From: Catenuloplanes sp. NPDC051500
Lineage (GTDB): Bacteria; Actinomycetota; Actinomycetes; Mycobacteriales; Micromonosporaceae
DNA length: 64,000 nucleotides
Assembly: GCF_044454585.1 (NCBI RefSeq)
Contig: NZ_JBITDX010000004.1
Location: 240,766 to 304,765 of the forward strand
Direction: 5' to 3'
Part shown: positions 1 through 64,000 of the stretch, in pieces
How positions within the stretch are numbered: the stretch's first letter is position 1
Layout: every line of letters begins with the position of its first letter
The notes under the pieces: model-generated
Database searches by the model: none
The model's input: the letters and a program-made list of their open reading frames with translations, nothing else
What the model was told of the DNA's origin: nothing
Made by a program: the position numbers and the translations under genes

Positions 1-395
1 TGGTTGAGCACGGAGAGGATCAGCGTCTCCAGGATCACGCACTCGGCGAACGTGCCGGACACGGTCAGGATCGGCGACGTGGGGAAGAACAGCTCGCCCT
101 CGGCGTACCCGTCGATGTCGCCCTTGAACTCGTAGTTCGCAAGCCACTCGGCGGTCAGGTCGTCGACGACCCCGGTGCGGCGCAGGAACGCGATGTCGTC
201 TGCGGAGAACCGGAACGCTTTGATCAACTCGATCAGGCGGGTGGTGCCCGCGACGACGCCGTAGCGGCGGCCGGTGGGTAACCGCCTCGCGAAGACCTCG
301 AAGACGCACCTGCGGTCGGCGGTGCCGTCGCGGAGCGCCGCGCTGATCATCGTCAGCTCGTAGTGGTCGGTCAGCAGCGAGGTGGTAGCAGTCAC
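1..395 (-). CDS. pncB: nicotinate phosphoribosyltransferase, N-terminal part (5' end of the gene; the rest runs off the window)
   Basis: The reverse-complement translation begins VTATTSLLTDHYELTMISAALRDGTADRRCVFEVFARRLPTGRRYGVVAGTTRLIELI, a strong match to the actinobacterial NAPRTase N-terminus. GTG start at 395. The ORF track missed it because it is truncated. Confidence 0.8.
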   Translation of the reverse strand, partial: MTATTSLLTDHYELTMISAALRDGTADRRCVFEVFARRLPTGRRYGVVAGTTRLIELIKAFRFSADDIAFLRRTGVVDDLTAEWLANYEFKGDIDGYAEGELFFPTSPILTVSGTFAECVILETLILSVLN

Positions 396-445
396 GGATG
401 CAGCCTATGCGATGAAACGCTGGTTAGCGCTGTGAGGAGTCTAAC

Positions 446-3121
446 TCAATCTGAGATTGATCGGAGCGCGTGCGGCAACTCCACCCGGCCGCTCACGCCG
501 AGCTTCACGTAGACGCGCTGCAGATGGTTCTCCACCGTGCGGGCGGAGAGAAACAGCTGCTCAGCGATCTCCCGGCTCGGCGTGCCCATCGCGGCCAACT
601 CCGCGACCTGGCGTTCCCGCTCGGTCAGCCGCACCCGGTCGACCCGCAGCGCCGGCGTGTCGATCAGCTGGCAGCGCGCCTTCAGTTCGGTCAGCTTCGT
701 GTTGATCAACTGGGTCTGCGGCGAACGCTGATCGCGCAGCAGCCGGAGCGCGGTCGCGGTCGCCTCCGCCGCGTACAGCAGGAAGTCCTGCCTGGCGAAC
801 TGGTCGGCGACCCAGAGCAGCTCCGCGACCGACTCACCGGCCGCGGCCTTCGCGTGCCGGGAGATCAGCGACGGCATCGGGCCGTCGACCTGCCGGGCCA
901 ACTCCGCAAGCCGTTCCGCGACAGTGCTCAGCCCGCCGTCCGGCAGCGACAGCGGCAGCGCCGGGAAACCGAACCGCACCAGGTCGTGAAGCGCGTACAC
1001 CTCGTGCCCGGCCATCCTGTCCCGGCGCAGCCGCTCCGCAAGCTCCCGCAGCGTGCCCACCGCGCCGGCCAGGTCGCCGCCGGCCGCGTGCGTCCAGGCC
1101 CGCGCCTGTTCCCGCCACGGATACAAGACGATCAAATTCGTGCCGTGGGTACGGTCGGAGTCCGCCATCGCCTCGGCCGCGAGCACGGCCTCGCCCCGCA
1201 GGGCCGCGGCCATCGCGCGTTCCGCATGGGCCAGACCGGCGAAGACCTTGCTTGCCGCGAGCATCGCGCACGCCTGCAGGCTGTGCCGGAGCGCGTCGCC
1301 GGTCCGCCCACGCAGCCGCGCCGCCTGGGCGCGCAGCACCGACACGTAGCCGGAGCCGAGCCGGAACTCGCCCGCGTCCGCCAGGTCGGCGAACTCGTCC
1401 GCGACGATCTCGTCGATGCTGCGCAGGTCGCCGCCGAGCACCAGGCGGGTGCCCCGGCCCAGCTCCATCGCGACCTTGATGTACGGCATCTCGGTCTGCC
1501 ACGCGGCCAGGTCGGCAAGCACCCGGGACGCGGCCCGGTCGCTGTCGGCCAGCTCGCCGCGGGCGGCCCGCAGGTGGGTGAGCATGCTGTAGACAAGTGC
1601 GCGGCTGATCCCGTCCGTGGCCGGGCGGTCAAGAACGGCGCGGCCGATGTTAAGCGCGTCCTCGTGCTCCATCTGGTGGAAACGCATCATCGACTCGAAC
1701 GCGCGCAGCCGGGACCTGTGGTTCGGGTTCTCCAGTCCGCCGACCGCCTCGGAGATCTCGGTGACGGTCTTCTCGTGGCTCAGGCCCCAGAAGCCGATCA
1801 GCGCGCGCGCCGAGTACCAGCGCGTCTTCCGCTCCTCGTTGTCCGCCTCGTGCTGCACGGACTCGATCACCTGCTGCGCGTCGTCCGGCTGGTCCGCGAA
1901 CATCAGCAGCGTGGCAAGCAGCTCCGCGGCCGGGAAGCCGCCGCCCGCGTCCACCGAGGCCTTGGCCAGGCGCAGCGCGAGCGGCACGTCGAACCGGCTG
2001 TACGCCTGCATACCCGCGTTGAGCAGCAGCTGGGGATCCTTCGCGGTGCCGGAGTCGATCCGCCACACCGCGACCCGCAGCAGGTCGTCGCGGCGGCGGG
2101 CGCCGACACCCTCGACCGCGTCCGCGAGCTGCGCGGTGAGCCGGCGGCTGCGGCTGACCGGGCAGCGGCGCCGGACCACCTCCCCGTAGAGCGGATGGGC
2201 CAGCCGCACGTTGTGCCGCCGGTCGTCGGAGGTGACCCGGATCAGGCCGCGCTCCTCGGCGATCTCCACCTCGGCGGGCCGCACTATCTTCGTCAGCAGG
2301 TCCAGGCCGAGCGGCTCGCCGAGCGCGACAAGTTCCACGGCGGTACGCACGTCCGGGCTGAGCCGGCCGATCCGGGTGTCGATCAGGTCGGTCAGGTCCG
2401 GCGCCAGTTCCAGCCGGCCGGTCCACCGCCACACGCCGAAGTGCTGGATCATCTCGTCGCCGGACTGTGCCGCGATCACCAGCTCACGCAGGAACAACGC
2501 GTTGCCCAGGCACATCCGCCACAACCGCTCCGCGGACGCGGACTCGACCTCGCCGCCGAGCATCTCGCCGAGGATGTGCGTGGTGTCCGCTATGGTCAGC
2601 GGCGACAGCTCCGCGTGATCCACCAGATCGTCAGTCCATAGTGCCCGAATGGGCAGGGGGACCGGCTCCCCGCTACGCAGCGTGCCGAGCACTGTGGCGT
2701 GACCGGACCGGGCGATCAGGTAGACAAGCGCGGCCGAGGTGGGATCGAGCAGGTGCGCGTCATCGATCGCGAGCACGATCGGGCGACCGGCCGCGCGTTC
2801 CACCAGGGAATCCATCGCCCAGCGGAGCAGCCCGGCAGGCGAGAGGCCAACCGGCTGGCTGGGCGGCAGGACCTGCGCGAGACCGCCGAACGGGAGCCCG
2901 GCGGTGGCGATGTTCGCTGACGCATACCACGTGGCGTAACCGTCTCCGGGTAGCACGTCGACGCCCTCGCGAAGAAGGCGGCTCTTGCCAATACCGGCGC
3001 TACCGCTGAAAATGAGGCCGCGTTCGCTTCCGCTGGTGGCGGCCACGACGAGGCGCTGCAACTCCTGGGTCCGGCCGACGAAGCTCCACGGACGCACCCG
3101 ACCAGCATATAGACCTGGCAT
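446..3121 (-). CDS. LAL-family (large ATP-binding LuxR) transcriptional regulator
   Basis: 891 aa. N-terminal Walker A (FSGSAGIGKSRLL), Walker B-like LAIDDAHLLD, and a C-terminal LuxR HTH (LTERERQVAELAAMGTPSREIAEQLFLSARTVENHLQRVYVKLGV). Confidence 0.85.
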   Translation of the reverse strand: MPGLYAGRVRPWSFVGRTQELQRLVVAATSGSERGLIFSGSAGIGKSRLLREGVDVLPGDGYATWYASANIATAGLPFGGLAQVLPPSQPVGLSPAGLLRWAMDSLVERAAGRPIVLAIDDAHLLDPTSAALVYLIARSGHATVLGTLRSGEPVPLPIRALWTDDLVDHAELSPLTIADTTHILGEMLGGEVESASAERLWRMCLGNALFLRELVIAAQSGDEMIQHFGVWRWTGRLELAPDLTDLIDTRIGRLSPDVRTAVELVALGEPLGLDLLTKIVRPAEVEIAEERGLIRVTSDDRRHNVRLAHPLYGEVVRRRCPVSRSRRLTAQLADAVEGVGARRRDDLLRVAVWRIDSGTAKDPQLLLNAGMQAYSRFDVPLALRLAKASVDAGGGFPAAELLATLLMFADQPDDAQQVIESVQHEADNEERKTRWYSARALIGFWGLSHEKTVTEISEAVGGLENPNHRSRLRAFESMMRFHQMEHEDALNIGRAVLDRPATDGISRALVYSMLTHLRAARGELADSDRAASRVLADLAAWQTEMPYIKVAMELGRGTRLVLGGDLRSIDEIVADEFADLADAGEFRLGSGYVSVLRAQAARLRGRTGDALRHSLQACAMLAASKVFAGLAHAERAMAAALRGEAVLAAEAMADSDRTHGTNLIVLYPWREQARAWTHAAGGDLAGAVGTLRELAERLRRDRMAGHEVYALHDLVRFGFPALPLSLPDGGLSTVAERLAELARQVDGPMPSLISRHAKAAAGESVAELLWVADQFARQDFLLYAAEATATALRLLRDQRSPQTQLINTKLTELKARCQLIDTPALRVDRVRLTERERQVAELAAMGTPSREIAEQLFLSARTVENHLQRVYVKLGVSGRVELPHALRSISD

Positions 3122-3285
3122 CGCTCCGCACAGTTACCGTAATGGCGGAATTGAGTAATGATCCACGAGTCCATTGAGTACCGCAGCATCTGTGGCGTGA
3201 GCGCGCCTTCACGTAGCGTCTTTCATGCCGTGCGGCTCGCCCTGCCCCGGTTTGAATCTCCGCACATCCGTTGAGGAGCCGCACC

Positions 3286-4803
3286 ATGCAGCAGAGCGGG
3301 CCCACTCAAGTGCCCCACACCGCGCCGGCCCACAGCGCGCCGGCCCACAGCGCGCCGGCCCACAGCTCGGCCCCGGCGCCGAAGCAGCGGAAGCCGGCAC
3401 GCGCCCGGCCCGCCCACGCGGACCCGGTCCCGGACGAGGCGATCGCCCTCATGATCGTCGGCGCGAAGGGCAGCGGCCGGGACGGTGTGCTCGGCGCGCT
3501 CCTCGACGCACCCGGCCCGCTCCTCGACCGGCCCGGCGACAGCTACCTGGTCGTCACGTACGGGCACAGTCGCGACGTGTGCGCCTACGTGCCCGGCAAC
3601 CGCCAGCCGCAGCCGTTCACCCCGGCGCCGCCCGGCGAGGAGTCCGGCGCCCGCCCGCCGCGCCGCATCGAGCTGACGCTGCCCAACCCGCTGCTGCGCC
3701 ACTTCGCGCTCGTCGACACGCCGGACGCGGAGCGCCTCTCCGCCGCCGGCACCCGGATCCTGCTCGACGCCGCCACCCGCGGCGGCGCGGTCCTCTACGT
3801 CGTCTCCGCCGATCACCTGCTGGAGCCGGCCGAGGCCACGCTCCTCGCCGAGCTGCACAAGGCCGGCGTCCACCTGTTCTTCGCGCTCACCCCGGCCGTG
3901 GACGGCGCCTGGGGCGACGGCACCGTCGAGACCGCGATCAGCGACGCGCGCGATGCCGTGATCGCCGCGGTCCCGTCCGCCGTGGACGCGAGCTGGCACA
4001 CGGTCGACCCGGCCATGGGCGACACCGCCTTCCTGCGCCGCGCGCTGAGCGAGTGGTCCGGGCTGGAGGCGCTGGAGCGGGCCAGCATCAACCCGCCGGT
4101 GCCGCCCGGCGCGGGACGCACCGTGCGGATCGCCTCGGACGCGCACCGTTCCGGCTGGGCGGAGCGCCTGGAGGAGATGACCCGTACCAGCGCGCAACTG
4201 ATCCGGCAGCGGCTTGCCATCGAGGTCGCCAACATCCACCTGCGCTGCGTGCAGGAGATCGTGTTCGGCGACGGCTGCGCCGGGCTCCCCGGCGCGCTGG
4301 ACCGGGAGATGCACGCGCTGTCGCTCGCCGCGGTCACGGAGTGCGACGCCGCGGCCGAGAAGATCATCGACGACCTGCTGGAGCTGGTGCTCGACGAGCC
4401 GGCCACCGAGGCGGCCCGCCGCCGGGTGATCGCGGCCGTCCGGGACGGGTTCGCCGACGACCGGGCCGCCCGTGATCTCGAACGGGTGCTGCTGGTGACG
4501 AACACCGGCGGCGTGGCGACAGTGGCAGGCGAGGGCGCGGTGACCGCTCTGACGGCGTACCACACGCCCGGAATTCCGCGCCCGCTTCCGGGGCTCGGCA
4601 TCGGGCTGTCCGGCGCCTGCTACACGTACTGGCGGCATCCGGCGAACCGGGACAACAACCGGGCCCGCTCCTGGCTGCAGCTGGCCATCCGCGGCGTCGA
4701 GCTGGAGTTGCTGCGGGAGATCTCCCGCCGGTTCGAGGCTGTGCAGCGCTCGCTGGGCGGCGTGCTTACCGACGCGGTCGACCACGGCATTCTGCTGAGT
4801 TGA
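3286..4803 (+). CDS. hypothetical protein, possibly a degenerate dynamin/IniA-like GTPase-fold protein with an N-terminal APAHS tandem repeat
   Basis: GGAGG lies 8 nt upstream of ATG 3286. P-loop-like [18 protein letters not shown] and a G3-like LVDTPD are present but degenerate (no GK[ST]). Amino-acid composition looks like real protein, unlike the overlapping Arg-rich antisense ORF. Confidence 0.5.
3321..3365 (+). repeat. 3 x 15-bp perfect tandem repeat (cgcgccggcccacag) encoding (APAHS)3 inside the CDS
   Basis: Seen directly in the sequence. Confidence 0.9.
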
Positions 4804-4859
4804 GCGCTCGTCGTTCGGTCGGTTCCTCACCACAGCGGACTCGGTGGCACGATGGGGAC

Positions 4860-5150
4860 ATGGCGGCGCCGCAGATCGCACCGGAGAAGACGCCAGACAT
4901 CGAAGAACTCCCGGCCGAGGACCGTCCGTGGGTCACGATCGTCTGGGACGACCCGGTCAATCTCATGACGTATGTGACATGGGTTTTCCAGAAGCTGTTC
5001 GGATACAGCAGGGAGAAGGCCGAGGAGTTGATGCTGGCGGTCCACCACAAGGGCAGGGCCGTCGTGTCCACCGGCACGCGCGAGCGCATGGAGCACGACG
5101 CCTCCCAGCTGCATGCCTATGGTTTGTGGGCGACGGTGGACCGGCAGTGA
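4860..5150 (+). CDS. clpS: ATP-dependent Clp protease adaptor ClpS
   Basis: [47 protein letters not shown] is the ClpS core. The internal ATG at 4860 is preferred over the TTG at 4800. Confidence 0.85.
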
Positions 5151-5259
5151 GCAATTTTCAACCTGGCGAGCGGGCCGACGCCACGGAGGAGTCCACCGGG
5201 CGGGCGCGCACGAGTCGGGACCGCGTTGAAAAAGGCTCAGTGACGGGGGGAGACCGATA

Positions 5260-5757
5260 ATGTTCCGGCGCCAGGGGCCGCATTGCGTGGCCAGCTTCGC
5301 CCAGGACGAGGTGCGCGTGCTGCGCAAGGTCGCGGGCGAGGTCGTGGGCCTGCTCACGGACGGCTTCGACCACGACGACCCGGTTGTCGACCGGCTCTTT
5401 CCGGCGATCTACCCGGACGAGCCGGCCGAGAGCGAGGAGGTCCGCCGCTACACCGAGGGCGACCTGAAGACCGCGAAGATCGACCAGGCCGGCGCGATCC
5501 TCGCCGGGCTGCCCTCCGAGGGCTCGGGCGACGTGGCGCTCGACGCGGAGGAGGCCGAGGCCTGGCTGCGCGCGATCAACGACGCGCGGCTGGCGATGGG
5601 CATCCGGCTGGAGATCACCGGCGACACCGACCTGGGCGAGGAGCTGGACGACGCGGTCCTGCACGACCCCACGTCCACCCGGGTCTTCCAGCTGTCGGTC
5701 TACGCCTATCTGGGCTACCTGCAGGAGTCGCTCCTGCACGCGCTCATCGACGGGTGA
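5260..5757 (+). CDS. conserved actinobacterial protein (DUF2017-like) that follows clpS
   Basis: 165 aa, acidic. Its position after clpS and before mec/cysO/cysM matches the Mtb Rv1331-Rv1336 neighbourhood. Confidence 0.6.
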   Translation: MFRRQGPHCVASFAQDEVRVLRKVAGEVVGLLTDGFDHDDPVVDRLFPAIYPDEPAESEEVRRYTEGDLKTAKIDQAGAILAGLPSEGSGDVALDAEEAEAWLRAINDARLAMGIRLEITGDTDLGEELDDAVLHDPTSTRVFQLSVYAYLGYLQESLLHALIDG

Positions 5758-5800
5758 CGGCCGCCACGGGCCCGTACCGGGGCGCTCACAGCGAGGTAAA

Positions 5801-6256
5801 GTGGCCGTCGTGCTGACCATTGACCGGGCGATCCTCGATGCGATCGTCGCGCACGCCCGCCGGGACCACCCGGACGAGGCGTGTGGCGTCGTCTCCGGCC
5901 CGGCCGGCAGCGACCGGCCCACCCGGCACATCCCGATGGACAACGCGGCCCGGTCGATGACGTTCTACGAGTTCGACTCGATGGAGCAGCTGCGTGTCTG
6001 GCGCGAGATGGACGACCGCGACGAGGAGCCGGTGGTCATCTACCACTCGCACACCGCCACTGAGGCGTTCCCGTCCCGCACCGACATCTCCTTCGCCGGC
6101 GAGCCCGGGGCACACTACCTGCTGGTCTCCACCCGAGAGCCGGAGTCGGAGGAGATCCGCTCGTTCCGCATCGTGGACGGTCAGGTCACCGAGGAGCCGG
6201 TCGAGGTGCGGGATGGCACCATTGAGCCCATGGAGCTGTTGCCCCATGGTGCCTGA
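5801..6256 (+). CDS. mec: JAMM/MPN+ metalloprotease Mec (CysO-cysteine peptidase)
   Basis: JAMM motif HSHTATEAFPSRTD (HxHx7Sx2D) with an upstream E. GTG start preceded by GAGG. Adjacent to cysO and cysM. Confidence 0.85.
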   Translation: MAVVLTIDRAILDAIVAHARRDHPDEACGVVSGPAGSDRPTRHIPMDNAARSMTFYEFDSMEQLRVWREMDDRDEEPVVIYHSHTATEAFPSRTDISFAGEPGAHYLLVSTREPESEEIRSFRIVDGQVTEEPVEVRDGTIEPMELLPHGA

Positions 6257-6349
6257 TCCCCACGCGGTCCAGTCGTACATGTTCGGCCAGAGTCCGACGA
6301 CGGTCGATTACGAGTGTCGGCGCTGATCCCACGCGCCCGCACGTCGTAA

Positions 6350-7717
<1,368 letters not shown>

Positions 7718-7895
7718 CCTGCAACGACGTGAACCGCCGGGCGGCGGAGGTCCTCAGCCACCGCCCGGCGACGCGCACCACTTCATGTTCGAGGGCTTCG
7801 ACGTGGCCCCGTGTACCAGGTGTTCGGAGCGCGCGGTCGGCCGTGTGAGCCCCGCTGTCGCGCTGGGCGATGCCTTTGTGGAGCGCGTCTGACGG

Positions 7896-8258
7896 TCAGA
7901 TCGCCACCGCGGTCGCGGCCATCGCGGCCGACAGCGGGAACGTGGCCAGCGTGAGCATCAGCCACGGCAGGTGCCGCCTGTGGATCGAGGCGAACGCCCC
8001 GACCGTGAATGCGATCCCGGTCACACCGGTGCCCACGATGGCCGGCTCGTACCAGGAGGGTGCGGCACCGGCGAAGATGGCGGCCAGGCTGCGGATCGCT
8101 ACCGCGAGGCCGAGCACGCCGAGCGTTCCGGCCCAGCAGGACATGGCGAGCAGGCGGCGGGACGACGGCTCGGGGTCGGTCTCGGCAGGCATGCGGAAGG
8201 CCCGCCCGGTGACCGGCTCGCGGCGCTGAGCAGGAAGATCGGCCGTTTCCGTGAACAT
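7896..8258 (-). CDS. small integral membrane protein (about 3 TM helices), hypothetical
   Basis: Hydrophobic C-terminal two-thirds (LAMSCWAGTLGVLGLAVAIRSLAAIFAGAA...LMLTLATFPLSAAMAATAVAI). The start is uncertain (ATG at 8258 or 8192). Confidence 0.4.
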   Translation of the reverse strand: MFTETADLPAQRREPVTGRAFRMPAETDPEPSSRRLLAMSCWAGTLGVLGLAVAIRSLAAIFAGAAPSWYEPAIVGTGVTGIAFTVGAFASIHRRHLPWLMLTLATFPLSAAMAATAVAI

Positions 8259-8574
8259 CGGGAGCCAGCCGGTAGTGGGAGCGTCAGGCACGTGTCGTTC
8301 TCCGATCGCGGTAGGTGTGGTGGCCGTGCCGGGGGGAAACTCCTCACCCTGTGCAACGCCGCATGCGCACGGCGCGTAACGAGGGCGCGTGCGGGAGCGC
8401 GTTAAGCGGCTGTCGCAATCCGTTGTCACCTTCGTGACAAGTTCGATCAGACCTTTCTGTGCCGCACTGGTCACGGCGTAGGCTGCGCAGCGTGGTGGAT
8501 TCTCGGCGGGCGATCTCCGGCGAGGTCGGGTTCGGGTACTCATCGACAGCGCAGCGTGACAACGGGGTAGCAGA

Positions 8575-9321
8575 ATGCGATTGACCGTGCTTGGCTGTGC
8601 CGGCAGTTTCCCCGGTCCAGAATCGGCATGTTCCGCATATCTGCTCTCGGTCGACGGCTTCAATCTGCTGATCGACTTCGGCTCCGGCTCGATGAGCGCG
8701 CTGCAGCGCTACGCCGGCCTCCACTCGGTCAACGCCATCCTGATCAGCCACCTGCACTGCGACCACGTGCTTGACGCCTGCACCTACGTGGTGGCCCGGC
8801 GGTACGCGCCGGACGGCCCGCTGCCGCCGCTGCCGGTCTACGCGCCGGACGGCGCCCCGGACAGGATCGCGACCGCCTACAGCCTCGACGAGGGCCCGGT
8901 CGACGATGTCTACACGTTCTACAGCCTGCAGCCCGGCACGTTCCCGATCGGCCCGTTCTCGGTGACCGTCGACCGGGTCAACCACCCGATAGAGACCTAT
9001 GGGGTACGCGTCGAGCACGAGGGCCGGGTGCTTGCGTACTCGTCGGACACCGCGCCGTGCGACGCGCTGCTGCGGCTGGCCCAGGGCGCCGACGTGTTCC
9101 TCTGCGAGGCCAGCTACCTCGACGGCGTCGACAACCCGCCGGACCTGCACCTCACCGGCCGCGAGGCGGGCGAGATCGCGGACAAGGCGGGCGTCGGCCG
9201 CCTACTGCTGACCCACCTGGTCAATGCGTGGGGCAGCGAGGCGCTCACCGAGGAGGCCGCGAAGTCCGCGTTCAGCGGCGAGGTCGAGATCGTCAGGCCC
9301 GGCGCGCGGTACGACGTCTAG
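8575..9321 (+). CDS. MBL-fold metallo-hydrolase (Rv1339-like, cyclic-nucleotide phosphodiesterase family)
   Basis: HLHCDH metal motif and MRLTVLGCAGSFPGP at the N-terminus. Confidence 0.85.
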   Translation: MRLTVLGCAGSFPGPESACSAYLLSVDGFNLLIDFGSGSMSALQRYAGLHSVNAILISHLHCDHVLDACTYVVARRYAPDGPLPPLPVYAPDGAPDRIATAYSLDEGPVDDVYTFYSLQPGTFPIGPFSVTVDRVNHPIETYGVRVEHEGRVLAYSSDTAPCDALLRLAQGADVFLCEASYLDGVDNPPDLHLTGREAGEIADKAGVGRLLLTHLVNAWGSEALTEEAAKSAFSGEVEIVRPGARYDV

Positions 9322-9446
9322 CGCCTGGGGCAGTGAGCAGGGCGGCGACGCATCCATCGACCGCAATGGCGTTTCTTGCGTTACTGTTCGCCGTTTGGAC
9401 AGCCGGTCGTAGTCTGCCGCACCTCCCATGACCTCACGGTGAGCCC

Positions 9447-10592
9447 ATGCGTATCGCGATCATCACGGAGTCGTTCCTGCCGGACGTCAACGGCGTCGCG
9501 CACTCCGTCGTGCGCGTAGCGGAGCATCTCGTCAACCAGGGGCACGAGCCGCTCGTCATCGCGCCGACCCCCTCGATGAACAACCGCCGGATCATGCCCA
9601 GCACCGACTATCCGGTGGTCCGCATCCCGAGCTTCCCGATGCTCGGCTACAAGGAGGTCCGGCTCGGACTTCCGGTGCCGAGGATCGCCGAGGCGCTCGA
9701 CGCGCACCAGCCCGACGTGGTCCACCTGGCCAGCCCGTTCATCCTCGGCGGGCGCGGCTCAGTGCTCGCCGCCCAGCGCGGGCTGCCCACCGTCGCGGTG
9801 TACCAGACGGACGTGGCCGCCTACGCCCGCCACTACAAGCTGGGCTGGGGCGAGGCCACGGCCTGGAAGTGGCTCAGGCAGATCCACAACACCGCGGACC
9901 GTACGCTGGCGCCCTCCACCGCGTCCGCCGAGGCGCTCATCGCGCACGGCGTCTCCCGGGTGTGGCTCTGGCGGCGCGGCGTCGACGTCGAGCGGTTCCG
10001 CCCGGACCACCGCTCCGAGATCGTCCGGAACACGCTGGCGCCGAACGGTGAGCTGATCGTCGGGTACGTCGGCCGCCTCGCCGTCGAGAAGCGGGTCGAC
10101 CTGCTCGCGAGGACCAGCCGGCTGCCCGGCGTCAAAGTCGTCATCGTCGGTGACGGCCCGGCCCGCAAGGAGCTGGAGAAGGCGGTGCCGGAGGCGCTGT
10201 TCCTCGGCGCCCGGCACGGCGAGCAGCTCGCCCGGCTCTACGCCAGCATGGACGTGTTCGCGCACACCGGGCCGTACGAGACGTTCGGCCAGACCGTGCA
10301 GGAGGCCATGGCGTCCGGCCTGCCGGTAGTCGCGCCCGCGGTCGGCGGCCCGGTCGACCTGGTCAAGCCGGGGGTGACAGGCGTGCTTGTGCCCCCGTGC
10401 GACGAGTCCGCGCTTGCCGATGCGATAGCGGACCTGGTGGCCGACGACGAGCGGCGCGTCGAGTACGGTCGCGCCGCACGGGCCGCGGTGGCCCGCAGAA
10501 GCTGGGCGGCGATTGGCGACGAGCTCCTCGGGCATTACGCTGCCGTGGTCACCGGTCGCGGTGTGCCGGCGCCCGTGCGGCTGGCCGCCTGA
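9447..10592 (+). CDS. glycosyltransferase family 4 (GT-B fold)
   Basis: MRIAIITESFLPDVNGVAHSV... with a C-terminal EAMASGLPVVAP (E-x7-E region). Confidence 0.85.
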   Translation: MRIAIITESFLPDVNGVAHSVVRVAEHLVNQGHEPLVIAPTPSMNNRRIMPSTDYPVVRIPSFPMLGYKEVRLGLPVPRIAEALDAHQPDVVHLASPFILGGRGSVLAAQRGLPTVAVYQTDVAAYARHYKLGWGEATAWKWLRQIHNTADRTLAPSTASAEALIAHGVSRVWLWRRGVDVERFRPDHRSEIVRNTLAPNGELIVGYVGRLAVEKRVDLLARTSRLPGVKVVIVGDGPARKELEKAVPEALFLGARHGEQLARLYASMDVFAHTGPYETFGQTVQEAMASGLPVVAPAVGGPVDLVKPGVTGVLVPPCDESALADAIADLVADDERRVEYGRAARAAVARRSWAAIGDELLGHYAAVVTGRGVPAPVRLAA

Positions 10593-10674
10593 CCTCGTGT
10601 CCACACTGCACGTCCGCCCCGACCTGGAGGTTCACCCGGTGCCGATCCCCGGCCAGCGCGCGGCGTCGGAGCCG

Positions 10675-11832
10675 ATGTCTCCGCCGCCGAGCGGCCTGCG
10701 CATCGTCCGGCTCGCGAACTTCGTGATGTCCCGCTCCGGGGGCCTGCGCACCGCGTTGCGCAATCTCGGCGAGGGTTACGCGGACGCTGGCCACGAGCCG
10801 ATCCTGGTCGTGCCCGGCGCGAAGGCGGGGGAGGAGATGACCTCCTACGGGCGGGTCATCACCGTGCCCGGCACCATGGTGCCGCGGACCGGCGGCTACC
10901 GGCTCATGATCGGCCACCGGCGACTCAAGCGCGTGCTGGAGGAGCTGCGGCCGGACCGGCTTGAGGTGTCCGACCGCAGCACGCTGCGCTGGACCGGCGA
11001 CTGGGCGAAGGCGCACGGCGTACCCTCGATCATGGTTTCGCATGAGAGCCTGGCCGGCCTGCTGACCGTCTGGGGTGTGCCGTCCCGGGTCGGCGGGCGC
11101 GCGGCCGACCTGCTCAACGCGAAGACCGCCCGGCAGTTCGACACGATCGTGTGCACGACCGGGTGGGCCGCCGCCGAGTTCAAGCGGATCGGTACACCTA
11201 ACCTGCTCGAGGTCCCGCTCGGCGTGGACCTGGACGCCTTCACCCCCAAATACCACGATCCGGGGGTACGGGCGAGGTTCGCGCGCGACGACGAGGCGCT
11301 TCTCGTGCACTGCAGCCGCCTCTCCCCGGAGAAGCGGCCCGAGCTGGCAATCGACGCGCTCGCCAAGCTGCTTGCCTCAGGTGTGAAGGCGTCGCTTGTG
11401 GTGGTCGGCGACGGCCCGCGGCGCGCCGCGCTGGCCTACAAGGCGGCCCGCCTGCCGGTCCGGTTCGCCGGCTTCATCAACGACCGGGCCACCGTCGCCG
11501 GGCTGCTGGCCAGCGCGGATGTGGCGATAGCGCCCGGCCCGGTGGAGACGTTCGGCCTGGCCGCGCTTGAGGCGCTGGCCTGTGGCACGCCGGTCGTGGT
11601 CAACGCGGCAAGTGCGCTGCCCGAGGTGGTCGGCGACGCCGGCGTGGCGGTCGCGGGGACCGGTGAGGGCTTCGCTGACGGCGTCAAGGAGTTGCTGGAC
11701 CGCCCGGAGGCCGCGCGCCGGCTGGCCGCGCGGGCCCGCGCGGAGCGATTCGGCTGGCCGGCCGCCATCGACGGCTTCCTTCGCGCCCACAATGCTGCCA
11801 CCCGCGAGCAGACCGACAAGGCCAGCGCATAG
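10675..11832 (+). CDS. glycosyltransferase family 4, second paralogue
   Basis: [18 protein letters not shown]...[10 protein letters not shown] at the N-terminus and [12 protein letters not shown] near the C-terminus. The start is assigned to the internal ATG at 10675. Confidence 0.8.
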
Positions 11833-11842
11833 GCTTTCGGCC

Positions 11843-12574
11843 ATGGCGCGTCCCGATGACCGAACGACCGACCAGCTCCGACCGGTGACCCTCGCCCGTC
11901 ACTGGAGTCCGAATCCGGAAGGGTCGGTGCTTGTCGAGTTCGGCGCCACCCGGGTGCTCTGCACCGCTAGCGTCACCGAGGGCGTGCCGCGCTGGCGGAA
12001 GGGCTCCGGGCTCGGCTGGGTGACCGCCGAGTACGCGATGCTTCCCCGCGCCACCAACTCCCGGTCCGACCGGGAGAGCGTGAAGGGGCGCATCGGCGGG
12101 CGTACCCACGAGATCTCCCGCCTGATCGGGCGCAGCCTGCGTGCCTGCATCGACCTGAAGGCGCTCGGCGAGAACTCGATCGTCCTCGACTGCGACGTGC
12201 TGAACGCGGACGGCGGCACCCGGACCGCCGCGATCACCGGCGCCTACGTGGCGCTGCACGACGCGGTCACCTGGATGTCCGGGAAGAAGATGCTCGGCGG
12301 CCGTACGGTCGAGAAGGTGGTGAACCGTTCGGTGTCCGCGATCAGCGTGGGCCTGATCGGCGGCGAGCCCCGCCTCGACCTCTGCTACACCGAGGACGTC
12401 GCGGCCGATGTGGACATGAACATCGTCTGTACCGGTGACGGCGACTTCGTCGAGGTCCAGGGCACCGGCGAGGCCACCGTCTTCGGACGGTCCCAGCTGG
12501 ACGCGCTGCTCGACCTGGGCGTGGCCGGCTGTGCCACCCTGGCCGAGGCCCAGCGGAAGGCGCTGCTCGGATGA
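11843..12574 (+). CDS. rph: ribonuclease PH
   Basis: [44 protein letters not shown]...[23 protein letters not shown]. The 5' part of the track ORF is an out-of-gene extension. Confidence 0.9.
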
Positions 12575-13179
12575 CCAAGCTGCTGCTTGCCACGCGGAAC
12601 GCGAAGAAGCTCACCGAGCTGCAGAACATCCTGGACGCCGCGCTCGGCGCCAGCCGGATCCAGCTGGTCGGGCTGGACGCGGTCCCGGAGTACCCCGAGG
12701 TGCCCGAGTCCGGTCTGACGTTCGGCGAGAACGCGTTGATCAAGGCGCGTGAGGGTGTGCGGCACACCGGCCTGCCCACGGTCGCGGACGACTCCGGCCT
12801 GGCCGTGGACGCGCTCTCCGGCATGCCCGGCGTGTTCAGCGCACGCTGGTCCGGCACGCACGGCGATGACCGGGCCAACCTCGACCTGGTGCTCGCCCAG
12901 ACCTCGGACGTACCCGAGCAGCACCGGGGCGCCGCGTTCGTCTGCGCGGCCGCGCTGGTCCTGCCCGGCGGCAAGGAGCACCTGGTCGACGGCCGGATGA
13001 CCGGCCGGCTGCTGCGCGCGCCGCGCGGCGAGGGCGGCTTCGGCTACGACCCGGTCTTCGTGGCCGAGGGGCAGCAGAAGACGAACGCGGAGCTGACCCC
13101 GGCGGAGAAGAACGCGATCAGCCACCGCGGCAAGGCGTTCCGCGCGCTGGCGAAGGTCATCGCGAAGGAACTCACCTGA
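12571..13179 (+). CDS. rdgB: non-canonical purine NTP pyrophosphatase (RdgB/HAM1)
   Basis: [14 protein letters not shown]...GFGYDPVF motifs. ATGA overlap with the rph stop. Confidence 0.9.
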
Positions 13180-13233
13180 GGTCTTGCCGCTGATTTCTCG
13201 CGCGAACCCCGTTGGTAACGCATTCAGTGCAGA

Positions 13234-14646
13234 ATGAGTCTCGTGTACGACTTCGACGTGCTGGTGCTGGGTTCGGGCCCGAGCGGGCAGAAGGCCGCGA
13301 TCGCTGCGGCGAAGCTGGATCGACGGGTCGCCATTGTCGAGCGACGCAACATGATCGGTGGCGTGTGCATCAACACGGGCACCATTCCGTCCAAAACGCT
13401 GCGTGAGGCCGTCGTCTACCTGACCGGCCTCAGTCAGCGGGAGGTCTACGGCCGCGACTACCGGGTCAAGGACGACATCACGGTGGCCGACCTGAGCGCG
13501 CGCACGTCGCACGTGATCGGCCGCGAGGTTGAGGTGATCCGCAGCCAGTTGCAGCGCAACCGCGTCCGGCTGCTCACCGGCACCGGCCGTTTCTTCGACG
13601 AGCACACCGTCTCCGTCGACGACGAGGGCGGCCGCGAGACCAAGGTGACGGCCGACAAGATCATCGTGGCGGTCGGCACCAAGCCGGCCCGCCCGCCGAC
13701 AGTCGACTTCGACGACCGGTCGATCATCGACTCGGATGGCATCATCAACCTTGAGGCCGTGCCGAACTCGATGATCGTGGTCGGCGCCGGCGTGATCGGC
13801 ATCGAGTACGCGTCGATGTTCGCCGCGCTCGGCACGAAGGTGACTGTGGTCGAGCGCCGCGACCGCATGCTTGAGTTCTGCGATCTCGAGATCATCGAGA
13901 GCCTGAAGTACCACCTGCGGGACCTGGCGGTCACGTTCCGGTTCGGTGAGACGGTCGCGTCCGTCGAGCGGCATCCGCGCGGCGCCATCGCCATGCTGGA
14001 GAGCGGCAAGCGGATCGGCGCGGACACCGTGGTGTTCTCGGCCGGCCGACAGGGTCTCGGCAGCGAGATCAACCTGGAGGCCGCGGGACTCGCCGCGGAC
14101 CCGCGCGGCCGCATAGAGGTCAACGAGAACTACCAGACCTCCGTCGATCACATCTACGCGGTCGGCGACATCATCGGCTTCCCCGCGCTCGCCTCCACCT
14201 CGATGGAGCAGGGCCGGCTTGCCGCGCACCACGCCTGCGGTGAGCCCGCACGCGACATGCAGAAGCTGCAGCCGATCGGCATCTACACGATCCCGGAGAT
14301 CAGCTTCGTCGGGCGCACCGAGGACGAGCTCACCGAGGCGCGCATCCCGTTCGAGGTGGGCATCGCGCGGTACCGTGAACTGGCCCGCGGCCAGATCATC
14401 GGCGACTCGTACGGCATGCTCAAGCTCCTTGTCGCACCGGACGACGGCAAGCTGCTCGGCGTGCACGTCTTCGGCACCGGCGCCACCGAGCTTGTGCACA
14501 TCGGCCAGACCGTGATGGGCTGCAACGGCACTGTCGACTACCTGGTCGACGCCGTCTTCAACTATCCGACGCTTGCCGAGAGCTACAAGGTCGCCGCGCT
14601 CGACGCGATGAACAAGACGCGGCACATCCACCGCATCGCGACCTGA
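13234..14646 (+). CDS. sthA: soluble pyridine nucleotide transhydrogenase (FAD/NAD-binding disulfide oxidoreductase family)
   Basis: [15 protein letters not shown]...[18 protein letters not shown]-terminus and 470 aa length. Confidence 0.85.
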
Positions 14647-14674
14647 CACAGGCCGTTGCGCGGCAAGCGGTGCA

Positions 14675-14703
14675 GGGCGGTCGACGGGTGTCGACCGCCC
14701 TTT
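14675..14703 (+). terminator. rho-independent terminator-like hairpin after sthA
   Basis: GGGCGGTCGAC-gggt-GTCGACCGCCC (11-bp perfect stem) followed by TTT. Confidence 0.6.
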
Positions 14704-15135
14704 CCGCATGCCAGGCGGTACCGCTGTTGCCCGGGTCCTGCCGGAGTGGGATCTGCGCGATGATGGCCCTGCGGGCGACAATGCCGCGCCGGCCCGGATC
14801 GACCGGCTCCGGTCCCGTGATCCGCGACAATGCGCACCTGATCCAGGCGGTCGGGTCGGGCTGACCACGGGGGTTCGGCCGGTGCGTACTGACGGCCTGG
14901 TCCCTCGCGCCCGTGCTGGATGCCGAGCCGGTGTCCGTCTTAGTGGTACGGACACGCGGCAGTCGTTCGGGTGGCAGGCTTCGATTGACGTCGCCGGTAG
15001 CGCACCGTGAATCCGGAAGCCAGCACGTCCGCGGGTGGGATCAGCAGCGGCATACTCCGTGCCCAAGGGCGAAGCCCACCCCGGCATCGGAAATGTCGTC
15101 TTTCAACCACCTCGCCGGCGGAGTGGCCGAGGATG

Positions 15136-15470
15136 GTCAAGATCCTTGTTGCGCTCACGGTTCTTTACCGGCTGCGCAAAGGACCGTGAGCAAAACAAGG
15201 ATCTTGACTCCCGCATAGTGGAAGATCCACTTCCGGCCGGCGGGCCGGACGATCGCGGCGGACATGGACCCCGCGCCCGAAAGGCCGGTAACGCCCACCT
15301 GGATCTGCGCCCTACCTGCCGGACCGCGCAGGAGTGCATCCGGCTGGCAGAGGCCCACGGGCCGACCGCGTCCACTTCAAGATCAAAATAAGCTACGTGG
15401 CATCGGGCCGGTGCCCGCGGGAGCGAACGGGCCGGACCACCGCGGAAGCGGGAAGAGCTGGATCTTCAGC
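15136..15470. mobile_element. MITE-like repeat, diverged full copy
   Basis: Its ends resemble the terminal inverted repeats of the 41456-41815 element. The right end gcccgcgggagcgaacgggccggaccaccgcggaagcgggaagagctggatc closely matches 41757-41815. The left end TCAAGATCCTTGTTGCGCTCACGG resembles TCAAAAGCTTTCTTCCCGCTCACGC. The element is intergenic. Confidence 0.55.
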
Positions 15471-16110
15471 TTCTCTGGGGTTGGCTCGGCAGCCAGTGGC
15501 GGATCAGGACGGTGAGGTCGTCAGTGGTCATCGGCGGTCCGAGGTCGCCGGTGGCAGGGGAGGCGCGCAGGCCGTCGATGAGAAGCTGCAGGTAGCGGGC
15601 GTGTCGGCCGCCGTGGTGCGCGACCTCGCTGATCATGGTGAGCAGCAGCGGGATGTCCTCGGCGGTCACGTCCGGCCGCAGTGATCCCTCGGCGTGGGCG
15701 CGGGCGATCAGCCGCCGGACGACCGGGAAGATGCGGTCCCGGATCCGGTCGAAGTGGCGCGCGCCGAAGTCCACGCTGAGCGCGATGTCGCGCACGCCGC
15801 GGTCGGTGGCGTGGATCTCGGCCGCACGGGTCAGGAAGCGGACCAGCCCGTCCCACCCGGTCGGCGCGGACAGCGCGGACTCGATCAACGCGACGTGCTC
15901 CTCCAGTTGCTCGTCGAGCGCGACCGCTGCCAGCGCCTCCTTGGACGGGAACCGCCGGTAGACCGTGCCGACGCCCACCCCGGCGTGATGCGCCACGTCG
16001 TCGAGCGTGGCGGACAGCCCGCGCGCGGCGAAGACCTCGCGTGCGGCCTCGATGATGCGCTGCCGGTTGGCCTGCGCGTCCCGCCGCAGCGGCCGGTCGG
16101 GCTCGATCAT
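15466..16110 (-). CDS. TetR-family transcriptional regulator
   Basis: HTH RQRIIEAAREVFAARGLSATLDDVAHHAGVGVGTVYRRFPSKEAL. Start assigned to Met-29 (MIEPDRP). Divergent from the MFS pump. Confidence 0.85.
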   Translation of the reverse strand: MIEPDRPLRRDAQANRQRIIEAAREVFAARGLSATLDDVAHHAGVGVGTVYRRFPSKEALAAVALDEQLEEHVALIESALSAPTGWDGLVRFLTRAAEIHATDRGVRDIALSVDFGARHFDRIRDRIFPVVRRLIARAHAEGSLRPDVTAEDIPLLLTMISEVAHHGGRHARYLQLLIDGLRASPATGDLGPPMTTDDLTVLIRHWLPSQPQRS

Positions 16111-16125
16111 GCTGTTCACCCTAAC

Positions 16126-16189
16126 AAGCGGAGGCATCATCTCCGATTGTTGTGATGCGATCGACAAAATGGAGACAGCATCTCCGCTT
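16126..16189. promoter_or_regulatory. putative TetR operator pair in the divergent TetR/MFS intergenic region
   Basis: Two GGAG-N7-CTCC palindromes (ggaggcatcatctcc and ggagacagcatctcc), flanked by the inverted repeat AAGCGGAG...CTCCGCTT. Confidence 0.45.
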
Positions 16190-16232
16190 AGCACCTACGG
16201 TCGCAGACGTTCAGTGACGTATTCGACCTGGG

Positions 16233-17603
16233 GTGATGATGAGAGACGGACGATGGTGGGCGCTCGCGGTGCTCGCCACAGGGCAGCTGATGGTGGCGCT
16301 CGACGCGACGGTCGTGAACATCGCGCTTCCGGCCATGCAGCGTGATCTCGGCTTCTCCGACGCCGGGCGGCAGTGGGTGGTGACCGGGTACGGTCTCGCG
16401 TTCGGCAGTCTGCTGCTGCTCGGCGGGCGGCTCTCCGACGCGCTCGGCCGGAAGCGGATGCTCCTGATCGGCTTCGCCGGATTCGCCGCCGCATCCGCGC
16501 TCGGCGGCGCCGCCACCGGCATCGAGGTGCTGATCGTGGCGCGGGTGCTGCAGGGCGTGTTCGCCGCGACGCTGGCGCCTGCCGCACTCTCGTTGCTGTC
16601 GGTCACCTTCACCGACCCGAAAGAGCGGGGTAAGGCGTTCGGGATCTTCGGTGCGGTCACCGGTTCCGGCACCGCGGTGGGGTTGCTGCTCGGCGGCGCG
16701 CTCACCGAGTACGCGTCCTGGCGCTGGTGCCTCTACGTCAACCTGATCTTCGCGGCCGTGGGGATCGCCGGGGCGTTGCTCAAGCTGCGCGACGAGCCGG
16801 TTCGCCGTGATCCCCGCGAGCGGACCGACTGGATCGGCGTCCTCGCCGCAGTGCTCGGCCTGGTCGCACTGGTCTACGGACTGGGCGAGAAATCCTACGG
16901 CTTCGTCGCCGCGGGCCTGCTTGTCCTCGCCGCCTTCGTGGTGATCGAGCGCCGTGCCGCGAACCCACTGCTGCCGCTGCGCGTGGTGCTCGACCGCAAC
17001 CGCGGCGGCGCCTACCTCTCGGTCGGCATCGCCGGCGCCGGCATGTTCGGCATGTTCCTGTTCGTCACGTACTACCTGGTCGGCACGCTCGGCTTCTCGT
17101 CGATCCGCACAGGTGTCGCCTTCCTCCCGCTGATCGCCGGCATCATGGCCTCCGCCGTCATCAGCGGCCAGCGGCTGACACCCAGGTTCGGCCCGCGCCC
17201 GGTGGTCACGGCAGGCGCGCTGATCGCCGCCGCCGGTCTGATCTACCTGACTCGGCTCGGCCCGGACTCGACCTATGTCACAGGCGTGCTTCCCGGCATG
17301 GTGGTCTTCGGGCTCGGCATGGGCATGATCTTCTCGCCCACCCAGAACGCGGCCACCGCGGGCGTGGACGAGCGGGACGCGGGGGTCGCCTCCGCCATGA
17401 TCAACACGGCGCAGCAGATCGGCGGTGCGGCCGGGACCGCGCTGCTCACCTCGGTCGCGGTCTCGGCGGTGGACGGCTACCGCACGGTCTTCCTGTGGTC
17501 GGCCGGCTTCTTCCTGATCAGTGCGGTCATCGCGGCGGTGACGTTCCGGAGCGGCCCGCTGAGGCTCCGGCCGGCGGGCGTACCTGTGGAGATCCCGGGC
17601 TGA
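16233..17603 (+). CDS. MFS transporter, DHA2 (14-TMS drug:H+ antiporter) family
   Basis: LAVLATGQLMVALDATVVNIALPAMQRDLGFS...GRLSDALGRKRMLLIG. Confidence 0.85.
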   Translation: MMMRDGRWWALAVLATGQLMVALDATVVNIALPAMQRDLGFSDAGRQWVVTGYGLAFGSLLLLGGRLSDALGRKRMLLIGFAGFAAASALGGAATGIEVLIVARVLQGVFAATLAPAALSLLSVTFTDPKERGKAFGIFGAVTGSGTAVGLLLGGALTEYASWRWCLYVNLIFAAVGIAGALLKLRDEPVRRDPRERTDWIGVLAAVLGLVALVYGLGEKSYGFVAAGLLVLAAFVVIERRAANPLLPLRVVLDRNRGGAYLSVGIAGAGMFGMFLFVTYYLVGTLGFSSIRTGVAFLPLIAGIMASAVISGQRLTPRFGPRPVVTAGALIAAAGLIYLTRLGPDSTYVTGVLPGMVVFGLGMGMIFSPTQNAATAGVDERDAGVASAMINTAQQIGGAAGTALLTSVAVSAVDGYRTVFLWSAGFFLISAVIAAVTFRSGPLRLRPAGVPVEIPG

Positions 17604-17747
17604 TCTGGCAATTCTCACAAGGTCGTCTCCGCCACCACGATTTTCGCATGAGGCTGTCCGCCGGGTCGATCATGGATGGTTGAGTCGGCGTCCAGTTGGT
17701 CTCTGCAGTGGAATGCCGTCTGGCACACTTGCTGCGGAGGTGTCGTG

Positions 17748-18503
17748 ATGGCGTCGGACAATACGGCAGGTGGGCCCGACAAGGCGCCGAACTGGGTGGT
17801 GCGCGTAATGACCGGGGTGGGCGTCACCGCCGCGCTGGCCGTCCTGGGATTGGTTGCCGACCTCCTGGGAATCGTCACTTTCGCCACAGGTAAGTCGGGC
17901 CCACAGCTCGTCGCTCCGGCACCCTCGACCGCGGCGAGTGCGCCCGCCTCCGCAGACCCTCCGGCGCCTTCGCTCACCACCGGCACACCCACGGCGATCG
18001 GCGGCTCGGCTCTCGAAGGACCGGAACCGAATGTCGATACAGAGCCCGAGACCGCTTATCTGACTGATCTTGAGCTGCTCAACCGCGCGTCGGACGTCTC
18101 CGTCGATGAAGTGGATATCGGCGGAGATTCTTACGGCCATAGCGTCGTCTACCGGTGCTCTACTTTTTGCAATACCCCCAAGGGGGTTGTCGAGGTGAAT
18201 CTCGGTCGCCGTTATACGCAATTCGAGGCGACCGTCGGTGTGTTGGACGACGCCGATGACTCCGATCAGGTCGGTTACTTCGAGATCTTCGTCGATGGGG
18301 CGTCAGTGAAAACGGTATCGGCAACGCTCGGAAAGCCGCAGTCGATCAAGCTTGAGTTGCCGTCGGATGCTGTTCGCCTGAAGCTGCTGGCGTACCGTAC
18401 CGATACTGTGGAAAACCCTCTTCTGGCAGGTGCCAACGTTGCGGGAGGGCGCTCAAACGGCCTTCCGGAGCTGGCCTGGGGCAATCCTCGGCTGTCGAAT
18501 TAG
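17748..18503 (+). CDS. membrane-anchored protein with a C-terminal NPCBM/NEW2-like putative carbohydrate-binding domain
   Basis: N-terminal TM helix (VVRVMTGVGVTAALAVLGLVADLLGIV), an Ala/Pro/Ser linker, and C-terminal AYLTDLELL...GGDSYGHSVVY...VGYFEIFVDG. The domain assignment is tentative. Confidence 0.55.
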   Translation: MASDNTAGGPDKAPNWVVRVMTGVGVTAALAVLGLVADLLGIVTFATGKSGPQLVAPAPSTAASAPASADPPAPSLTTGTPTAIGGSALEGPEPNVDTEPETAYLTDLELLNRASDVSVDEVDIGGDSYGHSVVYRCSTFCNTPKGVVEVNLGRRYTQFEATVGVLDDADDSDQVGYFEIFVDGASVKTVSATLGKPQSIKLELPSDAVRLKLLAYRTDTVENPLLAGANVAGGRSNGLPELAWGNPRLSN

Positions 18504-19132
18504 GGGTTGGCGACGCGCATGCCGCGCGCCGCGAGGGCGGTCAGCTCATCGGCGCGCTGGGTGACGCCGGGGCGGGTGGACAGGTACGCGGCGATCTGGG
18601 TGGGGCTCCAGGAATGGGCCTCATGCAGGCCGCTTGAGATCATCTCGAGGTAGCGGGCGGCGGGCGTGTTGAGGACGGCGTTGTGCGCTGACCACGGCGC
18701 GGTGAACGTGATCATCGGATGTCCGTCCCGGTCGCCGGCGTGTACAAGCGTCTCGTAGCGGCCGTCACCAAGTCTCAGGTGGCCGTGCTCGAGTAGCGGC
18801 GCCAGGTCGAGATCCGTGCCGGGTGGCCGGTACATCTCCTGGGTGGCGATGTCGGAGAACTGCGACGTGGTCACCAGGTAGGCGCGTGCGGCGGCCGTAC
18901 CCGGCAGGTCGCGGTCGTAGAAGGCGGCGCCACCGGTCCAGGCGGGGGATTCACCTGCGAAGTAGATGCCGCCGGGGAGCAGGGCCGCCACGGTACGCCG
19001 GGGCGGCGAGCTGTCCCGGCAGCCCGGATAGGTGCGCCGCCCACCCGGTGGCCGGCCACCTTTGAGGTAGTAGCCGAGCCGGGTCGCGTGCATGTTCGAG
19101 CCGTACGCGGCGTACCAGACCAGCTTTTCCAT
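18500..19132 (-). CDS. gamma-glutamylcyclotransferase-like (GGCT/AIG2 fold) protein
   Basis: N-terminal VWYAAYGSNMHATRL, of the YGSN motif class. Confidence 0.6.
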   Translation of the reverse strand: MEKLVWYAAYGSNMHATRLGYYLKGGRPPGGRRTYPGCRDSSPPRRTVAALLPGGIYFAGESPAWTGGAAFYDRDLPGTAAARAYLVTTSQFSDIATQEMYRPPGTDLDLAPLLEHGHLRLGDGRYETLVHAGDRDGHPMITFTAPWSAHNAVLNTPAARYLEMISSGLHEAHSWSPTQIAAYLSTRPGVTQRADELTALAARGMRVANP

Positions 19133-19163
19133 TGTTTTCGACGCTACGCCGCCGTCGGCGCGA

Positions 19164-20699
19164 TCAGGGAAGCTGTCCCACGGCGTCCTCGATCGCCGTG
19201 CGCAGCGCCGGGCCGGCGATCGCGGTGCGGGCCGCCTCCATCGCCGGGGCCAGGAAGATGTCCGGCCCCGGTGTGCCGGCGAACGCGGAGACCGCCGAGA
19301 CCGCGAGCCGCCCGGCCGGTGAGGGCGTGAGCGGCGCCCGGAGCTGGATGCCGCGGACCGCGCTGAGCAGCTCGACGGCCAGGATGCTTGTCAGGTTGTC
19401 GAGCACTGTCCGCAGTTTCTTGGTGGCGGCCCAGCCCATCGAGACGTGGTCCTCCTGCATGCCGCTTGTCGGCAGCGAGTCGACGGACGCGGGCGCGGCC
19501 AGCCGCCGGTTCTCCGCGACGATGCCCGCGGCCGTGTACTGGGCGATCATCAGGCCGGAGTTGACGCCCGCGTCAGGGGAGAGGAACGGCGGCAGTTCCC
19601 GGGAGCGGGTCACGTCGAGCAGGCGGTCGACGCGGCGTTCCGCGATCGCGCCCACCTCGGCGGCGGCGATGGCCAGGAAGTCGGCGGCGAAACCGAGCGG
19701 CGCGCCGTGGAAGTTGCCCGTGGACTCGACGCGGCCGTCCGGAAGCACCACCGGGTTGTCGACCACGGAGACCAGCTCGCGGGCTGCGGTGGTGGTGACG
19801 AACGCGAGCGTGTCCCGGGCCGCGCCGGCCACCTGCGGCGCGCAGCGCATCGAGTAGGCGTCCTGGACCGCGTGCGCCACGTCGTCCCGGTGCGAGTCCA
19901 TGATGGATGAGCCTTGGAGCAGCCGGTGGATGTTTGCGGCGGAGGTGGCCTGACCGGGGTGCGGGCGGATGGCGTGCAGCTCCGGCAGGAACGGCCGCTC
20001 CGAGCCGAGCATCGCCTCGACCGCGAGTGCCGCGGTCACGTCCGCCATGGTGAACAGGTGCCGGGCGTCCTCGATCGCGAGCAGCAGCATGCCGAGCATG
20101 CCGTCGGTGCCGTTGATCAGCGCGAGTCCTTCCTTGGAGGCGAGGCTGATCGGGGAGAGTCCGGCCTGGGCGAGGACGAAAGCGGCATCGAGGCGCGCGC
20201 CGTCCTTGCCGAGCACCCAGCCCTCGCCGAGAAGCACGATCGCGCAATGCGCAAGGGGGGCCAGGTCGCCTGATGCGCCGAGCGAGCCGTGCTCCGGCAC
20301 CCACGGCGTGATGTCGTGGTTGAGCAGGTCGACGAGGGCCTGGGCGAGCAGCGGGCGTACGCCGGAGTGGCCGAGCGCCAGCGACCGCACACGCAGCAGC
20401 ATCATGGCGCGGACGACCTCGCGCGGCATCGGCGCGCCGACCCCGGCCGCGTGCGAGCGGATCAGCGCGTGCTGGAGCTCCGCCCGGCGCGACGGGTCGA
20501 TGTAGGTGTTCGCGAGCGCGCCGAATCCGGTCGACACGCCGTAGACCGGCCGCCCGCCTGCCTCGATGCGGTCGACGATGTCCCGGCTGCGGGTCATGTT
20601 CTGCACGGCCTCGGACGAGATGGACGCCCGGGCGGAGTCCCGGGCCACCGCGATCACGTCGCTTGCCGAGACTCCGAGGGGGGTGACGATGACTGTCAT
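19164..20699 (-). CDS. hutH: histidine ammonia-lyase
   Basis: MIO-forming [14 protein letters not shown] motif. 511 aa. Confidence 0.9.
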
Positions 20700-21841
20700 A
20701 GCGTTACTCCGTTGTGCACGACGTGGCTGATCAGTGGCACCCCGGGCCGGTAGGCGAGGTGCAGGTGGGAGGGGGCGTCGAGGATGATCAGGTCGGCACG
20801 CGCGCCGGGCCGGATCACGCCGATGTCCTCGCGGCGCAGCGCGCGGGCGCCGCCGGCGGTCGCGGCCCAGACCGCCTCCGCGGGCGTCATGCCCATCTCG
20901 CGGACCGCGAGCGCGATGCAGAACGGCATCGACGACGTGTAGGACGAGCCGGGATTGCAGTCCGTGGCCAGCGCGACAGTGGCGCCGGCGTCGAGCAGCC
21001 GCCGCGCGTCCGGGTACGGCGACCGGGTGGAGAACTCCGCGCCCGGCAGCAGCGTGGCGACTGTCGACCCCCCGGCGAGCGCCTCCACGTCCCGGTCGGT
21101 CAGGTAGGTGCAGTGGTCCGCGCTGGCCGCGTCAAGTTCGACAGCGAGCCGTACGCCGGGCCCGTGTCCGAGCTGGTTGGCGTGCACCCGCACCTGCAGC
21201 CCGGCGGCCCGGCCGACCGTGAGGATCGCCCGCGCGTGGTCCTCCTCGAACGCGCCGCGCTCGCAGAACACGTCGATCCAGCGCGCGTACGGTGTGGCCG
21301 CGCGCAGCATCGGCCCGCAGATCAGCGACACGTAGTCGTCGACGCGCCCGGCGTACTCCGACGGCACCACGTGCGCGCCGAGGAACGTGGTCTCCTCGGT
21401 CAGCTCGCGGGCGATCCGCAGCGAGCGGGCCTCGTCGGCCACTGACAGCCCGTACCCACTCTTGATCTCGATCGTGGTGGTGCCCTGGCGCAGTGCCTCG
21501 GTCCGCAGCCGCCCGGCCGCGTCGCGCAACTCGTCGTCACTCGCGGCCCGGGTCGCCGCGACAGTGGTGCGGATGCCGCCGCCGGTGTAGGGCCGGCCTG
21601 CCATCCGCGCCGCGAACTCGGGCGCCCTGTCCCCGGCGAACACCAGGTGGGAGTGGCTGTCGACGAAGCCGGGCAGCACCGCGCGGCCGCCCGCGTCGAT
21701 GCGGTGGTCGGCCGCGGGCGCGTCCCTGGACCGGCCGACCCAGACGATCCTGTCCGCCTCGGTGACCACTGCCGCATCGTGCAACCGGGTGATCTCGGTG
21801 TTGGTCACCAGCTCACCGATGTGGTCGATCAGAAGAGCCAC
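20696..21841 (-). CDS. hutI: imidazolonepropionase
   Basis: [12 protein letters not shown] start, [12 protein letters not shown], and an amidohydrolase metal-ligand pattern. GTG at 21841. The 5' Arg-rich extension of the track ORF is rejected. Confidence 0.85.
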
Positions 21842-23145
21842 GTGATCGCCTCCCGCAGCTCGCCGGTCACGTCGACGCGCAGGTGGCGGCCGTTGTGGAC
21901 GATTCGTTCGCCGTCCACGATCACGTCGGTGACGTCCGCGGCGGTGGCGGCGAAGACCACACCGGCCGGGTCGATGCCGGCCGTGCGCGCACTGTCGAGC
22001 GTGACCGTGACCAGGTCGGCGCGCGCACCCACGGTGATGGTCCCGGCGTCGTCCCAGCCGAGTGACGCGTGCCCGCCTGTGGTCGCGGCGCGCAGCAACT
22101 GCTCGGCGGGGAAGTGTCCACGATGCTCGGTGCGCAGGCGTTCGTGCAGCTCCACGGCGCGTGCCTCCTCCAGCAGGTCGATGACGGCGTGACTGTCGCT
22201 GCCCACGCACAACGGCGAGCCGGCGGCGGCCAGTGCCGCGGCGGGTCCGATCCCGTCGCCGAGGTCACGTTCGGTGGTGGGGCAGAGGCAGGTGTGGGTA
22301 CGGGTGGCGCCGAGCGTCTCCACGTCCGAGCCGGTGAGGTGGGTGGCGTGCACGACGGTGCTGCGCGGGCCGAGCGCGCCCGCGCCGGCGAGGAGTTCGG
22401 TGGGGGTGCGGCCATGAACCACAGCGGTGGCCTCGTTCTCGGCGCGCTGCTCGGAGAGGTGCACGTGGAGGGGGGCTTCGCGGGCGGACGCCCAGGCGAC
22501 GACCTCGGAGATCTGGTCCGCAGGCACCGCGCGGACGGAGTGGACGGCCGCGCCGATCCTGGCGTGCGCGGCTGGTGCGAGAAGAGCCGCCCGCGAGGCC
22601 CAGGCCGCCGCCGAACCGTCCCCGAACCGCAGCGCCGGCCCTTCCAGAGCGGCCCCCGCCACGGACGCGGTCAGGTAACACGTGTCCAGCAGCGTGATCC
22701 GGATACCGGCCTGCGCCGCCGCTTCGATGAGCGCCGTACCCATCTCGTTGGGGTCGTCGTAGCGCTGCCCGCCCGGTCCGTGGTGCAGGTAGTGGAACTC
22801 GCCCACGCACACCACCCCGGCCAGCGCCATCTCCGCGAACACGGCCCGCGCCAGCTTGAGGTAGAGCGACGGCGTCAGCCGCTCCGCGACCGCGTACATC
22901 TGCTCCCGCCACGTCCAGAACGTCCCCCGCCCCGTGTGCGTGCGCCCGCGCAGCGCCCGGTGGAACGCGTGTGAGTGCGCGTTCGCCAGCCCCGGAAGCG
23001 TCAGCCCTCGCAGTCGCTCCACACCCGGTGGTCGCGGCACGCCCGGCTCCACAGCCGTGAACCGCCCGCCGTCCACTGTGATCAGCACGTTCGCGGCGGG
23101 CGCGTCGCCGAGCCAGGCGAGGTCGGCGTGCCAGGTCACCGGCAT
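21829..23145 (-). CDS. hutF: formimidoylglutamate deiminase (amidohydrolase superfamily)
   Basis: [16 protein letters not shown]...HVHLSEQ and its position inside the hut operon. Confidence 0.8.
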
Positions 23146-24335
23146 GCCAGCTCCTCAAGCACCGCGGCCAGCGCCTCGACGCCGGCCTCGCAGTCCTCGT
23201 CGTCCGCGCGTTCGGCGGGTGCGTGCGAGACGCCGCCCGGGTTCCGCACGAACAGCATCACCGTCGGCACGACGCCGGAGAGCACGCCCGCGTCGTGTCC
23301 GGCGCCGGTCGGCAGCACCGGCGTGCCCTCGCCGAGCGTGGTGAGGCAGCGCCGGATGAGCGCGTCCGAGAAGCTGACGTCCCCGGTGGTGGACTCCGCG
23401 GTGATCGTGACAGTGGTGCCGTCCTTTCCGGCCCGGTGCGTGACCTTCGACCCCAGGCCGGACAGCAGCGCGTCAAGTGTCCCGGTGGAGGCGGCCCGTG
23501 CGTCAAGCCAGCCGGTCACCCGGGACGGGATCGCGTTCGTCGCGTTCGGATGCACCGCGACCCGGCCGACAGTGGCGTGCGCGCCGAGCACGCGCGCCTC
23601 CTTGTTCGCGGCAAGCACGGCGAACGCGTAGGTGAGCATCGGATCGTGCCGGTCGCCCATCGGCGTGGTCCCGGCGTGGTTGCCCTCGCCTGTGAAGTCC
23701 ATCCGCCAGCGGCCGTGGGGCCAGATCGACGAGCCGATTCCCACGGGTACGGCGAGCGCCCGGCCCTGCTCGACGTGCAACTCGACGAACGCGTGCATGT
23801 CCCGCAGCCGGTCCGGGTCGGGGCCGAGCCGCGCCGGGTCGAAGTCGTACCCGGCCAGCGCCCTCGCCAGCGTGATGCCGTCCGCGTCGGTGAGCGTGCG
23901 GGCCTTCTCCGCGTCGAAGGCGCCGGTCATCAGCCGCGAGCCGAGGCAGGCGACGCCGAAGCGGGAGCCCTCCTCCTCGGGGAACGCGGCGATCCGGATC
24001 GGCCGGGCCGGTGACACACCCTTCGCGCGCAGCAGGTCGACGGCGAGGAAGGCGGAGACGATGCCGAGCGGACCGTCATAGGCGCCGCCGTGCGGGACGG
24101 AGTCGAGGTGGCTGCCGGTCACCACCGCGGGCCCGGTCGCGCCGCCCGGATTCCAGGTGGCCCACATCGTGGTGTTGCCGTCGACCTCGAACTCCAGGTC
24201 ACGGCTCCTCGCCTGAGCGCGGAACCAGGTGCGGAGCTCCCACTCCACAGGCGTCCACGCGAACCGGACATATCCGGTTTGCGCCCCGCCGCCGACATCC
24301 GAAATTTCGTGCCAAAGGTCGGTAAAGGCGCTCAC
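23136..24335 (-). CDS. M20-family Zn-dependent amidohydrolase (allantoate amidohydrolase / N-carbamoyl-amino-acid hydrolase type), a likely N-formylglutamate-processing step
   Basis: [20 protein letters not shown] and [11 protein letters not shown] motifs. GTGA overlap with the hutU stop. Streptomyces hut clusters have the same hutU-M20-hutF-hutI order. Confidence 0.75.
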
Positions 24336-25954
24336 GAGGCGGCCATCGGGATCTTCACGCCGCGCTCGTCGGCCACCGCGTTCGCCTCCGGGTAGCCCGC
24401 GTCCACGTGCCGGATCACGCCCATCCCCGGATCGTTCGTCAGCACCCGCCGGATCTTCTCGCCGGCCAGCGCGGACCCGTCCGCAACGCACACCTGCCCC
24501 GCGTGAAGCGACCGCCCGATCCCCACACCGCCGCCGTGGTGCAACGACACCCAGGACGCACCGCTCGCGGTGTTGAGCAGCGCGTTGAGCATCGGCCAGT
24601 CCGCGATCGCGTCCGAACCGTCGCGCATCGCCTCGGTCTCCCGGTACGGCGACGCCACCGACCCGCAGTCCAGGTGGTCACGGCCGATCACCAGCGGCGC
24701 GCTCACCTCGCCGGACGCCACCATGTCGTTGAACCGCACGCCGGCCTGATCGCGCTCGCCGTACCCCAGCCAGCAGATCCTGGCCGGCAACCCCTGGAAC
24801 GCCACGCGCTCCCCGGCCAGCTTGATCCACCGGGCCAGCGACTCGTTCTCCGGGAACAGGTCAAGCACCGCCCGGTCCGTGGCCGCGATGTCCGCCGGGT
24901 CGCCGGAGAGCGCGGCCCACCGGAACGGGCCCTTACCCTCGCAGAACAGCGGCCGGATGTAGGCAGGCACGAACCCGGGGAAGTCAAACGCGCGCGGATA
25001 GCCGCCGAGCTGCGCCTCGCCGCGGATCGAGTTGCCGTAGTCGAACACCTCCGCACCCGCGTCCAGGAACCCGACCATCGCCTCCACGTGCGCGGCCATC
25101 GACGCGCGGGCCCGCTCGGTGTGCTCCTCGTCGGTCTTCGGCGGCTCGTCCCCGAGCGGCACGTAGGAGAGCGGGTCGTGCGCGGACGTCTGATCCGTCA
25201 CGATGTCGATCTCGACGCCGCGGCGCAGCAGCTCAGGGAAGACGTACGCCGCGTTCCCGGCCACGCCGATCGAGACGGCCTTCCGTTCCCGCTTGGCCGC
25301 CAGCGCCAGCGCCACGGCTTCGTCCAGGTCCGAGGCGACCTGATCGAGATAACGCGTCTGGACCCGCCGGTGCAGCCGCGCCGGGTCCACGTCCACGATC
25401 AGGCACACGCCGCCGTTCATGGTCACCGCGAGCGGCTGTGCCCCGCCCATGCCGCCGCACCCGGCCGTCAGCGTCAGCGTGCCGGCAAGCGTGCCGCCGA
25501 ACCGCTTCGCCGCCACGGCCGAGAACGTCTCGTAGGTGCCCTGCAGGATTCCCTGCGTGCCGATGTAGATCCACGAGCCGGCCGTCATCTGCCCGTACAT
25601 GGTCAGCCCGAGCTTCTCCAGCCGCCGGAACTCCGGCCAGGTCGCCCAGTCGCCGACCAGGTTCGAGTTCGCAAGCAGCACGCGCGGCGCCCACTCGTGC
25701 GTCCGGAACACGCCCACCGGACGCCCGGACTGCACAAGCAGCGTCTCGTCGTCCGCCAGCTCACCCAGCTCGCGCACGATCGCGTGATAGGACGGCCAGT
25801 CCCGCGCCGCCTTCCCGGTCCCGCCGTAGACGACAAGATCCTCCGGCCGCTCCGCCACGTCCGGATCGAGGTTGTTCATCAGCATCCGCATCGCGGCCTC
25901 CTGCGGCCAGCCCTTCGCGGTGCGGGTGGTGCCCCGTGGCGCCCTGATCGACAT
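24332..25954 (-). CDS. hutU: urocanate hydratase
   Basis: 540 aa with a [11 protein letters not shown]-binding loop and the highly conserved urocanase core. Confidence 0.9.
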
Positions 25955-26006
25955 GCGAAGTCAACCTCCAGATCAAGATCTTGCTTTGGTACGGGGGGAG
26001 CTTCTA

Positions 26007-26849
26007 CTAGGGGGCGAAGATCTGCCTGCGCGCCGCGGAGGCCTCGAACTCCTCCAGCCGGCGTTGGGTCTCGTCCGGCGCCGCGTCGCAGATCGCCTGC
26101 AGCAGCACCATGGCCAGCGTCATCGGCGCGGTATGCAGGTCGAAGACCAGCCCGGCCCCGACGCGCGCGGTGAGCACGACGTCTGCCGTCTCGGCCGCCG
26201 GGCTGACCGGCGAATCCGTGATCACCACGGTCCGCAGGCCAAGTGCGCGCGCTTCGGCCAGCGCATCAAGCGTCTCGCGGGGATATCGGGGCAGCACAAT
26301 CGCCAGCATGGCGCTCGCACCGGCGGCCCGTGCCTGTTCCAGCCGATCGGTCAGCAGCGTGCCGCCGGTGTCCAGCACCCGCACGTCCGGCAGCACCTTC
26401 GCCGCGAAGAACCCGAAGTACGCGGCGAGCGGCGCCGCGGCCCGCAGGCCCACCACCGGCAGCGGCCGGGAGGCGGCAAGCAGTGTGCCCGCCCCGGTGA
26501 GCGCGTCCCCGTCGGCGAGGTCCCCGGCCAGCCGTTCCAGATTCGCCATCTCCTGACGTACCGCATGCTGCACTTCGTTGGTGTCGTCCCGCCCCGCCCC
26601 GGCGGGGGAGTCGACCGAGGCCTCGCGCAGCAGCTGCCGTAACGCCGGGTAACCGTCATGGCCGAGCGCCATCGCGAACCGGGTCACCGACGGCTGGCTG
26701 ACACCGGCCAGATCCGCCACCTCGGCCGCGGACAGCCAGGCGGCCGCGCCCGCGTGCAGCACAAGCGTGTGGGCGATCCGGCGCTGCGTCGGCGTCAGCC
26801 GGACATCGGCGAAGAGCGCGAGCACCCGCTCTGCACTCTTTGTATTCAT
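26007..26849 (-). CDS. RpiR-family transcriptional regulator (HTH_6 + SIS domain), probable hut regulator
   Basis: HTH AEVADLAGVSQPSVTRFAMALG followed by SIS-domain segments. First gene of the minus-strand hut operon. Confidence 0.75.
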   Translation of the reverse strand: MNTKSAERVLALFADVRLTPTQRRIAHTLVLHAGAAAWLSAAEVADLAGVSQPSVTRFAMALGHDGYPALRQLLREASVDSPAGAGRDDTNEVQHAVRQEMANLERLAGDLADGDALTGAGTLLAASRPLPVVGLRAAAPLAAYFGFFAAKVLPDVRVLDTGGTLLTDRLEQARAAGASAMLAIVLPRYPRETLDALAEARALGLRTVVITDSPVSPAAETADVVLTARVGAGLVFDLHTAPMTLAMVLLQAICDAAPDETQRRLEEFEASAARRQIFAP

Positions 26850-26985
26850 GTGCTGATCGTATGCATGAATCCATTCAGAGTCCACCGGCGCCCCGATGAT
26901 CGGATGACGGCGTTCGGGGGACTTTGCCTTAGGTCTCCCTTAGAAACCTGGTGTCGTCACGCACCGTGCGGAAGCATCCGATCTC

Positions 26986-27969
26986 GTGCATGACGAGACG
27001 ACTCTGCTGTCCACCCTCCCCGGCAAACGCCGCCGCCCGAAGTCACCGGTCGCCTGGCTCGCCGCCGCCGGTGTCGCCGCGCTCGGCGGTGTGGTCGGGC
27101 TGGCGCTGATGCTGCAGTCCGGCTCGTCCGCCGCGTGCGCCGCCGCGCTCACCGGCAAGGCCACGTTCTACGACATCGCCGGTGGCGGCGGCAACTGCTC
27201 CTACGACGGCCCGCCCGCCGACCTGCTCCACGTGGCGATGGGCCCCGGCGAGTACGGCGATGCGGCCGCGTGCGGCGGCTACCTGGACGTGACCGGCCCG
27301 AAGGGCAAGGTCAGGGTCAAGGTCGTGGACAAGTGCCCGGAGTGCGCGCAGGGCCACATCGACCTCAGCAAAGAGGCGTTCGCGAAGATCGGCAACCCGG
27401 TCGACGGCATCATCCAGGTCAGCTACGCCTCGGTGGTCAACCCGCCGCTCCCCGGCCCGCTCACCTTCCGGATCAAGGAAGGCGCCTCCCAGTACTGGTT
27501 CTCGGTCCGGATCGACAACACCGGTAACGCGCTCAAGTCCGTCCAGGCGAAGACCGCAGGCGGCAGCTTCGTGACGCTCCAGAAGTACGACTACAACTTC
27601 TGGCAGGCGGACAGCGGGCTCGGCCCCGGCCCGTACACGATCAAGGCCACCGACGTGCAGGGCAACACCGCGACAGTCGACGGCGTCAAGCTGGCCCCCG
27701 GCAGCACCCAGTCCAGTGGCGTGAAGATGTACGGCTCCGGCGCCAACACCGGCTCCGCGTCCGGCGGCGGGGCGGCAGCCGCGGCCGCACCCGCCCCGGC
27801 CAAGGCGACCTCCGCCGCACCGTCGCCGTCGCCGTCGGCCTCCGCGTCGCCGTCCGCCTCGGCCTCCGCGTCCGCCTCGCCCGTGGCCACCGCCTCGGCG
27901 GCTGACGCGCTTGAGGTGCAGCCGCTGGCCGCCACCACGCTCAAGGCCCAGGAGACCGCCTGCGGCTAG
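26986..27969 (+). CDS. secreted bacterial expansin (EXLX/YoaJ-like: DPBB D1 + CBM63-like D2) with a Ser/Ala/Pro-rich C-terminal tail
   Basis: Signal/TM segment, then GKATFYD..GGGNCSY...AACGGYLDVTGPKG.VRVKVVDKCPECAQGHIDLSKEAFAKI (D1), then YWF.V.....G..L......K......F.......W-like (D2), then SPSPSASASPSASASA. Confidence 0.7.
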   Translation: MHDETTLLSTLPGKRRRPKSPVAWLAAAGVAALGGVVGLALMLQSGSSAACAAALTGKATFYDIAGGGGNCSYDGPPADLLHVAMGPGEYGDAAACGGYLDVTGPKGKVRVKVVDKCPECAQGHIDLSKEAFAKIGNPVDGIIQVSYASVVNPPLPGPLTFRIKEGASQYWFSVRIDNTGNALKSVQAKTAGGSFVTLQKYDYNFWQADSGLGPGPYTIKATDVQGNTATVDGVKLAPGSTQSSGVKMYGSGANTGSASGGGAAAAAAPAPAKATSAAPSPSPSASASPSASASASASPVATASAADALEVQPLAATTLKAQETACG

Positions 27970-28012
27970 GCGGACAGGCGGCCCGCGGCTAGCTGCTGTC
28001 CTGGTCGAGTGC

Positions 28013-28558
28013 TCAGCGGAGTGGGAGCCACATGTGGATCTCGTCGCGGTCGTCGCCGGGGGCCACCCGGATGGCGCCCGGCAGGCGGCCGACCTCCTTG
28101 TAGCCGGCGCGCTGGTAGAAGCGCTCGGTGCCGTTACCGGCCCGGACGGTCAGGTGCAGCGCCTCCCAGCCGGAAGCCCGGGCCACCCGCTCCGCCTCGG
28201 CGAGCAGCGCGCGACCGTACCCCCGGCCCTGGGTCGCGGGGTGGATCATCACGCGCTTGAGCGTGCGCCAGTGCATCCGCAGGTGGAACCGGTTACTCGC
28301 GAAGAACAGCAGTCCGACCAGGCGCCCGTCGTCGTGCCCGACAAGCAGCCGGTCCTCGCCGTCCTCGAGCCCCACGAACGTCGCGCGCGCAAGCGCCGCC
28401 ACCGCATCCCGCTCCACCGGCGGCACGAACCCCACGGCCCCGCCCGCCTCCGATGCGGCATGCCACAGGTCGACGATCTCCTCCCGAAGCCGTTCATCCA
28501 GCTCCGGATCCACCCGCCACACCACGCTCATCAGGCTATTTTCATCGCCGCACGCCAT
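28013..28558 (-). CDS. GNAT-family N-acetyltransferase
   Basis: RVMIHPATQGRGYGRALLAEAERVAR (acetyl-CoA binding motif A). The start may be Met-10. Confidence 0.85.
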   Translation of the reverse strand: MACGDENSLMSVVWRVDPELDERLREEIVDLWHAASEAGGAVGFVPPVERDAVAALARATFVGLEDGEDRLLVGHDDGRLVGLLFFASNRFHLRMHWRTLKRVMIHPATQGRGYGRALLAEAERVARASGWEALHLTVRAGNGTERFYQRAGYKEVGRLPGAIRVAPGDDRDEIHMWLPLR

Positions 28559-28640
28559 TGTTCACCCCTGTGGGCACCAAACTGCGACACGCGTCTCTGT
28601 TCTGCGCGTTTCAGTTGCGCATTCCTTCTAGGCTGTCCGC

Positions 28641-29474
28641 GTGACCGACGCATTCAGAAACGACGATGCGGATGTTGAGGAGCGGAAGCTCCGGTTGCGG
28701 GCCGCCCTGGACGATCTGCGGGCCGGCCGCCTCCAACCCGGCGTCGACGTAGCGGCCCCGGGCGAGACGCCCGCGGAGACGTTCGGTGAGGCCGCGGACG
28801 GTCAGGTGCGTGCGGCCGCGAGCGCGGGCCGTCTCGGCCTGCTGGAGATCGACGCCGTCCTGATGCGCCGTGACCTCGACGAACTCGGCACGCTCTGCGC
28901 CTCCGCGATCACCGGCGCGCTGCGCGGGCAGCGTGACGCCGACCCGCTCGCGGGCTCGACGCCGGACCTGGGCGCGCTCGGCGACATGCTGCAGGGCGTG
29001 CAGGCCGAGGGCATGCGCACGATGGCCCGCATCGAGCAGGCGCTCGGCGCGGTCATCGCGGATGTCGGCCCGCGCACCGGCATGGCCGGCGACCCGCGCG
29101 CCGCCGGCCTGGACGATGTGCTCAGCGCGACCGTGGCGGGCCTGCGTGCGGCCGGAGCGGTCACACCTGCGGAAACCGAGCGTCGCGGCCTCGGCGGCGA
29201 CGGCGCGGTGGCGGCAGTTATCGGATCCGGCGGCGTGATCGGGCTGGAGTTAAGCCCGCAACTCTCCCGTGCGCAGTCGCACGAACTCGCGGCGGCCATC
29301 GTGCAGGCCGTGAACGCGGCGCTCACCGAGCCACCGCCGGACACCGCCGCACCTGCCGCCGACCTGACCGGCCTCTCGCGCCGCATGGAAGAGCTGCGCG
29401 ACGCGAGCCTGACGCAGATGACCGCCTACTCGACCGCACTCCGATCGATCATGAACCGAATCGGTGAGCCGTAG
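28641..29474 (+). CDS. tandem YbaB/EbfC-like domain protein
   Basis: Two repeats with the YbaB-like pattern G.V.V.V..G.L..L.ID...L..D.E.L..L...A.N.A (residues around 55-105 and 200-245). GTG start. Confidence 0.55.
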   Translation: MTDAFRNDDADVEERKLRLRAALDDLRAGRLQPGVDVAAPGETPAETFGEAADGQVRAAASAGRLGLLEIDAVLMRRDLDELGTLCASAITGALRGQRDADPLAGSTPDLGALGDMLQGVQAEGMRTMARIEQALGAVIADVGPRTGMAGDPRAAGLDDVLSATVAGLRAAGAVTPAETERRGLGGDGAVAAVIGSGGVIGLELSPQLSRAQSHELAAAIVQAVNAALTEPPPDTAAPAADLTGLSRRMEELRDASLTQMTAYSTALRSIMNRIGEP

Positions 29475-29482
29475 GAGGACTC

Positions 29483-29807
29483 ATGCAGACGTTCCAGGTG
29501 GACCCGGACGGCATGCGCGGTTCCGGCGAAGGCATCCAGACAGCTGTCGGAAACCTCGACGACGCGCTGACCTCATTCGAGAACGAACTGGCCGGGTACG
29601 GCGAACCGTGGGGCGCCGACGACCTCGGCAGCATGCCTGGCCATCGAGATCGCGCAGGCCATCGCGACCGCGGTGGCGACGTTCGGCGCGTCGCTGCTGG
29701 AGATCCCCATCTTCCGCATGCTGACCAAGCTGGTGCTGGACCAGATCTCCGGTTTCGTCGATCCAGGTTCGGACCGCTGGAAAACGGCGTTTCCGCTCAT
29801 TACGTGA
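29483..29807 (+). pseudogene. EspC/WXG100-like small secreted-protein gene with an apparent +1 frame disruption near 29625-29640
   Basis: Frame 1 (MQTFQVDPDGMRGSGEGIQTAVGNLDDALTSFENELAGYGEPWGADDLGS) becomes Arg-rich nonsense after about residue 50. The protein-like continuation (LAIEIAQAIATAVATFGASLLEIPIFRMLTKLVLDQISGFVDPGSDRWKTAFPLIT*) is in the next frame and has no start codon of its own. Combined length is about 108 aa. Confidence 0.45.
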
Positions 29808-29818
29808 TTGGTGTCGAG

Positions 29819-30223
29819 ATGCGCGATTCAATGTCCTTCTACCGCACGTCGGACGGCTTCTTGACGTTTCGGTCGGACACCGGGTTCTTCAAAGATCTCG
29901 GCTCCTGGATGACCAGCGACATCCAGAGCTATGCGCCGGAGTGCCTGGAGTTCCTGGCGATCCTGGAGGATGTCCGCGCCGGGCGGCGGGACACCGAGTC
30001 GATCGAGGGAAATGCGTATCAGGCGATCGTGACCGGCGACGCCGTGCGTGTGCAGAACATGTTCGTCGAGTCGGGGGAGGACTACACCTTTCAGGAGGCC
30101 CACTCGGTGATCATCGACTACTGGAAGTGGCTGACGCCCGAAGCGGAGGATCGCTCCGCGCAGATCGCGGCGTGGACGGCGGAGTTTGGGCGGGAGCATC
30201 CGTGTCTCGGGCATCTCGGATGA
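29819..30223 (+). CDS. hypothetical protein (134 aa)
   Basis: MRDSMSFYRTSDGFLTF...IIDYWKWLTPEAEDRSAQIAAWTAEFGREHP has protein-like composition (F/Y/W/K-rich, low Arg). It is the 3' part of track ORF 29483..30223. Confidence 0.5.
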   Translation: MRDSMSFYRTSDGFLTFRSDTGFFKDLGSWMTSDIQSYAPECLEFLAILEDVRAGRRDTESIEGNAYQAIVTGDAVRVQNMFVESGEDYTFQEAHSVIIDYWKWLTPEAEDRSAQIAAWTAEFGREHPCLGHLG

Positions 30224-30301
30224 GTCGATCTACGGCTTGACGCGTTGTGCCATCATCGTGACTGTTGAAAGCGCAGGTCACATGGGGAGGCTGCTGCCGC
30301 G

Positions 30302-30949
30302 ATGGGCGGATTCATCGATGCCGCGCTGGGTTTTCCGGCGGTGTTGTTCAGCTTCCTGCTCGTAGTGGTGGTCGGGTACTGGCTGTTGGTCATCGTCGGC
30401 GGCGCTGATGTCGACGGGCTGGACGGCGACGGCGGTGAGGCCGGTGAGGTCGGCGGGATTTCCGGCGCGCTGGCCTGGCTTGGCCTCGGCGGCGTACCCG
30501 TGACGGTCATCCTGTCGCTTCTGGTGGCCTTCGCCTGGTTCGTGAGTCTGGCGGGCACTGTGGCACTCGGCACCACCGGCCTGAACGGCGGCCTCATGAT
30601 CGCGTTGTCCGTGGGGGTGCTGGTCGTGGCGCTTGTGGTCGCGTTCGGGCTCACCCGGGTGCTGGCCGGCGTGCTGTCGCGGATCATGCCGATCGGGCCG
30701 CAGCCGTCGCGCGGGGACTTCATGGGCGCCACCTGCGTGATCCGGACGGGGTCGGTGACGGCCACGTTCGGCCAGGCCGAGGTGCATGCGGCGGACGGCT
30801 CGTCCTCGATCATCCAGGTGCGGCAGCCTGGTGCCGAGGTTTTCCGGGCCGGGTCGAAAGCCATCATCTACGACTTCGACACCGTCGGCGAATTCTTCTG
30901 GGTCATGCCGGTCGACGCGGTTCCCGGCATTACCGAACACACCGCGTAA
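30302..30949 (+). CDS. NfeD-like membrane protein (partner of flotillin/SPFH)
   Basis: Multiple TM helices and a C-terminal OB-fold-like segment (GATCVIRTGSVTATFGQAEVHAADGSSSIIQVRQ). RBS GGGGAGG. Lies immediately upstream of flotillin. Confidence 0.75.
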   Translation: MGGFIDAALGFPAVLFSFLLVVVVGYWLLVIVGGADVDGLDGDGGEAGEVGGISGALAWLGLGGVPVTVILSLLVAFAWFVSLAGTVALGTTGLNGGLMIALSVGVLVVALVVAFGLTRVLAGVLSRIMPIGPQPSRGDFMGATCVIRTGSVTATFGQAEVHAADGSSSIIQVRQPGAEVFRAGSKAIIYDFDTVGEFFWVMPVDAVPGITEHTA

Positions 30950-30994
30950 AGCTTTTATCACCCCCACCTTTCTCGTACCGAAAAGGGATTCTCT

Positions 30995-33007
30995 ATGGAT
31001 GTGATCACCACGGGACTCGGTGTGCTGCTCGCCGTTGTCCTGCTCGTCCTCATCGGCATGGTCTTTCTGGTCAGCCGGCTCTTCCGGAAGGTAGAGCAGG
31101 GTAAGGCGCTGATCGTCTCGAAGGTGCGGAAGGTGGATGTCACGTTCACCGGCGCCGTGGTGATGCCGGTGCTGCACAAGGCCGAGATCATGGACATCTC
31201 GGTGAAGACGATCGAGATCGACCGGGCCGGGCACGAGGGCCTGATCTGCCGGGACAACATCCGCGCGGACATCCGGATCACGTTCTTCGTCCGGGTGAAC
31301 AAGACCACCGAGGACGTCATCAAGGTCGCCCAGGCCATCGGTACGGCCCGCGCCTCCGATCAGAACACGCTGCAGGAGTTGTTCAGCGCGAAGTTCTCCG
31401 AGGCGCTGAAGACGGTCGGCAAGCAGCTGGACTTCGTCGACCTGTACACGAAGCGCGACGAGTTCCGTGACCAGATCATCGCGGTGATCGGCACCGACCT
31501 CAACGGGTACAGCCTCGAGGACGCGGCGATCGACTTCCTGGAGCAGACGCCTGTCTCCCGCCTCGACCCGAAGAACATTCTCGACGCGCAGGGCATCCGG
31601 AAGATCACCGAGCTGACCGCGGTCGAGGCCGTGAAGACGAACGAGTTCCAGCGCACCGAGGAGAAGGAGATCACCCGGCAGAACGTGGACGCCCGGGAGA
31701 CCATCCTCGAGCTGCAGCGCCGCCAGGCCGAGGCGGAGATCCGCCAGAAGCGCGAGATCGAGACGATGCGCGCCCGCGAGGAGGCCGAGACCGCCAAGGT
31801 GTACGCGGAGGAGCGGCTGCGCTCCCGGACCGCGGATCTGCGCACCGAGGAGCAGCTGGGCATCCAGTCGGAGAACCAGGCCCGGGAGATCGCGGTCGCG
31901 GCGAAGAACCGCGAGCGGGTCATCGCGATCGAGACCGAGCGGATCGAGAAGGACCGCATGCTTGAGGTCATCTCCCGGCAGCGCGAGACCGAGCTCTCCA
32001 CGATCTCCAAGGACAAGGAGGTCGAGGGCGAGCGGCGGGCCATCGCCGAGGTTGTCAGGGAGCGGATCGCGGTCGAGAAGACCGTGGCCGAGCAGGAGGA
32101 GAACATCAAGCGGCTGCGCGTGGTCGAGGAGGCCGAGCGCACCCGCCAGGCGGTGATCATCAACGCCGAGGCCGAGGCGCAGGAGGTCCTGGTCAAGAAC
32201 ATCAAGGCGGCGGAGGCGTCCGAGGCGGCCGCGAAGTTCAAGGCCCGCGAGGAGCTGGTGCTGGCCGAGGCCCGGCAGCAGGCCGCCGAGCTGGACACCC
32301 GCGCCCGGATCCGGCTCGCCGAGGCGGCCCAGGCCACCGCGGCCGCCGAGGGTCTGGCCGAGGTCCAGGTCCGCGAGCGCAACGCGGAGGCGATCGAGAA
32401 GGTCGGCCGCGCCGAGGCGATCGTCGACCGGGAGAAGGCCCTGGCCGGCGCGGACGCGCTGCGCGAGAAGCTGAAGGGCGAGGCCGAGGGTCTCACCGAG
32501 AAGGCCGCCGCGATGGCCGCGCTGACCGACGCGTCCCGCGACCACGAGGAGTACCGGCTGCGTCTTGAGGCGGAGAAGGAGATCCGGCTGGCCGGCATCG
32601 ACGTGCACCGGCAGGTGGCGGAGGCACAGGCGATGGTGGTCGCGGCAGGTCTGGAGAAGGCAAACATCGACATCGTCGGCGGGGACAGCGTCTTCTTCGA
32701 CAAGCTGCTCGGCTCGATCACGCTCGGCAAGAGCATCGACGGGTTCATGGCGAATTCCGAGGTGGCTCAGTCGCTCGTCGCGCCGTACGCGAACGGCAAC
32801 GGCAACCTCCCCGCGGACCTGGGCAAACTGCTCGGCTCGATGTCCACGGCCGACGTGTCGAACCTGACGCTGTCCGCGTTCCTGATCCAGCAGATGAAGT
32901 CCGCGAGCAGCGCTGACGAGGCGAAACTGCGTGAGTTGCTGGAGAGCGCGCGCCGCCTCGGCGTGGCGGACAAGTCCGTCGCCGAGCTGACCCCGGCCGC
33001 GAAGTGA
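30995..33007 (+). CDS. flotillin-family SPFH/band-7 protein
   Basis: N-terminal TM segment, an SPFH domain, and a long EA-rich coiled-coil (flotillin domain). 670 aa. Confidence 0.85.
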   Translation: MDVITTGLGVLLAVVLLVLIGMVFLVSRLFRKVEQGKALIVSKVRKVDVTFTGAVVMPVLHKAEIMDISVKTIEIDRAGHEGLICRDNIRADIRITFFVRVNKTTEDVIKVAQAIGTARASDQNTLQELFSAKFSEALKTVGKQLDFVDLYTKRDEFRDQIIAVIGTDLNGYSLEDAAIDFLEQTPVSRLDPKNILDAQGIRKITELTAVEAVKTNEFQRTEEKEITRQNVDARETILELQRRQAEAEIRQKREIETMRAREEAETAKVYAEERLRSRTADLRTEEQLGIQSENQAREIAVAAKNRERVIAIETERIEKDRMLEVISRQRETELSTISKDKEVEGERRAIAEVVRERIAVEKTVAEQEENIKRLRVVEEAERTRQAVIINAEAEAQEVLVKNIKAAEASEAAAKFKAREELVLAEARQQAAELDTRARIRLAEAAQATAAAEGLAEVQVRERNAEAIEKVGRAEAIVDREKALAGADALREKLKGEAEGLTEKAAAMAALTDASRDHEEYRLRLEAEKEIRLAGIDVHRQVAEAQAMVVAAGLEKANIDIVGGDSVFFDKLLGSITLGKSIDGFMANSEVAQSLVAPYANGNGNLPADLGKLLGSMSTADVSNLTLSAFLIQQMKSASSADEAKLRELLESARRLGVADKSVAELTPAAK

Positions 33008-36000
33008 CCGAGAACCTCGACGCCGGCACCTATGAGGTGCTCCGCGGCCGGCTCGCCGAGCAGGCCGCGGAGTTGGCCCGCCGCGCCGAACGTCTCAACG
33101 TCAAGCGCGCGGAGACGTTCGGCGGCGCGGAACTGCGCCTGCTCGGCACCGAGCGGATCCGGACCGAGAACAACTGCGTGCCGCGCGACATCGTGTCCGT
33201 CGGCGGGCTGATGCTCTTCGGCTACAACGTCTTCATCGGCCTGAAGTCGGAGACGTCGATCGACGACGTCTTCGCGTTGCACGGCTTCGTCCGTACCCCC
33301 GATGCCTTCAGGTTTGATGAGCCGGGCCCGGTGCCGGGGTTGCTCGACGACGAGCGGTTCCAGCGGGACTTCGCGGAGCTGTACAAGTACTACCGGCAGA
33401 CGAAGCTGATGCAGCTGCGCCGGATGGAGGGGCGGCTGCTGGCCGTCTTCCAGACCGGCGCCCGGGCGGACGATCTGCGCGTGCTGCGCTGGCAGACCGC
33501 GCCGGACGGCACCGTCTCCTATCTGGACAACCGGGGCGAGCGCGAGCACGTGTTCCCGCCCGCGCACGACTTCGAGTGGACCGAGACCGGGCGTGACCAG
33601 CACGTTCTCGGCCGGCACCCGCACATCTCGATCGAGGACCAGGTCTTCGTCGAGACGGTCGGCGGCACGCTGACCATCAAGGTGGAGAACAACACCGAGG
33701 ACGGCGAGGGGATCTACGGCGAGCCGGTCGACGAGCCGCTGCAGAGCCTCGCGGACGCGGAGATCGCCTACGCCCGGGTCGGCACGCTGATCCTGCTCAA
33801 GATCCTGCCGTACAAGGAGACGGTCCACAGGTACCTGGTCTTCAACATCCGGACCCGGACCGTGGTCCGGCTGGACGGCATCGGGCAGGCCTGCCAGCGC
33901 CTGCCCGAGGACCAGGGCCTGATCTTCCCGGGCGGTTACTACCTGGACACCGGCATCGTGAAGACGTTCGACACGGACGTGGCGGGGCTGGAGTTCGAGA
34001 AGGTCATCCGGTCCCCGAACGGCGAGGACGTGCTCTACGTCTTCCACGCCCGGGACGAGGGCCGTTACCTGCTGCTGCCGTACAACCTGATCCGCAAGGA
34101 GGTCGCGAACCCGTTCACCTGCCACGGGTACTCGCTCTTCGACGACGGCACGCTCATCGTCTTCCGCGCGGTGTCCGACGAGCCGACCCGGGTGCACCCG
34201 GTGCAGGTGTGGCAGACGCCGTTCCTGTCCGACACGTTCGCGGCCGCCCAGCCGGCCGGCGAGGGCACGCTGGCCCGGATCGGCAACGCGGAGCTGGTCC
34301 GCGGCATCTCCGAGGCGGTCTCGGTCGCCCGGATGGTCGGCGAGATGAGCCCGTCGCAGGCCGTCTACGAGGGACTTATCGCGGCCTGCACACGCGCGTT
34401 CGACAACTACCACTGGCTGGGCGAGGCCGAGCTCGGCGACCTGCGCACGCCGCTGTCCGAGGTGCGGGCCACCGCAGCGCAGGTGCTCGACGAATTCGAG
34501 AAGGTCCAGGCGCTCACCGCGCAGGCCGCGACCGCGCTCGGCACCGCGTCGTCCGAGGTCAACGCCATGATCCGGCGATCCCGGGGTGAGACGCCGACCT
34601 CCACGTCGGAGTGGGTCACACGACTGGCCGCGCTGCGTGCGGCACAGGGACGGCTCGGCTCGCTCCGTGAGGTGCGCTATGTGGATCTCGCGGCGCTGGA
34701 GACGGTGTTGAACGATCTCCAGGCGGAGACCGGATCGTTCGCCAAACGGGCCGTCACCTTCCTGAGCGACGCCGACGCGTTCACGTCGTACCACGTCACT
34801 GTCGCCGAACTTGAGGCCGACGCGGGCACCATCGAGACGGTGGCGTCCTCGGCCGCGGTCCAGGAGCGGATCGACACGCAGGCCACCGGCCTGCAGACGG
34901 TCACCGAGGTGGTCGGCTCGCTGGACATCGCGGACGCGACCGTCCGGGTCGGAATCCTGGAGCGGGTCGGCGAGGTCCTCGGCGGCCTCAACCGGGCCCG
35001 TGCGGTCCTTGACGGCCGCCGCCGCGCGCTGCTCGACCGGGAGGGGCGGGCCGAGTTCGCCGCCGAGTTCGCGCTGCTCGGGGCGGCAATCACCGGCGCG
35101 CTCGCGGTCGCGGACACGCCTGAGACGTGCGACGAGCAGCTCGGCCGGCTGATGCTTCAGCTGGAGAACCTGGAGTCCCGGTTCTCCGACTTCGACGACT
35201 TCCTGGCCCAGCTGTCGACCAAGCGCACCGACGTGTACGAGGCGTTCTCGTCCCGCAAGCAGGCGCTGCTCGACGACCGCTCACGCCGCGCGGACCGGCT
35301 CGTCGACTCCGCCGAGCGGATCCTCGGCAGCGTCGGCCGCCGGGTCGCCACGCTGAGCACGCTCGACGAGGTCAACACGTACTTCGCCACCGACCCGATG
35401 GTCGCCAAGCTGCACTCCGTCGCGGACGAGCTGCGCACCCTCGGCGACAGCGTGCGCGCGGAGGAACTGGCCGGCCGGGTCAAGGCCGCGCGCCAGGAGG
35501 CCGGCCGGTCGCTTCGTGACCGCCTCGACCTGTTCGCGGACGGTGGCGGCACGATCCGGCTCGGCAAGCACCGGTTCGCTGTCAACACCCAGGCCGTGGA
35601 CCTGACCATGGTTCCGCACGACGGCGAGATGACGTTCGCGGTCACTGCCACCGACTTCAGGTCCCCGGTCCGCGACGCCGCGTTCGCGGCCACCCGGCCG
35701 TTCTGGGAGCAGCTGCTCGCCTCCGAGTCCGCGGACGTCTACCGGGCCGAACACCTGGCCGCCACGGTGCTCGCGGCGCGGCCGGCCGACGCCACCGCGG
35801 ACCTCAAGGAGATCGTCCGCCGGGAAGCCGAGACCAGATACGACGAGGGGTACGAGCGGGGCGTCCACGACGTCGACGCCGCGCTGATCCTCGACGCGCT
35901 GCTGCGCCTCCAGGCCGGCGCCGGGCTGCTGCGCTTTCCCGCGGGCGTACGCGCGGCGGCTCAGCTCTTCTGGGCCTTCGGGGTCTCCGAGCCGGACCGG

Positions 36001-37881
36001 GTGGTCTGGACGCGGCGGGCCTCGTCGCTGATCCGCGCCCGCGCCGTGTTCGGTACCGCCGGCCCGGCGCTGCGTGACCTGGCGTCCACGCTCGGCGCCG
36101 CGGCAACTGTCTTCCTCGGCGAGGCCGGGCTGCCGGTCGACGAGCCGGAGCAGGTGGGGGAGTACCTGGTCGAGGAGCTGGCGGGTCAGCCGTTCGGGTT
36201 CGCGACAAGCGCGGATGCTCGTACCCTGCTCGATCGTTTCCGCCGTGCGCTAGGTGGCGCCGCGGCGCCCTCCGGACGCGACTTCGACGAGGATCTGCGT
36301 GCCCTCGACGACCTCGCGGCGCGACACCAGCTGGCATCCGCGTGGCTCGGCGCCTACCTGGCCTCCACCGGGGCCGAGGCGCCGCCTGAGCTGCCCGAGG
36401 CCGTCGCGTTGCTGCTGACCCCGGACCTGCCCAGGCATGACTCGTCCGCGGCGCTCTCGCTCGATGTGAGCGGGCTTCTCGGCGCACACTCGCGGATCAA
36501 GGACCGGACGCTCACCGTGCGGCTGGACGAGTTCCTGCCGCGCACCCGCCGGTTCCGCGAGGAGCGGATGCCCGCCTACCGCGCGTACCAGCGGCAGCGC
36601 AACGCGCTCGCCACGGCCGAGCGGGCCCGGCTGCGCCTGGACGAGTTCACGCCGCGGGTGATGAGCGCGTTCGTCCGCAACCGGCTGCTCGACGAGGTCT
36701 ACCTGCCGCTCATCGGCGACAACCTGGCCCGCCAGCTCGGCGCGGCCGGCGATGCGAAGCGCACCGACCAGATGGGCCTGCTGCTGCTCATCTCGCCGCC
36801 CGGCTACGGCAAAACCACTCTGATGGAGTACGTGGCGAGCCGGCTCGGCCTGGTCTTCGTCAAGGTCAACGGCCCGGCGCTGGGACACGGCGTGACCTCG
36901 CTCGACCCGGCCGAAGCGCCGAACGCGACAGCGCGCCAGGAGGTGGAGAAGATCTCGTTCGCCCTGGAGATGGGCAACAACGTGCTGCTCTACCTGGACG
37001 ACATCCAGCACACCAACCCGGAGCTGCTGCAGAAGTTCATCTCGCTGTGCGACGCGCAACGGCGGATGGAGGGCGTCTGGGACGGTGCCACCCGCACCTA
37101 CGACCTGCGCGGTAAGCGGTTCGCGGTGTGCATGGCCGGCAACCCGTACACCGAGACCGGCACCCGTTTCCGCATCCCGGACATGCTCGCCAACCGGGCC
37201 GACGTGTGGAACCTCGGCGACGTGCTGTCCGGCCGTGATGATCTGTTTGCTCTCAGTTACATCGAGAACGCGCTGACGTCGAACGCGGTGCTGGCGCCGC
37301 TCTCCACCCGTGAGCGCGGCGACATCGAGCTGCTGGTCAGGCTGGCCCGGGGCGACGAGACCGCGCAGGCGGACAAGCTCACCCACCCGTACTCCGCGGT
37401 CGAACTTGACGGCATCCTCGCGGTGCTCCGCAAGCTGCTCCGGGTCCAGGAGGTCGTGCTCACTGTCAACCGCGCCTACATCGCGTCCGCCGCGCAGGCG
37501 GAGGAGTCGCGCACCGAGCCGCCGTTCAAGCTGCAGGGCTCGTACCGCAACATGAACAAACTCGCGGAACGCGTGGTGCCGGTGATGAACGACGCCGAAC
37601 TCGAACTGGCGATCGACGACCACTACCTCGGCGAGGCGCAGACGCTCACCGGCGGCGCGGAGGCCAACCTGCTGAAGCTCGCCGCGCTGCGCGGGCGTCT
37701 CACCGAGGCGCAGGCCGCACGCTGGGAAGAGGTCAAGGCCGGGTTCCTCCGGCAGGCCGCGCTGGGCGGCGCCGGGGACGACCCGATGAGCCGTGCGGTC
37801 GGCGCGGTCGGGCTGCTCGCGGACCGGGTGTCGGAAGCCATCGACCGCGCCGCGGCGGCGACGCGGTCGACGACATCCTGA
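33004..37881 (+). CDS. giant conserved protein (1625 aa) with a C-terminal AAA+ (AAA_5/MoxR-like) ATPase domain
   Basis: Walker A LLLISPPGYGKTTL, Walker B NVLLYLDDIQ, and a sensor-like CMAGNP.TETG. The GTG overlaps the flotillin stop (GTGA). Confidence 0.8.
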   Translation: MTENLDAGTYEVLRGRLAEQAAELARRAERLNVKRAETFGGAELRLLGTERIRTENNCVPRDIVSVGGLMLFGYNVFIGLKSETSIDDVFALHGFVRTPDAFRFDEPGPVPGLLDDERFQRDFAELYKYYRQTKLMQLRRMEGRLLAVFQTGARADDLRVLRWQTAPDGTVSYLDNRGEREHVFPPAHDFEWTETGRDQHVLGRHPHISIEDQVFVETVGGTLTIKVENNTEDGEGIYGEPVDEPLQSLADAEIAYARVGTLILLKILPYKETVHRYLVFNIRTRTVVRLDGIGQACQRLPEDQGLIFPGGYYLDTGIVKTFDTDVAGLEFEKVIRSPNGEDVLYVFHARDEGRYLLLPYNLIRKEVANPFTCHGYSLFDDGTLIVFRAVSDEPTRVHPVQVWQTPFLSDTFAAAQPAGEGTLARIGNAELVRGISEAVSVARMVGEMSPSQAVYEGLIAACTRAFDNYHWLGEAELGDLRTPLSEVRATAAQVLDEFEKVQALTAQAATALGTASSEVNAMIRRSRGETPTSTSEWVTRLAALRAAQGRLGSLREVRYVDLAALETVLNDLQAETGSFAKRAVTFLSDADAFTSYHVTVAELEADAGTIETVASSAAVQERIDTQATGLQTVTEVVGSLDIADATVRVGILERVGEVLGGLNRARAVLDGRRRALLDREGRAEFAAEFALLGAAITGALAVADTPETCDEQLGRLMLQLENLESRFSDFDDFLAQLSTKRTDVYEAFSSRKQALLDDRSRRADRLVDSAERILGSVGRRVATLSTLDEVNTYFATDPMVAKLHSVADELRTLGDSVRAEELAGRVKAARQEAGRSLRDRLDLFADGGGTIRLGKHRFAVNTQAVDLTMVPHDGEMTFAVTATDFRSPVRDAAFAATRPFWEQLLASESADVYRAEHLAATVLAARPADATADLKEIVRREAETRYDEGYERGVHDVDAALILDALLRLQAGAGLLRFPAGVRAAAQLFWAFGVSEPDRVVWTRRASSLIRARAVFGTAGPALRDLASTLGAAATVFLGEAGLPVDEPEQVGEYLVEELAGQPFGFATSADARTLLDRFRRALGGAAAPSGRDFDEDLRALDDLAARHQLASAWLGAYLASTGAEAPPELPEAVALLLTPDLPRHDSSAALSLDVSGLLGAHSRIKDRTLTVRLDEFLPRTRRFREERMPAYRAYQRQRNALATAERARLRLDEFTPRVMSAFVRNRLLDEVYLPLIGDNLARQLGAAGDAKRTDQMGLLLLISPPGYGKTTLMEYVASRLGLVFVKVNGPALGHGVTSLDPAEAPNATARQEVEKISFALEMGNNVLLYLDDIQHTNPELLQKFISLCDAQRRMEGVWDGATRTYDLRGKRFAVCMAGNPYTETGTRFRIPDMLANRADVWNLGDVLSGRDDLFALSYIENALTSNAVLAPLSTRERGDIELLVRLARGDETAQADKLTHPYSAVELDGILAVLRKLLRVQEVVLTVNRAYIASAAQAEESRTEPPFKLQGSYRNMNKLAERVVPVMNDAELELAIDDHYLGEAQTLTGGAEANLLKLAALRGRLTEAQAARWEEVKAGFLRQAALGGAGDDPMSRAVGAVGLLADRVSEAIDRAAAATRSTTS

Positions 37882-37913
37882 GTTACCGAGGGGGTTTCTA
37901 CCTGCTCATTGCG

Positions 37914-37933
37914 GGCGTCGCTGCCACGACGCC
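37914..37933. terminator. hairpin between convergent genes
   Basis: GGCGTCG-ctgcca-CGACGCC. Confidence 0.35.
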
Positions 37934-37939
37934 GGTGTC

Positions 37940-38179
37940 TCAGCTGTGCGTGGGGACGCGCGGCTGAGGCACCTCCAACCAGCTCGGGTTGGAACCCCGC
38001 CAGGCGTTGGCGAGGATCACGGCCGAGGCCTGGCTGGGGCACTCCTGGACCTTGGACTTGCCGGAAGCGCCGCCGATCTGCGCCTCGACCTCCCAGCGCG
38101 CCCCATCCGTCCGGATGAAGACGTCGCGACGACCCTTTGGGGTGCGGTTCCCGTTCCACCAGTGGCATTCGACTCTCAC
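37940..38179 (-). CDS. small hypothetical protein (79 aa, Trp-rich)
   Basis: Third-position GC about 85%, versus mixed for the overlapping + ORF. GTG start with no clear RBS. Confidence 0.3.
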   Translation of the reverse strand: MRVECHWWNGNRTPKGRRDVFIRTDGARWEVEAQIGGASGKSKVQECPSQASAVILANAWRGSNPSWLEVPQPRVPTHS

Positions 38180-38374
38180 TACCGGACCGTACCCCAGGTC
38201 GGGCCTAACCCGAATATTTTGATCTTGATCGGTTCGGTTACGACTTACCGCACGTCAGAAGTGATCTCCCTGGGGAAACGTGGTGTTCGACACCCATAAT
38301 CCGGTGATCACCGAACGGAAACAAAGCTGCTGGACGCTTGCCTTTCCGATCGCACCTTTCGGGGGTAGGGCACC

Positions 38375-39121
38375 GTGGAAATTCTTCTGATGACCGCCAT
38401 CGCCGGCGAGCGCGCCCGACGCGTCCTTCCCGGGCTCGACCTCCTGCCGCACACGCTCCGGGTCGCCCCGCGAGACGTGTCCGCGCTGATCAGCGGTCCG
38501 AACCCGGACATCGTGCTTGTCGACGGCGCGCACGGACTCGGCACCCGCTCCGGCCTCGCCGAGGCCCGCGACACCTGCCGCCTGCTGCGCGCCACAGGCC
38601 TCTCCAGCCCGCTCCTCGCGGTCGTCGACGAAGCCGGCCTCGCCGCCGTCTCCGCCGAGTGGGCGCTCGACGATGTGGTGCTCGCCACGGCCGGCCCCGC
38701 CGAGATCGAGGCCCGGCTCCGGCTCGTCACCGCCCGCCGCACCGCCCAGGCGGCCGGCGCGAACGGCCTCATCACCGCCGGTGAGCTGGTCATCGACCCC
38801 GCCACCTACGCCGCGAAGCTCAAGGCCGCGCCGCTCGACCTCACCTACAAGGAGTTCGAGCTGCTGAAATTCCTCGCGCAGCACCCCGGGCGTGTCTTCA
38901 CGCGCGACCAGCTGCTCCGCGAGGTCTGGGGCTACGACTACTTCGGCGGCCACCGCACCGTCGACGTCCACGTCCGCCGCCTCCGCGCGAAGCTCGGCTC
39001 CGAGTACGAGTCGATGATCGGCACCGTGCGCCAGGTCGGCTACAAGCTGGTCCTCCCGCCCCGCCCGGAGTCGGCTCAGGCCTTCGCCACGGCTGCGGAA
39101 CTGGAGACCATGTTCGCCTGA
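38375..39121 (+). CDS. glnR: atypical OmpR-family response regulator, GlnR-like
   Basis: The receiver lacks the DD pair and the conserved Lys ([12 protein letters not shown]...; ...[19 protein letters not shown]) but keeps LPHTLRVAP and PDIVLVD. C-terminal winged helix ([50 protein letters not shown]). Confidence 0.6.
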
Positions 39122-39206
39122 CCGGCGGATGCACACCCGGCGGGCCCGAGCTGGTCTCGCCGGGTGACAGTTCGACAGACCGGTGATCGTGAAGCACTGC
39201 TCCGGG

Positions 39207-39572
39207 TCAGGAGCGCCCGGCAACCCGCCCGCGCATCCCCGCGATGATCGTGACGCCGACCGTCAGGTGCAGTGCGACCAGGCACAACGCCGACGTACGC
39301 CCGTCCGCGCCCGCCGCCCCGGCCAGCGACACCGCAAGCACCACGACGGCGATCACCGTCCACACCCGCAGCGCCCGGCCGGTGACGCGCGCCAGCAGCG
39401 CCAGCAACCCCCACCCGGCCAGCCCGGCCAGCAGCGCCGTGATCAGGACCGCGACGAGCGTCACCTCGCGTCCGCCGGCGGAGAGCCGCACACCGCCGAG
39501 CCAGTGCATCAGCGCGTACGCCACGCCGCCCGTCACCATCGCCGCCACCGGGACAATCAGCTTCTTCGTCAT
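39207..39572 (-). CDS. small membrane protein, hypothetical (about 121 aa)
   Basis: MTKKLIVPVAAMVTGGVAYALMHWLGG...; 3-4 TM helices. The upstream part of the track ORF is not coding. Confidence 0.5.
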   Translation of the reverse strand: MTKKLIVPVAAMVTGGVAYALMHWLGGVRLSAGGREVTLVAVLITALLAGLAGWGLLALLARVTGRALRVWTVIAVVVLAVSLAGAAGADGRTSALCLVALHLTVGVTIIAGMRGRVAGRS

Positions 39573-39681
39573 GTCGGAAGCGTGCCGCCCGCGTGCCGCC
39601 CACCGCATCCGACCGAGCGCCCGGTCACCTCCTACTTTGGTAGGTGGTGGCCCCGGCCGGCCCGGCGATACGGTCACCACC

Positions 39682-40761
39682 GTGAACCCCCGCCCACTCA
39701 CCGTCGCCACCGCGATCACGGTGCCCGCGGTCGGCGCGATCACGGCGGTCAGTCTGTGGACCGCGGTCGTGGAAGCGTCGCCCGCCCGGATCGCGCTTGA
39801 CGTGGCCACCGCCGTGCTGTCGCTAGCGGTGAGCGCCTGGGTCCTGCGCGCGCCCGCCGCCGGTGGCGTGGCGGCAGGGCTGCTCACCGCGCTGTCACCG
39901 GTCATGACGCCGGTGGCCGGCTTCGCCGTCCTGCACACCGCGCGGGTACGGCCGGTCCGTCAGGCCCTCGCGGTCACGCTGGCCGGAGTCGCCGGACAGG
40001 CCGTGCAAGGGCTCTGGCGACCGGTGGCCGGGCTGGCGTACCCATGGTGGCTGGTGTTGATGGCTCTTGCCTATGCGGCGGTCCTCGGCTGGGGCGTGTG
40101 GGCACAGGCCCGGCGCAACCTGCTCGACGCGTGGCGGGAGCGGGCCCGGCGCGCCGAGGAGGAGCAGTTGCAGCGGGTCGAGGAGGCCCGGCGGGCCGAG
40201 CGCACCCGGATCGCCCGGGAGATGCACGACGTGCTCGCCCACCGGCTGTCGCTGCTCGCGACGTACGCGGGCGCGTTCGAGTACCGGCCGGACGCGCCGC
40301 CGGAGCGGATGACAGCGGCGGCCGGCGTGATCCGGGACAGCGCGCACCGGGCGCTCGACGAACTCCGCCAGGTGATCACGCTGCTGCACCGCGACGACCC
40401 GGCCGGCGACGCGGACGCGCCCACCGCAGCACACGACGCCTCCGACATCCACCGGCTGATCGAGGAGGCCCGCGCGGCAGGGCAGTCGGTGTCGGTGGAC
40501 GGCGCGCCGCCGGACGAGGATCTCGCCTACCGGATCGTCCGGGAGGCGCTTACCAACGCCCGCAAGCACGCGTCCGGCGAACCGGTGCGCCTCACGTTCG
40601 CCGGCACCACGATCACCGTGCGCAACCGGTCCGGCCCGGGCGGCACCCGCGGCGCCGGAACCGGCCTGATCGGCCTGGCCGAACGCGTGACACTTGCCGG
40701 CGGCGCGCTCACCCACGACACCGCGGACGGCGAGTTCCGCCTGACCGCCGAGCTGCCGTGA
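39682..40761 (+). CDS. sensor histidine kinase, HisKA_3/NarL-partner type
   Basis: TM helices, then ERTRIAREMHDVLAHRLS (H-box, HisKA_3) and a C-terminal HATPase. GTG 39682 chosen to avoid overlap with the upstream minus-strand gene. Confidence 0.75.
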   Translation: MNPRPLTVATAITVPAVGAITAVSLWTAVVEASPARIALDVATAVLSLAVSAWVLRAPAAGGVAAGLLTALSPVMTPVAGFAVLHTARVRPVRQALAVTLAGVAGQAVQGLWRPVAGLAYPWWLVLMALAYAAVLGWGVWAQARRNLLDAWRERARRAEEEQLQRVEEARRAERTRIAREMHDVLAHRLSLLATYAGAFEYRPDAPPERMTAAAGVIRDSAHRALDELRQVITLLHRDDPAGDADAPTAAHDASDIHRLIEEARAAGQSVSVDGAPPDEDLAYRIVREALTNARKHASGEPVRLTFAGTTITVRNRSGPGGTRGAGTGLIGLAERVTLAGGALTHDTADGEFRLTAELP

Positions 40762-41408
40762 ACCCCGTTCGCGTGCTCATCGTCGACGACGACCCGCTGG
40801 TCCGCGGCGCGCTCACCATGATGCTCGACGGCGCCGGCGAGATCGTCGTGGTCGGCGAGGCCGCGGACGGCGCCGCCGCGATCACCGCTGTCGACCGGCA
40901 CGCCCCCGACGTGGTCCTGATGGACATCCGCATGCCCGGACTGAGCGGCATCGCGGCCACCAGGCGCCTGCGCGCCCGCCCCCGGCCACCCGAGATCATC
41001 GTGCTCACCACGTTCGACACGGACGACCACATCGTCCGCGCGCTCCGGGCCGGCGCCGGCGGTTTCCTGCTCAAGGACACCCCGCCGGACCGGATCGCCG
41101 CCGCCGTCCGCGCCGCCGCGGCCGGCGAACCAAGCCTCTCCCCGTCCGTCGCCCGCCGCCTGATGCACCAGGTCGCCACCGGCGCCGCCGACTACGAACG
41201 CGCCCGCGCCACCCTCGCCGCCCTCACCCCACGCGAACGCGACGTCGCCCTGGCCATCGCCCACGGCAGCGCCAATGCGGACATCGCCGCCGCCCTCGAC
41301 ATGAGCCTCACCACGGTCAAGGCCCACGTCTCCCACATCCTCACCAAACTCGCCCTCACCAACCGCACCCAGATCGCCCTCCTCGCCCACGACGCCGGCC
41401 TCATCTAG
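40758..41408 (+). CDS. NarL/LuxR-family response regulator
   Basis: VLIVDDDPLVRGAL...VVLMDIRMPGLSG receiver and a LuxR HTH. GTGA overlap with the kinase stop. Confidence 0.85.
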   Translation: MNPVRVLIVDDDPLVRGALTMMLDGAGEIVVVGEAADGAAAITAVDRHAPDVVLMDIRMPGLSGIAATRRLRARPRPPEIIVLTTFDTDDHIVRALRAGAGGFLLKDTPPDRIAAAVRAAAAGEPSLSPSVARRLMHQVATGAADYERARATLAALTPRERDVALAIAHGSANADIAAALDMSLTTVKAHVSHILTKLALTNRTQIALLAHDAGLI

Positions 41409-41455
41409 GCCGTCATCCCGCAGGAGCCGTCATCTCGCAGGATCACAAGCCTTCA

Positions 41456-41815
41456 CGATCAAAAGCTTTCTTCCCGCTCACGCCGTGGTGCGGCCCGCAC
41501 GCTCCCGCGGGCAACGGTCGGCCGCAGGCGGCCTCCCTTCCGGTTCCGCGGTTGGCCACCCCACGAGCCCTCACGCGCCGCGCACGTCCTCCCTGCGGTG
41601 GTGGCGTGGCCCGGCTGACTCGTCGCCAGCAGCCCCGCGGCGGCTCCTCGACAACTGTGTGCGGTGACGGATTGAGCCGCGCCTGTGGGGTTTCGGCCAC
41701 GACGGGACCGGCTCGGAGCGACGTGCGGAGCGCCAGCGGAGCCCGGCGCGACGTTTGCCCGCGGGAGCATGCGGGCCGCACCACCGCGGAAGCGGGAAGA
41801 TCAAGATTTTGATCG
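41456..41815. mobile_element. MITE-like non-autonomous element (about 360 bp) with about 45-bp terminal inverted repeats
   Basis: Left end CGATCAAAAGCTTTCTTCCCGCTCACGCCGTGGTGCGGCCCGCA; the reverse complement of the right end is CGATCAAAATCTTGATCTTCCCGCTTCCGCGGTGGTGCGGCCCGCA. No credible ORF inside. Confidence 0.6.
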
Positions 41816-41871
41816 TCGCCTCGGGGAGGGATGTGCCGCCGACCGGCACGGGGGCTCGTGTGCCGCTGCCG

Positions 41872-43101
41872 TCAGCCGGCCGAGGTGAGACGGGCGGCGC
41901 GTCCGCGTAGGTAATGGCGTTCCGGGAGGCTCGTGGTCAGGGCGGCGGCGAGCAGGTAGTCCTGTTGTGCGCCGGTGGGGTCACCTGCGAGTTCCCGCAG
42001 ATGGGCGCGGGTCGACGCGAGCCGGTGGTGGCCGGTCAGGCGGGCGTCCTGTGCGAGGCCGGCCAGCATCGCCAGACCGGCGTCCGGGCCGTCCGTCATC
42101 GCGACCGCGATCGCTTGGTTGAGCGACGCCATCGGGGATGGTGCGATGCGGCAGAGCACGCGGTAGAGGAGACGGATCTGCGGCCAGTCCGTGGCGGCGA
42201 CGTCGGGGGCGGTCACGTGCAGTGACGCGATCGCGGCCTGCAGCTGGTACGGGCCGAGCGGCGCGTGACTCATCGCGTCCGTCACAAGCGTCGTACCCTC
42301 GCGGATCAGATCGTGATCCCACCGGGACCGGTCCTGCTCGGGCAGCGGGATCAGGCCACCATCCGCGTCCGCGCGGGCCGCCCGGCGCGCGTCCGTGAGC
42401 AGCATCAGCGCGAGCAGTCCGGCCACCTCGCCGTCGTCCGGCAGCGTGCGGTGGAGCGTCCGGGCCAGCCGGATCGCCTCGGACGCGAGGTCGGGGCGCT
42501 GGAGGAGCGGGCCGGAGCTTGCGGTGTAGCCCTCGTTGAAGATCAGGTAGAGCACGTGACGTACCGCGTCCAGCCGGTCGGCGAACGGCAGGTCCGCGAC
42601 CACGCCCGCCGCCCTGATCCGCTGCTTCGCCCGGCTGATCCGCACGCCCATGGTCGCCTCCGGCACCAGGAACGCGCCAGCCACCTCCGCAGTGGTCAGC
42701 CCGCCCACAGCCCGCAGCGTCAACGCGACCTGCGACACCGGCGTCAGCGCGGGATGACAACACAGGAACAGCAGCTCCAGCGTGTCGTCCCGGTCGCCGA
42801 GCCGTTCCTCACCGGGGCCCGGAACGGCCGCGGGCCGCAGTGCCTCCGCCGCGTCCGCCGCCTCCCGGTCCCGGCGGGCCCGTTCGCTGCGGATCAGATC
42901 CACCACCCGCCGCGACGCGACAGTCACCAGCCAGCCCCGTGGACTCGCCGGCATGCCCTCGGCAGGCCACTGCAGCGCTGCCGCGAGCAATGCCTCCTGC
43001 AACGCGTCCTCGCAGGCCGGGAGATCGCGATATCTCCTGACCAGGGCGGCGAGGACCTGGGGCGAGAGGTCGCGCAGCAGGCCCTCGACGCCGTCCGTCA
43101 C
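41872..43101 (-). CDS. ECF-type RNA polymerase sigma factor with a long C-terminal extension (SigJ/ECF56-like architecture)
   Basis: Sigma-2 region (LQEALLAAALQW), sigma-4 (LTTAEVAGAFLVPEATMGVRISRAKQRIR), then about 230 aa including YLIFNEGY. Confidence 0.75.
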   Translation of the reverse strand: MTDGVEGLLRDLSPQVLAALVRRYRDLPACEDALQEALLAAALQWPAEGMPASPRGWLVTVASRRVVDLIRSERARRDREAADAAEALRPAAVPGPGEERLGDRDDTLELLFLCCHPALTPVSQVALTLRAVGGLTTAEVAGAFLVPEATMGVRISRAKQRIRAAGVVADLPFADRLDAVRHVLYLIFNEGYTASSGPLLQRPDLASEAIRLARTLHRTLPDDGEVAGLLALMLLTDARRAARADADGGLIPLPEQDRSRWDHDLIREGTTLVTDAMSHAPLGPYQLQAAIASLHVTAPDVAATDWPQIRLLYRVLCRIAPSPMASLNQAIAVAMTDGPDAGLAMLAGLAQDARLTGHHRLASTRAHLRELAGDPTGAQQDYLLAAALTTSLPERHYLRGRAARLTSAG

Positions 43102-43454
43102 CCGGCGAACACCACCGGCCGTACCTCGACCCCGAGCCCGTCGATCGCCGCGTCCGGGATCATCGCCGCCAGCTCGTAGGCACGATCCCGGTTCGGCACC
43201 TCCACCAGGTAGTACCCGCCCAGGAACTCCTTGGACTCCAAGTACGGCCCGTCACTCACTGTCGGTGCCCCGTCCCGTAACCGGACGACCGCGCTCACCT
43301 CCGGCCCCGCCAGCGCGACAGTTCCGACCAGTTCGCCGGACTCCCGGATCGCGTCCAGGAACGGCCCGTGCCCGCTCATCACCGCGGACTGCTCCTCCTC
43401 GGTGAGCGCATCCCAGATGCGCGGATTCATATGCATGATCAGTAAGAACTTCAC
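43098..43454 (-). CDS. YciI-like (YCII-related) protein, co-transcribed with the ECF sigma
   Basis: MKFLLIMHMNPRIWDALTEEE...GGYYLVEVPNRDRAYELAA. Overlaps the sigma-gene start (ATGA). Confidence 0.75.
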   Translation of the reverse strand: MKFLLIMHMNPRIWDALTEEEQSAVMSGHGPFLDAIRESGELVGTVALAGPEVSAVVRLRDGAPTVSDGPYLESKEFLGGYYLVEVPNRDRAYELAAMIPDAAIDGLGVEVRPVVFAG

Positions 43455-43588
43455 GTCGACTCCTCATCGCGGGCCGCGCCGTGCCGGCGCATCAGGTGGT
43501 CGGAGTCGCCCGGCCGACTTTGACATGTTCCCGCCACGAACTCCTCGACACCTCGTCCGACCGGGCCGGCGCTGGTACGCAAGGATGC

Positions 43589-44782
43589 ATGACCGTGGGC
43601 GAACTCCCTGAGCCGCCGCGCCTGCCCAGACCGGTGGGTGCGGTACGCGCGTTCTGGGCGCGCCACCCCCGCCTGGTGGATGCGCTCGTGGCCGGGTTCT
43701 GCTGGCTGTGGGTCTTCGACGACGGCGCGGGCGGGTTGCAGATTCCGCAACCTGTCGACGGGCCGTGGTGGGCCGTCAACACAGTCATGGCGGCGTCCAT
43801 GCTGGTCCGCCGCTCCCATCCGTGGTGGACGGTGCTTGTGGTGACCGCCGGTGGTGTCCTGATGAGCGACCATTTCGCAGGCATCGCGCTCGCCTGTGCG
43901 CTCTACGCCCTCGCCGCCCACCGCTCGACAGTCGCCGCGGTGCTCGGCGCGGTGCTTGCCGTGGGCGCCTCGGTCGCCGTGGCCGCTCTCCGGCCGGACC
44001 CGCAGGCGTGGCGGGACACGGCCGTCGCCGGCACGCTGATCGTTGTGGTGTCGGTGCTGCCCGGCGCGAACGCCCGGATCCGGCGCCGGTACCTTGAGGC
44101 GCTCCTGTACCGCACGGAGCAGCTCGCCCGGGAGAAGGAGCAGGAGGGCCGGCTGGCCGCGGCCCGGGAACGGACGAGGATCGCCCATGACCTGCACGAC
44201 ATCGTGGCGCACAGCCTGACCGTGATGGTACGGCTGGCCGACGGCGCGGCCGCGGTGACCGGAACGGATCCGCGCCGTGCGGAGTCGGCGTCCGAGCGGA
44301 TCGCCGACGTCGGCCGGACCGCGATGGTGGACATGCGCCGGCTGCTCGGGGTGCTCCGCGACGGCCCGCCCGGCGAGGAGGGCCGGCCGATCCAGAATCT
44401 GGACACGCTCGTGGCGACGTTCCGGGCCGCCGGATCGCCTGTCGTGGTCCGCAGGCAGGGCCGGGAGCCGAGATCTCCGAGCCTGCGCAACGCGATCCTC
44501 CGTACCGTTCAGGAGTCCCTGACCAATGCGCTGCGCTACGCCGACCGCGCGGAACTGGTGCTCGTCGATCTGGACTACCGGGCCGACCCGATCCTCATCG
44601 AGGTCACCGACGACGGCCGCGGCACCGGTCCGGCGACGTCGGTGGGCGCGCGGCAGGGCCTGAGCGCGCTGCGCGAGCGGCTCTCGCTGTACGGCGGCAC
44701 GGTCCAGGCCGGACCCCGCCCGGGGTACGGATGGACAGTGCACGTGACCCTGCCCCAGCCTGACGAGGAAGCCGATGGATGA
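43589..44782 (+). CDS. sensor histidine kinase, HisKA_3 type (paralogue of 39682..40761)
   Basis: TM helices, then ERTRIAHDLHDIVAHSLT and a C-terminal HATPase (GRGTGPATSVGARQGLSALRERL). Confidence 0.75.
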   Translation: MTVGELPEPPRLPRPVGAVRAFWARHPRLVDALVAGFCWLWVFDDGAGGLQIPQPVDGPWWAVNTVMAASMLVRRSHPWWTVLVVTAGGVLMSDHFAGIALACALYALAAHRSTVAAVLGAVLAVGASVAVAALRPDPQAWRDTAVAGTLIVVVSVLPGANARIRRRYLEALLYRTEQLAREKEQEGRLAAARERTRIAHDLHDIVAHSLTVMVRLADGAAAVTGTDPRRAESASERIADVGRTAMVDMRRLLGVLRDGPPGEEGRPIQNLDTLVATFRAAGSPVVVRRQGREPRSPSLRNAILRTVQESLTNALRYADRAELVLVDLDYRADPILIEVTDDGRGTGPATSVGARQGLSALRERLSLYGGTVQAGPRPGYGWTVHVTLPQPDEEADG

Positions 44783-45425
44783 GACGACGGTACTGCTCGT
44801 GGACGACCAGGCGCTCGTGCGCGAGGGCATGGCGATGGTCCTCGGCCGGACACCAGGCCTGCGGATCGTGGGGGAGGCCGGCGACGGCCGCGCGGGCGTC
44901 CAGCTCGCCCGCCTGCACCGGCCGGACGTGGTCCTGATGGACGTGCGGATGCCGGTGCTCGACGGCATCGGGGCGACCCGCGAGATCGTGGCGCGGTGCC
45001 CGGAGACCCGGGTGCTCATCCTGACCACCTTCGACCTGGACGAGTACGCCTTCGACGGCCTGCGCGCCGGGGCGAGCGGTTTCCTGCTCAAGGACGCGAC
45101 CTCTGCCGACCTGGTGCGAGCGGTGCGTACGGTGGCGGCCGGCGAGGCGGTGGTCTCCCCCCGGATCACCCGTACGCTTCTGGACCACTACCAGGAGAGC
45201 CCCGCGAACCCGCCGGAGAGCGCTCGCCTGCTGGAGAGGCTGACCGGCCGGGAACGCGAGGTCCTCGTCGCCATCGCCGGCGGCCTGTCGAACGCCGAGA
45301 TCGCCGGCCGGCTCTTCCTCTCCGAGTCGACTGTGAAGACCCACGTGGGGCGGGTCCTCGCCAAGATCCAGGCTCGCGACCGGGTGCACGCCGTCATCTG
45401 GGCGCATCGGCACGGGCTCGCCTGA
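44775..45425 (+). CDS. NarL/LuxR-family response regulator
   Basis: VLLVDDQALVREGM...VVLMDVRMPVLDG, with a LuxR HTH at the C-terminus. Confidence 0.85.
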   Translation: MDETTVLLVDDQALVREGMAMVLGRTPGLRIVGEAGDGRAGVQLARLHRPDVVLMDVRMPVLDGIGATREIVARCPETRVLILTTFDLDEYAFDGLRAGASGFLLKDATSADLVRAVRTVAAGEAVVSPRITRTLLDHYQESPANPPESARLLERLTGREREVLVAIAGGLSNAEIAGRLFLSESTVKTHVGRVLAKIQARDRVHAVIWAHRHGLA

Positions 45426-45447
45426 TCAAGGCGAGCCCGTGCCGGGC

Positions 45448-46896
45448 CTATTCGGCGCAGACGGCGCCTTCCCGGGCCGGCGGGACGCCGTCGAGCAGGT
45501 AGCGGTCCACTTCCGGACGGCAGGCGCCGTAGACGTACGAACCGTGCCCGTTGCCCTCGCGGGTCAGCAGCCGGCCGTTCTCCAGGGTTGCCGCGGCGGA
45601 CTGTCCCCACTCGTAGAGCGCCGCCGGGTCACCGGTGCCGGCGATCAGCACGATCGGCACCGAGCCCTTGGCGGTGACCGGATGCGGGCGGGACACGCCA
45701 CCGTTCGGCCACTGCGGACACGGCGTGCCCGACATGACCTCCGGCCCGAACACCTGTCGTTCCCGGATCAGGGCGGCCCGGTCCGCCATGATCCGCGCCG
45801 CGCTGCGCCGGTCCGGCAGGTCCAGGCATTGGATCGCGTTGAACGCGATGCCGGTGTCGGGGTCCGGTGTGATGACGCTGTGGTCGCCGGCGCGCACGGC
45901 CGTGAACAGGCTGTCCAGCTCCGGGGCACCGGCCGGGTTGGACAGGTGCTCCTCCGTCAGGTTGACGAGCTGCAGCTGCTCGCCCGGATGCCGGTCGGCC
46001 GCCCGGAACAGCTCCGCCACCGCAGTCCGGCCCTGTGCCACGGTCGATCCGTGGAATGGGCAGCCGGCCCGGTCGTCGCAGGTGTCCAGGTAGGCGTCCA
46101 GACCCCGCTCCTCGCCCTTGGCCACGTCGGTGAGGAAGGCCTTGTTGTCCTGGGCCGGGTCGACGACCGCGTCAAGCACCATGCGCCCGACCCGGGTGGG
46201 GAACAGGTCCGCGTACCGCAGGCCGAGGCGGGTGCCGTAGGAGCCGCCGTAGTAGGAGAGCTTGTCGTCGCCGAGGACGGCGCGCAACACGTCGAGGTCC
46301 CGGGCGGCACTTACCGTGTCGACGTGATCGAAGATCGGCCCGGACTCGGCCCGGCACGCCCGCACCCAGCTCCTGACCGCCGCCTCCCGGGCGATCCGCT
46401 CGGCGAGGTCGTCCGGGGAGGCGTCCGAACTCCGGAACGCCGCGTCGGCCTCCGCCGGGCAGCTCAGCGGCGCGGACCCGCCCACCCCCCGAGGGTCGAA
46501 GCTGACCAGGTCGAACCCGTCGATCACCGGCCTGCTGAAGAAGCGCGCCGCGAACTCAAGGAACGGTTTCCCCGGTCCGCCCGGTCCGCCCGGATTGAGC
46601 AGCAGTGACCCCCGGCTGGTGCCGGTGGCCCGGTGCCGATGCACCTTTATCGTGATCGTCTGTCCCGCCGGGCGCGACCAGTCCACCGGGACTGTGACGT
46701 CTGTGCAGTCAAGCACCAGTCCGTGCTCGTCGTCGCAGGACGCCCAGGTGAGCGTCTGCCGGTAGAACCTGTCCGGGGTCTCCGCGGCGTTTGCAGCCGG
46801 CACACCCAGGCCCATCGTCAGGCCACCCACAAGCAGTGCTGCGGCGGTGTGTCGCCAGCCGGGACCGCGCGTCCGTCCATCAGATGTTCTCGTCAT
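45448..46896 (-). CDS. secreted alpha/beta hydrolase, S33 tripeptidyl-aminopeptidase (TAP) family
   Basis: Signal peptide (AAALLVGGLTMGLGVPAANA), then LLNPGGPGGPG and the nucleophile elbow YYGGSYGT. Confidence 0.8.
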   Translation of the reverse strand: MTRTSDGRTRGPGWRHTAAALLVGGLTMGLGVPAANAAETPDRFYRQTLTWASCDDEHGLVLDCTDVTVPVDWSRPAGQTITIKVHRHRATGTSRGSLLLNPGGPGGPGKPFLEFAARFFSRPVIDGFDLVSFDPRGVGGSAPLSCPAEADAAFRSSDASPDDLAERIAREAAVRSWVRACRAESGPIFDHVDTVSAARDLDVLRAVLGDDKLSYYGGSYGTRLGLRYADLFPTRVGRMVLDAVVDPAQDNKAFLTDVAKGEERGLDAYLDTCDDRAGCPFHGSTVAQGRTAVAELFRAADRHPGEQLQLVNLTEEHLSNPAGAPELDSLFTAVRAGDHSVITPDPDTGIAFNAIQCLDLPDRRSAARIMADRAALIRERQVFGPEVMSGTPCPQWPNGGVSRPHPVTAKGSVPIVLIAGTGDPAALYEWGQSAAATLENGRLLTREGNGHGSYVYGACRPEVDRYLLDGVPPAREGAVCAE

Positions 46897-46976
46897 GACG
46901 TCGACGCTAGGGAGGCGGCAGGTCCCGGCCATCCACCCGCGGTGCCCTCCCGTGGTGGTACCGAGGTACCACGCGG

Positions 46977-48275
46977 TCAGGAACTCCCGGACAGGTGGGC
47001 GTGGGCGAGTGTGAAAGCATGTTCGCTTCCCGGCGTACGCCGTAGTTGCTCGCCGAGCGTCTGTGCCGCCGGCGCGCAATCGAGCACGCGCTGCACAGCG
47101 GCGGCGATGTCGTCCGCCGACGCCGCGTTCGGGTCCAGGGCCACGCCGGTCCCGGTGGTCTCGATCGCCGCCGCACCTGCGAACTGGTCTGTGGAAAACG
47201 GCAGCGCCAGCATCGGTACGCCCGCGGTGAGGGCCTCGGTGACGCTGTTGTTACCGGCGTGCGTGACGGCCATCGCCGCCTGCTCAAGCAGCACGGTCTG
47301 CGGAAGGTAGGGGCGCACGAGCCAGGTGTCCGGCATCGGCGGCAGGTCCTGGGCCGATCCGGTCGCCAGCGCGACCCGCAGGCCGGAACGCCGCAGTGCC
47401 GCGGTGACCGTGCTCAGCACATCCGCCCGGGTGGACAGGAAGCTGCCGAAGCTGACGTAGGCGAACGGCTGGTCGCCTGCGTCCAGCCACGCTCGCACGT
47501 CTGCCGGGACGGTCTCGGTGCGGACCGCCGAGCCGAGGAACGCGTGCGGAGCCGGCAGAGCGGTACGGGCCGGGTCGTGCAACGCGGCGGGATAGTTGTA
47601 GAGCACCAGGTCGCCGTGTTCGGTGAACGCGTCCGTCGCGGGTGTGGCGGTGGGGGCGAGGGTGTGCAGCGCGGCGTTCCACTCGGCGGTGAACTCGTCC
47701 CGCACGGTGCCGCACAGCCGGTGCAGCTCGGCGAGTTCGCTGTCGGCCGGACGGAACGCCGCCGGCCAGGCTGTCGGGTAGCCGTAGACCTCGTCGCCGA
47801 CGGGCAGGGCCGACGGGTGGCCGAGCACGACGTCCACGTGCGGGACAGCACCCGCGGTCAGGGCCAGCCGGGCGCTGAAGGCCAGATGGTCGACGATGAT
47901 CTGGTCGGGCTTGACCTGCTCGACCACCGCGAGGACCGCCCGTGCCCGGTCGACCGGTTCCCAGAGCAGGTCGTTGCGGCGGGCCTCAGCCTGGAAACGA
48001 AGCGTCTCGACCATCCCGCGGTACGTCGCGGCGAAGAACCCGCGCAGCGCGTCGTCCTCGCCGGCCGGCTGCTGCTCGGCCCGGATCACGCCCGGGTTGG
48101 AGCCCCGGCCGAGCGGAAGGTCGCAGTGCGCGAAGCCGAACCCCGCGACCAGTGCTGCGGTCGCGGGGCCGGTCGCCACCACGACCCGTTCGCCGGCCTT
48201 CTGCCACGCGGTGGCGAGGGTGGCCAGCGGCAGCAGGTGGGAGGCGTAATCCGGGCTGATCACCAGGAGGGTCAT
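46977..48275 (-). CDS. GT1-family UDP-glycosyltransferase (MGT/macrolide-GT-like)
   Basis: THAGNNSVTEALTAGVPMLALPFSTDQ (PSPG-like C-terminal motif). Confidence 0.8.
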   Translation of the reverse strand: MTLLVISPDYASHLLPLATLATAWQKAGERVVVATGPATAALVAGFGFAHCDLPLGRGSNPGVIRAEQQPAGEDDALRGFFAATYRGMVETLRFQAEARRNDLLWEPVDRARAVLAVVEQVKPDQIIVDHLAFSARLALTAGAVPHVDVVLGHPSALPVGDEVYGYPTAWPAAFRPADSELAELHRLCGTVRDEFTAEWNAALHTLAPTATPATDAFTEHGDLVLYNYPAALHDPARTALPAPHAFLGSAVRTETVPADVRAWLDAGDQPFAYVSFGSFLSTRADVLSTVTAALRRSGLRVALATGSAQDLPPMPDTWLVRPYLPQTVLLEQAAMAVTHAGNNSVTEALTAGVPMLALPFSTDQFAGAAAIETTGTGVALDPNAASADDIAAAVQRVLDCAPAAQTLGEQLRRTPGSEHAFTLAHAHLSGSS

Positions 48276-50377
48276 GACCGGTGCTCCTCGACTGTCACGG
48301 ACGCGTAGATGCCGGCCAGGCTACCGGCCATCGCATCCACGGTCAGGCCGTCGCTGATCCTGGCGCGGGCCCGCTCGACCCGCGACGGCGTGGGCAGGCA
48401 CGCGAGATCGAGGGCGCCCAGGAACGCGTCGGCCAGAGCGGCCGGGTCGCCGGCCCGGGCGAGCATCCCGGTGACGCCATGCTCGATGTAGGTGGCCGGA
48501 CCGCCGGCGTCCGGCCCGACCACGACCAGGCCGGCGGCCAGCGCCTCGAGCAGGGCGAGGCCGAACTCCTCCTTGAGGCTGGCGCACACGTAGACGCCGC
48601 CGGCGGCGATCAGGGACGTACGGCCGGCATGTGCTGCCGCGAGCCAGCGGGCCACCACGTCGTTGGGCCGGTGGCCCGGCATGATCAGCCCGGCCGAGGC
48701 CTCCGGGTACTCGCGCAGCACCTCGGCGACGAGTTCCAGTTGCTCCCGCTCGTCCAGGGACGGATCCGCCAGGTCGCCGCCGACGATCAGCAGGTTGCAC
48801 CGTTCGCGCAAGTCCGGGTCTCGGGCCCACGCCTGCACCAGGGTCGCCATGCCTTTGACCCGGTGCAGCCGCCCGACACTCATCGCCAGTGGCAGGCCGT
48901 GGCGCCGCGGCGGCAGAGCTTCGACGAGCGCCTCCAGTTCGTTCATCGCCGAGGAGTCAAGCGGCTCGGCAGCAGCGGCCCGGCTGACGTCCAGGTCGAT
49001 GCCTTCCGCGACAACGCTGTAGCGGCCGGTCCCGTCGGCGATGTCGATGCCGATGAGGGTCTCCAGGTCGCGGGCCAGGTGCGGGCGGGGGAAGAGGACG
49101 ACATGGCCGGCCTCGGCAGCCAGCCGTTGCACAAGCCGCGCCCGGAACCAGTAGTGCTCCCGTTCATCCACCTGGCCGAAGTTGTCGCGACGCAGACCAC
49201 CCGTGCGTTCCAGGGCGTCGATTGTCGCGTGCGGGTCCGGGGCCAGGGTGAACACGATCGGGATGCCCAGCTCCGCCGCCACCTCGGCCGTGGCCAGGCT
49301 GCCGACCTCCGCCATCCGCAGGTGGACGGCGTCGATGTGATGGGCGCGCAGCAGGCGCCGGACACCACGCCGTACGGCGACCCGGGCCGGCCACGCGTCG
49401 GCCGCGTTGGTCGCCGGGCCCGGCATCGGCACGCCCGCAAGCACGTGGCGCTCGTCAGCGGAGAGCGCGGCCAGCGCATGCTCCGGGGTGCCGCGCGAGA
49501 TGGTGAGCACCCGCTCGACGCCGGGCTGGGCGGCGAGCTTGTCGCCGAGCCGGACGAGCAGGGTGGCGATGCCGCCGTTGTCGCCGGCACCGGCCCGGCT
49601 CAGCTCCCGATCGAGGTCCGCGTGCAGGAACAGTTGGGCGATCCGCAGGCCCGGCGTGTCCCCGGCGGAGCCTCGGCCGGCGACCGGTGCGAGGTCGGCG
49701 GCGGCCAGCCGGGCCACGGCGCCGAGCTCTCCGTCCGCGGTGCGCAGGGACTCGAGCGCCCGTACCGTTTCCGGGTCGCCCGGCCAGTCCCCAAGAGCGG
49801 CGACAGCCCGGGTACGGGCGGCCGGGCTCTCGTCCGGGTCCAGGGCGATCCGGCGCACGGCCTGCACGGCCGACTCGGCGGGCACCAGGCCGAGGGTCTC
49901 GACGAGCCGCGCACGGGTCTGCGGGTCCCGCGTCCCGGCCAGGGCCCGGAGCAGCTCGGTGGCGATGTGGTCCCCCGCCGGGCCGCCCCAGCTCTCCAGA
50001 GTCCGCTGCGCGAGCATGCCGGAGAACCCACCCCCGGCGACAGTGCGGACGAGCCGGTCGATCGCGTCCAGCCGGGGCAGGCGCGACTGCAGCATCCAAG
50101 CCGCATGCTCCCGCAGAAACCGGCGCGGATGCGACAGAAGCCGCGACAGTACGGCGTCGGCCTCATCGTCGATCACGGCGCCGATACCGTGTACGGCGGC
50201 CACCGCCGCCAACTCGTCGTCCCCGTCCACCGCCTCGGCCAGCGACCTCATCACCGATCGTGCGGGACTCCGTGCGGCCTCGAACGCGAGCCCGTGATCG
50301 TCGCGGAGAACGTCGAGCATGGAAGCACTGCGGCGGACCTCGTGCAATACGGAGTTCACGGATGACGGCATACCCAT
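48272..50377 (-). CDS. fusion protein: N-terminal HEAT/PBS-lyase-like repeats + C-terminal GT4 glycosyltransferase
   Basis: N-terminal half has repeated LL.AL...D...R..A...LG motifs. C-terminal has EEFGLALLEALAAGLVVVGPDAGG (GT4 E-x7-E). ATGA overlap with the GT1 gene. Confidence 0.7.
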   Translation of the reverse strand: MGMPSSVNSVLHEVRRSASMLDVLRDDHGLAFEAARSPARSVMRSLAEAVDGDDELAAVAAVHGIGAVIDDEADAVLSRLLSHPRRFLREHAAWMLQSRLPRLDAIDRLVRTVAGGGFSGMLAQRTLESWGGPAGDHIATELLRALAGTRDPQTRARLVETLGLVPAESAVQAVRRIALDPDESPAARTRAVAALGDWPGDPETVRALESLRTADGELGAVARLAAADLAPVAGRGSAGDTPGLRIAQLFLHADLDRELSRAGAGDNGGIATLLVRLGDKLAAQPGVERVLTISRGTPEHALAALSADERHVLAGVPMPGPATNAADAWPARVAVRRGVRRLLRAHHIDAVHLRMAEVGSLATAEVAAELGIPIVFTLAPDPHATIDALERTGGLRRDNFGQVDEREHYWFRARLVQRLAAEAGHVVLFPRPHLARDLETLIGIDIADGTGRYSVVAEGIDLDVSRAAAAEPLDSSAMNELEALVEALPPRRHGLPLAMSVGRLHRVKGMATLVQAWARDPDLRERCNLLIVGGDLADPSLDEREQLELVAEVLREYPEASAGLIMPGHRPNDVVARWLAAAHAGRTSLIAAGGVYVCASLKEEFGLALLEALAAGLVVVGPDAGGPATYIEHGVTGMLARAGDPAALADAFLGALDLACLPTPSRVERARARISDGLTVDAMAGSLAGIYASVTVEEHRS

Positions 50378-50519
50378 GCTTCGGAGCCGCGACCGCTCCC
50401 GGATGCAAAAGATCGGCACAAAAAGAGTGCGCTACCGCACACCGTTTTTAGACCCGCCAGAGCCGCGCCTGGGCGACCACCGCGACGCGGGGTCTGGGGG
50501 TCGCTTCCAGGAAACTACC

Positions 50520-50601
50520 GTGGGCCGGACGTTGCACCATGCGAACCACCCGATCATCGTCACCGGCGACCCCACTGCCGGGACGTTTGGCCAGTTCAAG
50601 G
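50520..50601. repeat. direct repeat copy A (about 82 bp)
   Basis: gtgggccggacgttgcaccatgcgaaccacccgatcatcgtcaccggcgaccccactgccgggacgtttggccagttcaagg; about 85% identical to 51946..52027. Confidence 0.8.
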
Positions 50602-50662
50602 GGTACTCGACCAGCCCGATAGCCTGATTCAGACCCACCCTCAGCCGCCTCGGAGTGCTGCG

Positions 50663-51229
50663 CTACCAGGCCGGGGGACCAAGATGGCGTCGTACTTCAG
50701 CCGCGAATCTAGGTACGCCGGTGCGTTGCAGAAGGACGAGGACCTCCGGCACGGTGTTCGGCGCACGTCGGTAGGACGCGGCTTGGTGACGGAGCACGTC
50801 CATGGTCAAGCCGGGGTAGAGATCGAGTTGGTCGAGGAGGAAATCGTCGGGGTGGATGGCTGCGATGTCGTAGGGCTTGAGGGCCGGCTCGGGGAAGTCG
50901 CTGAGGTTGAAGGTGACGATGACTTCGGCGTTGGCGCGTACGGCGGCAGCCAGAACGTGTCGGTCCTTCGGATGGTTCGTCATACCGTCGACAAGTGACT
51001 CATAGCCAGTGACCAGGGCGTCGGGGAATGACCGGCTCATCTGGCCAAGCCGCCGATCAACCCGATCCGGTGGTAGCCCGCGCTTGGTGAGGTTGCGACG
51101 TAGTTCGGTGAAGACGTCGGCCGACCAGAGCGGCCGGTATGCGGAGGCTTCGGCGAGGCGAAGCAGGGTGTCGCACAGGTATGCCGGGTAGAGCACGCAG
51201 GTGTCAAGGAACGCGGGAAACGCCACCAT
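50663..51229 (-). CDS. PIN-domain toxin (VapC-like, about 190 aa)
   Basis: FLDTCVLYP at the N-terminus (first acidic residue), DRHVLAAA, TFNLSDF. Confidence 0.75.
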   Translation of the reverse strand: MVAFPAFLDTCVLYPAYLCDTLLRLAEASAYRPLWSADVFTELRRNLTKRGLPPDRVDRRLGQMSRSFPDALVTGYESLVDGMTNHPKDRHVLAAAVRANAEVIVTFNLSDFPEPALKPYDIAAIHPDDFLLDQLDLYPGLTMDVLRHQAASYRRAPNTVPEVLVLLQRTGVPRFAAEVRRHLGPPAW

Positions 51230-51238
51230 GACCGGCTG

Positions 51239-51709
51239 TCACCTCGACGGCGGTGAGTCGAGGGTGATCTCGTACAGGTCGTCGTCCTCGGCGTCGGCTG
51301 CCATCTGGTCCAGGGCGCGGCGGCGTTCGGTGCGGGTGCGTTCGGAGTAGTCGAGGATGTCCCGCAGCAGGACTCGTCGGTGCCGGCCGCGCAGGCTGTG
51401 CGGGATCTCGCCGTCGGTCAGCAGGCGGACCAGCGTAGGTCGTGAGATGTTGAGCAGGTCAGCGGCCTCTTGGGTGGTCAGCATCGTGTTGTGCGGGGCG
51501 ATCGAGATGGCCATGCCCTGGGACAGGGCACCGACGACGTCGCGCAGCAGTTCGTAGAGTTCGGCCGGGATGTCGAGCTGCGAACCGTCCGGGCCCACCA
51601 GCTTCGCTCGGGCGGGGGCCTCGGCGGCGGCCATACCCCGCGCGAAGCGCACCAGGTCGGCGGGGTTTTCAGGTGGCAGAACGGTCCGTTCACGCAGGGT
51701 GCTCGACAT
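51239..51709 (-). CDS. HTH_17 (excisionase/MerR-like) DNA-binding antitoxin partner
   Basis: LTTQEAADLLNISRPTLVRLLTDGEIP...GRHRRVLLRDILDY. A 9-bp gap separates it from the PIN gene. Confidence 0.7.
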   Translation of the reverse strand: MSSTLRERTVLPPENPADLVRFARGMAAAEAPARAKLVGPDGSQLDIPAELYELLRDVVGALSQGMAISIAPHNTMLTTQEAADLLNISRPTLVRLLTDGEIPHSLRGRHRRVLLRDILDYSERTRTERRRALDQMAADAEDDDLYEITLDSPPSR

Positions 51710-51945
51710 GAAGCCAGCATACCGCTATTCGAAAAATCCGAAAGCCGCTACGGCTTGGTGAAGCCCAGCGTGCGATAGCCGGGCATTCGGCGCTGCAGCG
51801 AGACAGCCAGGATCGGCGTCGCCGGGTCGTGCCGGCCACGATGGCAGATCGCCACGATCCCCGACGAACGCAGATCCACCTTCCGGAGCTCCACCAGCAG
51901 CCGACAACAGCGAATCGCCGGGCCGCGGTTCGCATGCAAGATCAA

Positions 51946-52027
51946 AGTGGGCCGGACGTTGCACCATGCGAACCACGCCACCATCGTCCCGGGCCGCCCA
52001 CTATCGGGACGTTTGACCAGCTCAAGC
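51946..52027. repeat. direct repeat copy B
   Basis: gtgggccggacgttgcaccatgcgaaccacgccaccatcgtcccgggccgcccactatcgggacgtttgaccagctcaagcg. Confidence 0.8.
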
Positions 52028-52125
52028 GTTAGACGCTAGCGCTCGGGGCCGTTGACCCCAACAACAGCGGGCTCACCCTCCATGCCGATAGTGGTACCGT
52101 ATTCAGTACCACTTCGGGAGGCATC

Positions 52126-52383
52126 ATGACGTCTGCGATCAGTGCCAGCGAGGCGCGCAAGTCCCTATTTCCACTCATCGAGCGTGTCAACGAGGACCAC
52201 ACCCCGATCGAGATCGTTTCCAAGCGGGGTAACGCCGTCCTGGTGAGCAAGGAGGACTGGGACTCGATCATGGAGACCAACTACCTGCTCCGATCGCCCG
52301 CCAACGCCAAGCGCCTCGTCGAGAGCGTCGAGCAGTGGCGAGCCGGCCGAGCCACCGAACGCGAGTTCGGCCCCGAGGAGTGA
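52126..52383 (+). CDS. yefM: YefM/Phd-family antitoxin
   Basis: SASEARKSLFPLIERVNEDHTPIEIVSKRGNAVLVSKEDWDSIMETNYLLRSP. Confidence 0.85.
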   Translation: MTSAISASEARKSLFPLIERVNEDHTPIEIVSKRGNAVLVSKEDWDSIMETNYLLRSPANAKRLVESVEQWRAGRATEREFGPEE

Positions 52384-52640
52384 AACTCAGCTGGACCGAC
52401 CACGCCTGGGACGACTACCTGTACTGGCAGACCCAGGACCGCAAAACCCTCAAACGCATCAACGCGCTGATCGCCGACATCAAACGCGACCCCGACGGCC
52501 AGGGCATCGGCAAGCCGGAGATCCTCCGAAACAACCTCGCCGGACTCCGGTCCCGTCGCATCGATGACGAGCACCGCATGGTGTACGCCGTCGAGCCCAG
52601 CGAGATCTCCATCATCTCCTGCCGATACCACTACGAGTAG
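52380..52640 (+). CDS. yoeB: YoeB/Txe-family toxin (mRNA interferase)
   Basis: LSWTDHAWDDYLYWQ...RINALIADIKRDP...GIGKPE...HRMVYAV...CRYHY. GTGA overlap with yefM. Confidence 0.85.
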   Translation: MKLSWTDHAWDDYLYWQTQDRKTLKRINALIADIKRDPDGQGIGKPEILRNNLAGLRSRRIDDEHRMVYAVEPSEISIISCRYHYE

Positions 52641-52661
52641 GTCAGGCCTTATCGTTGCTGC

Positions 52662-53799
52662 TCAGCGGCGTTTGGCGAACTCTGCCAAGCGCTCGCTGAG
52701 CGGGCTCACCCGTGGGCGCGGTGGCCGATCGAAGTAGCCCGGCTTGATCTCGCGCATCAGCGTCTCACCGTCCCGGTTCCAGTCGAACCGTGGCCTCTTC
52801 AACAGCCGCCGGAACACGACACTCGCCTTCTCGGGATCTCGAGCAGCCAGCCGGCGCAGGACCATCGGCTCCACACTGTCGTCCTCGATGTAGGACAGCG
52901 TCTGCTCGCGCCACCGGCGGCGCCGCAACAGGTCGGGGTTCGCGAACGCTTCCTCCAGGAGGCCGAACTCCGCGTAGAAGCCGAGTCCGTCCGTCTCGTC
53001 GTAGATCAGCGCAACCGTTTCCGCATCGGTCACCTCCGGCGGCAACGACATCGACACCGCCGGAGGGACGTCCTTCGGGTCCGGCCCGAGAACCGTGTTC
53101 ACGGCAGTAGGTGTAGTAGCCGTCGAGCCGCTCCTGTGCCTGTTCCCCCGGGACCACCAGAAGGTCGGTGCCGAAGAACTCGACGAACCGTGCCCGGTCA
53201 GCACGCTGATGCTTCCACGCCATTGCCATCTTGTCCGGGTTCCGGAACACCGCTTCCGGCGTACGCAAAGACATGTCCAGCGCGAGTCGATAGGCGATGT
53301 CCCGTTCGCTCCCGCGGAGAATCTGTACCGGCCCGCTCAGCATCCACTCGTCACCGACAGCGACCAGCCGGGCGATGATGAACGAGTGGCGCGGCATCTG
53401 CTTGAACACGGCCGGGCCCATGTTCGATCTAACCCGATAGGTCAAGTCGTCGACGAGGCTCTCCACCAGGAGCGCGGGCCCGTCCTTGCGCTGCACCTCG
53501 AACGGGCCCTGCACCACGTCGCGCCAGCCGAGCACCATCTCCCGTTCGGCCTCCGGCAGGTCCGGCCGGGCCTCGACGAACTGCTCCACCACCGTCCGGC
53601 CGTTCGCCAACCGGTGCTCCAGCACGAAACAGTCCCAGAGCAGCATCCACCGCTGCTCATCGGCGTCTTCGCGGCCGTTGCCGTACTGGGCCAGAAAACT
53701 CGACGCAGCCCGGTTGTAGCGGGGCTGCTGAGAAAACGCCACCAGCTCGCCCTTGAGGTCACCCGCCCGTCGGAGCAGCGCGGCATCAGACATCGACAT
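52662..53799 (-). pseudogene. hypothetical protein gene (about 380 aa) disrupted by a frameshift near 53090-53110
   Basis: Frame A (53799 to about 53080) gives a protein-like sequence up to ...ERLDGYYTY, then Arg/Gly-rich nonsense. Frame B becomes protein-like from ...NTVLGPDPKDVPP down to the stop at 52662. Confidence 0.45.
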
Positions 53800-53856
53800 A
53801 CCACCAACCTATGAGCTGCCGGAGTCAGACCGGCACGGGGTGCCTCGTTCGGGTGG

Positions 53857-55086
53857 TCAGTCGGTCAGATATCGAGCGAGGCGTTCGGCGTTGAGTCCCC
53901 GCATCGCGTCCTCCACGGCTTCCGAGTCGGAGAGATCGATACCACGGGCCGTCAGCTCCGCGGCGATCTGCTTGGCCGGACCCCACGCCGCCGTGTCGTC
54001 GAACGCCTCCTCGAACGCGGGAAGGAACGTGTCGACAGCCTCGATCACCGGACTGATCCATACCGGGTCGACCGCACGGTGTTCCAGGGCGTACCGGATC
54101 CAGCGTCGCAACACGTCCGGCAGCGCGGCACGCTGCTCAGCGTCCAGCGCCGCCTTGCGCGGCAACCAGTCGGCCAGGAACAAGCCGACCTGTCCTGGGC
54201 TCCAGCACAGCGGACCGCTGGTCATGTAGCCGGCACCGTAATCCAGGAACAGGTCGGCCAGCGACCTGGCGACCGTGTCGTCGGCCGGCGCGAATCCGTC
54301 CAGCAGTCGTTGCCGTTCCTCATCGTCCATCGGCTGCCAGTCACGGAAGTCCGGCAGGTACGGAAGGCATCGTGACCAGGCCATCGCCCGCAAGTCGAGG
54401 AAGTCCTCGTCATCGTGGCGGGGCCAGGTCATGTCCGTGGTCCGCAGCGCGTCCGCCAGCTCCGCCAGCGCCACCTCGACCGGGCACTCGACGGCCGGCA
54501 TCGGCACCTCGTCGGGCTCACGCAGCCGATCCCAGGTCTCCGCAGCCCCGGGCTGCAGTAACGCCAGCTTGTCGACCAGCACACCGCCGGCGAGGGAGAT
54601 CTGCGCCATCAACGTGTGCGGAGTCTGCCCGGCGAACTCGACGAACAGCACATGCTCGCTGTCCCAGACATCCACCGCTCGCCACGCCCGAACCGGCTCA
54701 AAGACAGGCGCCTCGAACCACGATGGCACAGGCTGACTCTCCGACAAGATCTCCAGGGTGCCATCCAGCATCGACCACTCACCAGGAGCGCCGACACGGC
54801 GCAGCGCCGCCACCGCGGCCAGCCCGTGCGGCAACGGCCGGGTCGACGCCCGGCCCACCACCTCCAGGTGGAACATCTTCTCCGGGTCACGCTCGCCGAG
54901 CCCCGCGGCCGACCATGCCGCGCCGAGCCACTCACTGGCCCACCGCTCCACCTCGAGCACACTGTCCTCGGACACGATCGTCACCGCGTCACGCATCAAC
55001 CGGTCCGACAGCCGCAACTCCCGCACCGGGCGCTGCGGACGCCTCGGCTTACCTCGTCCCGCGGGACGACCACGACTCTTAGGCAT
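53857..55086 (-). CDS. hypothetical acidic protein (410 aa)
   Basis: Protein-like composition with no recognisable motif. Start at Met-23 (MPKSRGRP). Confidence 0.5.
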   Translation of the reverse strand: MPKSRGRPAGRGKPRRPQRPVRELRLSDRLMRDAVTIVSEDSVLEVERWASEWLGAAWSAAGLGERDPEKMFHLEVVGRASTRPLPHGLAAVAALRRVGAPGEWSMLDGTLEILSESQPVPSWFEAPVFEPVRAWRAVDVWDSEHVLFVEFAGQTPHTLMAQISLAGGVLVDKLALLQPGAAETWDRLREPDEVPMPAVECPVEVALAELADALRTTDMTWPRHDDEDFLDLRAMAWSRCLPYLPDFRDWQPMDDEERQRLLDGFAPADDTVARSLADLFLDYGAGYMTSGPLCWSPGQVGLFLADWLPRKAALDAEQRAALPDVLRRWIRYALEHRAVDPVWISPVIEAVDTFLPAFEEAFDDTAAWGPAKQIAAELTARGIDLSDSEAVEDAMRGLNAERLARYLTD

Positions 55087-55186
55087 GTACCCATTTACCG
55101 CATTCAGCCCGGCACAACGCCCGAGCGACCCGCGGTTCGTGCAATGCCACATTCAACCAGCACGAACACGCAGGCCATGCGCAGAG

Positions 55187-55261
55187 TGGGGCCGGCGGGA
55201 CTCGAACCCGCACTGGAACGGACCTAAACCGTTTGCCTCCTGCCAATTGGGCTACGGCCCC
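55187..55261 (-). tRNA. tRNA-like gene with predicted anticodon UAG (Leu-decoding) but class-I architecture (5-nt variable loop, 3-bp D-stem); possibly an atypical or pseudo-tRNA
   Basis: Reverse complement GGGGCCGTAGCCCAATTGGCAGGAGGCAAACGGTTTAGGTCCGTTCCAGTGCGGGTTCGAGTCCCGCCGGCCCCa. It has a perfect 7-bp acceptor stem, a T-arm GCGGG-TTCGAGT-CCCGC and an anticodon arm AACGG-TTTAGGT-CCGTT. CCA is not encoded. Confidence 0.6.
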
Positions 55262-55391
55262 CAAAGCGAAGAACCGGTCACAACCGTCCTGACCGACACT
55301 CCTGTTGCTGCTCGGGATCATAGTTGACCGGAGCTTTTGCGATGTGGCGTAGGTGGCCGATCCGGCTGCGGCAGGCAGGGCGGCGCCGAGG

Positions 55392-55868
55392 TCAGTCGAG
55401 GCCGAGGTCCTTGCGCAGCTTTGCCACGTGGCCGGTGGCCTTCACGTTGTAGAAGGCGTGCTCGATCCGGCCCTCCTCGTCGATCACGAATGTGGAGCGG
55501 ATGACGCCGACGACTGTCTTGCCGTAGAGCTTCTTCTCGCCGAAGGCGCCGTAGGCGGTGAGCGTCTCCTTCTCCGGGTCGGAGACCAGCGGGAAGGTGA
55601 GCGCGTCGTGTTCGCGGAACTTTGCGAGCTTGGCGGGGGTGTCCGGGGAGATGCCGACGACCTCGTAGCCGGAGCCCTTGAGTGACGCGAGCGAGTCGCG
55701 GAAGTCGCAGGCCTGCTTGGTGCAGCCGGGGGTCATGGCGCTTGGGTAGACGTAGAGGATGACCTTGCGTCCGCGCAGGTCCGATAGGGAAAACCGGTCT
55801 CCGGTGTCGGTCGGCAGGGTGAACGAAGGTGCGGTGTCGCCGGCGGCGAGACGGATGGCGTCGGTCAT
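55392..55868 (-). CDS. bcp: thiol peroxidase / peroxiredoxin Bcp
   Basis: YVYPSAMTPGCTKQAC (peroxidatic Cys in a TPGCT context). Internal ATG start at 55868. Confidence 0.85.
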   Translation of the reverse strand: MTDAIRLAAGDTAPSFTLPTDTGDRFSLSDLRGRKVILYVYPSAMTPGCTKQACDFRDSLASLKGSGYEVVGISPDTPAKLAKFREHDALTFPLVSDPEKETLTAYGAFGEKKLYGKTVVGVIRSTFVIDEEGRIEHAFYNVKATGHVAKLRKDLGLD

Positions 55869-55973
55869 GTGCGTCAGGTTACCGGGGCCACACGGAAGGC
55901 CAATTGCAAGTCCTTGGCAACAAGGGGCGCAAGCCAATAGTCTGAGCGCGACCTGAGGAAGGAAGCGGCGCTC

Positions 55974-56666
55974 ATGAATCCTGAGGCACTGCACATCTCG
56001 AACGGTGTCCTCAACGGGCCCGTCTCCATCGCCTACGCCGTGCTCGCCGCCGTCGCGATCGGCGTGTGCGTGGTCAACAGCCGCCGTGACCTGGAGGACC
56101 GCCTGGTCCCGATGGCGGGGCTGGTGGCCGCGTTCATTTTCGCGGTGCAGATGCTCAACTTCCAGGTGCTGCCGGGGGTGAGTGGGCACCTGCTGGGCGG
56201 CGCGCTCGCGGCGATCCTGGTCGGGCCGTGGGTGGGCGCACTGTGCATGACGATCGTGATCACGGCGCAGGCGCTGTTCTTCGCGGACGGCGGCATCACG
56301 GCGCTGGGGCCGAACATCACGAACATGGGGCTGCTGTCGACAGCTGTCGGGTTCGGGGTGACGGCGCTGCTGTTGCGCGTGCTTCCGCGTACCCCCAACG
56401 GCCTGTCGATCTCGGTTTTCGTTGCGGCAGTGGTGAGCGTGGTGGTGGCGTCGCAGAGCTTCGTGCTGCAGTACGCGATCGGCGGCTCGACGCCGCTTGA
56501 CGAGCGGAGCCTGGCGGGCATCGCGGCGGTGATGGGCGGCACGCACCTGCTGATCGGCATCGGTGAGGGGCTGATCAGCGCGGCGACAGTGGCGACTGTC
56601 GCCCGGGTCCGCCCGGATCTGGTCTACGCGCTGCGTGGCCTGAAGAAGAGGGAAGTGGCGGTATGA
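55974..56666 (+). CDS. cbiM: ECF-type Co/Ni transporter substrate-capture component CbiM/NikM
   Basis: N-terminal HISNGVL and multiple TM helices. Confidence 0.8.
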   Translation: MNPEALHISNGVLNGPVSIAYAVLAAVAIGVCVVNSRRDLEDRLVPMAGLVAAFIFAVQMLNFQVLPGVSGHLLGGALAAILVGPWVGALCMTIVITAQALFFADGGITALGPNITNMGLLSTAVGFGVTALLLRVLPRTPNGLSISVFVAAVVSVVVASQSFVLQYAIGGSTPLDERSLAGIAAVMGGTHLLIGIGEGLISAATVATVARVRPDLVYALRGLKKREVAV

Positions 56667-56992
56667 GGAAGTTCATCCTGGCCGGCCTCCTGACGGCGCT
56701 GCTGCTCGCGGGCGTGGTCAGCAGCTTCGCGTCAAGCTCGCCGGACGGGCTCGACTCGGCCTCGACCAAGGGCTGCACGACGGACGCGGACGGCGAGATC
56801 ACCGGCGGCACCTGCATCGCGCAGGGGGCGAAGGACCATGAGCTGGCGGACAGCCCGCTCGCGGATTACAGCATCCGGGGTGTGGAGAACTCGTACCTGT
56901 CGACCGGCCTGTCCGGCATCGCCGGCGTGCTCCTGGTCTTCGGGGTCGCGGGCGGCGCGTTCTGGCTGCTCCGAAGCCGCAAGCGTTCCTGA
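56663..56992 (+). CDS. PDGLE-domain small membrane protein (CbiN/NikL-like accessory component)
   Basis: SSSPDGLDSAS motif between two TM helices. Overlaps both neighbours. Confidence 0.65.
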   Translation: MRKFILAGLLTALLLAGVVSSFASSSPDGLDSASTKGCTTDADGEITGGTCIAQGAKDHELADSPLADYSIRGVENSYLSTGLSGIAGVLLVFGVAGGAFWLLRSRKRS

Positions 56993-57732
56993 TGCTCTAC
57001 CGTGAGGGCGCCACGCCGCTGCACCGGCTCGCCCCCGAGGTGAAGATCGCCGCGACAGTGGCGATCACTGTCGCGATGGTGGCGACGCCGCGGCACGCGT
57101 TCTGGGCGTTCGGCGCCTACGCGCTGATCGTGGTCGCGCTCGCGGTCACCGCGCGGATTCCGGCGGGCTGGCTGGCCAAGCGCAGCCTGGTCGAGACGCC
57201 GTTCGTGCTGCTCGCGCTGATCATGCCGTTCCTCGGCGCGGGCGAGCGGGTCGGCTGGCTCGGCCTGCAACTGTCCGTCGAAGGGCTCTACGGCGGGTTC
57301 AACCTGCTGGTCAAGGGCCTGCTCGGCGTGCTGATCTCGCTCATTCTGGCCGCGACCACGACCACCCGGGACATCATCGTCGGCCTGGACCGGCTGCGCT
57401 GCCCGAAGGAACTCACCCAGATCGCCACGTTCATGCTGCGCTACCTGGACGTGCTGACCGGCGAGGCCCGACGCATGCACGTGGCCCGGCTGGCCCGCGG
57501 CGACGACCCGCGGTTCCTGTGGCAGCTGCGCGGCTTCGCGACCGGCGTCGGCGCGCTTTTCCTGCGCGCGTTCGAGCGGGGTGAGCGCGTCTACCTGGCG
57601 ATGCTGTCCCGCGGATACACCGGCACGCTGTTCCCGCAGAGCCCGGGCGCCGGCGTGGCACAGTGGGCGACGGCCGCGACAGTACCCCTGGTGACGGCCG
57701 CGATCGCGGTGACCGCCACGATCCTCACATGA
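56992..57732 (+). CDS. cbiQ: ECF transporter transmembrane (T) component CbiQ
   Basis: 5-6 TM helices and a conserved C-terminal ARLARG...R region. Confidence 0.8.
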   Translation: MLYREGATPLHRLAPEVKIAATVAITVAMVATPRHAFWAFGAYALIVVALAVTARIPAGWLAKRSLVETPFVLLALIMPFLGAGERVGWLGLQLSVEGLYGGFNLLVKGLLGVLISLILAATTTTRDIIVGLDRLRCPKELTQIATFMLRYLDVLTGEARRMHVARLARGDDPRFLWQLRGFATGVGALFLRAFERGERVYLAMLSRGYTGTLFPQSPGAGVAQWATAATVPLVTAAIAVTATILT

Positions 57733-58478
57733 CCGACGCACCGAGCCTCGACGTCCGCGACGTCGGCTTCGCCTATCCGGACGGCCACCGCGCGCTGGAC
57801 GGCGTCACCCTGACCGTCGGGCGCGGCGAGCGCGTCGCGCTGCTCGGGCCGAACGGCGCCGGCAAGACCACGCTGGTCCTGCACCTGAACGGCATCCTCA
57901 CCGGCGGCACCGGCTCGGTGACGGTCGCCGGGCTCACGGTCGCCAAGGACCGCGGCACGCTCACCGAGATCCGCCGCCGGGTCGGCATCGTCTTCCAGGA
58001 CCCGGACGACCAGCTGTTCCTGCCGACCGTGGCCGAGGACGTGGCGTTCGGCCCGGCGAACCTGGGGCTGCGCGGCGCGGAGCTGGCCGCGCGGGTCGAC
58101 GAGGCGCTCGACGCGGTGGGCATGCGCGAGCACCGGGAGCGGATCCCGTCGCACCTGAGTTTCGGCCAGCGGCGCCGGGTGGCGGTGGCGACAGTGCTGG
58201 CGATGCGGCCGGAGATCCTGGTGCTCGACGAGCCCAGCTCCAACCTCGATCCGGCGTCCCGGCGCGAGCTGGCGGACATCCTGCGCGGCCTGCCGGTGAC
58301 GGTGCTGATGGTCACCCACGATCTGCCCTACGCGCTCGAACTCTGTGACCGCTCGGTCATCCTCGACGACGGCCGCATCGTGGCGGACGGCCCGACCCGC
58401 ACGCTTCTCGCCGACCCGGGTCTGCTCGCGAAACACCGCCTCGAACTGCCCTACGGCTTCTCCGTCCCCACCCCATAG
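57729..58478 (+). CDS. cbiO: ECF transporter ATPase CbiO
   Basis: Walker A GPNGAGKTT, LSFGQRRRV signature, Walker B ILVLDEPSS. ATGA overlap with cbiQ. Confidence 0.9.
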   Translation: MTDAPSLDVRDVGFAYPDGHRALDGVTLTVGRGERVALLGPNGAGKTTLVLHLNGILTGGTGSVTVAGLTVAKDRGTLTEIRRRVGIVFQDPDDQLFLPTVAEDVAFGPANLGLRGAELAARVDEALDAVGMREHRERIPSHLSFGQRRRVAVATVLAMRPEILVLDEPSSNLDPASRRELADILRGLPVTVLMVTHDLPYALELCDRSVILDDGRIVADGPTRTLLADPGLLAKHRLELPYGFSVPTP

Positions 58479-58480
58479 AG

Positions 58481-58590
58481 CCAGTTCATCTTCCCGCTCA
58501 CGCGGTGGTCCGGCCCGCACGCTCCCGCGGGCACCGGTCGTCGCCCAGGGGCTCCTCCCTTCCGGTTCCGCGGTGGTCCAGGGGGACGGT
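58481..58590. mobile_element. partial (left-end) copy of the MITE-like repeat
   Basis: TTCATCTTCCCGCTCACGCGGTGGTCCGGCCCGCACGCTCCCGCGGGCACCGGTCG...CTCCCTTCCGGTTCCGCGGTGG is about 90% identical to 41465-41560. Confidence 0.6.
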
Positions 58591-59667
58591 TCAGCCGTCG
58601 GCGGGCTCGTCGAGCGCGGCCTTGAGGGTGAGCGGTGAGCGGGGAGCACGCGCGGCCGCGGACGTCCCGCCTGTCGTGACCGCCGCCGCGCGCATGCGCA
58701 GGACCGCGGCGGCCGTCAGCCCGAAGCCCAGCGCGAGCGCCAGCAGGTCGAGCACCCGGGCCACCACGGGCGGCCACGGCGCGGGCACGACGGAGTTGAC
58801 AAGCGCGCCCGCGTTCGCCAGGCCGACGAAGACGCCGATGCAGATGCCGGCCAGCGCGAGCGCGAAGTCGGCGGACGGGCGCCGGGCCAGCGTGAACGCG
58901 GCGGCGGCCAGCCCGCCGAGACCGGTGAGCGCGGGCCAGAGCTGCGTGGAGGCCAGGGCGGGAAGCGCGGTGCCGAGCGTGTCGTTGCCCGCGTCGAGCT
59001 CCCGGCCGACCGTGTAGGCGAGCGCGGACAGGCCACCGGCGGCGGACGCCAGCGCCAGCAGCCAGGGCGTCAGCCGTGCGCGGAGCAGGCCGAGCAGCGC
59101 GACAAGCGCGCCGGTCAGCACCACGGCGGCCCACCAGGTGCCGGCGTAGGGCGGTGGCTGCCAGTCGAGCGTGCCGGTGACGGTGATCAGGGAGACGCCG
59201 TCGCGGAGGATGACGGTCCAATCCCGTACCCGCTGAGGTTGGCCTGGGTCTGCGGTCACGGCCGGGGGTGGCGTGTCGCTCATCCAGTAGGTGCGGTGAT
59301 CGTGCCAGCGGACCGTGGGCGAGTCGGAGATCTGGCGCCAGGCCGGCGGCACGGTCGGGCCCGCGGTGGCCGGGATTGCCGTGGACGTGCTGATGCTCGC
59401 GTTCAGGTAGGTGGCGGCCGAGTTGACGTTCTCCCACACGCCGGCCGGGGAGATACGCAGGTAGGGCTCGTTCTCGTAGCCCAGCACCTCGATCTCGCGG
59501 GCCGAGGTGCTGGTCAGCTCCAGCCGGGAGCCGGCCTCGATCACCCGGACCCGGACGCCGGGCGTGGCGGGCGAGACGCCGGTGATCTCGGCGCGGTAGT
59601 TGGTCCCGGCCGGGGCCTCACCGCCGTGGGCGAGCGCGGGCGCGGCCGGGACCGGCGTGACGAGCAC
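58591..59667 (-). CDS. hypothetical secreted/membrane protein (N-terminal beta-rich domain + C-terminal multi-TM region); start codon uncertain
   Basis: The protein-like sequence begins around ...LAAAVAIGVLVTPVPAAPALAHGGEAPAGTNYRAEITGV. The only canonical start in frame after the dsbA stop is GTG 59667, which leaves a very short signal sequence. The upstream part of the track ORF overlaps dsbA and is rejected. Confidence 0.45.
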   Translation of the reverse strand: MLVTPVPAAPALAHGGEAPAGTNYRAEITGVSPATPGVRVRVIEAGSRLELTSTSAREIEVLGYENEPYLRISPAGVWENVNSAATYLNASISTSTAIPATAGPTVPPAWRQISDSPTVRWHDHRTYWMSDTPPPAVTADPGQPQRVRDWTVILRDGVSLITVTGTLDWQPPPYAGTWWAAVVLTGALVALLGLLRARLTPWLLALASAAGGLSALAYTVGRELDAGNDTLGTALPALASTQLWPALTGLGGLAAAAFTLARRPSADFALALAGICIGVFVGLANAGALVNSVVPAPWPPVVARVLDLLALALGFGLTAAAVLRMRAAAVTTGGTSAAARAPRSPLTLKAALDEPADG

Positions 59668-59696
59668 GCCGATCGCGACCGCGGCCGCGAGACGGG

Positions 59697-60413
59697 TTAC
59701 TTGACTGCGGATTCGACGGCCGTGGTCAGGCCGGTGGCCGAGCGGTCCTGAAGCACGGTCCCGGCGACGAGGACTGTCGGCGTGCCGGTCACCCCGCGCT
59801 CGCTCGCCTTGTCCGTGATCTGTGCGCTCCACGTCTTGTATCTTCCGTCCTTCACGCATTGTGTGAAGGAGTCCCCCAGACCCAACCCGGTGCCGAGCGA
59901 GATCAGCTTGTCGTCGTCGAGGCCGGGCGTGTTCTCCTCCGGGCGGTTCTGGAAGAGCACCGAGTGGTATTCGGCGAACGTGCCTCCGTCCGCGGCACAA
60001 GCGGCGGCGCCGGACGCACGGGTGGAGTAGTCGGTGCCCTGCGAGAAGCGGTCCAGGATCGCGATCGGGTGGTAGACCACCGTGACCTTGGCGTCCTTGA
60101 CCAGCTGGTCGATGGTGGCGGCGGCGCCGCTCTCGAACTGGCCGCAGGCCGGGCACATGAAGTCCTCGTAGACGTCGACCGTGACCGGGCCGGTGCCGAC
60201 CGCGAAGCCGCTGCCGTCAGCGGTGGCGGCCGTGGGCGTGAAGACCTCGCCGGTGCGCTGCGAGGCGAAGACGCCGTACCCGATCACACCTGCCACGAGC
60301 AGCGCGGCGACCGCGGCCACCGAGATCCACACCGTGGCCCGGCGGCGCTGCTCCTTGGCGAGCTGCTCGCGTACCATCCGGTTCGCCTGTTTTTGATCTT
60401 TGCGAGAACTCAT
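59697..60413 (-). CDS. membrane-anchored DsbA-family thiol:disulfide oxidoreductase
   Basis: N-terminal TM anchor and a thioredoxin fold with the FMCPAC active site. Confidence 0.85.
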   Translation of the reverse strand: MSSRKDQKQANRMVREQLAKEQRRRATVWISVAAVAALLVAGVIGYGVFASQRTGEVFTPTAATADGSGFAVGTGPVTVDVYEDFMCPACGQFESGAAATIDQLVKDAKVTVVYHPIAILDRFSQGTDYSTRASGAAACAADGGTFAEYHSVLFQNRPEENTPGLDDDKLISLGTGLGLGDSFTQCVKDGRYKTWSAQITDKASERGVTGTPTVLVAGTVLQDRSATGLTTAVESAVK

Positions 60414-60426
60414 GCCTTCTACCTCG

Positions 60427-60918
60427 TCAGACTTGGGCCGGCTGAACTGCGCGGTCGGCGGAGAAACGGGAGTCGGGACGGATGAGCAGGTAGCCGGCCA
60501 GGATCAGGAATCCGAGGTCCCGGGCGATCTCCCAGCCGTAGGTCGGGTTCTCCCCGGCCGCGAGCTGCCCGCCACTGCCGAAGCAGCCGCAGTCGATCTG
60601 CAGGCCGCGTGCCCAGGCGCTGGCGATGCCGGCGATGAACACGGTCAGCAGCAGCACGGAGAACGCGGCCGAGACCCGGGTCGCGAGGCCGGCGAGCAGC
60701 AGCAACCCGACGACGATCTCGACGAACGGGAGCATCGCGCCGATCACCTGGGCCACCTCGAACGGCATGATCCGGTACGCGTTGACCGCGCGCCCGGACG
60801 CGGCGAGGTCGCCCACCTTGGTGCCGCCGGCATAGAGCCAGACGCCGGCGAGGCCGAGCCGCGCGACGAGCCCGGCCCACGGTCCGGCTCGATCCCACAC
60901 AGTGAAGTCCACCCCCAT
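60427..60918 (-). CDS. MauE/DoxX-family membrane protein (disulfide-bond-formation partner of DsbA)
   Basis: Four TM helices and a CGCFG motif. Start at the internal ATG 60918. Confidence 0.7.
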   Translation of the reverse strand: MGVDFTVWDRAGPWAGLVARLGLAGVWLYAGGTKVGDLAASGRAVNAYRIMPFEVAQVIGAMLPFVEIVVGLLLLAGLATRVSAAFSVLLLTVFIAGIASAWARGLQIDCGCFGSGGQLAAGENPTYGWEIARDLGFLILAGYLLIRPDSRFSADRAVQPAQV

Positions 60919-61156
60919 TGGTCGCGCCGGGCTGTCGCCCGGTTCCGTGCTTACGGTGACGGGAAGCGGACGCGGCGGGTACGGGCGAAGGTCCTGTGAT
61001 CGCCGGGAACTTTCCGGCAGTTCCGCCCGACTACCACGGCATGGTGTGCCGCCCCCTGCCCAATGTCGCATTTGACCCAATATGCGGGGTCGGGCTGATA
61101 GGTGTAGGACACGCCACGCCGACCACGGGCGATCATCGCCACATCCGTGGGAGAGC

Positions 61157-62815
61157 ATGGCGGGCATGACTGCCGACCAGAGACGCCGATGGGCCGTACT
61201 CGCCGCCCTCCTCCTGGGCGCGCTCGCGGCGCTCCTCGGCCCGGCGAGCCCGGCCAGCGCGCACGCCGTCCTGCAGCGGACCACGCCCGCCGCCCAGTCC
61301 GTGATCCAGGCCGCGCCGACCGAGGTCACGCTCACGTTCAGCGAGGGTGTGCGGCCGGTCACCGACCGGGTCCTGATCATCGGGCCGGACGGCTCGCGGG
61401 TCGGCGGCGAGCCCACCGGGGACGGCTCCTCGATCTTCATCCCGCTCAACGGGGACCAGCGCGGCACGTACCTGGTCAGCTACCGGGTCATCTCCGCGGA
61501 CAGCCACCCGGTCAGCGGCGCGTTCACCTTCTCGGTCGGCGCCGCGTCCGCTGTGCCGTCACTCACCGACGCCGGCGACAAGTCCGACCCGGTGGTCACG
61601 AACGCCATCCCGGTCGCGAAGTTCATCGGGTACGCCGGACTCGTGCTCGTCATCGGCCCGGTCCTGGTGCTGCTGTTCCTCTGGCCGGCCCGGCTCTCCC
61701 GCCGCGTCCCGGCGATCGTGGTCCGCACCGGCCTCGGCCTGATCGCGTTCAGCACGCTCGCGGCGCTCTACCTCCAGGTGCCGTACACCGGCGGCGGTGG
61801 GATCTTCAGCGGCTTCTCCGGGCTCGGCGACGTGGTGGCCAGCTCGTTCGGCATCGCGCTGCTGGTCCGGCTCGGCCTGCTCGTCGCGATCGCGATCATG
61901 CTCCGGCCGGTCCTGGCGGGCCGCGGTGGCGACGGCCCGGTCGACCTCATCGTGCTCGGCACGCTCGCGGCCGCCGCAGTGATCACCTGGCCGCTCACCG
62001 GCCACCCCTCCGCCTCGCCGGTCGCGGCCGTCTCAGTGGTCGTCGACGCGATCCACCTGATCAGCATGGCGGTCTGGATCGGCGGCCTGGTCATGCTGCT
62101 CGGCTTCCTGCTCCGGCAGGCGAGCGCGCGTGAGCTCGGCGCGATCCTGCCGATCTGGTCCCGGTGGGCCGCGCTCGCGGTAAGCGCGCTGCTGCTGGCC
62201 GGCGTGGTCAACGCGCTCATCGAGATCGGCACGCTCGACGCGCTCACCGGCACCACCTACGGCCGGTTCATCATGGCCAAGACCGCGCTGTTCGCGGCAG
62301 TGATCGGCGTCGCGGCATACTCCCGGTCGCTTGTCCGCAAGCACGTGGTGGCCGAGCAGCCGGGCCGGATGCGGATCGCGCTCTGGGCCGAGATCGCCAT
62401 CACTGTGGTCGTGCTCGGCGTCAGCTCCGTGCTCGTCCAGCAGACCCCCGCCCGCACCGAGGCGGAGAACTCCGACGTCGAGGACAGCGGCTACTACTCG
62501 GTGCTTGTCGACAGCCCGCTCTACACGCTTCAGGTCGAGCTGGACCCGGCCGCGACCGGCAACAACTCGATGCACCTGTACGCGTACCAGCCCGGCACCA
62601 CGAACCCGCTCGCGGTCGAGGAGTGGACCACCACCACCGCGCTCCCGGCCGCCGGCGTCGAGCCGATCGACCTGCCCATGCTCCGCTTCTCGCCCAACCA
62701 CGCGATCAGCGACTTCCAGCTGCCCGCGACCGGGAGCTGGGAATTCACGTTCACGCTCCGCACGTCCGAGATCGATCAAGCCACCGTCACCGTCACGGTG
62801 GACGTCTCCTCCTGA
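61157..62815 (+). CDS. CopC-CopD fusion copper-resistance/uptake protein (YcnJ-like)
   Basis: Signal peptide, then a CopC domain (HAVLQRTTPAAQSVIQAAPTEVTLTFSEGV...YRVISADSHPVSGAFTFSV), then a multi-TM CopD domain. RBS GGGAGAG before ATG 61157. Confidence 0.8.
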   Translation: MAGMTADQRRRWAVLAALLLGALAALLGPASPASAHAVLQRTTPAAQSVIQAAPTEVTLTFSEGVRPVTDRVLIIGPDGSRVGGEPTGDGSSIFIPLNGDQRGTYLVSYRVISADSHPVSGAFTFSVGAASAVPSLTDAGDKSDPVVTNAIPVAKFIGYAGLVLVIGPVLVLLFLWPARLSRRVPAIVVRTGLGLIAFSTLAALYLQVPYTGGGGIFSGFSGLGDVVASSFGIALLVRLGLLVAIAIMLRPVLAGRGGDGPVDLIVLGTLAAAAVITWPLTGHPSASPVAAVSVVVDAIHLISMAVWIGGLVMLLGFLLRQASARELGAILPIWSRWAALAVSALLLAGVVNALIEIGTLDALTGTTYGRFIMAKTALFAAVIGVAAYSRSLVRKHVVAEQPGRMRIALWAEIAITVVVLGVSSVLVQQTPARTEAENSDVEDSGYYSVLVDSPLYTLQVELDPAATGNNSMHLYAYQPGTTNPLAVEEWTTTTALPAAGVEPIDLPMLRFSPNHAISDFQLPATGSWEFTFTLRTSEIDQATVTVTVDVSS

Positions 62816-62830
62816 AAGGGTCCCCTCCCG

Positions 62831-63574
62831 ATGATGTCCCGTACCGCTCGCGCGGCCCTGCTCAGCCTCGGCGCCACCGTCGCCGGCGTGCTCGTCTTCG
62901 CCGGACCGGCCTCCGCGCACGTCACGGTCAACCCCAGAGAGGCGGTCAAGGGCGGGTACGCCAAGGTCGACTTCCGGGTGCCGAACGAGAGCGACTCCGC
63001 CTCCACCACGAAGATCGAGGTTTTCCTACCGGAGAACGCGCCGATCGGCTCCGTCTCCACCCAGCCCGTACCCGGGTGGGAGGTGGCGGTCGAGAAGGGC
63101 GCGCCGTCCACGCCGATCACCGCGCACGGCTCGCCTGTCACCGAGGTGGTCAAGAAGGTCACCTGGACCGCCGCGGCCGGGTCGGAGATCAAGCCGGGCA
63201 CGTTCCAGGAGTTCGGCGTGTCCCTCGGCCCGCTGCCGGAGACGGACCAGCTGGTGTTCAAGACGCTCCAGACCTACTCGGACGGCGAGATCGTGCGCTG
63301 GATCGACGAGCCGGTCGCGGGCGGTGACGAGCCGGAGAGCCCGGCGCCGGTGCTCGCGCTGGCAGCGGCCGCGGACGAGTCGGCGGCCTCGGCGGCTTCG
63401 GCGGGGGACGAGGCTGCTGAGGCCTCCTCGACGACGGACTCCGGGCCGGCGCTGGGGATCGCGATCGCGGGGCTGATCGCGGGACTGCTCGGGCTGGTGC
63501 TCGGCGGGCTGGCATTCACCCGCAGCGGGGCGCGTCCCGCTGCGGCTCCTGCTGCTCCGGCCTCGGATAAGTGA
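62831..63574 (+). CDS. YcnI-like (DUF1775) copper-binding protein with a C-terminal TM anchor
   Basis: Signal peptide ending ...PASAHVTVNPREAVKGGYAKVDFRVPNESD (N-terminal His), and a C-terminal hydrophobic helix. Confidence 0.75.
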   Translation: MMSRTARAALLSLGATVAGVLVFAGPASAHVTVNPREAVKGGYAKVDFRVPNESDSASTTKIEVFLPENAPIGSVSTQPVPGWEVAVEKGAPSTPITAHGSPVTEVVKKVTWTAAAGSEIKPGTFQEFGVSLGPLPETDQLVFKTLQTYSDGEIVRWIDEPVAGGDEPESPAPVLALAAAADESAASAASAGDEAAEASSTTDSGPALGIAIAGLIAGLLGLVLGGLAFTRSGARPAAAPAAPASDK

Positions 63575-63582
63575 TTTCCGGC

Positions 63583-63624
63583 GATGGCCCGGTCCCCAGT
63601 ATGGGATCGGGCCATCGGGCTTTT
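63583..63624 (+). terminator. rho-independent terminator after ycnI
   Basis: GATGGCCCG-(16-nt loop)-CGGGCCATC followed by GGGCTTTTC. Confidence 0.55.
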
Positions 63625-63703
63625 CGGGGTCCGCAAGCCGTGTCGATCTACCCGATTCGGACGTTTCGCTATGTAGGGGGCGATAACGGGCCGAGGGGAA
63701 GTC

Positions 63704-64000
63704 GATGCGCATCATTCGCATGATCGTCGGAATGCTGTTGCTGGCCGCCGGGCTGCCGATCCTGCTCGCCGCGGGCGGGCTGTGGACTGTCGCACAGCAC
63801 CGGGACCCGGGCGGCGCCTTCCGGGCCGACCTGGAGCAACTCGACGTACCCGGCCAGGCCCTGATCATCGAGGACCTCGACGGGCTGCTCCGGCGCGACG
63901 CCGCATTCGCCCGCACCGGCCGCACCGAACTCCGGATCACCGCCACCGCCGGCGACGGCCCCGCCTTCGTCGGGCTGGCGCCCGCCACCGCGGCCACCGG
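63704..64000 (+). CDS. hypothetical membrane protein, 5' part (continues beyond the window)
   Basis: RBS GGGGAAG then ATG 63704. MRIIRMIVGMLLLAAGLPILLAAGGLWTV... is an open frame to the window end. Confidence 0.45.

Follow-up and report, generated by a model that had tools for sequence, protein, structure and literature searches.

The window analysed here, a 64-kb stretch (64,000 nucleotides) of the genome of Catenuloplanes sp. NPDC051500, contains in close succession a gene for a 277-aa protein, a small reading frame that appears to be interrupted, and a 134-aa gene. The question is what the interruption means. A sequence-only reading had taken the small frame for a single EspC/WXG100-type gene of about 108 codons, carrying a 1-2-nt indel near 29625-29640 (a sequencing error or the mark of a young pseudogene) and encoding its own hydrophobic helix in the +1 frame. 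A decaying locus and a toxin-immunity-like set had also been mentioned.

Three gene remnants joined by two deletions

The sequence features reported for this region are real; the single-indel EspC/WXG100 interpretation is wrong. Third-position GC passes from the frame of 29483 to that of 29481/29637 at 29635/29636 and returns at about 29800, and the shifted frame codes for a hydrophobic peptide (LAIEIAQAIATAVATFGASLLEIPIF...). The frame disruption had thus been located correctly, but it is not an indel within one gene, and the hydrophobic segment belongs to a different gene, not to the same small protein.

When the window was compared by blastn with the locus of C. atrovinosus (L004), three collinear blocks were obtained: 26009-29635 matched L004 3219-6763, 29636-29763 matched L004 8348-8474, and 29744-34000 matched L004 8955-13244. 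The same block pattern was found with L007, a locus without an insertion sequence. In these loci the blocks belong to different genes, and in the window remnants of three of them (the 107-aa gene, the 164-aa gene and the EndoU gene) are joined into one pseudo-ORF by two deletions. Compared with the closest intact relative 521 + 499 bp are lost, comprising the 3' half of gene 2, codons 1-116 and the end of gene 3, and approximately 156 of the 176 toxin codons. We consider it very likely that 28562-30221 (plus strand; 1.66 kb here, about 2.7 kb when intact) is what two deletions left of a five-gene polymorphic-toxin cassette of the type VII (ESX)-associated kind. Both of the less specific earlier suggestions were essentially right; an EndoU toxin gene, overlooked at the time, was formerly present. 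This accessory cassette is flanked by a GNAT acetyltransferase gene (28013-28558, minus strand) and by an NfeD-like/SPFH operon starting at 30302; repeats and mobility genes were sought at its edges and none were found. The low dN/dS in the remnants suggests that the deletions are recent.

The first remnant (29483-29635, plus strand) consists of codons 1-51 of the 107-aa WXG100-like gene (MQTFQVDPDGMRGSGEGIQTAVGNLDDALTSFENELAGYGEPWGADDLGSM), as established by nucleotide alignment. Its ATG at 29483 lies 8 nt past the stop codon of the 277-aa gene, as noticed before, and is preceded by GGAGGA. The segment aligns to L004 6611-6763 and L007 10-162 with 82-89% nucleotide identity. Intact orthologues (P0001, P0002, P0003) are 107-109 aa long, and their C-terminal half, which in these three and in L007 reads MIGLVYTAIRDIAFECLDANLEDM..., is unrelated to the shifted-frame peptide.

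P0001 is named 'WXG100 family type VII secretion target' by NCBI. The resemblance to WXG100 proteins is weak and below threshold but consistent, whereas the specific similarity to EspC was not upheld: the EspC family (PF10824) matched only residues 2-34, with an E-value of 0.067 and a score of 14.1 bits (cut-off 23.5). With WXG100 (PF06013, cut-off 27.3 bits) the window fragment scored 13.1, P0001 14.0 and P0003 21.2 bits. In a comparison of the 107-aa family profile with PDB, the best matches were the WXG100 proteins SAG1039 and gbs1074 (3gvm, 3o9o; E 0.014-0.027). The full WXG100 pattern, a helix-turn-helix protein roughly 100 residues long that has WxG at its centre and a C-terminal YxxxD/E, was not found; the central motif of the intact 107-109-aa orthologues is PWG(A/G/T)DD, and the C-terminal motif is YEAVD in P0003, YDAVE in L013 and FAAAE in the Catenuloplanes copies. 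Because it ends after codon 51, the window copy lacks the second helix and the C-terminal motif.

Junction 1 (29635/29636), defined by blastn, alignment and base-by-base comparison, is out of frame. It corresponds to L007 162|684 with the loss of 521 bp and no microhomology. A join through the shared GATC would be in frame, and the observed junction is without the two bases concerned. Relative to C. atrovinosus, which carries an IS481 copy inside its cassette at the site of this deletion, 1584 bp are lost. Since no trace of IS481 was found in the window, an IS-mediated deletion is speculation.

Downstream of junction 1, blastn identified a 3' remnant of the 164-aa WXG100_2 (PF25547) gene at 29636-29743 on the plus strand (LAIEIAQAIATAVATFGASLLEIPIFRMLTKLVLDQ; 36 codons, 29637-29744), which encodes part of the hydrophobic C-terminal segment of the 164-aa protein. 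It is 87.5-90.6% identical to L004 8348-8474 and L007 684-810, and more than 100 PF25547 proteins of 150-166 aa match it with 70-90% amino-acid identity. No in-frame start codon precedes the remnant, the first being a GTG at 29673. A complete PF25547 domain was not found in the window; the orthologue P0006 scores 54.3 bits. In the intact module the 164-aa protein ends in a membrane-like hydrophobic tail.

Junction 2 (29743/29744; blastn and base-by-base comparison) corresponds to L007 792|1291. It removed 499 bp, its two sides share a single G, and the toxin tail continues the reading frame of the WXG100_2 remnant; the blastn matches to the two genes overlap at 29744-29763. The third remnant, 29744-29807 on the plus strand, comprises the final 20 codons of the EndoU gene (ISGFVDPGSDRWKTAFPLIT) and its stop codon (29805-29807), and aligns without interruption to the final 64 nt of the 176-aa PF14436 genes (L004 8955-9018, L007 1291-1354). 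The EndoU catalytic domain, with its His-His-Lys/Ser-Thr centre, is absent from the window. The intact toxin of L004 matches Pfam EndoU_bacteria (PF14436) over residues 36-174 (E 2e-20, 73.9 bits).

These observations bear directly on the idea of one small gene with a single indel. In its favour, the frame does change, the N-terminal part is WXG100-like, and MAFFT places both kinds of C-terminal half in the same columns. Nevertheless, the C-terminal half of the intact orthologues is completely different, the shifted-frame peptide shares 70-90% identity with the C-terminal part of the separate 164-aa PF25547 proteins, the two sequences lie 521-1584 bp apart in intact loci, and the last 20 codons derive from the EndoU gene, so that a single indel has almost no probability. 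There is no protein of about 108 aa to be repaired, because its parts are homologous to two genes at least 521 bp apart in intact loci, and the second junction, 108 nt downstream of the first, adds a third gene. The 'repaired' small protein (one base removed) had matched no Pfam or NCBIfam family, and the repair was abandoned when the homology search showed that the small protein is a chimera. Nor is there a case for programmed ribosomal frameshifting: the frames come from different genes and the arrangement was found in no relative.

The 246-aa reading frame

The three remnants and the 134-aa gene are spanned by an ORF of 246 codons (29483-30223, plus strand), whose exact sequence is in the protein collection as the GenBank hypothetical protein ACIA8K_10515 (WP_396057187.1). 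This ORF is a chance read-through in which the WXG100 remnant is followed by 61 codons read off-frame and then by the 134-aa gene. A selected fusion, in which the N-terminal WXG100 helix is joined by a linker to the 134-aa domain, is very improbable. It is true that the frame is open, that GGAGGA 4 nt upstream is a good ribosome-binding site, that the protein is present in GenBank and that translation starting at 29483 would physically give the 246-aa product. The 61 linker codons, on the other hand, are ancestral coding sequence read out of frame, with a third-position GC (29636-29800) of 0.40-0.60 compared with 0.80-1.00 in the ancestral frame. In the same off-frame of real window genes 62% of 61-codon stretches are free of stop codons, and a fusion of this type was seen in no other genome.

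The junctions could also have arisen during assembly, the true genome retaining the intact five-gene cassette. Only one assembly of the strain is known, and the paralogous module in the genome might confuse an assembler. Against this, the junctions join non-repeated sequences sharing 0-1 nt, the contig is 529 kb long with flanks collinear with relatives over tens of kb, and the remnants are orthologous to L004/L007 (87-91% identity) and not copies of the paralogue. We therefore regard an assembly artefact as very improbable, and the deletions as genuine.

Intact, empty and paralogous loci

Look-ups of individual proteins led to the intact locus in C. atrovinosus and on three contigs from metagenomes or read assemblies. 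The order of genes is YbaB-like, 107-aa WXG100-like, 164-aa WXG100_2 (PF25547), 174-177-aa EndoU (PF14436) and a 134-135-aa gene. L004, L005 and L006 contain the 164-aa PF25547, 176-aa PF14436 and 134-aa genes, L004 additionally the YbaB-like and 107-aa genes; in L007 the 107-aa gene is followed by the 164-aa PF25547, EndoU and 134-aa genes, a JGI contig has genes for proteins of 107, 164, 174 (EndoU) and 135 aa, and L008 has the toxin together with a 148-aa homologue of the 134-aa protein.

In C. indicus (L009) and C. nepalensis (L010) the entire cassette is absent. Alignment of these loci with the window stops at 28561 and resumes at approximately 30221/30281, with only an unrelated spacer of about 130-230 bp in between.

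A paralogous module (L013) consists of a 144-aa YbaB-like gene, a 107-aa gene, a 164-aa gene, a different putative toxin of 215 aa and, paired with it, a different 135-aa ORF. Its 164-aa protein is identical to one that NCBI lists from NPDC051500 itself. Four modules share a conserved AATGG(C/T)TAG within which the toxin start lies. The 164-aa type of protein is found in several genera, among them Micromonospora, Actinosynnema, Glycomyces and Thermomonospora.

The 134-aa gene

The 134-aa ORF is intact at 29819-30223 on the plus strand, in agreement with the sequence-only reading. The description of its product as an orphan did not hold, as there are about 38 distant cluster representatives and the gene follows the EndoU gene in intact loci. 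The family is rare, with four close homologues among 5.8 billion proteins. Genome contigs searched with the 134-aa protein or its close alignment gave no match, and its family profile found only chance-level matches among PDB sequences.

In every intact locus seen the 134-aa gene lies directly 3' of the EndoU toxin gene, and the succession of an EndoU gene and a 134-aa homologue recurs in four intact lineages. This context suggests that the 134-aa gene is probably the cognate immunity gene of the lost EndoU toxin, that is, an orphan immunity gene. A role as toxin secretion adaptor or chaperone, or as a regulator related to UPF0231/YacL, in which case its retention would have nothing to do with protection, appears unlikely. 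A literature search found no paper mentioning NMB0503; its partner toxin is presumably also an EndoU, which we do not use as evidence.

The 277-aa protein and the link to type VII secretion

The intact gene at 28641-29474 (plus strand) encodes a 277-aa protein with two YbaB/EspL-like units. The two repeats proposed earlier were confirmed with the single-unit 144-aa protein of L013, which aligns to both halves (residues 30-146 with 36% and 183-274 with 30% identity); the internal repeat shows 33% identity over 49 aa. Pfam YbaB_DNA_bd (PF02575) matches residues 179-230 with 24.3 bits (E 3.6e-5), just below the cut-off of 25.5, which the 144-aa paralogue passes with 26.0 bits. Residues 45-96, in the N-terminal unit, match the YbaB structure 1j8b at E 0.19. 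Secondary-structure prediction gives the same succession twice, namely three strands, short helices and a long helix, but the AF2 model is poor (pLDDT 46). The C. atrovinosus orthologue is 73% identical (dN/dS 0.33) and gave no match in the Pfam YbaB scan. A chaperone role in type VII secretion has been proposed for the YbaB-fold proteins EspL, EspD and EspH (PMC6109436), and ESX-4 substrate operons contain YbaB/EspL-like genes (PMC13491425). By this analogy the 277-aa protein is probably a chaperone of secretion substrates.

The combination of a YbaB/EspL-like and a WXG100-like gene ties the cassette to type VII secretion, as had been thought. It had also been noted that core secretion genes are missing, and indeed a search of the large ORFs in the 64-kb window gave none: no EccC-type FtsK/SpoIIIE ATPase, EccB/D or mycosin was found to be encoded by an ORF whose third-position GC is coding-like. 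Of the ORFs not assigned otherwise, the ten largest carry unrelated Pfam domains, and a 1625-aa ORF consists of DUF3686 and AAA. Since the window has no core gene, it is from family resemblance only that we infer type VII dependence. The toxin is encoded apart from the WXG100_2 protein, which is a point against the type VII reading of the cassette.

Proposed function of the intact module and consequences of its decay

Actinobacterial polymorphic toxins with WXG domains that are exported by type VII systems have been described (PMC3482391). In the intact system the WXG100-type proteins would probably form a pair and direct the toxin to the type VII machinery. The YbaB-like protein would stabilise these proteins in the cytosol, and the 134-aa immunity protein would bind the RNase. 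The toxin ATG lies within the last codons of gene 3 (164-aa). It is possible, though we put it forward tentatively, that the intact module represents an undescribed 'split' actinobacterial type VII toxin, with targeting protein and toxin separate, and that the window shows its decay to a defence-only state. No paper describing the five-gene module was found in the literature searched.

NPDC051500 presumably can no longer make or export the EndoU toxin, and the immunity gene it has kept may protect it from the same toxin of relatives such as C. atrovinosus. The chaperone-like gene may have been kept because the deletions are recent, or because its product also serves the paralogous module elsewhere.

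For annotation, the consequence is that WP_396057187.1 (246 aa) spans a deletion scar and that the real gene is the 134-aa ORF, whose very rare family gains a testable proposed function, immunity to an actinobacterial EndoU toxin. One genus presents three states of the toxin island (empty, intact and decayed), which provides material on the loss of a weapon with retention of the defence. The scar itself is of modest interest; experimentally, the wider five-gene module is the more interesting object.

Comparison with known systems

Orphan immunity genes and decayed polymorphic-toxin loci are known from CDI, type VI and type VIIb systems (PMC10539506, PMC9484751, PMC3482391). As in those loci, loss or truncation has affected the toxin gene but not the immunity gene downstream of it, which is intact and constrained, and close relatives differ in whether the cassette is present, degraded or absent. 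In contrast to them, the host belongs to the Micromonosporaceae and the module is of the WXG100 type (type VIIa-like), the scar fuses pieces of three genes, and the chaperone-like gene is kept as well.

The esxF-esxE-cpnT-ift locus of M. tuberculosis similarly has small WXG100-type genes upstream of the toxin gene and an immunity gene directly downstream, and the targeting region of its toxin is a member of the WXG100_2/CpnT-N family (PF25547); ESX systems carry out the export (PMC13491425 and references therein). In Catenuloplanes, however, the PF25547 part is a separate 164-aa protein and the toxin a separate ORF, predicted to be translationally coupled; the toxin is a predicted EndoU RNase, unlike the NAD+ glycohydrolase TNT, and a single WXG100-like gene, where M. 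tuberculosis has two, is accompanied by a YbaB-like gene.

The closest known systems also include the CdiA-CT/CdiI pair of E. coli STEC_O31 (PDB 5HKQ) and EndoU toxin-immunity pairs related to it. The position of the YbaB-like gene beside WXG100-type substrates recalls EspL/EspH/EspD of ESX-1 and the EspL-like genes of the ESX-4 regulon, which encode proteins of a type proposed to act as cytosolic chaperones (PMC6109436, PMC6319747, PMC13491425), but the window protein is a 277-aa tandem duplication of marginal sequence similarity, encoded far from an ESX core locus. Finally, the LXG toxins of Bacillota with their Lap1/Lap2 helpers and DUF4176 chaperones likewise combine small helical partners, targeting domain, toxin and immunity in one operon (PMC5555719, PMC13492133), although other protein families and another phylum are involved and, in the LXG toxins, the toxin and LXG domains form one covalent fusion.

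Composition of the small gene

The cassette under study contains a 277-aa ORF (28641-29474, + strand) and a 134-aa ORF (29819-30223, +), both located by the ORF table and the sequence. The ATG of the small-gene remnant between them lies at 29483 (+), 8 nt past the 277-aa stop, and is preceded by GGAGGA. In this DNA of 70% G+C, the third-position GC plot showed the coding frame to be that of 29483 up to about 29620-29640 and the frame of 29481/29637 beyond the break (GC3 up to 0.93-1.00), with a switch back at about 29800. The frame break noticed in the sequence-only reading is thus real.

A homology search was performed with the small protein "repaired" by removing one base, and the matches fell into two unrelated groups (alignment A1). 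Residues 1-52 matched proteins of 107-109 aa (P0001 of Catenuloplanes atrovinosus, P0002 and P0003), whose C-terminal halves (MIGLVYTAIRDIAFECLDANLEDM...) are quite unlike the repaired protein. P0001 is named by NCBI as a WXG100 family type VII secretion target, and below-threshold matches make the 107-aa family a putative member of WXG100; the specific similarity to EspC suggested previously was not supported. The shifted-frame peptide LAIEIAQAIATAVATFGASLLEIPIFRMLTKLVLDQ matched, with 70-90% identity, the C-terminal part of more than 100 proteins of about 164 aa that carry Pfam PF25547 (WXG100_2).

Comparison with the intact locus

P0001 and the 164-aa protein P0006 are encoded on one C. atrovinosus contig (L004). 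The gene order there is HTH/SIS regulator (-), expansin-like, GNAT (-), 275-aa gene, 107-aa gene, IS481 transposase (-), 164-aa PF25547 gene, 176-aa PF14436 EndoU_bacteria gene, 134-aa gene, NfeD-like, SPFH (670 aa) and DUF3686/AAA (1630 aa). In blastn the window aligned with L004 in three collinear blocks: 26009-29635 with L004 3219-6763, 29636-29763 with 8348-8474, and 29744-34000 with 8955-13244. The same block pattern was obtained with the closest intact relative, the read-assembly contig L007, which lacks an insertion sequence.

Both junctions were fixed by base-by-base comparison. At junction 1 (29635/29636 = L007 162/684) 521 bp were lost, a length not divisible by three, and there is no microhomology; at junction 2 (29743/29744 = L007 792/1291) the loss is 499 bp, with one shared G, and the toxin tail is left in frame with the 164-aa remnant. 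Since the junctions join non-repeated sequences, misassembly is an unlikely source of them. Homology search, blastn and base-by-base comparison thus show that 29483-29807 is not a single frameshifted gene but consists of pieces of three: codons 1-51 of the WXG100-like gene, then one stray C and 36 codons of the WXG100_2 gene, and finally the 3' end of the EndoU gene, 20 codons and the stop (ISGFVDPGSDRWKTAFPLIT*). The window lacks the toxin's catalytic part, and the 11-nt spacer between the EndoU stop and the 134-aa gene is unchanged. The observation behind the earlier reading was sound, but its interpretation was not: deletions have scarred a polymorphic-toxin cassette and left a probable orphan immunity gene. 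In C. atrovinosus the IS481-family transposase gene (L004 6931-7884, -) lies between the 107-aa and 164-aa genes, overlapping the end of the former, and it falls exactly within the interval that deletion 1 removed in the window.

The frame of 29483 is open through to 30223, and in GenBank a single hypothetical protein of 246 aa (ACIA8K_10515) spans 29483-30223. Translation starting at 29483 would physically yield this product. Between junction 1 and the start of the 134-aa gene, the ORF reads ancestral coding sequence in the wrong frame for 61 codons, and in the real genes of the window 62% of 61-codon stretches are stop-free in that off-frame; the 246-aa ORF is therefore a chance read-through and does not speak for a fusion gene.

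The dN/dS values were 0.11-0.21 for the 134-aa gene, 0.33 for the 277-aa gene and 0.06-0.14 for the WXG100 remnant. These values suggest that the deletions are recent relative to strain divergence (dS about 0.45-0.6).

An accessory site in the genus

In C. indicus and C. nepalensis the NfeD-like/SPFH operon directly follows the GNAT gene, and homology to the window ends at 28561 and picks up at about 30221, just past the 134-aa stop. The cassette is accessory, and the empty sites, the intact loci and the scar show that the site has three states in the genus: empty, intact (with or without IS481) and decayed. Repeats or mobility genes were looked for at the cassette edges and none were found. 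The conserved operon 3' of the cassette (30302-37881, +) encodes three proteins, an NfeD-like membrane protein of 215 aa, an SPFH/flotillin protein of 670 aa and a DUF3686 + DUF7902 + AAA protein of 1625 aa, and the four Catenuloplanes genomes seen all have it in synteny.

Elsewhere in the window, a type II toxin-antitoxin pair unconnected with the cassette lies at 52126-52640 (+); its YefM/Phd antitoxin gene (85 aa, PF02604, E 9e-19) and its YoeB toxin gene (PF06769, E 5e-35) overlap. At 5801-7717 (+) a JAB/Mec+-like ORF (151 aa), a ThiS/MoaD-like 107-aa ORF ending in a GG-containing sequence and a CysM/CysK-like ORF resemble, from their translations only, a CysO-type sulfur-carrier cysteine pathway.

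The flanking 277-aa and 134-aa proteins

The 277-aa protein has only two close relatives. Its second half scored 24.3 bits against Pfam YbaB, just under the cut-off of 25.5, and its first half matched the sequence of the YbaB crystal structure weakly (E 0.19). The proposed tandem YbaB-like architecture nevertheless holds, because a 144-aa single-unit protein of a paralogous module (contig L013) attains the Pfam cut-off and aligns with both halves. A duplicated strand-helix pattern is visible in the AF2 model, although this is poor (pLDDT 46). For the mycobacterial YbaB-fold proteins EspL, EspD and EspH, a role as chaperones of ESX substrates has been proposed (PMC6109436, PMC6319747), and substrate operons of the ESX-4 regulon contain EspL-like genes (PMC13491425).

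The 134-aa family is very small, with four matches among 5.8 billion proteins and 38 cluster representatives at E <= 0.001 among 1.84 billion. Homologues with 91, 86, 59 and 52% identity are each encoded directly 3' of an EndoU gene. A more distant homologue (38% identity) is preceded by a tandem repeat encoding (SRGGRHQ)n-like sequence (L014 1-215) in place of an EndoU gene, on a metagenome contig whose shortness precludes interpretation. The structure 5HKQ is that of an EndoU-type tRNase in complex with its immunity protein (PMC9086364). The AF2 model of the 134-aa protein is reasonable (pLDDT 81); as Foldseek did not reproduce the fold match, we count the fold as no more than supporting evidence. 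Five of 26 members of the family (alignment A5) matched Pfam UPF0231 (YacL family) weakly and below threshold (best E 5.9e-5), a hint that this putative immunity family and the YacL-like proteins are distantly linked.

The five-gene module

A complete paralogous module is present on the read-assembly contig L013 (855-3185), and its 164-aa protein is identical to ACIA8K_27575, listed by NCBI from the window's own strain. It comprises YbaB-144, a 107-aa gene, a 164-aa gene, an unrelated 215-aa ORF and a 135-aa ORF. The 215-aa ORF has no Pfam match and is a putative new toxin; the module thus recurs with other cargo. In four modules the toxin ATG lies inside the conserved AATGG(C/T)TAG that ends the 164-aa gene, an 8-nt overlap (L004 8486-8495; L007 822-831; L013 2129-2138; and 117-126 of L008, another contig with an intact-type locus). 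The targeting protein and toxin are thus two polypeptides, probably with coupled translation. The 164-aa protein is strongly hydrophobic over roughly its last 75 residues.

No type VII core genes were found within the 64-kb window, as the sequence-only reading had stated, and the literature searched gave no paper on the five-gene module itself. Evolution of this kind, a decayed toxin locus with an orphan immunity gene, is already known; the example here is an actinomycete module that has been little studied, and this module is a more interesting lead than the scar. In its intact form both WXG100-type proteins would steer the EndoU RNase to a type VII system, the YbaB-like protein may serve as chaperone, and the 134-aa protein would block the RNase inside the producer; the strain, after its deletions, would have lost attack with the EndoU toxin, and resistance should remain. 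We infer these roles from the resemblance of the intact module to the WXG-domain polymorphic toxins of Actinobacteria (PMC3482391) and to the mycobacterial esxF-esxE-cpnT-ift operon (PMC13491425).

Follow-up and report, generated by a model that had tools for sequence, protein, structure and literature searches.

Positions 30302 to 37881 of the window, the 64-kb stretch of DNA analysed here, hold three genes on the forward strand, to which all coordinates below refer. The first codes for a 215-aa membrane protein of the YqiJ/YuaF type (NfeD2-like; 30302-30949, from its ORF and translation), the second for a 670-aa YqiK-like SPFH protein of the flotillin family (30995-33007; ORF, Band_7 domain and YqiK match), and the third for a giant AAA+ protein of the DUF3686 family, 1625 aa long and labelled 'DNA repair ATPase' (33004-37881; ORF and Pfam). 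Their third-position GC (0.88, 0.95 and 0.93, respectively) is typical of coding sequence in the 70% GC genome of Catenuloplanes sp. NPDC051500. Direct reading of the sequence finds both gene junctions as the preliminary description gave them. A 45-bp spacer (30950-30994) separates the first two genes and carries, a few bases upstream of the SPFH ATG, the purine-rich AAAAGGGA, a putative ribosome-binding element. The TGA stop of the SPFH gene (33005-33007) and the GTG start of the giant gene (33004-33006) overlap as GTGA (33004-33007). Position 33004 is the earliest in-frame start after a stop for the giant ORF, and starting at the next GTG (residue 12) would lose a conserved G.YE motif. The exact 4-base overlap is not universal among related loci: under a longest-ORF rule, 16 of the 77 loci in the genome set (the 76 scanned ones plus L002) have it. 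The single transcription unit proposed earlier is plausible from the spacing and the overlap, but drew no support from scans of the locus, which detected no promoter and gave terminator sites no more numerous than in shuffled sequence.

The 215-aa protein had been called NfeD, a name that stands only indirectly. No Pfam or NCBIfam model matched it, even at E <= 10, but hhalign aligns its family profile with E. coli YqiJ (probability 94.8%, E 4.8e-8), the NfeD2-type protein that partners YqiK, and PF21001 YqiJ_N is present in 6 of 27 family members. By hydropathy, hydrophobic stretches lie at about residues 1-40, 52-92 and 91-129, three in all; the protein also has a loop rich in acidic residues and glycine, and its beta-rich C-terminal domain bears the conserved motif G..C.V..G.V...FGQAE. 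These features identify it as a predicted 3-TM membrane protein of the YqiJ/YuaF type. Upstream DNA exceeds 3.2 kb in 55 distant loci, and 52 of these encode a YqiJ-like homologue in it; on a Hymenobacter plasmid the gene at this position is annotated 'DUF1449 family protein'.

The SPFH protein has an N-terminal membrane anchor (residues 1-33, hydropathy) and a Band_7/SPFH domain at residues 32-216 (Pfam Band_7, E 2.6e-8), then a long helical region rich in Glu, Ala and Arg and a C-terminal region without recognisable Flot domain. BLASTP aligns it to E. coli YqiK with 29% identity over 455 residues (7e-39). It is about 120 residues longer than YqiK, the extra lying at about residues 450-600, and gives no hit to the Flot domain PF15975 at E <= 1, whereas YqiK scores a clear 6.4e-41. 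Among 104 giant-linked homologues, mean column identity is 0.6-0.78 across residues 31-570. The SPFH2/NfeD2 operons E. coli yqiJ-yqiK and B. subtilis yuaF-yuaG (floT) (Hinderhofer et al. 2009, PMC2636767) likewise encode, immediately 5' of the flotillin-like gene, a small protein with several TM segments and a beta domain at its C-terminus, and their SPFH proteins share with that of the window the N-terminal anchor and the long coiled coil. In E. coli, unlike in the window, yqiK is not followed by a giant ATPase gene.

In structural models the giant protein starts with an N-terminal helix and a beta-propeller, continues as a long helical region and carries a single AAA+ module ahead of a helical tail. 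Pfam PF12458 DUF3686 spans residues 23-470 end to end (E 2e-220) and PF25472 DUF7902 lies at residues 591-674 (nt 34774-35025; E 1.4e-29), which refutes the claim that the roughly 1400 aa outside the AAA+ module have no recognisable domains; since both are of unknown function, 'no characterised domains' would be the right wording. In the AlphaFold2 model of residues 1-720 (mean pLDDT 87.6) a helix at residues 9-39 precedes the predicted beta-propeller (about residues 45-404; 33136-34215), and the two make up most of DUF3686. Foldseek matches the propeller in the PDB to WD40 proteins, paraoxonase and prolyl oligopeptidase propellers (E ~1e-5). Secondary structure in two models delimits the long helical/coiled-coil region (about residues 421-1225; 34263-36678). 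It includes a modelled small beta unit at about residues 850-888 and the nearly invariant motif GVHD.DA (residues 953-959), whose G953, H955 and D958 are invariant in 37 diverse sequences. The giant protein is 100% identical to one of Catenuloplanes sp. NPDC051500, and its N-terminal 1200 residues match 1411 clusters (50% identity representatives) at E <= 1e-3. No convincing membrane segment was found in the giant protein; its sole hydrophobic peak, at residue 685, falls inside a confidently modelled helix, and a diverse alignment has Q and S there in its consensus. Unlike its two partners, which are membrane proteins by hydropathy, it is probably soluble and cytoplasmic.

The single AAA+ module, placed earlier near residues 1250-1400 from GYGKTT and LYLDD, is indeed predicted there by Pfam and the model (about residues 1226-1450; 36679-37353; pLDDT 87.7). 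Pfam AAA/AAA_5 match residues 1260-1383 (AAA_5 at 25 bits). Walker A reads SPPGYGKTT, with GYGKTT from residue 1267 (nt 36802-36819), and Walker B LYLDD from residue 1329 (nt 36988-37002), with Asp-Asp instead of Asp-Glu. Both motifs, together with AGNPYTE and MLANRAD, which by their position are the candidate sensor-1 and arginine finger, show no or almost no variation across 37 sequences, even at 31% identity, and the module looks catalytically intact. Its clade is ambiguous. The best structural neighbours in Foldseek are MoxR-type CbbQ and NorQ, RuvB and dynein modules, with Lon also matched (E ~1e-5), at target TM-scores of 0.47 for CbbQ and 0.42-0.55 for NorQ chains; sequence identity to the MoxR-type, RuvB and dynein modules is 13-17%. 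The giant protein differs from MoxR-type systems in having no VWA partner gene and in its Walker B Asp-Asp, and from all these AAA+ proteins in the 1200-residue N-terminal extension unique to its family. Inspection of the module by eye revealed no aromatic pore-loop motif; with the Asp-Asp Walker B, this means that a threading unfoldase mechanism is not assured. The predicted C-terminal helical region (about residues 1451-1625; 37354-37878) forms helices in the model and holds the family-specific, invariant motif EPPFKLQGSYRNMNK. Invariant columns in this region are P1506, F1508, Q1511, G1512, S1513, Y1514, R1515 and M1517, and F[KLR]LQGSYR[ND] or LQGSYR[ND]M served as one of two search patterns in the locus scans.

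The linkage sample comprised 163 giant genes in 79 clusters at 70% identity. Far from occurring mostly without a neighbouring flotillin in other genomes, a case raised in the preliminary description, the giant gene is immediately preceded by a same-strand YqiK-like SPFH gene in 138 of the 140 loci with enough upstream DNA, over giant-protein identities of about 30% to 96%. This holds for 76 of 76 genome loci, where the giant protein is 53-74% identical to that of the window (most are from Actinomycetota, the rest from Myxococcus, Corallococcus and MAGs labelled Deltaproteobacteria, Clostridia and Acidobacteriota), for all 5 contigs that were looked up, Vibrio hyugaensis and Methylomarinum vadi among them, and for 57 of 59 distant metagenome loci. 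The only conserved genes around the giant gene are the YqiJ-like and SPFH genes and the giant gene itself, and pairwise identities of the giant and SPFH proteins correlate (Spearman 0.88, 9453 pairs). Three distant loci with a giant gene (L110, L139 and L156) have no SPFH gene within their 14-16 kb of DNA, so the linkage is not absolute; sensor-kinase genes lie upstream in two of them. E. coli K-12 carries the SPFH-YqiJ pair without the giant gene, showing that the dependence runs from the giant gene to the scaffold. The three-gene unit is real and kept together across many bacterial phyla, and the linkage of giant and SPFH genes is near-obligate. It supports the earlier view of a flotillin-associated machine rather than a DNA-repair protein, the physical association being what we infer from it.

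A flotillin/YqiJ/AAA+ operon has already been described by comparative genomics and tied to the PspA envelope-stress network, with the neighbourhood of Dokdonia donghaensis ANH61663.1 as an example (Ravi et al. 2024, mSystems, PMC11237479, section 19). Like the window, it encodes a YqiJ/YuaF 3-TM protein, then a protein with TM, band-7 and coiled-coil segments, then a beta-propeller, coiled-coil and AAA+ ATPase. Ravi et al. state that the ATPase accompanies flotillin/YqiJ 'in some cases', call 'abbreviated' operons more widely distributed, suggest that these may cooperate with PspA encoded elsewhere, and liken PspA associations with other AAA+ ATPases to Snf7-Vps4. Matched by architecture and context, the trio of the window corresponds to the predicted 'abbreviated' form of this operon, with no PspA nearby. 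Distant loci reproduce the accessory genes of Ravi et al.: CesT/Tir-PspA, PLD, DUF350, DUF4178 and DUF2491/DUF1190/glutathionylspermidine synthase. In 17 of 46 distant loci a co-oriented PspA gene immediately precedes the trio; 16 of the 46 have CesT/Tir and 17 a divergent HTH regulator. The Hymenobacter plasmid has the order Tir chaperone, PspA, DUF1449, hypothetical protein, 'DNA repair ATPase'. Other trio loci bring PLD, TelA, DUF350 or polyamine genes, with PLDc_2 and TelA 3' of the trio in Vibrio and DUF2491/DUF350/DUF1190/glutathionylspermidine synthase 5' of it in pQBR103. Neither PspA nor CesT is found in the 64-kb window or in the examined flanks of the 81 closest genome-derived loci (L002 and L004-L083), so that the PspA link is an extrapolation for the lineage of the window. 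The literature searched yielded no experimental work on the link between flotillin and the giant ATPase.

The co-oriented PspA genes 5' of the trio, usually with a CesT/Tir chaperone, in distant loci and the Hymenobacter plasmid could mean that the ATPase works on PspA, a polymer of the ESCRT-III superfamily, as a Vps4-like disassembly or remodelling motor for which flotillin and YqiJ are a mere membrane platform. The supply of PspA from elsewhere and the Snf7-Vps4 comparison proposed by Ravi et al. point the same way. We consider this unlikely, because PspA is not beside the trio in about two thirds of the distant loci, in the examined flanks of the 81 closest loci or in the window, whereas the SPFH gene is almost always present. 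Vps4/ESCRT-III and NSF/SNARE motors offer a functional analogy only, that of an ATPase dismantling or recycling a membrane-bound polymeric scaffold: Pfam detects no MIT-like or NSF-N domain in the giant protein, and by Foldseek its AAA+ module is closer to the MoxR, RuvB and dynein types than to the classic Vps4 clade. A membrane-protein quality-control or extraction device, in which an SPFH enclosure would present clients to a protease-free AAA+ motor, appears less probable still. It could draw on an AAA+ module that looks competent and on large domains of putative binding function, and on the logic shared by HflK/C-FtsH and QmcA/YbbK-YbbJ, in which an SPFH scaffold and an AAA+ machine form a functional pair at the cytoplasmic membrane; HflK/C-FtsH is an established case, and FtsH has YbbK/QmcA as a further interactor (Hinderhofer 2009, PMC2636767). 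FtsH is, however, a membrane-anchored protease of the classic AAA+ clade, whereas the giant protein has a non-classic AAA+ module with no aromatic pore loop obvious by eye, no convincing anchor, and no protease or other catalytic domain detected by Pfam. The SPFH domains of HflK/C are periplasmic and HflK/C encloses FtsH on the periplasmic side, unlike YqiK-type proteins, the bulk of which would be cytoplasmic.

The patchy distribution of the trio across phyla, with a high identity of 53-56% between taxa as distant as Actinomycetota and Myxococcus or Acidobacteriota, its variable genomic context, and defence-type neighbours such as RloB/AAA_21 (L002), Mrr_cat (L086), PLDc_2 and TelA (Vibrio) and TerD (Streptomyces plasmid) might fit an anti-phage or conflict system, where a membrane sensor pair would set off the large ATPase and some variants would add a PLD-type effector. 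This is improbable: these neighbours are not conserved, PADLOC families give just a P-loop-level match (IetA, E 0.0025, 29 residues), the trio occurs in 0 of 50,697 phage records and 13 of 72,556 plasmid records, most of these 13 being megaplasmids or chromids, and its core proteins, with 70%+ identity across actinomycete families, are unusually conserved for such a system. Least credible of all is that the database label is right and the flotillin adjacency incidental. Homologues do carry the generic name 'DNA repair ATPase' in NCBI and UniRef, as stated earlier, in line with the Pfam description of DUF3686, and RuvB appears among the Foldseek matches and in weak P-loop hits (RuvB_N E 4.8e-4; NCBIfam RuvB 21 bits). 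These hits span just about 45 residues around Walker A, and 21 bits stand against a cutoff of 282; Pfam detects no DNA-binding or nuclease domain, and in the literature searched no paper contains both 'flotillin' and 'DNA repair ATPase' or mentions DUF3686. Membrane-protein genes adjoin in 138 of 140 loci, so the adjacency is not incidental. We regard the label as a mislabel, its sole link to repair being the sub-threshold RuvB P-loop match.

We favour, with a probability of roughly 0.6, the hypothesis that the giant protein is a cytoplasmic ATPase that would serve in maintaining the membrane or under envelope stress by acting on the flotillin scaffold, and not in DNA repair. The SPFH protein and its YqiJ partner would assemble at the cytoplasmic face of the membrane, and the giant protein would dock onto them via its propeller and helical region. 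An AAA+ ring could then spend ATP on building, dismantling or remodelling the scaffold or the proteins it holds, during such maintenance or stress. Physical contact, ring formation, substrate and physiological trigger are all presumed in this scheme. HflK/C-FtsH provides a precedent for SPFH proteins organising an ATPase. What the present survey adds to Ravi et al. 2024 is the converse relation, namely that an ATPase gene lacking its SPFH neighbour is very rare (SPFH gene present in 138/140).

Three co-oriented ORFs on the + strand encode a YqiJ-like protein of 215 amino acids (30302-30949), a YqiK-like SPFH protein of 670 amino acids (30995-33007) and a giant protein of 1625 amino acids (33004-37881). 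The ORF calls fall at exactly the coordinates of the preliminary description. They reproduce the gap of 45 bp between the first two genes that it reported, and direct sequence inspection confirms the overlap of the SPFH gene TGA stop with the giant gene GTG start within GTGA (33004-33007, + strand). This GTG is the first in-frame start of the giant ORF and use of the next start would lose the conserved G.YE motif. Third-position GC amounts to 0.88, 0.95 and 0.93 for the 215-, 670- and 1625-long products, respectively, in a window of about 70% GC, as expected of real genes in the Catenuloplanes genome. A database protein from Catenuloplanes sp. NPDC051500 has the same sequence as the giant protein (100% identity). 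The segment between 28.5 and 38.5 kb of the window gave no promoter-like site in a promoter scan and terminator-like sites no commoner than in shuffled sequences, while an Rfam search of the whole window returned no match inside the operon region.

Two + strand genes lie directly upstream of the operon (28641-30223), coding for polypeptides of 277 and then 246 amino acids. The first resembles YbaB/EbfC weakly, below the threshold (24.3 bits vs a cutoff of 25.5), and the second only a sub-threshold match to UPF0231. They were excluded from the module because they are not conserved beside the trio in other genera. The giant gene is followed, after 493 bp, by a gene for a GlnR-type response regulator (GlnR_1st and Trans_reg_C domains; 38375-39121). 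glnE is located about 2 kb from yqiJK in E. coli and a GlnE-like gene adjoins the trio of Sphaerisporangium, but these Gln-gene neighbours are probably a coincidence. Elsewhere in the window, the stretch 50400-55300 has a lower GC content (0.65-0.67 vs about 0.71) and few ORFs with the codon bias usual in this genome. It carries adjoining - strand genes for a PIN-domain protein (50663-51229) and an HTH_17 excisionase-like protein (51239-51709), and ends near a - strand tRNA gene (55187-55261). The two large ORFs beside the tRNA gene (52765-53799 and 53857-55152, both on the - strand) have no Pfam match. The whole resembles an integrated element carrying a toxin-antitoxin pair. At positions 16001-18000 the AT skew is -0.20, in marked departure from the rest of the window.

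The first protein of the operon had been called NfeD, a label that cannot be read from databases since the 215-long polypeptide has no Pfam match even at E <= 10, NfeD (PF01957) included, and matches no NCBIfam model. PF21001 (YqiJ_N) is detected in 6 of 27 family members, the protein of the window not being among them. Pairwise BLASTP to E. coli YqiJ is marginal (6e-4, in the transmembrane region) and the family profile is thus needed: built from the 27 members, it aligns to YqiJ in hhalign over 141 columns, C-terminal region included, with a probability of 94.8% and an E value of 4.8e-8. Homology to YqiJ gives the earlier label indirect support. The protein has three hydrophobic segments in its hydropathy profile followed by a C-terminal β-rich region, and its counterpart on a Hymenobacter plasmid is annotated DUF1449. 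YqiJ and YuaF are NfeD2-type partners of SPFH2 proteins (Hinderhofer et al. 2009, PMC2636767). The YqiJ-like gene is found directly upstream of the SPFH gene and on the same strand both in the window and in most related loci.

The SPFH protein has a hydrophobic N-terminal membrane anchor at residues 1-33 and a Band_7/SPFH domain at residues 32-216 (Pfam, E 2.6e-8). It shares 29% amino acid sequence identity with E. coli YqiK over 455 residues (BLASTP, 7e-39) and is about 120 residues longer. One of its orthologues is named 'flotillin family protein' at NCBI. However, the C-terminal Flot domain (PF15975) present in E. coli YqiK, which served as positive control (E 6.4e-41), has no match at E <= 1 in the SPFH protein of the window or in its Hymenobacter orthologue. 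The best name is consequently YqiK-like SPFH, or flotillin-like, protein.

The preliminary description had found no recognisable domain in the giant protein outside its AAA+ module, which does not hold: PF12458 (DUF3686) matches over its full length (profile positions 1-448 of 448) at residues 23-470 with an E value of 2e-220, and PF25472 (DUF7902) at residues 591-674 (E 1.4e-29). AAA and AAA_5 are assigned by Pfam to residues 1260-1383. This DUF3686, DUF7902 and C-terminal AAA+ architecture is common to all but a few of the homologues listed, the size of the protein fits the range of about 1600-1900 residues of the DUF3686/'DNA repair ATPase' family, and family members down to 31% identity align collinearly. 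Structure prediction, suggested in the preliminary description for the N-terminal 1200 residues, was performed with AlphaFold2 on residues 1-720 and 681-1625 (mean pLDDT 87.6 and 87.7, respectively). The models predict an N-terminal helix, a β-propeller (residues ~45-404, for which every Foldseek match is a propeller), about 800 helical residues with one small β unit, the AAA+ module and a helical tail. Foldseek relates the AAA+ module to the MoxR-type proteins CbbQ and NorQ, RuvB, dynein and Lon, all with weak scores (E ~1e-5), and a PDB sequence search gave only generic AAA+ matches (Rix7, VCP, proteasome; E >= 3e-4). A hydrophobic peak at residue 685 was considered as a membrane segment and rejected, as it corresponds to a confidently modelled helix and has Q and S in the consensus of the diverse alignment.

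The AAA+ motifs are located where they had been initially placed, GYGKTT from residue 1267 and LYLDD from residue 1329. Walker A (SPPGYGKTT, residues 1264-1272) is invariant in 37 diverse sequences. In Walker B, D1332 and D1333 are invariant and followed by I-Q-H, leaving an aspartate at the usual position of the catalytic glutamate. The candidate sensor-1 N1380 (AGNPYTE) and the candidate arginine finger R1398 (MLANRAD) are also invariant. All four motifs, as well as a C-terminal EPPFKLQGSYRNMNK motif, show little or no variation among the 37 sequences, down to 31% identity. The giant protein has intact-looking nucleotide-binding motifs. Given the Asp-Asp Walker B and the absence of an evident aromatic pore loop, a threading unfoldase should not be assumed. 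A further motif, GVHD.DA (within residues 948-962, nt 35845-35889), belongs to the helical region, well away from the AAA+ module; its G953, H955 and D958 are invariant across the same 37 sequences and it could be a metal site, a ligand site or a contact of the ATPase ring.

The amino-terminal 1200 residues of the giant protein match 1411 clusters (50% identity representatives), and at 90% clustering the matches exceed 6900 proteins; the family is thus sizeable. A genome scan retained the best 80 loci, whose giant proteins are 53-74% identical to that of the window and come mostly from Actinomycetota, together with Myxococcus, Corallococcus and MAGs labelled Deltaproteobacteria, Clostridia, Acidobacteriota and Thermoanaerobaculia. 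In each of the 76 loci of this set with upstream DNA, the giant gene is immediately preceded by a co-oriented SPFH gene. Since this set is biased to close relatives, a second homologue search was seeded with a member of 30% identity. Its matches extend to Vibrio, Photobacterium, Reinekea, Hahella, Methylomarinum and others, and the trio is found on the four contigs looked up (4/4) as well as on one Sphaerisporangium contig. A metagenome scan that started from the most divergent family members also offsets the sampling bias. Of its 59 loci with more than 2.3 kb of upstream DNA, 57 have an SPFH gene upstream of the giant gene, and a YqiJ-like gene is present upstream in 52 of 55 loci. Far from occurring mostly without a flotillin neighbour, the outcome that would have spoken against the initially proposed coupling, the giant gene has an SPFH gene upstream in 138/140 loci. 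Clustering the 163 giant genes of the sample leaves 152 groups at 90% identity and 79 at 70%. Conservation around the giant gene is confined to the trio itself. In E. coli, yqiJ-yqiK occurs with no giant gene, showing that dependence is one-way, of the giant gene on the SPFH/YqiJ pair. The linkage of the giant gene to SPFH is near-obligate and one-way. Pairwise identities of giant and SPFH proteins co-vary (Spearman 0.88), a correlation that shared phylogeny alone would also give but that fits inheritance and transfer as a unit. The exact 4-base stop/start overlap occurs in 16 of 77 loci of the genome set (the 76 and L002; longest-ORF rule), with short gaps elsewhere.

The sole exceptions are three metagenome loci, L110, L139 and L156, that have a full-length giant gene and no SPFH or YqiJ-like gene within 14-16 kb of locus DNA. 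A PAS/receiver histidine kinase gene precedes the giant gene in L139 and a Cache-domain Ser/Thr kinase gene precedes it in L156; L110 offers 1.7 kb of upstream DNA, with no SPFH fragment in it. These loci could represent a variant wired to a different sensor. In an Actinoplanes MAG (L018, 7995-12794), the giant gene is split in two ORFs (7995-8879 and 8967-12794), by either a frameshift/pseudogene or an assembly error. Some Gammaproteobacteria-type loci have a small gene between the SPFH and giant genes (L085, 7243-7791; L087, 7625-7906), which accounts for SPFH-to-giant gaps of 400-900 bp in several metagenome loci. The intervening gene of Methylomarinum encodes a double zinc-ribbon protein of 182 amino acids.

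Relatives of the trio have a recurring envelope-stress context. Among 46 distant loci with enough DNA, 17 have PspA_IM30 directly upstream of the YqiJ-like gene, 16 have CesT_Tir_1 or DUF2170 and 17 a divergent HTH regulator; DUF350 and DUF4178 genes are sometimes found downstream. The Vibrio hyugaensis locus has additional PLDc_2 and TelA, while the trio of plasmid pQBR103 is preceded by genes for DUF2491, DUF350, DUF1190 and a protein of the glutathionylspermidine synthase family. The order on the Hymenobacter plasmid is Tir chaperone, PspA, DUF1449, hypothetical protein and 'DNA repair ATPase'. These partner genes are the same as those of an operon in which CesT/Tir-PspA is combined with three genes, one of them encoding a YqiJ/YuaF three-transmembrane protein, and which PLD accompanies in some Proteobacteria (Ravi et al. 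2024, mSystems, PMC11237479). Its components, YqiJ/YuaF, band-7/coiled-coil and β-propeller/coiled-coil/AAA+, are all three present together in the window, the propeller and helical region being assigned from models. In contrast to the full form, which has the adjacent CesT/Tir-PspA dyad, the 64-kb window has no homologue of PspA, DUF2170, TelA or PLD and therefore carries the abbreviated form of the operon that the paper describes; the examined DNA of the window and of the 81 closest genome-derived loci contains neither PspA nor CesT. In 30 of the 80 genome loci, of Streptomyces type (L031, L035, L036, L038, L039 and 25 others), the trio has a gene for a PucR-type regulator (GGDEF_2 and HTH_30) just upstream, usually divergent. 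This candidate regulator, specific to the lineage, has no homologue in the window. Literature searches found no experimental study of the giant ATPase, including under Streptomyces flotillin ATPase, YqiK cryo-EM and flotillin/AAA+/β-propeller topics, and no paper on 'DUF3686' or on 'flotillin' and 'DNA repair ATPase' together. A survey of SPFH proteins in P. aeruginosa does not mention it.

In the module, a soluble giant protein is combined with two membrane proteins. We privilege the hypothesis, to which we give a probability of roughly 0.6, that the giant protein would use its propeller and helical region to dock on the cytoplasmic SPFH/YqiJ assembly and would spend ATP to build, dismantle or remodel the SPFH scaffold or its clients. 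More tentatively, it may be a dedicated ATP-driven assembly/disassembly motor for turnover of bacterial flotillin (SPFH) scaffolds. In this role, its propeller and helical arm would hold on to the divergent C-terminal region that marks a special YqiK-like subfamily. Its counterparts in logic would be Vps4 for ESCRT-III and NSF for SNAREs. A Vps4-like role directed at PspA instead draws on the adjacency of PspA to the trio in about a third of distant loci, but PspA linkage is lacking near the window and we consider this role doubtful.

A quality-control device akin to HflK/C-FtsH but lacking a protease is an unlikely description of the trio. Still less probable is a defence system: a PADLOC scan of all three proteins yields nothing beyond a P-loop-level match to IetA (E 0.0025, over 29 residues), the phage collection has no homologue of the giant protein, only 13 of 72,556 plasmids carry the giant gene of the trio, and the trio core is highly conserved. 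The annotation of the giant protein as a DNA repair ATPase is carried by thousands of database homologues and is misleading. Judged from alignments, the basis of the family name is some 45 residues that match the P-loop of RuvB, limited to residues 1251-1294 in the giant protein, whose scores to the RuvB NCBIfam models (21.0 and 19.7 bits) are below threshold (cutoffs of 282 and 299). The lid and winged-helix domains of RuvB find no match in it. That it is a genuine DNA-repair ATPase is hardly credible.

The Pfam entries of the giant family were already known and the operon association has been published at the gene-neighbourhood level. Added here are the count of one-way dependence (138/140), the structure-based domain map and the identification of the partner SPFH protein as one without a canonical Flot domain. 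They are aids to experiment design rather than a new discovery, and the module is a good experimental target that will not surprise a specialist. The giant ATPase is almost never found without its own flotillin and YqiJ partner, which corrects its misleading label. The trio offers a concrete handle on the assembly, turnover and stress coupling of bacterial flotillin scaffolds. If the giant protein is indeed a turnover motor, turnover of flotillin microdomains would be an active, energy-consuming process in many trio-bearing bacteria.

Follow-up and report, generated by a model that had tools for sequence, protein, structure and literature searches.

Repeat units in the window

The 64,000-nucleotide stretch of Catenuloplanes DNA analyzed here (the window) carries related intergenic repeats at 3 sites. 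One of them, E41 (41456-41815), lies between the convergent genes for a LuxR-type regulator and an ECF sigma factor. The second, W58, occupies the gap between the stop codon of a gene for a CbiO-like ABC ATPase (58478) and that of a convergent membrane-protein gene (58591), and the third, W15, adjoins a TetR gene on the minus strand (15466-16194), with the leader of the repeat overlapping the final codons and the stop codon of this gene. An earlier note on this DNA had described the repeats as a family of ~360-bp elements bounded by terminal inverted repeats of ~45 bp and present in 3 copies. The termini which it quoted for E41 are present, at 41456-41499 and 41770-41815, and a repeat search delineated inverted arms of 52 nt at 41469-41520 and 41749-41800 (88% complementary), extended outward by a further 14 nt at 41455-41468 and 41803-41816 (93% complementary). 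A degenerate pattern for the 43-nt core, CTTCCCGCTnnCGCnGTGGTnCGGCCCGnnnGCTCCCGCGGGC, has 4 matches in the window (41470+, 41757-, 15413-, and 58490+), compared with 0.00 expected from 100 shuffles, and all 4 cores contain the palindrome previously quoted for the core, CCCGCGGG. The E41 repeat is real and far above chance.

E41 consists of an A-type and a B1-type unit, positioned tail to tail between the convergent genes (Table 1). The tail of the A unit is closed by a second box, CCGGTTCCGCGGTTG, at 41540-41554, 27 nt past the core; the second box of the B1 unit, at 41697-41711, lies 45 nt past the core, as it does in 2 B1 units of Catenuloplanes japonicus. The A unit is 88% identical to the W58 unit and shares the leader motif TCACAAGC...GATCAA with a C. 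japonicus unit (L009:5317), and the B1 unit is 78% identical over 157 nt to another one (L009:11459). The sole match of the E41 spacer elsewhere in the window is a 21-nt stretch that is part of an A-type tail. As single-stranded DNA, the region 41441-41830 folds into a rod of -135.5 kcal/mol, versus -101.7 +/- 4.2 kcal/mol for its shuffles (z = -8.1). A short tandem duplication separates the A-unit leader from the regulator gene (Table 1); the leader at L002:4286 is likewise preceded by short tandem duplications.

The left-end copy which had been proposed at 58481-58590 is indeed related to E41, with 88% identity to its left arm over 92 nt, and has a very short leader. By contrast, the stretch 15136-15470, previously taken for a full, diverged copy of E41, has only one arm in common with it (45-49 nt by BLAST, at 15408-15456), and because of this the supposed 3 copies of a ~360-bp element resolve into 4 copies of a shorter unit at 3 sites. 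The hairpin at 15136-15208 (Table 1), which had been read as the left end of the supposed full copy, did not match either family profile with nhmmer and is unique among all sequence examined; it is not a demonstrable family member. AT-rich GATCAA-type words at 25963, 38203, 51929, and 60381 of the window are not family members by profile search either.

Table 1. Repeat units and associated features of the window.
Feature	Positions	Strand	Description
17-nt tandem duplication	41409..41442	+	GCCGTCATC(C/T)CGCAGGA x2; between the stop codon of the LuxR-type regulator gene (41408) and the A-unit leader
A-type unit, E41 left arm	41441..41562	+	AT-rich leader 41441-41469, 43-nt core 41470-41512, then tail; core match; nhmmer match 41445-41527
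E41 spacer between units	41563..41686		124 nt; not a conserved part of the family
B1-type unit, E41 right arm	41687..41832	-	leader 41832-41800, core 41799-41757, tail down to 41687; core match; nhmmer match 41819-41743
W58, single A-type unit	58479..58585	+	core match; second-box offset
W15, single unit	15393..15484	-	core 15455-15413; without A or B tail; core and nhmmer matches
73-bp hairpin	15136..15208		31-nt arms, 90% complementary, 11-nt loop; self-contained

Architecture of the units

Alignment of 18 copies defines the repeating entity as a module of ~100-150 bp, composed of an AT-rich leader, a GC-rich core, and a tail. The leader is variable (~12-45 nt), contains GATCAA/AAGATC-like words, often begins with CCCCCGAA and terminates in GAT-N. 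The 43-nt core contains the box CCGCTTCCGCSGTGG and, around short variable positions, the blocks TTCCCGCT, GTGGT, and GCTCCCGCGGGC, which are invariant in all 18 copies; the conserved region, spanning at least 43 nt, is not palindromic. The A, B1, and B2 tails terminate in a second, directly repeated box, CCGGTTCCGCSGTGG, usually followed by an AAACCC-like motif. The subtypes are distinguished by the length of the tail (C < A < B1 < B2): the second box follows the core on the same strand after 27 nt in subtype A (5 copies at this offset), 45 nt in B1 (3 copies), and 57 nt in B2 (1 copy), and the short tail of subtype C has a variant box, CCGTTCGCGGTGG, ~6 nt past the core. With up to 2 mismatches, CCGGTTCCGCSGTGG is found 35 times in 181 kb, including 14 matches in cores and 9 located exactly 27, 45, or 57 nt downstream of a core on its own strand. 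Within a single unit, the boxes, each holding the palindrome CCGCGG, are directly repeated rather than inverted, and there are no terminal inverted repeats.

Nested internal deletions would account for the different tails, and the subtypes look like internal-deletion variants. Conservation of both ends of the unit around a dispensable interior is the pattern expected of a cis-acting, non-autonomous element. Relics of group IIC introns and 5'-truncated retroelements were ruled out by the conservation of both ends, the internal-deletion character of the variants, and the absence of Rfam intron domains.

Single units outnumber doublets 12 to 3 in the Catenuloplanes sequence examined. The 3 doublets are E41 (A+B1) and 2 pairs from C. 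japonicus, L009:11222/11459 (A+B1) and L010:3883/4430 (B2+B1); the partner of B1 thus varies. The spacers between the tail ends measure ~125 nt in E41 and ~80 and 255-330 nt in the C. japonicus doublets, and homology among the 3 spacers stays within the range of shuffles, with the best score, 21, obtained for the window versus L009 (95th percentile of shuffles 20, maximum 27).

Position relative to genes

All copies are located between gene ends, as the earlier note had stated for those in the window. Convergent gaps harbor E41, W15, W58, L002b, L003, L005, L007, and both C. japonicus doublets, and co-directional gaps harbor L002a, L004, L006, and L013, with gene positions in L001-L007 and L013 assigned by a heuristic based on ORFs and GC3 instead of gene calls. 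No unit was seen in a divergent promoter region among the copies examined. The leader end is proximal to the gene boundary in 5 of 5 asymmetric single units (p ~0.03, by our own count), and the leaders point outward in 3 of 3 doublets. The final codons and the stop codon of the upstream gene are contained in the leader at W15 and its counterpart L010:6635 as well as at L007, L010:3883, L003, and L013, and at L005, the convergent gene takes its stop codon from the tail end of the unit. There is no strict sense-strand rule, with L004 and L006, 2 of the 4 co-directional copies, being antisense to both neighbors. The placement resembles that of sequences inserted within or immediately at the ends of genes, although the bias of the leader toward the gene boundary could reflect a selected function at the 3' end instead of an insertion preference.

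Distribution and copy number

Searches with the strict core pattern across 185,579 species, represented by one genome each, returned 7 matches, all from C. japonicus NRRL B-16061 and each in a separate 8-kb stretch, to which nhmmer added one further copy in the same 56 kb. Further copies do exist outside the window, in a related genome. The strict pattern undercounts badly: the C. japonicus loci L009 and L010 contain 6 units, and it misses every one of them. Neither the strict nor the gapped-permissive core pattern had a match in 2 metagenome scans, and blastn searches of plasmid and phage collections returned no match. The single match in a scan of IMG/VR (L013) is host DNA adjoining a prophage-type serine recombinase gene and does not support a viral vector for the family. 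On these scans, the family appears confined to a narrow Catenuloplanes lineage. It is dispersed across unrelated loci. The proposal of a lineage-specific, non-autonomous element accordingly holds as regards a lineage-specific, non-coding, dispersed, and intergenic repeat with signs of past mobility, but not as regards the 360-bp block as the element.

The estimate of copy number per genome is an extrapolation from the 4 units of the 64-kb window and from 3 draft-contig ends located inside units (L008, L009, and L012), and the ~190 kb of Catenuloplanes sequence inspected was mostly chosen for holding or flanking a unit. In addition, 2 C. japonicus contigs share an overlap of exactly 72 nt that falls within a unit. 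Such contig ends are typical of repeats at which short-read assemblies break. No prior description of the family was found in the literature outside subscription journals on MITEs, REPs, and intergenic repeats of actinomycetes and Micromonosporaceae.

Conservation and turnover of the occupied sites

The ECF sigma factor flanking E41 matches a protein of Catenuloplanes sp. NPDC051500 at 100% identity and, as the next closest, one of C. japonicus at 83%. All 3 sites of the window, in the ECF sigma, CbiO, and TetR loci, are also occupied in C. japonicus, indicating vertical persistence. The C. japonicus unit downstream of CbiO (L009:5317-5393) is 80% identical to W58, and the one directly past the TetR stop codon (L010:6635-6714) is 79% identical to W15. 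A decayed copy at the TetR site (9779-9833, 73%) is present in L011, a metagenome contig from a closer relative with a 93% identical TetR.

At the sigma locus, C. japonicus carries a doublet beside the sigma gene, and the order across the joined contigs is HisK-LuxR> <ART Macro> B1...A <sigma <YCII, compared with HisK-LuxR> A...B1 <sigma <YCII in the window. The 2.2-kb ART-Macro gene pair is absent from the window, and the doublet as a whole, together with its leaders, has opposite orientations relative to sigma in the 2 genomes. Recombination within the inverted arms is ruled out as the source of this inversion, because the leaders travelled with the units. The orientation of the doublet can be explained by a larger inversion and a subsequent deletion, as hinted by the similarity, judged by eye, of the 3' flank of the Macro gene to the 3' flank of sigma in the window.

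At the position of the other C. japonicus doublet (L010:3883/4430), which lies between a gene for a 216-aa protein and an MFS gene, L011 has a 40-nt gap and the window an unrelated extra gene. Together with the 97.3% identity over 110 nt of the 2 B1 units of C. japonicus, the absence of this doublet from a relative indicates recent gain or gene conversion, although the direction of the presence/absence difference is unpolarised and it could be a deletion in the other lineage. More generally, copies within a genome are 84-97% identical (84-88% for the A type), whereas copies at matching sites across species are 73-80% identical, and the flanking coding DNA is 85-94% identical between species. 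Furthermore, a 7-nt block of the core varies by genome, being CCGCA(C/T)G in both E41 arms and CAGCGTT in 4 C. japonicus units from 2 contigs. These identities and genome-specific core variants point to ongoing turnover or gene conversion, not to strong purifying selection at each site; the excess of similarity within genomes could stem from turnover rather than from gene conversion.

Nature of the repeats

The repeats are probably Catenuloplanes-specific, non-autonomous, non-coding interspersed modules with 2 boxes, which in behavior come closest to REP/REPIN and BIME sequences and not to a DDE-transposase MITE. Inverted doublets such as E41 arise where 2 units follow 2 convergent genes. The units may spread in trans, by a putative enzyme recognizing the 2 boxes, and would persist mostly as neutral or selfish DNA homogenized through gene conversion, with cruciform-capable palindromes, hot spots of recombination and rearrangement, and breaks in short-read assemblies presumably being side effects.

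A quite unlikely alternative is a classical MITE, in which the ~390-bp leader-to-leader block would be a non-autonomous DDE-type transposon with A and B1 as its left and right terminal inverted repeats, 2 transposase-binding boxes per end as in Tn7-, Mu-, or IS21-like elements, and the single units as solo ends left by internal deletion. The long inverted termini and the strong hairpin potential of E41 would fit such an element, as would the presence of 2 boxes per end, reminiscent of multi-site transposon ends, and the outward orientation of the leaders, which is the leftover expected of inner deletion. However, single units prevail, B1 also pairs with B2, the spacers are not conserved, and the boundaries of the copies do not coincide with the inverted termini, so that the strict reading of a ~360-bp block with ~45-bp terminal inverted repeats fails. 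The A+B1 pairing does recur at the matching C. japonicus locus, with the whole doublet inverted relative to sigma, but the inversion accompanies the insertion or deletion of the ART-Macro pair, and a larger rearrangement explains it equally well; no A-spacer-B1 composite was found at a second, unrelated site, nor was a second E41 interior found in the window. Target-site duplications were looked for in 15 units and did not rise above background: the flanks of the same unit matched at 6.53 of 8 positions in 8-mers and 7.6 of 10 in 10-mers, compared with 6.39 of 8 and 7.3 of 10 for the flanks of different units, in a comparison with fuzzy unit boundaries from which very short duplications could escape. 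No transposase gene lies beside the copies in the loci annotated from gene calls; for L001-L007 and L013, the inspection covered ORF lists.

The units might be cis-elements kept at gene 3' ends because they are useful, as non-canonical terminators, mRNA stabilizers, or insulators of convergent genes. REP elements of enterobacteria exert terminator- and mRNA-stabilizing-type effects at 3' ends, most copies have their leader next to the stop codon of an upstream gene of matching orientation, the doublets lie between convergent genes, and the sites are kept in 2 species. Nevertheless, we consider such a role unlikely, because copies at shared sites accumulate differences more rapidly than the coding DNA around them, decay is evident in the L011 copy beside a 93% identical TetR gene, L004 and L006 are antisense, and scans of 41300-42000 and 15000-15600 revealed 0 terminator-like sites (terminators without a U-tract, known from actinobacteria, fall outside the scan). 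Moreover, the sole recurrent hairpin, GCCCGC-N8-GCGGGC with a 6-bp stem, is found in 14 of 18 cores and destroyed in the other 4, being lost without compensation in the CAGCGTT variant, and single units fold with ordinary energies on both strands (z from -2.3 to +0.6 versus shuffles). Improbable is an array of binding sites, with CCGCSGTGG boxes as operators of a nucleoid-associated protein or global regulator serving a regulon or chromosome organization. The fixed spacing of 2 boxes per unit, the CCGCGG palindrome in each, and the invariant core blocks speak for it; the similarity, however, takes in the leader and tail as well and exceeds 100 bp in length, far beyond what a binding site needs, the sites are at gene 3' ends instead of promoters, with none in a divergent gap, and outside the units the short box is not enriched in the window (17 matches versus 13.2 expected). 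Least credible, and very improbable, is a multi-copy family of structured non-coding RNA genes or riboregulators, an alternative raised in the earlier note, despite the conserved 43-nt core and the presence in A-type tails of CUCCUCCCU, which is complementary to Shine-Dalgarno sequences. Rfam detected only a tRNA in the whole window at the gathering threshold and, with E-values up to 10, only chance-level matches in E41 (E of at least 0.36); no tRNA or tmRNA relics were found at the repeats, and no promoter-like consensus sites in 41300-42000 and 15000-15600. Two candidate hairpins showed 0 compensatory pairs in 18 copies, with 81% of the cells paired, the same as in shuffles, and the small CCGC/GCGG stem has mismatches at its 2 inner pairs in 6 and 12 of the 18 copies, respectively. 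Coding potential was not apparent either, in line with the initial observation of no credible ORF: the 2 longest ORFs inside E41 have no Pfam family, and the internal ORFs are not kept in the matching C. japonicus doublet.

The preferred reading, that of two-box interspersed modules, could be taken further by regarding the units as the cis-sites of a vertically inherited, trans-serviced repeat system in Actinomycetota, comparable to REPIN-RAYT, in which the 2 direct 15-nt boxes bound the module. By analogy, the modules would be inserted or retained with the AT-rich end toward a gene boundary and kept homogeneous in each genome, and the system would have its "REPIN" form in the inverted doublets located between convergent genes. 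We regard this extension as speculative and rather unlikely to be correct. We are not aware of any description of a system of this kind from Actinomycetota.

Relationship to known repeat families

REPINs are inverted doublets with non-conserved spacers, which are accompanied by decaying singlets and persist vertically (PMC3337134). Among the 3 readings offered by the earlier note, the REP-like one proved the closest. Like the REP/REPIN-RAYT sequences of Pseudomonas and enterobacteria, the Catenuloplanes repeats are extragenic and non-coding and occur as singlets and as inverted doublets able to form long hairpins, all 3 doublets being inverted in the sense used for REPINs (z = -8.1 for E41); the spacers vary in length and sequence, the single unit has no terminal inverted repeat, target-site duplications were not found, and sites are shared between related species while singlets decay. 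Unlike REPs, which measure ~20-25 bp, the units are 4 to 5 times longer (~100-150 bp), lack the short conserved palindrome that defines REPs, the small palindrome of the core not being conserved, and possess 2 directly repeated boxes and an AT-rich leader. Their host is an actinomycete, and their spacers, at ~80-330 nt, are much longer. Hybrid doublets, reported not to occur among REPINs (PMC3337134), exist in Catenuloplanes as A+B1 and B2+B1.

The family also shares with MITEs, such as Correia/NEMIS of Neisseria, ERIC/IRU, RUP, and Nezha, the small size, non-coding and intergenic nature, lineage-restricted amplification, and, in E41, hairpin potential. It departs from them on 3 MITE criteria. 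Target-site duplications were not detected, what repeats is the unit rather than the doublet, the spacer lacks conservation, and single units are devoid of terminal inverted repeats. The BIMEs of Escherichia coli are mosaics of a few conserved motifs in alternating orientation, found at the 3' ends of transcription units and between convergent genes, with subclasses defined by the binding of IHF, gyrase, or Pol I. The Catenuloplanes family is similarly modular, mosaic, and located at gene 3' ends and between convergent genes, but has no sequence relation to BIMEs, consists of longer modules, and is known from sequence alone. The family fits neither the REP/REPIN nor the MITE class as a member and is best regarded as a relative of known kinds.

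Implications for annotation and genome evolution

To our knowledge, REP- and MITE-like repeats of high-GC actinomycetes are little known. The family touches no long-standing open question and demonstrates no new mechanism; it combines retention of sites between species, homogeneity within genomes, and a clear two-box architecture, which would make it a tractable case for the spread and persistence of repeats. It would also be suited to asking whether repeats drive local rearrangements, given the inverted doublet and the insertion or deletion of the ART-Macro pair at the sigma locus. For annotation, the family accounts for contig breaks in Catenuloplanes drafts and for spurious ORF calls, such as the 231-aa call at L010:3934-4629, and genes which take their last codons from a repeat leader acquire altered C-termini.

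A probable genomic island beside tRNA-Leu

Between the YCII gene and tRNA-Leu, the window carries a segment of about 12 kb which is missing in C. japonicus, where ~160 nt separate the 2 genes. The segment, which probably represents a genomic island at the tRNA, encodes a HisKA_3 kinase and a response regulator, a hydrolase, glycosyltransferases, PIN_3 + HTH_17, and a YoeB/PhdYeFM pair; the 431-aa ORF adjoining the tRNA gene is without a Pfam family. An 82-nt direct repeat (86.6% identity between the copies) also lies inside the island, adjoining small ORFs, and is unrelated to the Catenuloplanes intergenic repeat family.

Coordinates of the features in the window and in related sequences
Feature	Sequence	Coordinates
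Probable genomic island	Window	43455-55185
tRNA-Leu	Window	55186-55261
431-aa ORF	Window	53857-55152
82-nt direct repeat	Window	50520-50600; 51947-52026
Hairpin	Window	15136-15208
NPCBM/NEW2 gene	Window	17748-18503
AT-rich, leader-like stretch	Window	38100-38400
17-nt tandem duplication	Window	41409-41442
Tandem cores	L013 (IMG/VR contig)	2971-3103
TetR/Pyr_redox gap	L011 (metagenome contig)	9797-11482
~65-nt tandem repeat	L010 (C. japonicus)	6740-6900
ART/Macro gene pair	L012 (C. japonicus)	6645-8891
Contig overlap inside a repeat unit	L009 (C. japonicus)	contig end

Repeat cores on a "viral" IMG/VR contig and leader-like stretches in the window

Two cores of the repeat family are present in direct tandem, 85 nt apart, on a contig listed as "viral" in IMG/VR (UViG 2772190661), ~580 nt from a gene for a large serine recombinase. 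The first core has a leader and lacks a tail, and the second has a tail of the B2 subtype and lacks a leader. The DNA of these repeats probably belongs to the host, at the edge of a prophage.

In the window, a near-perfect 73-bp hairpin is formed by 31-nt arms around an 11-nt loop, the arms starting with the leader-like GTCAAGATCC and containing CGCTCACG. No second copy was found in the Catenuloplanes and related sequence examined. The hairpin could be what is left of a doublet (2 units facing each other, tail to tail) that has collapsed, but its likeness to the repeat family is not significant. An AT-rich, leader-like stretch (GATCAAGATCAAAATATTCGGG on the minus strand) is situated upstream of the gene for a GlnR-type regulator; by profile search it does not belong to the family, and it had no Rfam match at the gathering threshold.

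Surroundings of the TetR and ECF sigma loci

In the closer, metagenomic relative, the gap between the TetR and Pyr_redox genes spans 1.7 kb and contains a ~1-kb insert bordered by a 64-nt inverted repeat (CCGATATTTCGGCATTTAGCG...), a hairpin with a 22-bp stem, and 2 tandem-repeat arrays. A CGATATTTCG-like motif is also present in the doublet spacer of C. japonicus locus L010 and is not enriched in the window. At L010, a ~65-nt tandem repeat (2.5 copies) directly follows the A-type unit downstream of the TetR gene. The window carries an extra gene between those for an MFS transporter and a 216-aa protein, which encodes an NPCBM/NEW2 domain, holds several AT-rich stretches, and is missing at the matching site in both relatives.

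Near the ECF sigma gene of the window, a 17-nt tandem duplication (GCCGTCATC(C/T)CGCAGGA, 2 copies) directly fills the gap from the stop codon of the LuxR-type regulator gene to the leader of the A unit; the leader at L002:4286, in a core-matching C. japonicus stretch, is likewise preceded by short tandem duplications. Between the LuxR-type regulator gene and the repeat doublet, C. japonicus has a pair of ART (ADP-ribosyltransferase) and Macro-domain genes, which is missing from the window. The C. japonicus contigs JNXY01000053 and JNXY01000031 share a 72-nt overlap, which falls within a repeat unit, and the two can be joined.

What the first reader, a model, noticed from the sequence alone, without database searches (positions are those of the whole stretch)
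50440..55265. Candidate integrated island beside an atypical tRNA: two toxin-antitoxin modules and two orphan proteins
- This stretch holds a PIN toxin + HTH_17 antitoxin, yefM-yoeB, a frameshifted hypothetical gene (about 380 aa) and a 410-aa acidic hypothetical protein.
- It sits between a housekeeping GT operon and a tRNA-like gene.
- The 3' end of that gene, on the minus strand, faces the island, which is the orientation expected for tRNA-targeted integration.
- Gene density, strand switching, stacked TA modules and a pseudogene all differ from the surrounding core genome.
- The two large hypothetical proteins have no recognisable motifs and could be cargo of unknown function, for example phage defence.
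Basis: partly seen in the sequence, partly recalled or inferred. Interest (0 to 1): 0.75.

Follow-up and report, generated by a model that had tools for sequence, protein, structure and literature searches.

The report
Integrase-less cassette array beside a tRNA
The flagged stretch is a real horizontally acquired insert at the end of an odd tRNA gene: small toxin-antitoxin and unknown-function gene cassettes lacking any recombinase, each marked by the same ~90-base repeat that bounds similar cassette arrays in other soil actinobacteria.

Summary
The genes are as described: PIN_3/HTH_17, yefM-yoeB, a frameshifted 378-aa-family gene (hypA), an acidic 409-aa protein (hypB) and a 76-nt tRNA(UAG) whose 3' end faces them. 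A close relative (contig L090, 89-93% nt) has an empty site. The window carries 8,213 bp (46973-55185) that L090 lacks, starting exactly at the tRNA 3' end. This block includes the supposedly housekeeping GT pair. No integrase is present. A ~90-nt direct repeat occurs at 50520-50609 and 51947-52035. It begins with about 10 nt resembling the tRNA 3' end (GTGGGCCGG) and splits the block into cassettes: hypB-hypA-yoeB/yefM (3.2 kb) and HTH_17/PIN (1.43 kb). The first cassette is 90% identical in Catenuloplanes indicus, where the repeat flanks it on both sides. The repeat encodes a conserved 26-29-aa peptide. It occurs in 57 soil metagenome contigs, in co-oriented arrays of up to five copies carrying VapBC, MazEF, HigBA and YefM/YoeB. 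All four tRNA-or-repeat by flank combinations exist, an attB/attP/attL/attR-like quartet. Best reading: tandem accretion of non-autonomous, att-bounded cassettes recombined in trans. hypA has an OB fold; hypB has no recognisable fold. A defence role is untested.

The parts
46973..55185 (.). Whole block present in the window but absent from the closest relative (empty site in L090)
   Evidence: blastn: window 55186-63566 matches L090 8878-29 and window 43562-46972 matches L090 12478-9012. L090 has only 133 nt between these.
55186..55261 (-). 76-nt class-I-shaped tRNA(UAG), the integration target. Its 3' 26 nt match tRNA-Met(CAT) of Actinoplanes SE50 at 25/26
   Evidence: ARAGORN; Rfam tRNA 54 bits; 100% identical in L090 and 96% in C. 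nepalensis.
55186..55197 (.). Crossover core at the tRNA 3' end (GTGGGGCCGGCG on the + strand)
   Evidence: Homology with L090 stops at 55186. Homology with C. indicus and A. utahensis, which carry the repeat instead of the tRNA, stops at 55195.
55120..55185 (-). 'Type 3' flank between the core and hypB. On the tRNA strand it carries TGGCCTGC ... GGCATTGCACGAACCGCGG
   Evidence: The same flank type follows the core in A. utahensis, C. indicus and about 12 metagenome contigs.
53857..55086 (-). hypB: acidic 409-aa protein of a widespread actinobacterial family, fold not recognisable
52662..53799 (-). hypA pseudogene: 378-aa family with a +1 frameshift (extra A near 53099). The intact orthologue has a central OB fold
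52126..52640 (+). yefM-yoeB type II toxin-antitoxin pair with a GTGA overlap
   Evidence: Pfam PhdYeFM_antitox 67 bits and YoeB_toxin 121 bits. 93-99% aa identity in SE50 and C. indicus.
51947..52039 (+). Repeat copy B: core 51947-51958 plus an intact 26-codon small ORF (TTG start at 51959; LHHANHATIVPGRPLSGRLTSSSVRR)
   Evidence: (nhmmer E 2e-21).
51832..51946 (.). 'Type 2' flank, the start of the PIN/HTH cassette on the tRNA strand (CTTTGATCTTGCATGCGAACCGCGG next to the core)
   Evidence: The same flank follows a tRNA-Met 3' half in L006, the intact tRNA-Met in L136, and repeat copies in SE50, L109, L113, L121 and L140.
50663..51709 (-). HTH_17 (excisionase-family DNA-binding) antitoxin-like gene and PIN_3 (RSP_2648-like) toxin-like gene
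   Evidence: Pfam and NCBIfam. The same cassette is 93.8% identical in metagenome contig L102, with homology starting exactly at the core at 50520.
50520..50627 (+). Repeat copy A: core 50520-50531 plus a small ORF frameshifted by one extra base after ...GDP
   Evidence: (nhmmer E 8e-21).
50473..50519 (.). 'Type 1' flank: terminator-like hairpin sequence of the kind that follows tRNA-Met in SE50 and the 76-nt tRNA in L090
   Evidence: Alignment A4.
46977..50419 (-). GT1 (MGT/UDPGT-like) and HEAT-repeat GT4 pair: further cargo of the insert, with no recognisable distal site
   Evidence: Absent from L090 at this locus. Relatives carry the pair in unrelated contexts. In L006 it lies about 350 nt downstream of a tRNA-Met 3' half plus type-2 flank.
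55262..55374 (-). Remnant of the 3' part of an HNH-endonuclease-like ORF, intact in L090, upstream of the tRNA
   Evidence: Window 55186-55374 matches L090 8878-8693. The L090 ORF 8268-8747 scores just below the Pfam cut-offs for HNH and HNH_3.

Best explanation
The stretch is the inner part of an 8.2-kb horizontally acquired insert at the 3' end of a 76-nt tRNA(UAG) gene. I read it as a tandem array of non-autonomous cassettes without an integrase, built by repeated site-specific recombination (accretion).

Each cassette, read on the tRNA strand, has this order:
- a ~10-bp crossover core (CCGG(C)CCCAC) shared with the tRNA 3' end;
- a flank carrying a GCGAACC motif;
- the cargo genes;
- a conserved ~80-bp arm that encodes a 26-29-aa peptide on the opposite strand;
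- the next core.

Cassette 1 (about 51959-55185) carries hypB, hypA (inactivated here) and yefM-yoeB. Cassette 2 (about 50532-51958) carries an HTH_17/PIN toxin-antitoxin pair. The GT pair is a third piece of cargo whose distal site has been lost.

I propose that a recombinase encoded elsewhere recombines attP-like sites (arm-core-flank) with attB-like sites (tRNA-core-terminator flank), or with the site at the end of a resident cassette. Tyrosine-integrase fragments lie next to the same site in two other contigs. The toxin-antitoxin pairs probably stabilise the array.

Shown: the presence/absence polymorphism, exact junctions, shared repeats, horizontal transfer, arrays elsewhere, and the coding signature of the arm. 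Inferred: which recombinase acts, mobilisation in trans, TA activity, and any role of hypA/hypB.
For: **Empty site.**
- L090 lacks window 46973-55185, and the boundary falls exactly at the tRNA 3' end.

**Repeat.**
- It has two copies in the window, with a 30-nt identical stretch and none expected by chance.
- The same repeat replaces the tRNA at the identical junction in A. utahensis and C. indicus.
- Cassette 1 is 89.9% identical over 3262 nt in C. indicus, where the repeat flanks it on both sides.
- SE50 has cassette 1 followed directly by arm-core-T1. The window has cassette 2 plus a second arm-core inserted at that point.
- Cassette 2 recurs at 93.8% identity in L102, with homology starting at the core.

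**Quartet.** All four junction types are found:
- tRNA-Met-T1 (SE50);
- arm-T1 (SE50, window copy A);
- tRNA-Met-T2 (L136);
- arm-T2 (window copy B, SE50).

**Spread.**
- 57 metagenome contigs carry the repeat.
- nhmmer finds 4 and 5 co-oriented copies in L118 and L128.
- Their cargo is VapBC, MazF, HigBA and YefM/YoeB.
- L136 holds a 740-bp cassette with yefM/yoeB only, at the tRNA-Met 3' end.

**Recombinase.**
- A Phage_integrase C-terminal fragment abuts the site in L006 and L137.

**Horizontal transfer.**
- bcp is 80% aa identical to SE50 and the core is 66-69% nt identical.
- The module is 86-90% nt identical, and YefM/YoeB are 93-96% aa identical.

**Arm is coding.**
- Entropy by codon position is 0.64/0.42/0.82.
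- G16 and P18 are invariant while their third positions vary freely.
- The start codon is ATG or TTG only.
Against: - No recombinase lies in the insert, and a motif scan found no tyrosine recombinase in the 64-kb window. Mobility is therefore not shown.
- The identity between the tRNA end and the repeat is only about 10 nt with one indel, far shorter than the 40-110-nt identity segments of known actinomycete elements.
- The far end of the 8.2-kb insert has no repeat. It coincides with loss of 133 nt that L090 retains.
- The type-1 flank beside copy A resembles the SE50 tRNA-Met flank more than L090's own tRNA flank. The array may therefore have arrived as a block instead of being assembled in place.
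- No full-length integrase carrying the arm peptide was found among 1.84 billion representative proteins.
- L090 is a metagenome contig, not an isolate genome.
Confidence: 0.6

Rival explanations
1. A dedicated cassette-capture platform, a functional analogue of an integron. Small cassettes, mostly toxin-antitoxin, are each tagged with the 90-bp peptide-coding site. A specialised, unlinked recombinase inserts, excises and reshuffles them at tRNA 3' ends. On this view they are not decayed larger elements.
For: - Co-oriented arrays of 4-5 repeats are spaced 0.9-4 kb apart.
- Cassettes are as small as one TA pair, 740 bp.
- The same cassettes appear in different orders and contexts.
- The repeat is strongly conserved across about 60 loci.
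- Complete integrons are reported as lacking in Actinobacteria (PMC4889954), so such a niche could be filled by another system.
Against: - No platform was seen: no recombinase gene plus primary site next to any array in the loci examined.
- The repeat has no hairpin potential (fold z about 0).
- Cassettes carry genes on both strands and presumably their own promoters.
- The integrase fragments beside the site in L006 and L137 fit ordinary decay of integrative elements.
Confidence: 0.2
2. No site-specific recombination is involved. The locus downstream of bcp is a variable hotspot, shaped by homologous recombination and deletions between dispersed copies of a repeat that is simply a conserved leader or small gene travelling with toxin-antitoxin operons.
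For: - The site downstream of bcp/tRNA differs in every genome examined: SNF2 helicase in L087, cupin/TetR/EndoU in L088, and other genes in SE50.
- The arm encodes a peptide and always sits about 85 nt upstream of yefM in the same orientation, in at least 7 loci.
- The distal end of the insert is a deletion junction.
Against: - Junctions coincide to within 10 bp in independent contexts, and all four body-by-flank combinations occur.
- The arm also occurs where no gene follows it or where it converges on a gene: copy A, SE50 rep1 and C. indicus.
- The tRNA body and the arm are interchangeable at the same point.
Confidence: 0.15
3. The arm is the 3' end of the integrase gene itself, with attP lying inside int as in Mx8 or SSV-type elements. 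Each integration would then strip the tail off the integrase and leave it as a scar at the far end of the element. The cassettes would be the remains of such 'suicidal' integrations.
For: - In L006 and L137 the peptide frame is continuous with a Phage_integrase C-terminal fragment through about 60 linker codons.
- Three other short ORFs read from an unidentified C-terminal domain into the arm in frame.
Against: - The 30-aa peptide finds only 33-150-aa ORFs and no full-length integrase among 1.84 billion representatives.
- The first codon is ATG or TTG in 31/31 copies and never CTG/CTC, the usual Leu codons in high-GC genomes. This points to a start codon.
- An open frame over 86 GC-rich codons has roughly a 1-in-4 chance by itself.
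- L006 and L137 are homologous, not independent.
Confidence: 0.2
4. Prophage or phage-satellite remnant.
For: - tRNA-adjacent position.
- An excisionase-family HTH protein.
- An HNH remnant beside the tRNA.
Against: - The repeat and the 76-nt tRNA have no exact match in 2.9 million viral contigs.
- There is no phage structural or replication gene.
- PHROGs gives nothing for hypA or hypB, and BFVD gives no fold match for hypB.
- The HTH_17 gene is paired with a PIN toxin, not with an integrase.
Confidence: 0.03

Closest known systems
tRNA-gene (tDNA) genomic islands as defined for the Islander database (PMC4383910)
   Same: The insert abuts the 3' end of a tRNA gene in the expected orientation. 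The tRNA stays intact. A direct repeat of the tRNA end marks the internal boundaries. A close relative has an empty site.
   Different: There is no integrase gene. The repeated tRNA segment is only about 10 nt, not a 3' tDNA fragment of tens of nt. The outermost boundary lacks a repeat. Islander would reject this insert, because it needs an integrase and a cognate fragment.
CIMEs (cis-mobilizable elements) and tandem accretion, e.g. ICESt1/ICESt3 relatives in Streptococcus and the pathogenicity islands of Streptomyces (review PMC5704250)
   Same: The elements have kept attL/attR-like sites but no integration or transfer genes. [quoted passage not shown] TA modules are among the cargo.
   Different: The cassettes are much smaller, 0.74-3.2 kb, often one TA pair. 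Arrays reach five units. The conserved att arm is a peptide-coding sequence. No partner ICE or AICE has been identified, and mobilisation is not shown.
Chromosomal integrons (Vibrio super-integrons) with toxin-antitoxin cassettes (PMC4889954)
   Same: Co-oriented arrays of short cassettes are separated by a conserved ~60-130-nt recombination-site-like repeat. The arrays are rich in TA modules. Cassettes are shared between genomes in different orders.
   Different: No IntI/attI/Pc platform is present. The repeat is not an imperfect palindrome and has no single-strand fold (z about 0). Cassettes hold 2-4 genes on both strands. The array is anchored at a tRNA 3' end.
Actinomycete integrative and conjugative elements (pSAM2, SLP1, pACPL of Actinoplanes SE50/110; PMC2440964, PMC3364876)
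   Same: They occur in the same host group, integrate at tRNA 3' ends, and have an att site with direct-repeat motifs beside the core. Here two AACGTCC motifs lie about 53 nt apart.
   Different: No int, xis, rep or tra genes are present. pACPL uses tRNA-Pro with a 43-nt identity segment. Here the targets are tRNA-Met or the 76-nt tRNA, with about 10 nt of identity.
Mx8 / SSV-type integrases whose gene spans attP (PMC4383910, PMC7253208)
   Same: In two contigs a tyrosine-integrase C-terminal fragment reads in frame across the core into the arm.
   Different: No full-length integrase with this tail was found, and the arm starts with an ATG/TTG codon as a separate small ORF would.

Membership tests
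tDNA genomic island (Islander criteria) | Insert abuts a tRNA/tmRNA gene, with the tRNA 3' end facing the island | tested here: met
   tRNA at 55186-55261(-). Homology with the empty-site contig L090 ends at 55186.
tDNA genomic island (Islander criteria) | Displaced fragment of the same tRNA gene as a direct repeat at the far end | tested here: inconclusive
   Only GTGGGCCGG (about 10 nt, one indel) plus a T-loop-like GGTTCGCAT are shared with the tRNA end. The repeats lie at 50520 and 51947, not at the outer end at 46973.
tDNA genomic island (Islander criteria) | Integrase gene inside the island | tested here: not met
   All ORFs are assigned. tblastn with the L006 integrase fragment and a motif scan of the window are negative.
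tDNA genomic island (Islander criteria) | Absent from related genomes (empty site) | tested here: met
   L090 (bcp 94% aa; 89-93% nt) has the tRNA followed after 133 nt by the S33 peptidase gene.
CIME / tandem accretion | attL and attR retained, integration and transfer genes lost | tested here: met
   Core at the tRNA, copy B and copy A. No int or tra genes.
CIME / tandem accretion | [quoted passage not shown] | tested here: met
   SE50 has cassette 1 directly followed by arm-core-T1. The window has cassette 2 plus a duplicated arm-core at that point.
CIME / tandem accretion | Excision or mobilisation by the integrase of a related autonomous element | not testable with these tools
   Only truncated integrase fragments were seen next to the site, in L006 and L137.
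Integron | intI integrase with adjacent attI and Pc promoter | tested here: not met
   No recombinase in the window. None next to the arrays in L118 or L128.
Integron | attC sites: imperfect palindromes folding as single-strand hairpins | tested here: not met
   DNA folds of both strands of both copies give z-scores from -1.0 to +0.9. Rfam finds nothing.
Integron | Co-oriented array of short cassettes separated by the site | tested here: met
   2 copies in the window, 4 in L118 and 5 in L128, all co-oriented.
Type II toxin-antitoxin: YefM/YoeB | Phd/YefM antitoxin gene immediately upstream of, and overlapping, a YoeB toxin gene | tested here: met
   Pfam 67 and 121 bits, both above cut-off; GTGA overlap. 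Activity was not tested.
Type II toxin-antitoxin: PIN with HTH antitoxin | PIN-domain toxin gene directly downstream of a small DNA-binding protein gene | tested here: met
   PIN_3 37 bits and HTH_17 51 bits, with a 9-nt gap. NCBIfam RSP_2648 PIN scores 119 bits, below its equivalog cut-off of 170. Activity was not tested.
Known anti-phage defence systems (PADLOC) | Match of hypA or hypB to a defence-system protein model | tested here: not met
   No family at E<=0.1 for either protein.
Mx8/SSV-type integrase spanning attP | Full-length integrase ORF that crosses the core and ends in the arm | tested here: inconclusive
   The frame is continuous in the truncated fragments of L006 and L137. No protein longer than 150 aa carries the peptide among 1.84e9 representatives.

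The most novel reading that the evidence does not exclude
Micromonosporaceae and related soil actinobacteria may possess a cassette-capture system analogous to integrons but mechanistically unrelated. Cassettes of about 1 kb, mostly toxin-antitoxin with some defence-like or unknown genes such as hypA/hypB, would each end in a ~90-bp site that also encodes a conserved 29-aa peptide. An unlinked recombinase would stack them in co-oriented arrays at the 3' end of tRNA genes sharing one T-arm/acceptor sequence. The 76-nt tRNA(UAG) that serves as anchor here would itself be a mobile replacement of the canonical tRNA-Leu(UAG).
Probability: 0.2. Interest if true: 0.8.

Novelty: new variant of a known kind. 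Interest (0 to 1): 0.58.

Why it matters
- **Mobile-element detection.** If the reading holds, this is a compact, widespread way of moving and stacking toxin-antitoxin and other accessory genes in actinobacteria, a phylum reported to lack complete integrons. Because the units have no integrase and only a ~10-nt tRNA match, current island finders would miss them. A profile of the 90-nt repeat gives a simple handle to map them.
- **Unknown protein families.** hypA (OB fold) and hypB sit beside BREX or helicase genes in other genomes. That makes them candidates for phage-challenge tests.
- **The anchor tRNA.** The 76-nt tRNA raises a separate, testable question: how is the CUA codon read once a canonical tRNA-Leu gene has been displaced?

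Tried and rejected
- **Synteny through the GT gene** (the one genome-contig scan). This was uninformative because the GT pair itself is not syntenic. The bcp side gave the answer instead.
- **Structured RNA or attC-like hairpin for the repeat.** Rfam at E<=1 finds only the tRNA. Folds do not differ from shuffles.
- **Phage origin.** The repeat and the tRNA have no exact hits in viral contigs. tblastn of the upstream ORFs against phages and plasmids found no match. blastn of the island against plasmids found only hypB and TA homologues.
- **Degraded integrase in the insert.** There is no room and no similarity.
- **Function of hypA and hypB by sequence.** Pfam, NCBIfam, PADLOC, PHROGs and PDB profiles were all negative. 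hypB fold searches were negative. The afdb50 library was unavailable.
- **Serine-recombinase origin of the upstream domain.** I suspected from memory that the ...AEIRIDG..PIFRLP domain found upstream of some arms is the tail of a large serine recombinase. Pfam, NCBIfam, PHROGs, PDB, phage and plasmid searches gave no support. It stays unidentified.
- **A 16-codon ORF in another frame of the arm.** Considered and dropped in favour of the frame with third-position variation.
- **Literature on class-I-shaped bacterial tRNA-Leu.** The search found nothing relevant.

Full report
**1. What is in the sequence**

The window is high-GC actinobacterial DNA, 0.72-0.78 GC in 500-nt windows. Its core genes are closest to Catenuloplanes and Actinoplanes (Micromonosporaceae); bcp is 86-87% aa identical to Catenuloplanes and 80-82% to Actinoplanes.

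- PIN_3 toxin-like gene, 50663-51229 (-).
- HTH_17 / excisionase-family gene, 51239-51709 (-).
- yefM, 52126-52383 (+), and yoeB, 52380-52640 (+), overlapping by GTGA.
- Two overlapping ORFs, 52662-53204 and 52765-53799 (-), which are one frameshifted gene (hypA).
- An acidic (pI 4.7) 409-aa ORF, 53857-55086 (-) (hypB).
- A 76-nt tRNA, 55186-55261 (-), anticodon UAG, scoring 54 bits on Rfam tRNA.

hypA is a copy of a 378-aa family. It is 92% identical to an intact Catenuloplanes indicus protein and carries one extra A near 53099. A Logan assembly (L152) is 100% identical to window 41769-57864 and carries the same frameshift.

**2. Is it an island?**

Searching through the GT gene did not help. 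Relatives share only the two GT genes and none of the neighbours. Searching through bcp did help.

Metagenome contig L090 is the closest relative found: bcp 94% aa, flanks 89-93% nt. It aligns with the window as follows:
- window 55186-63566 matches L090 8878-29;
- window 43562-46972 matches L090 12478-9012;
- only 133 nt lie between these in L090.

The window therefore carries 8,213 bp (46973-55185) that L090 lacks. The block begins exactly at the 3' end of the tRNA and includes the GT1 + HEAT/GT4 pair. So the 'housekeeping GT operon' is also cargo.

Two Catenuloplanes genomes and Actinoplanes SE50 each have different genes downstream of bcp/tRNA. The site is a hotspot.

Similarity is discordant with the core genome. 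hypB-hypA-yoeB/yefM is 86-90% nt identical to Actinoplanes SE50 and 89.9% to C. indicus. The cbi/cop core region is 66-69% identical to SE50 and 82-85% to Catenuloplanes. This indicates horizontal transfer.

Composition is weaker evidence. GC3 is 0.75-0.90 in the TA and hyp genes against 0.88-0.95 around them. The GT pair looks native by composition, and the GC dip also covers bcp/cbiM.

**3. The repeat that structures the insert**

A direct repeat lies at 50520-50609 and 51947-52035. It has a 30-nt identical stretch, 83-87% identity over ~85-90 nt, and none is expected by chance. The two copies bracket the PIN/HTH pair.

Its first bases (GTGGGCCGG) resemble the + strand of the tRNA 3' end (GTGGGGCCGG). 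Other genomes show that this is the junction:
- In A. utahensis and C. indicus, homology coming from hypB runs to window 55195. It then continues into the repeat where the window has the tRNA body.
- In C. indicus the 3.26-kb hypB-hypA-yoeB/yefM module is flanked by the repeat on both sides.
- In SE50 the module ends arm-core-'type 1 flank'. In the window the same point holds core-'type 2 flank'-HTH-PIN-arm-core-'type 1 flank'. The 1,427-bp PIN/HTH unit is thus an insertion that duplicates the arm and core.
- The PIN/HTH unit recurs at 93.8% identity in contig L102, with homology starting at 50520.

Reading on the tRNA strand, a 'left' part is either a tRNA body or the arm. A 'right' part is one of a few flank types:
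- T1, a terminator-like hairpin;
- T2, CTTTGATCTTGCATGCGAACCG;
- T3, TGRCCTGC...GGCATTGCGCGAACCGC.

All four combinations for tRNA-Met or arm with T1 or T2 exist:
- tRNA-Met-T1 (SE50);
- arm-T1 (SE50, window copy A);
- tRNA-Met-T2 (L136);
- arm-T2 (window copy B, SE50).

This is the pattern expected of attB, attR, attL and attP, with a crossover inside CCGG(C)CCCAC. The 76-nt tRNA shares 25 of its last 26 nt with the SE50 tRNA-Met. That explains why the same cassettes sit at tRNA-Met in Actinoplanes and at this tRNA here.

**4. How widespread, and what the repeat is**

An exact degenerate pattern from the repeat finds 57 soil or rhizosphere metagenome contigs and no viral contig. A profile (nhmmer) finds 82 copies in 67 loci. 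L118 has four co-oriented copies and L128 five, spaced 0.9-4 kb apart.

The genes between copies are:
- RHH+PIN (VapBC);
- PemK/MazF with a small partner;
- Gp49+HTH_3 (HigBA);
- YefM/YoeB;
- HicB;
- an M1 peptidase, a Crp regulator, an ABC/FtsX pair and AAA ATPases.

In L136 a cassette containing only yefM/yoeB (740 bp) lies directly at the tRNA-Met 3' end.

The repeat has no single-strand fold (z between -1.0 and +0.9) and no Rfam match. It is protein-coding on the window + strand: VGRT(M/L)HHAN(H/R)PT(V)(V/I)PGDPLPGRLTSSR..., 25-29 codons from the M/L. Over 31 in-register copies:
- entropy is 0.64, 0.42 and 0.82 at codon positions 1, 2 and 3;
- Gly16 and Pro18 are invariant with free third positions;
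- the first codon is ATG (16 copies) or TTG (15 copies).

Copy B keeps an intact 26-codon ORF. Copy A is frameshifted.

In L006 and L137 the same frame is continuous with the C-terminal part of a tyrosine integrase (Pfam Phage_integrase, 46 bits). In three other short ORFs it follows an unidentified C-terminal domain. However, a search of 1.84 billion representatives with the 30-aa peptide returns only 33-150-aa ORFs and no full-length integrase. I therefore favour a separate small ORF lying in the arm of the att site. I keep the 'integrase spans attP' model (Mx8 and SSV; PMC4383910, PMC7253208) as a rival.

**5. The recombinase**

None lies in the insert. The coding capacity is fully assigned, and the two intergenic regions are the repeats and their flanks. 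tblastn with the integrase fragment and a motif scan find nothing in the 64-kb window. The units are therefore non-autonomous.

**6. The two large proteins**

Both belong to well conserved families spread over Micromonosporaceae, Streptomyces, Mycobacteriales and others: 328 and 538 hits, at 56-94% identity among the best 120 listed for each. hypB also occurs on large Rhodococcus plasmids.

They are adjacent, with yoeB/yefM, in the window, SE50 and C. indicus. The neighbours vary:
- A. utahensis and C. indicus: BREX, plus an AAA_11/12-PLD protein in A. utahensis.
- SE50: a NERD/UvrD helicase and RNase H.
- L3-i22: transposases.

No defence-system model matches either protein. 'Defence cargo' remains a neighbourhood-based guess, and hypA is inactive in this genome.

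**7. Mechanism proposed**

A recombinase encoded elsewhere recombines arm-core-flank sites with the tRNA 3' end, or with the site at the end of a resident cassette. This builds the array tRNA | cassette 1 | cassette 2 | (GT cargo). The TA pairs would make loss of the array costly.

This is the accretion/CIME scheme described for streptococcal and Streptomyces islands (PMC5704250). It differs in three ways: very small units, a peptide-coding arm and a very short tRNA identity.

Weak points:
- no demonstrated mobility;
- no repeat at the outer end, where 133 nt present in L090 are missing;
- a T1 flank closer to SE50's than to L090's, so the array may have arrived as one block.

**8. Comparison and verdict**

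The insert fails the integrase and long-fragment criteria of classical tDNA islands. It fails the intI and attC criteria of integrons. It fits the definition of CIMEs in tandem. Complete integrons are reported as lacking in Actinobacteria (PMC4889954), so an integron-like reading, if true, would be notable.

I rate this a new variant of a known kind. It is of moderate to good interest, mainly because of the repeat family and the arrays rather than this particular island.

Noticed in passing
window 55186-55374; L090 8232-8984; L087 10726-10801; L088 10526-10610; L089 10722-10806: The 76-nt, class-I-shaped tRNA(UAG) occupies the locus downstream of bcp where C. atrovinosus and Actinoplanes SE50 have a normal 85-nt tRNA-Leu(UAG). 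L090 still holds a 45-nt, 100% identical 3' fragment of the normal gene 61 nt downstream of the 76-nt tRNA, and an HNH-like ORF upstream of it. The window keeps only the end of that ORF region. The short tRNA is 100% conserved between the window and L090 and 96% in C. nepalensis, with structure-preserving changes. Its D-loop and anticodon loop resemble tRNA-Leu, and its T-arm and acceptor resemble tRNA-Met. This looks like replacement of a canonical tRNA-Leu gene by an HNH+tRNA cassette. How CUA is decoded is open.
   Followed up: partly
window 46977-50419; loci L001-L080: The GT1 + HEAT-repeat GT4 gene pair is conserved as a pair (GT4 45-83%, GT1 71-84% aa where checked) in scattered Actinoplanes, Nocardioides, Cellulomonas, Microbacteriaceae and other genomes. 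In the twelve loci inspected (L001-L012) no other window gene sits beside the pair. In L006 it lies about 350 nt downstream of a tRNA-Met 3' half plus the type-2 flank. Its function is unknown.
   Followed up: partly
L118 5423-10756; L128 2132-9699; L150 1167-2214: These are arrays of 2-5 co-oriented copies of the 90-nt repeat, with one toxin-antitoxin pair per interval (VapBC, MazF-type, HigBA, YefM/YoeB). L118 and L128 share cassettes in the same order.
   Followed up: partly
proteins P0361, P0365, P0367 (loci L153, L151, L150); P0369; P0362: Short ORFs read into the arm peptide from an upstream domain with the motif ...QRK..(I/L)..AEIR(I/L)DG..P(I/V)(F/Y)R(I/L)P, preceded in L153 by a coiled-coil-like stretch. 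No library identifies it. P0369 has a YggX/Iron_traffic domain fused upstream of the peptide, which is unexplained. P0362 contains three partial arm peptides in tandem.
   Followed up: partly
L081 5855-5873 (Actinoplanes SE50): A 19-nt perfect inverted copy of the tRNA-Met anticodon arm lies about 200 nt downstream of the tRNA-Met gene, between it and the first repeat copy.
   Followed up: no
window 55250-56750: The GC dip (0.65-0.69) continues across bcp and cbiM/cbiN, although these genes are syntenic with Catenuloplanes and L090. Their GC3 is high (0.90-0.94), so the dip reflects amino-acid composition or intergenic DNA, not foreign origin.
   Followed up: partly
window 41457-41814: Short segments (50-100 nt, 80-96% identity) match the intergenic region beside cbiO in L087, L088 and L090. 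That region lies elsewhere (about 58.5 kb) in the window. This suggests a dispersed intergenic repeat or a small rearrangement.
   Followed up: no
L092 (Rhodococcus jostii RHA1 plasmid pRHL3, 258006-259241): A hypB homologue (56% aa) sits on a linear megaplasmid near an AAA ATPase and a DUF2637 gene, without hypA. Twenty-odd Rhodococcus plasmids carry one.
   Followed up: partly
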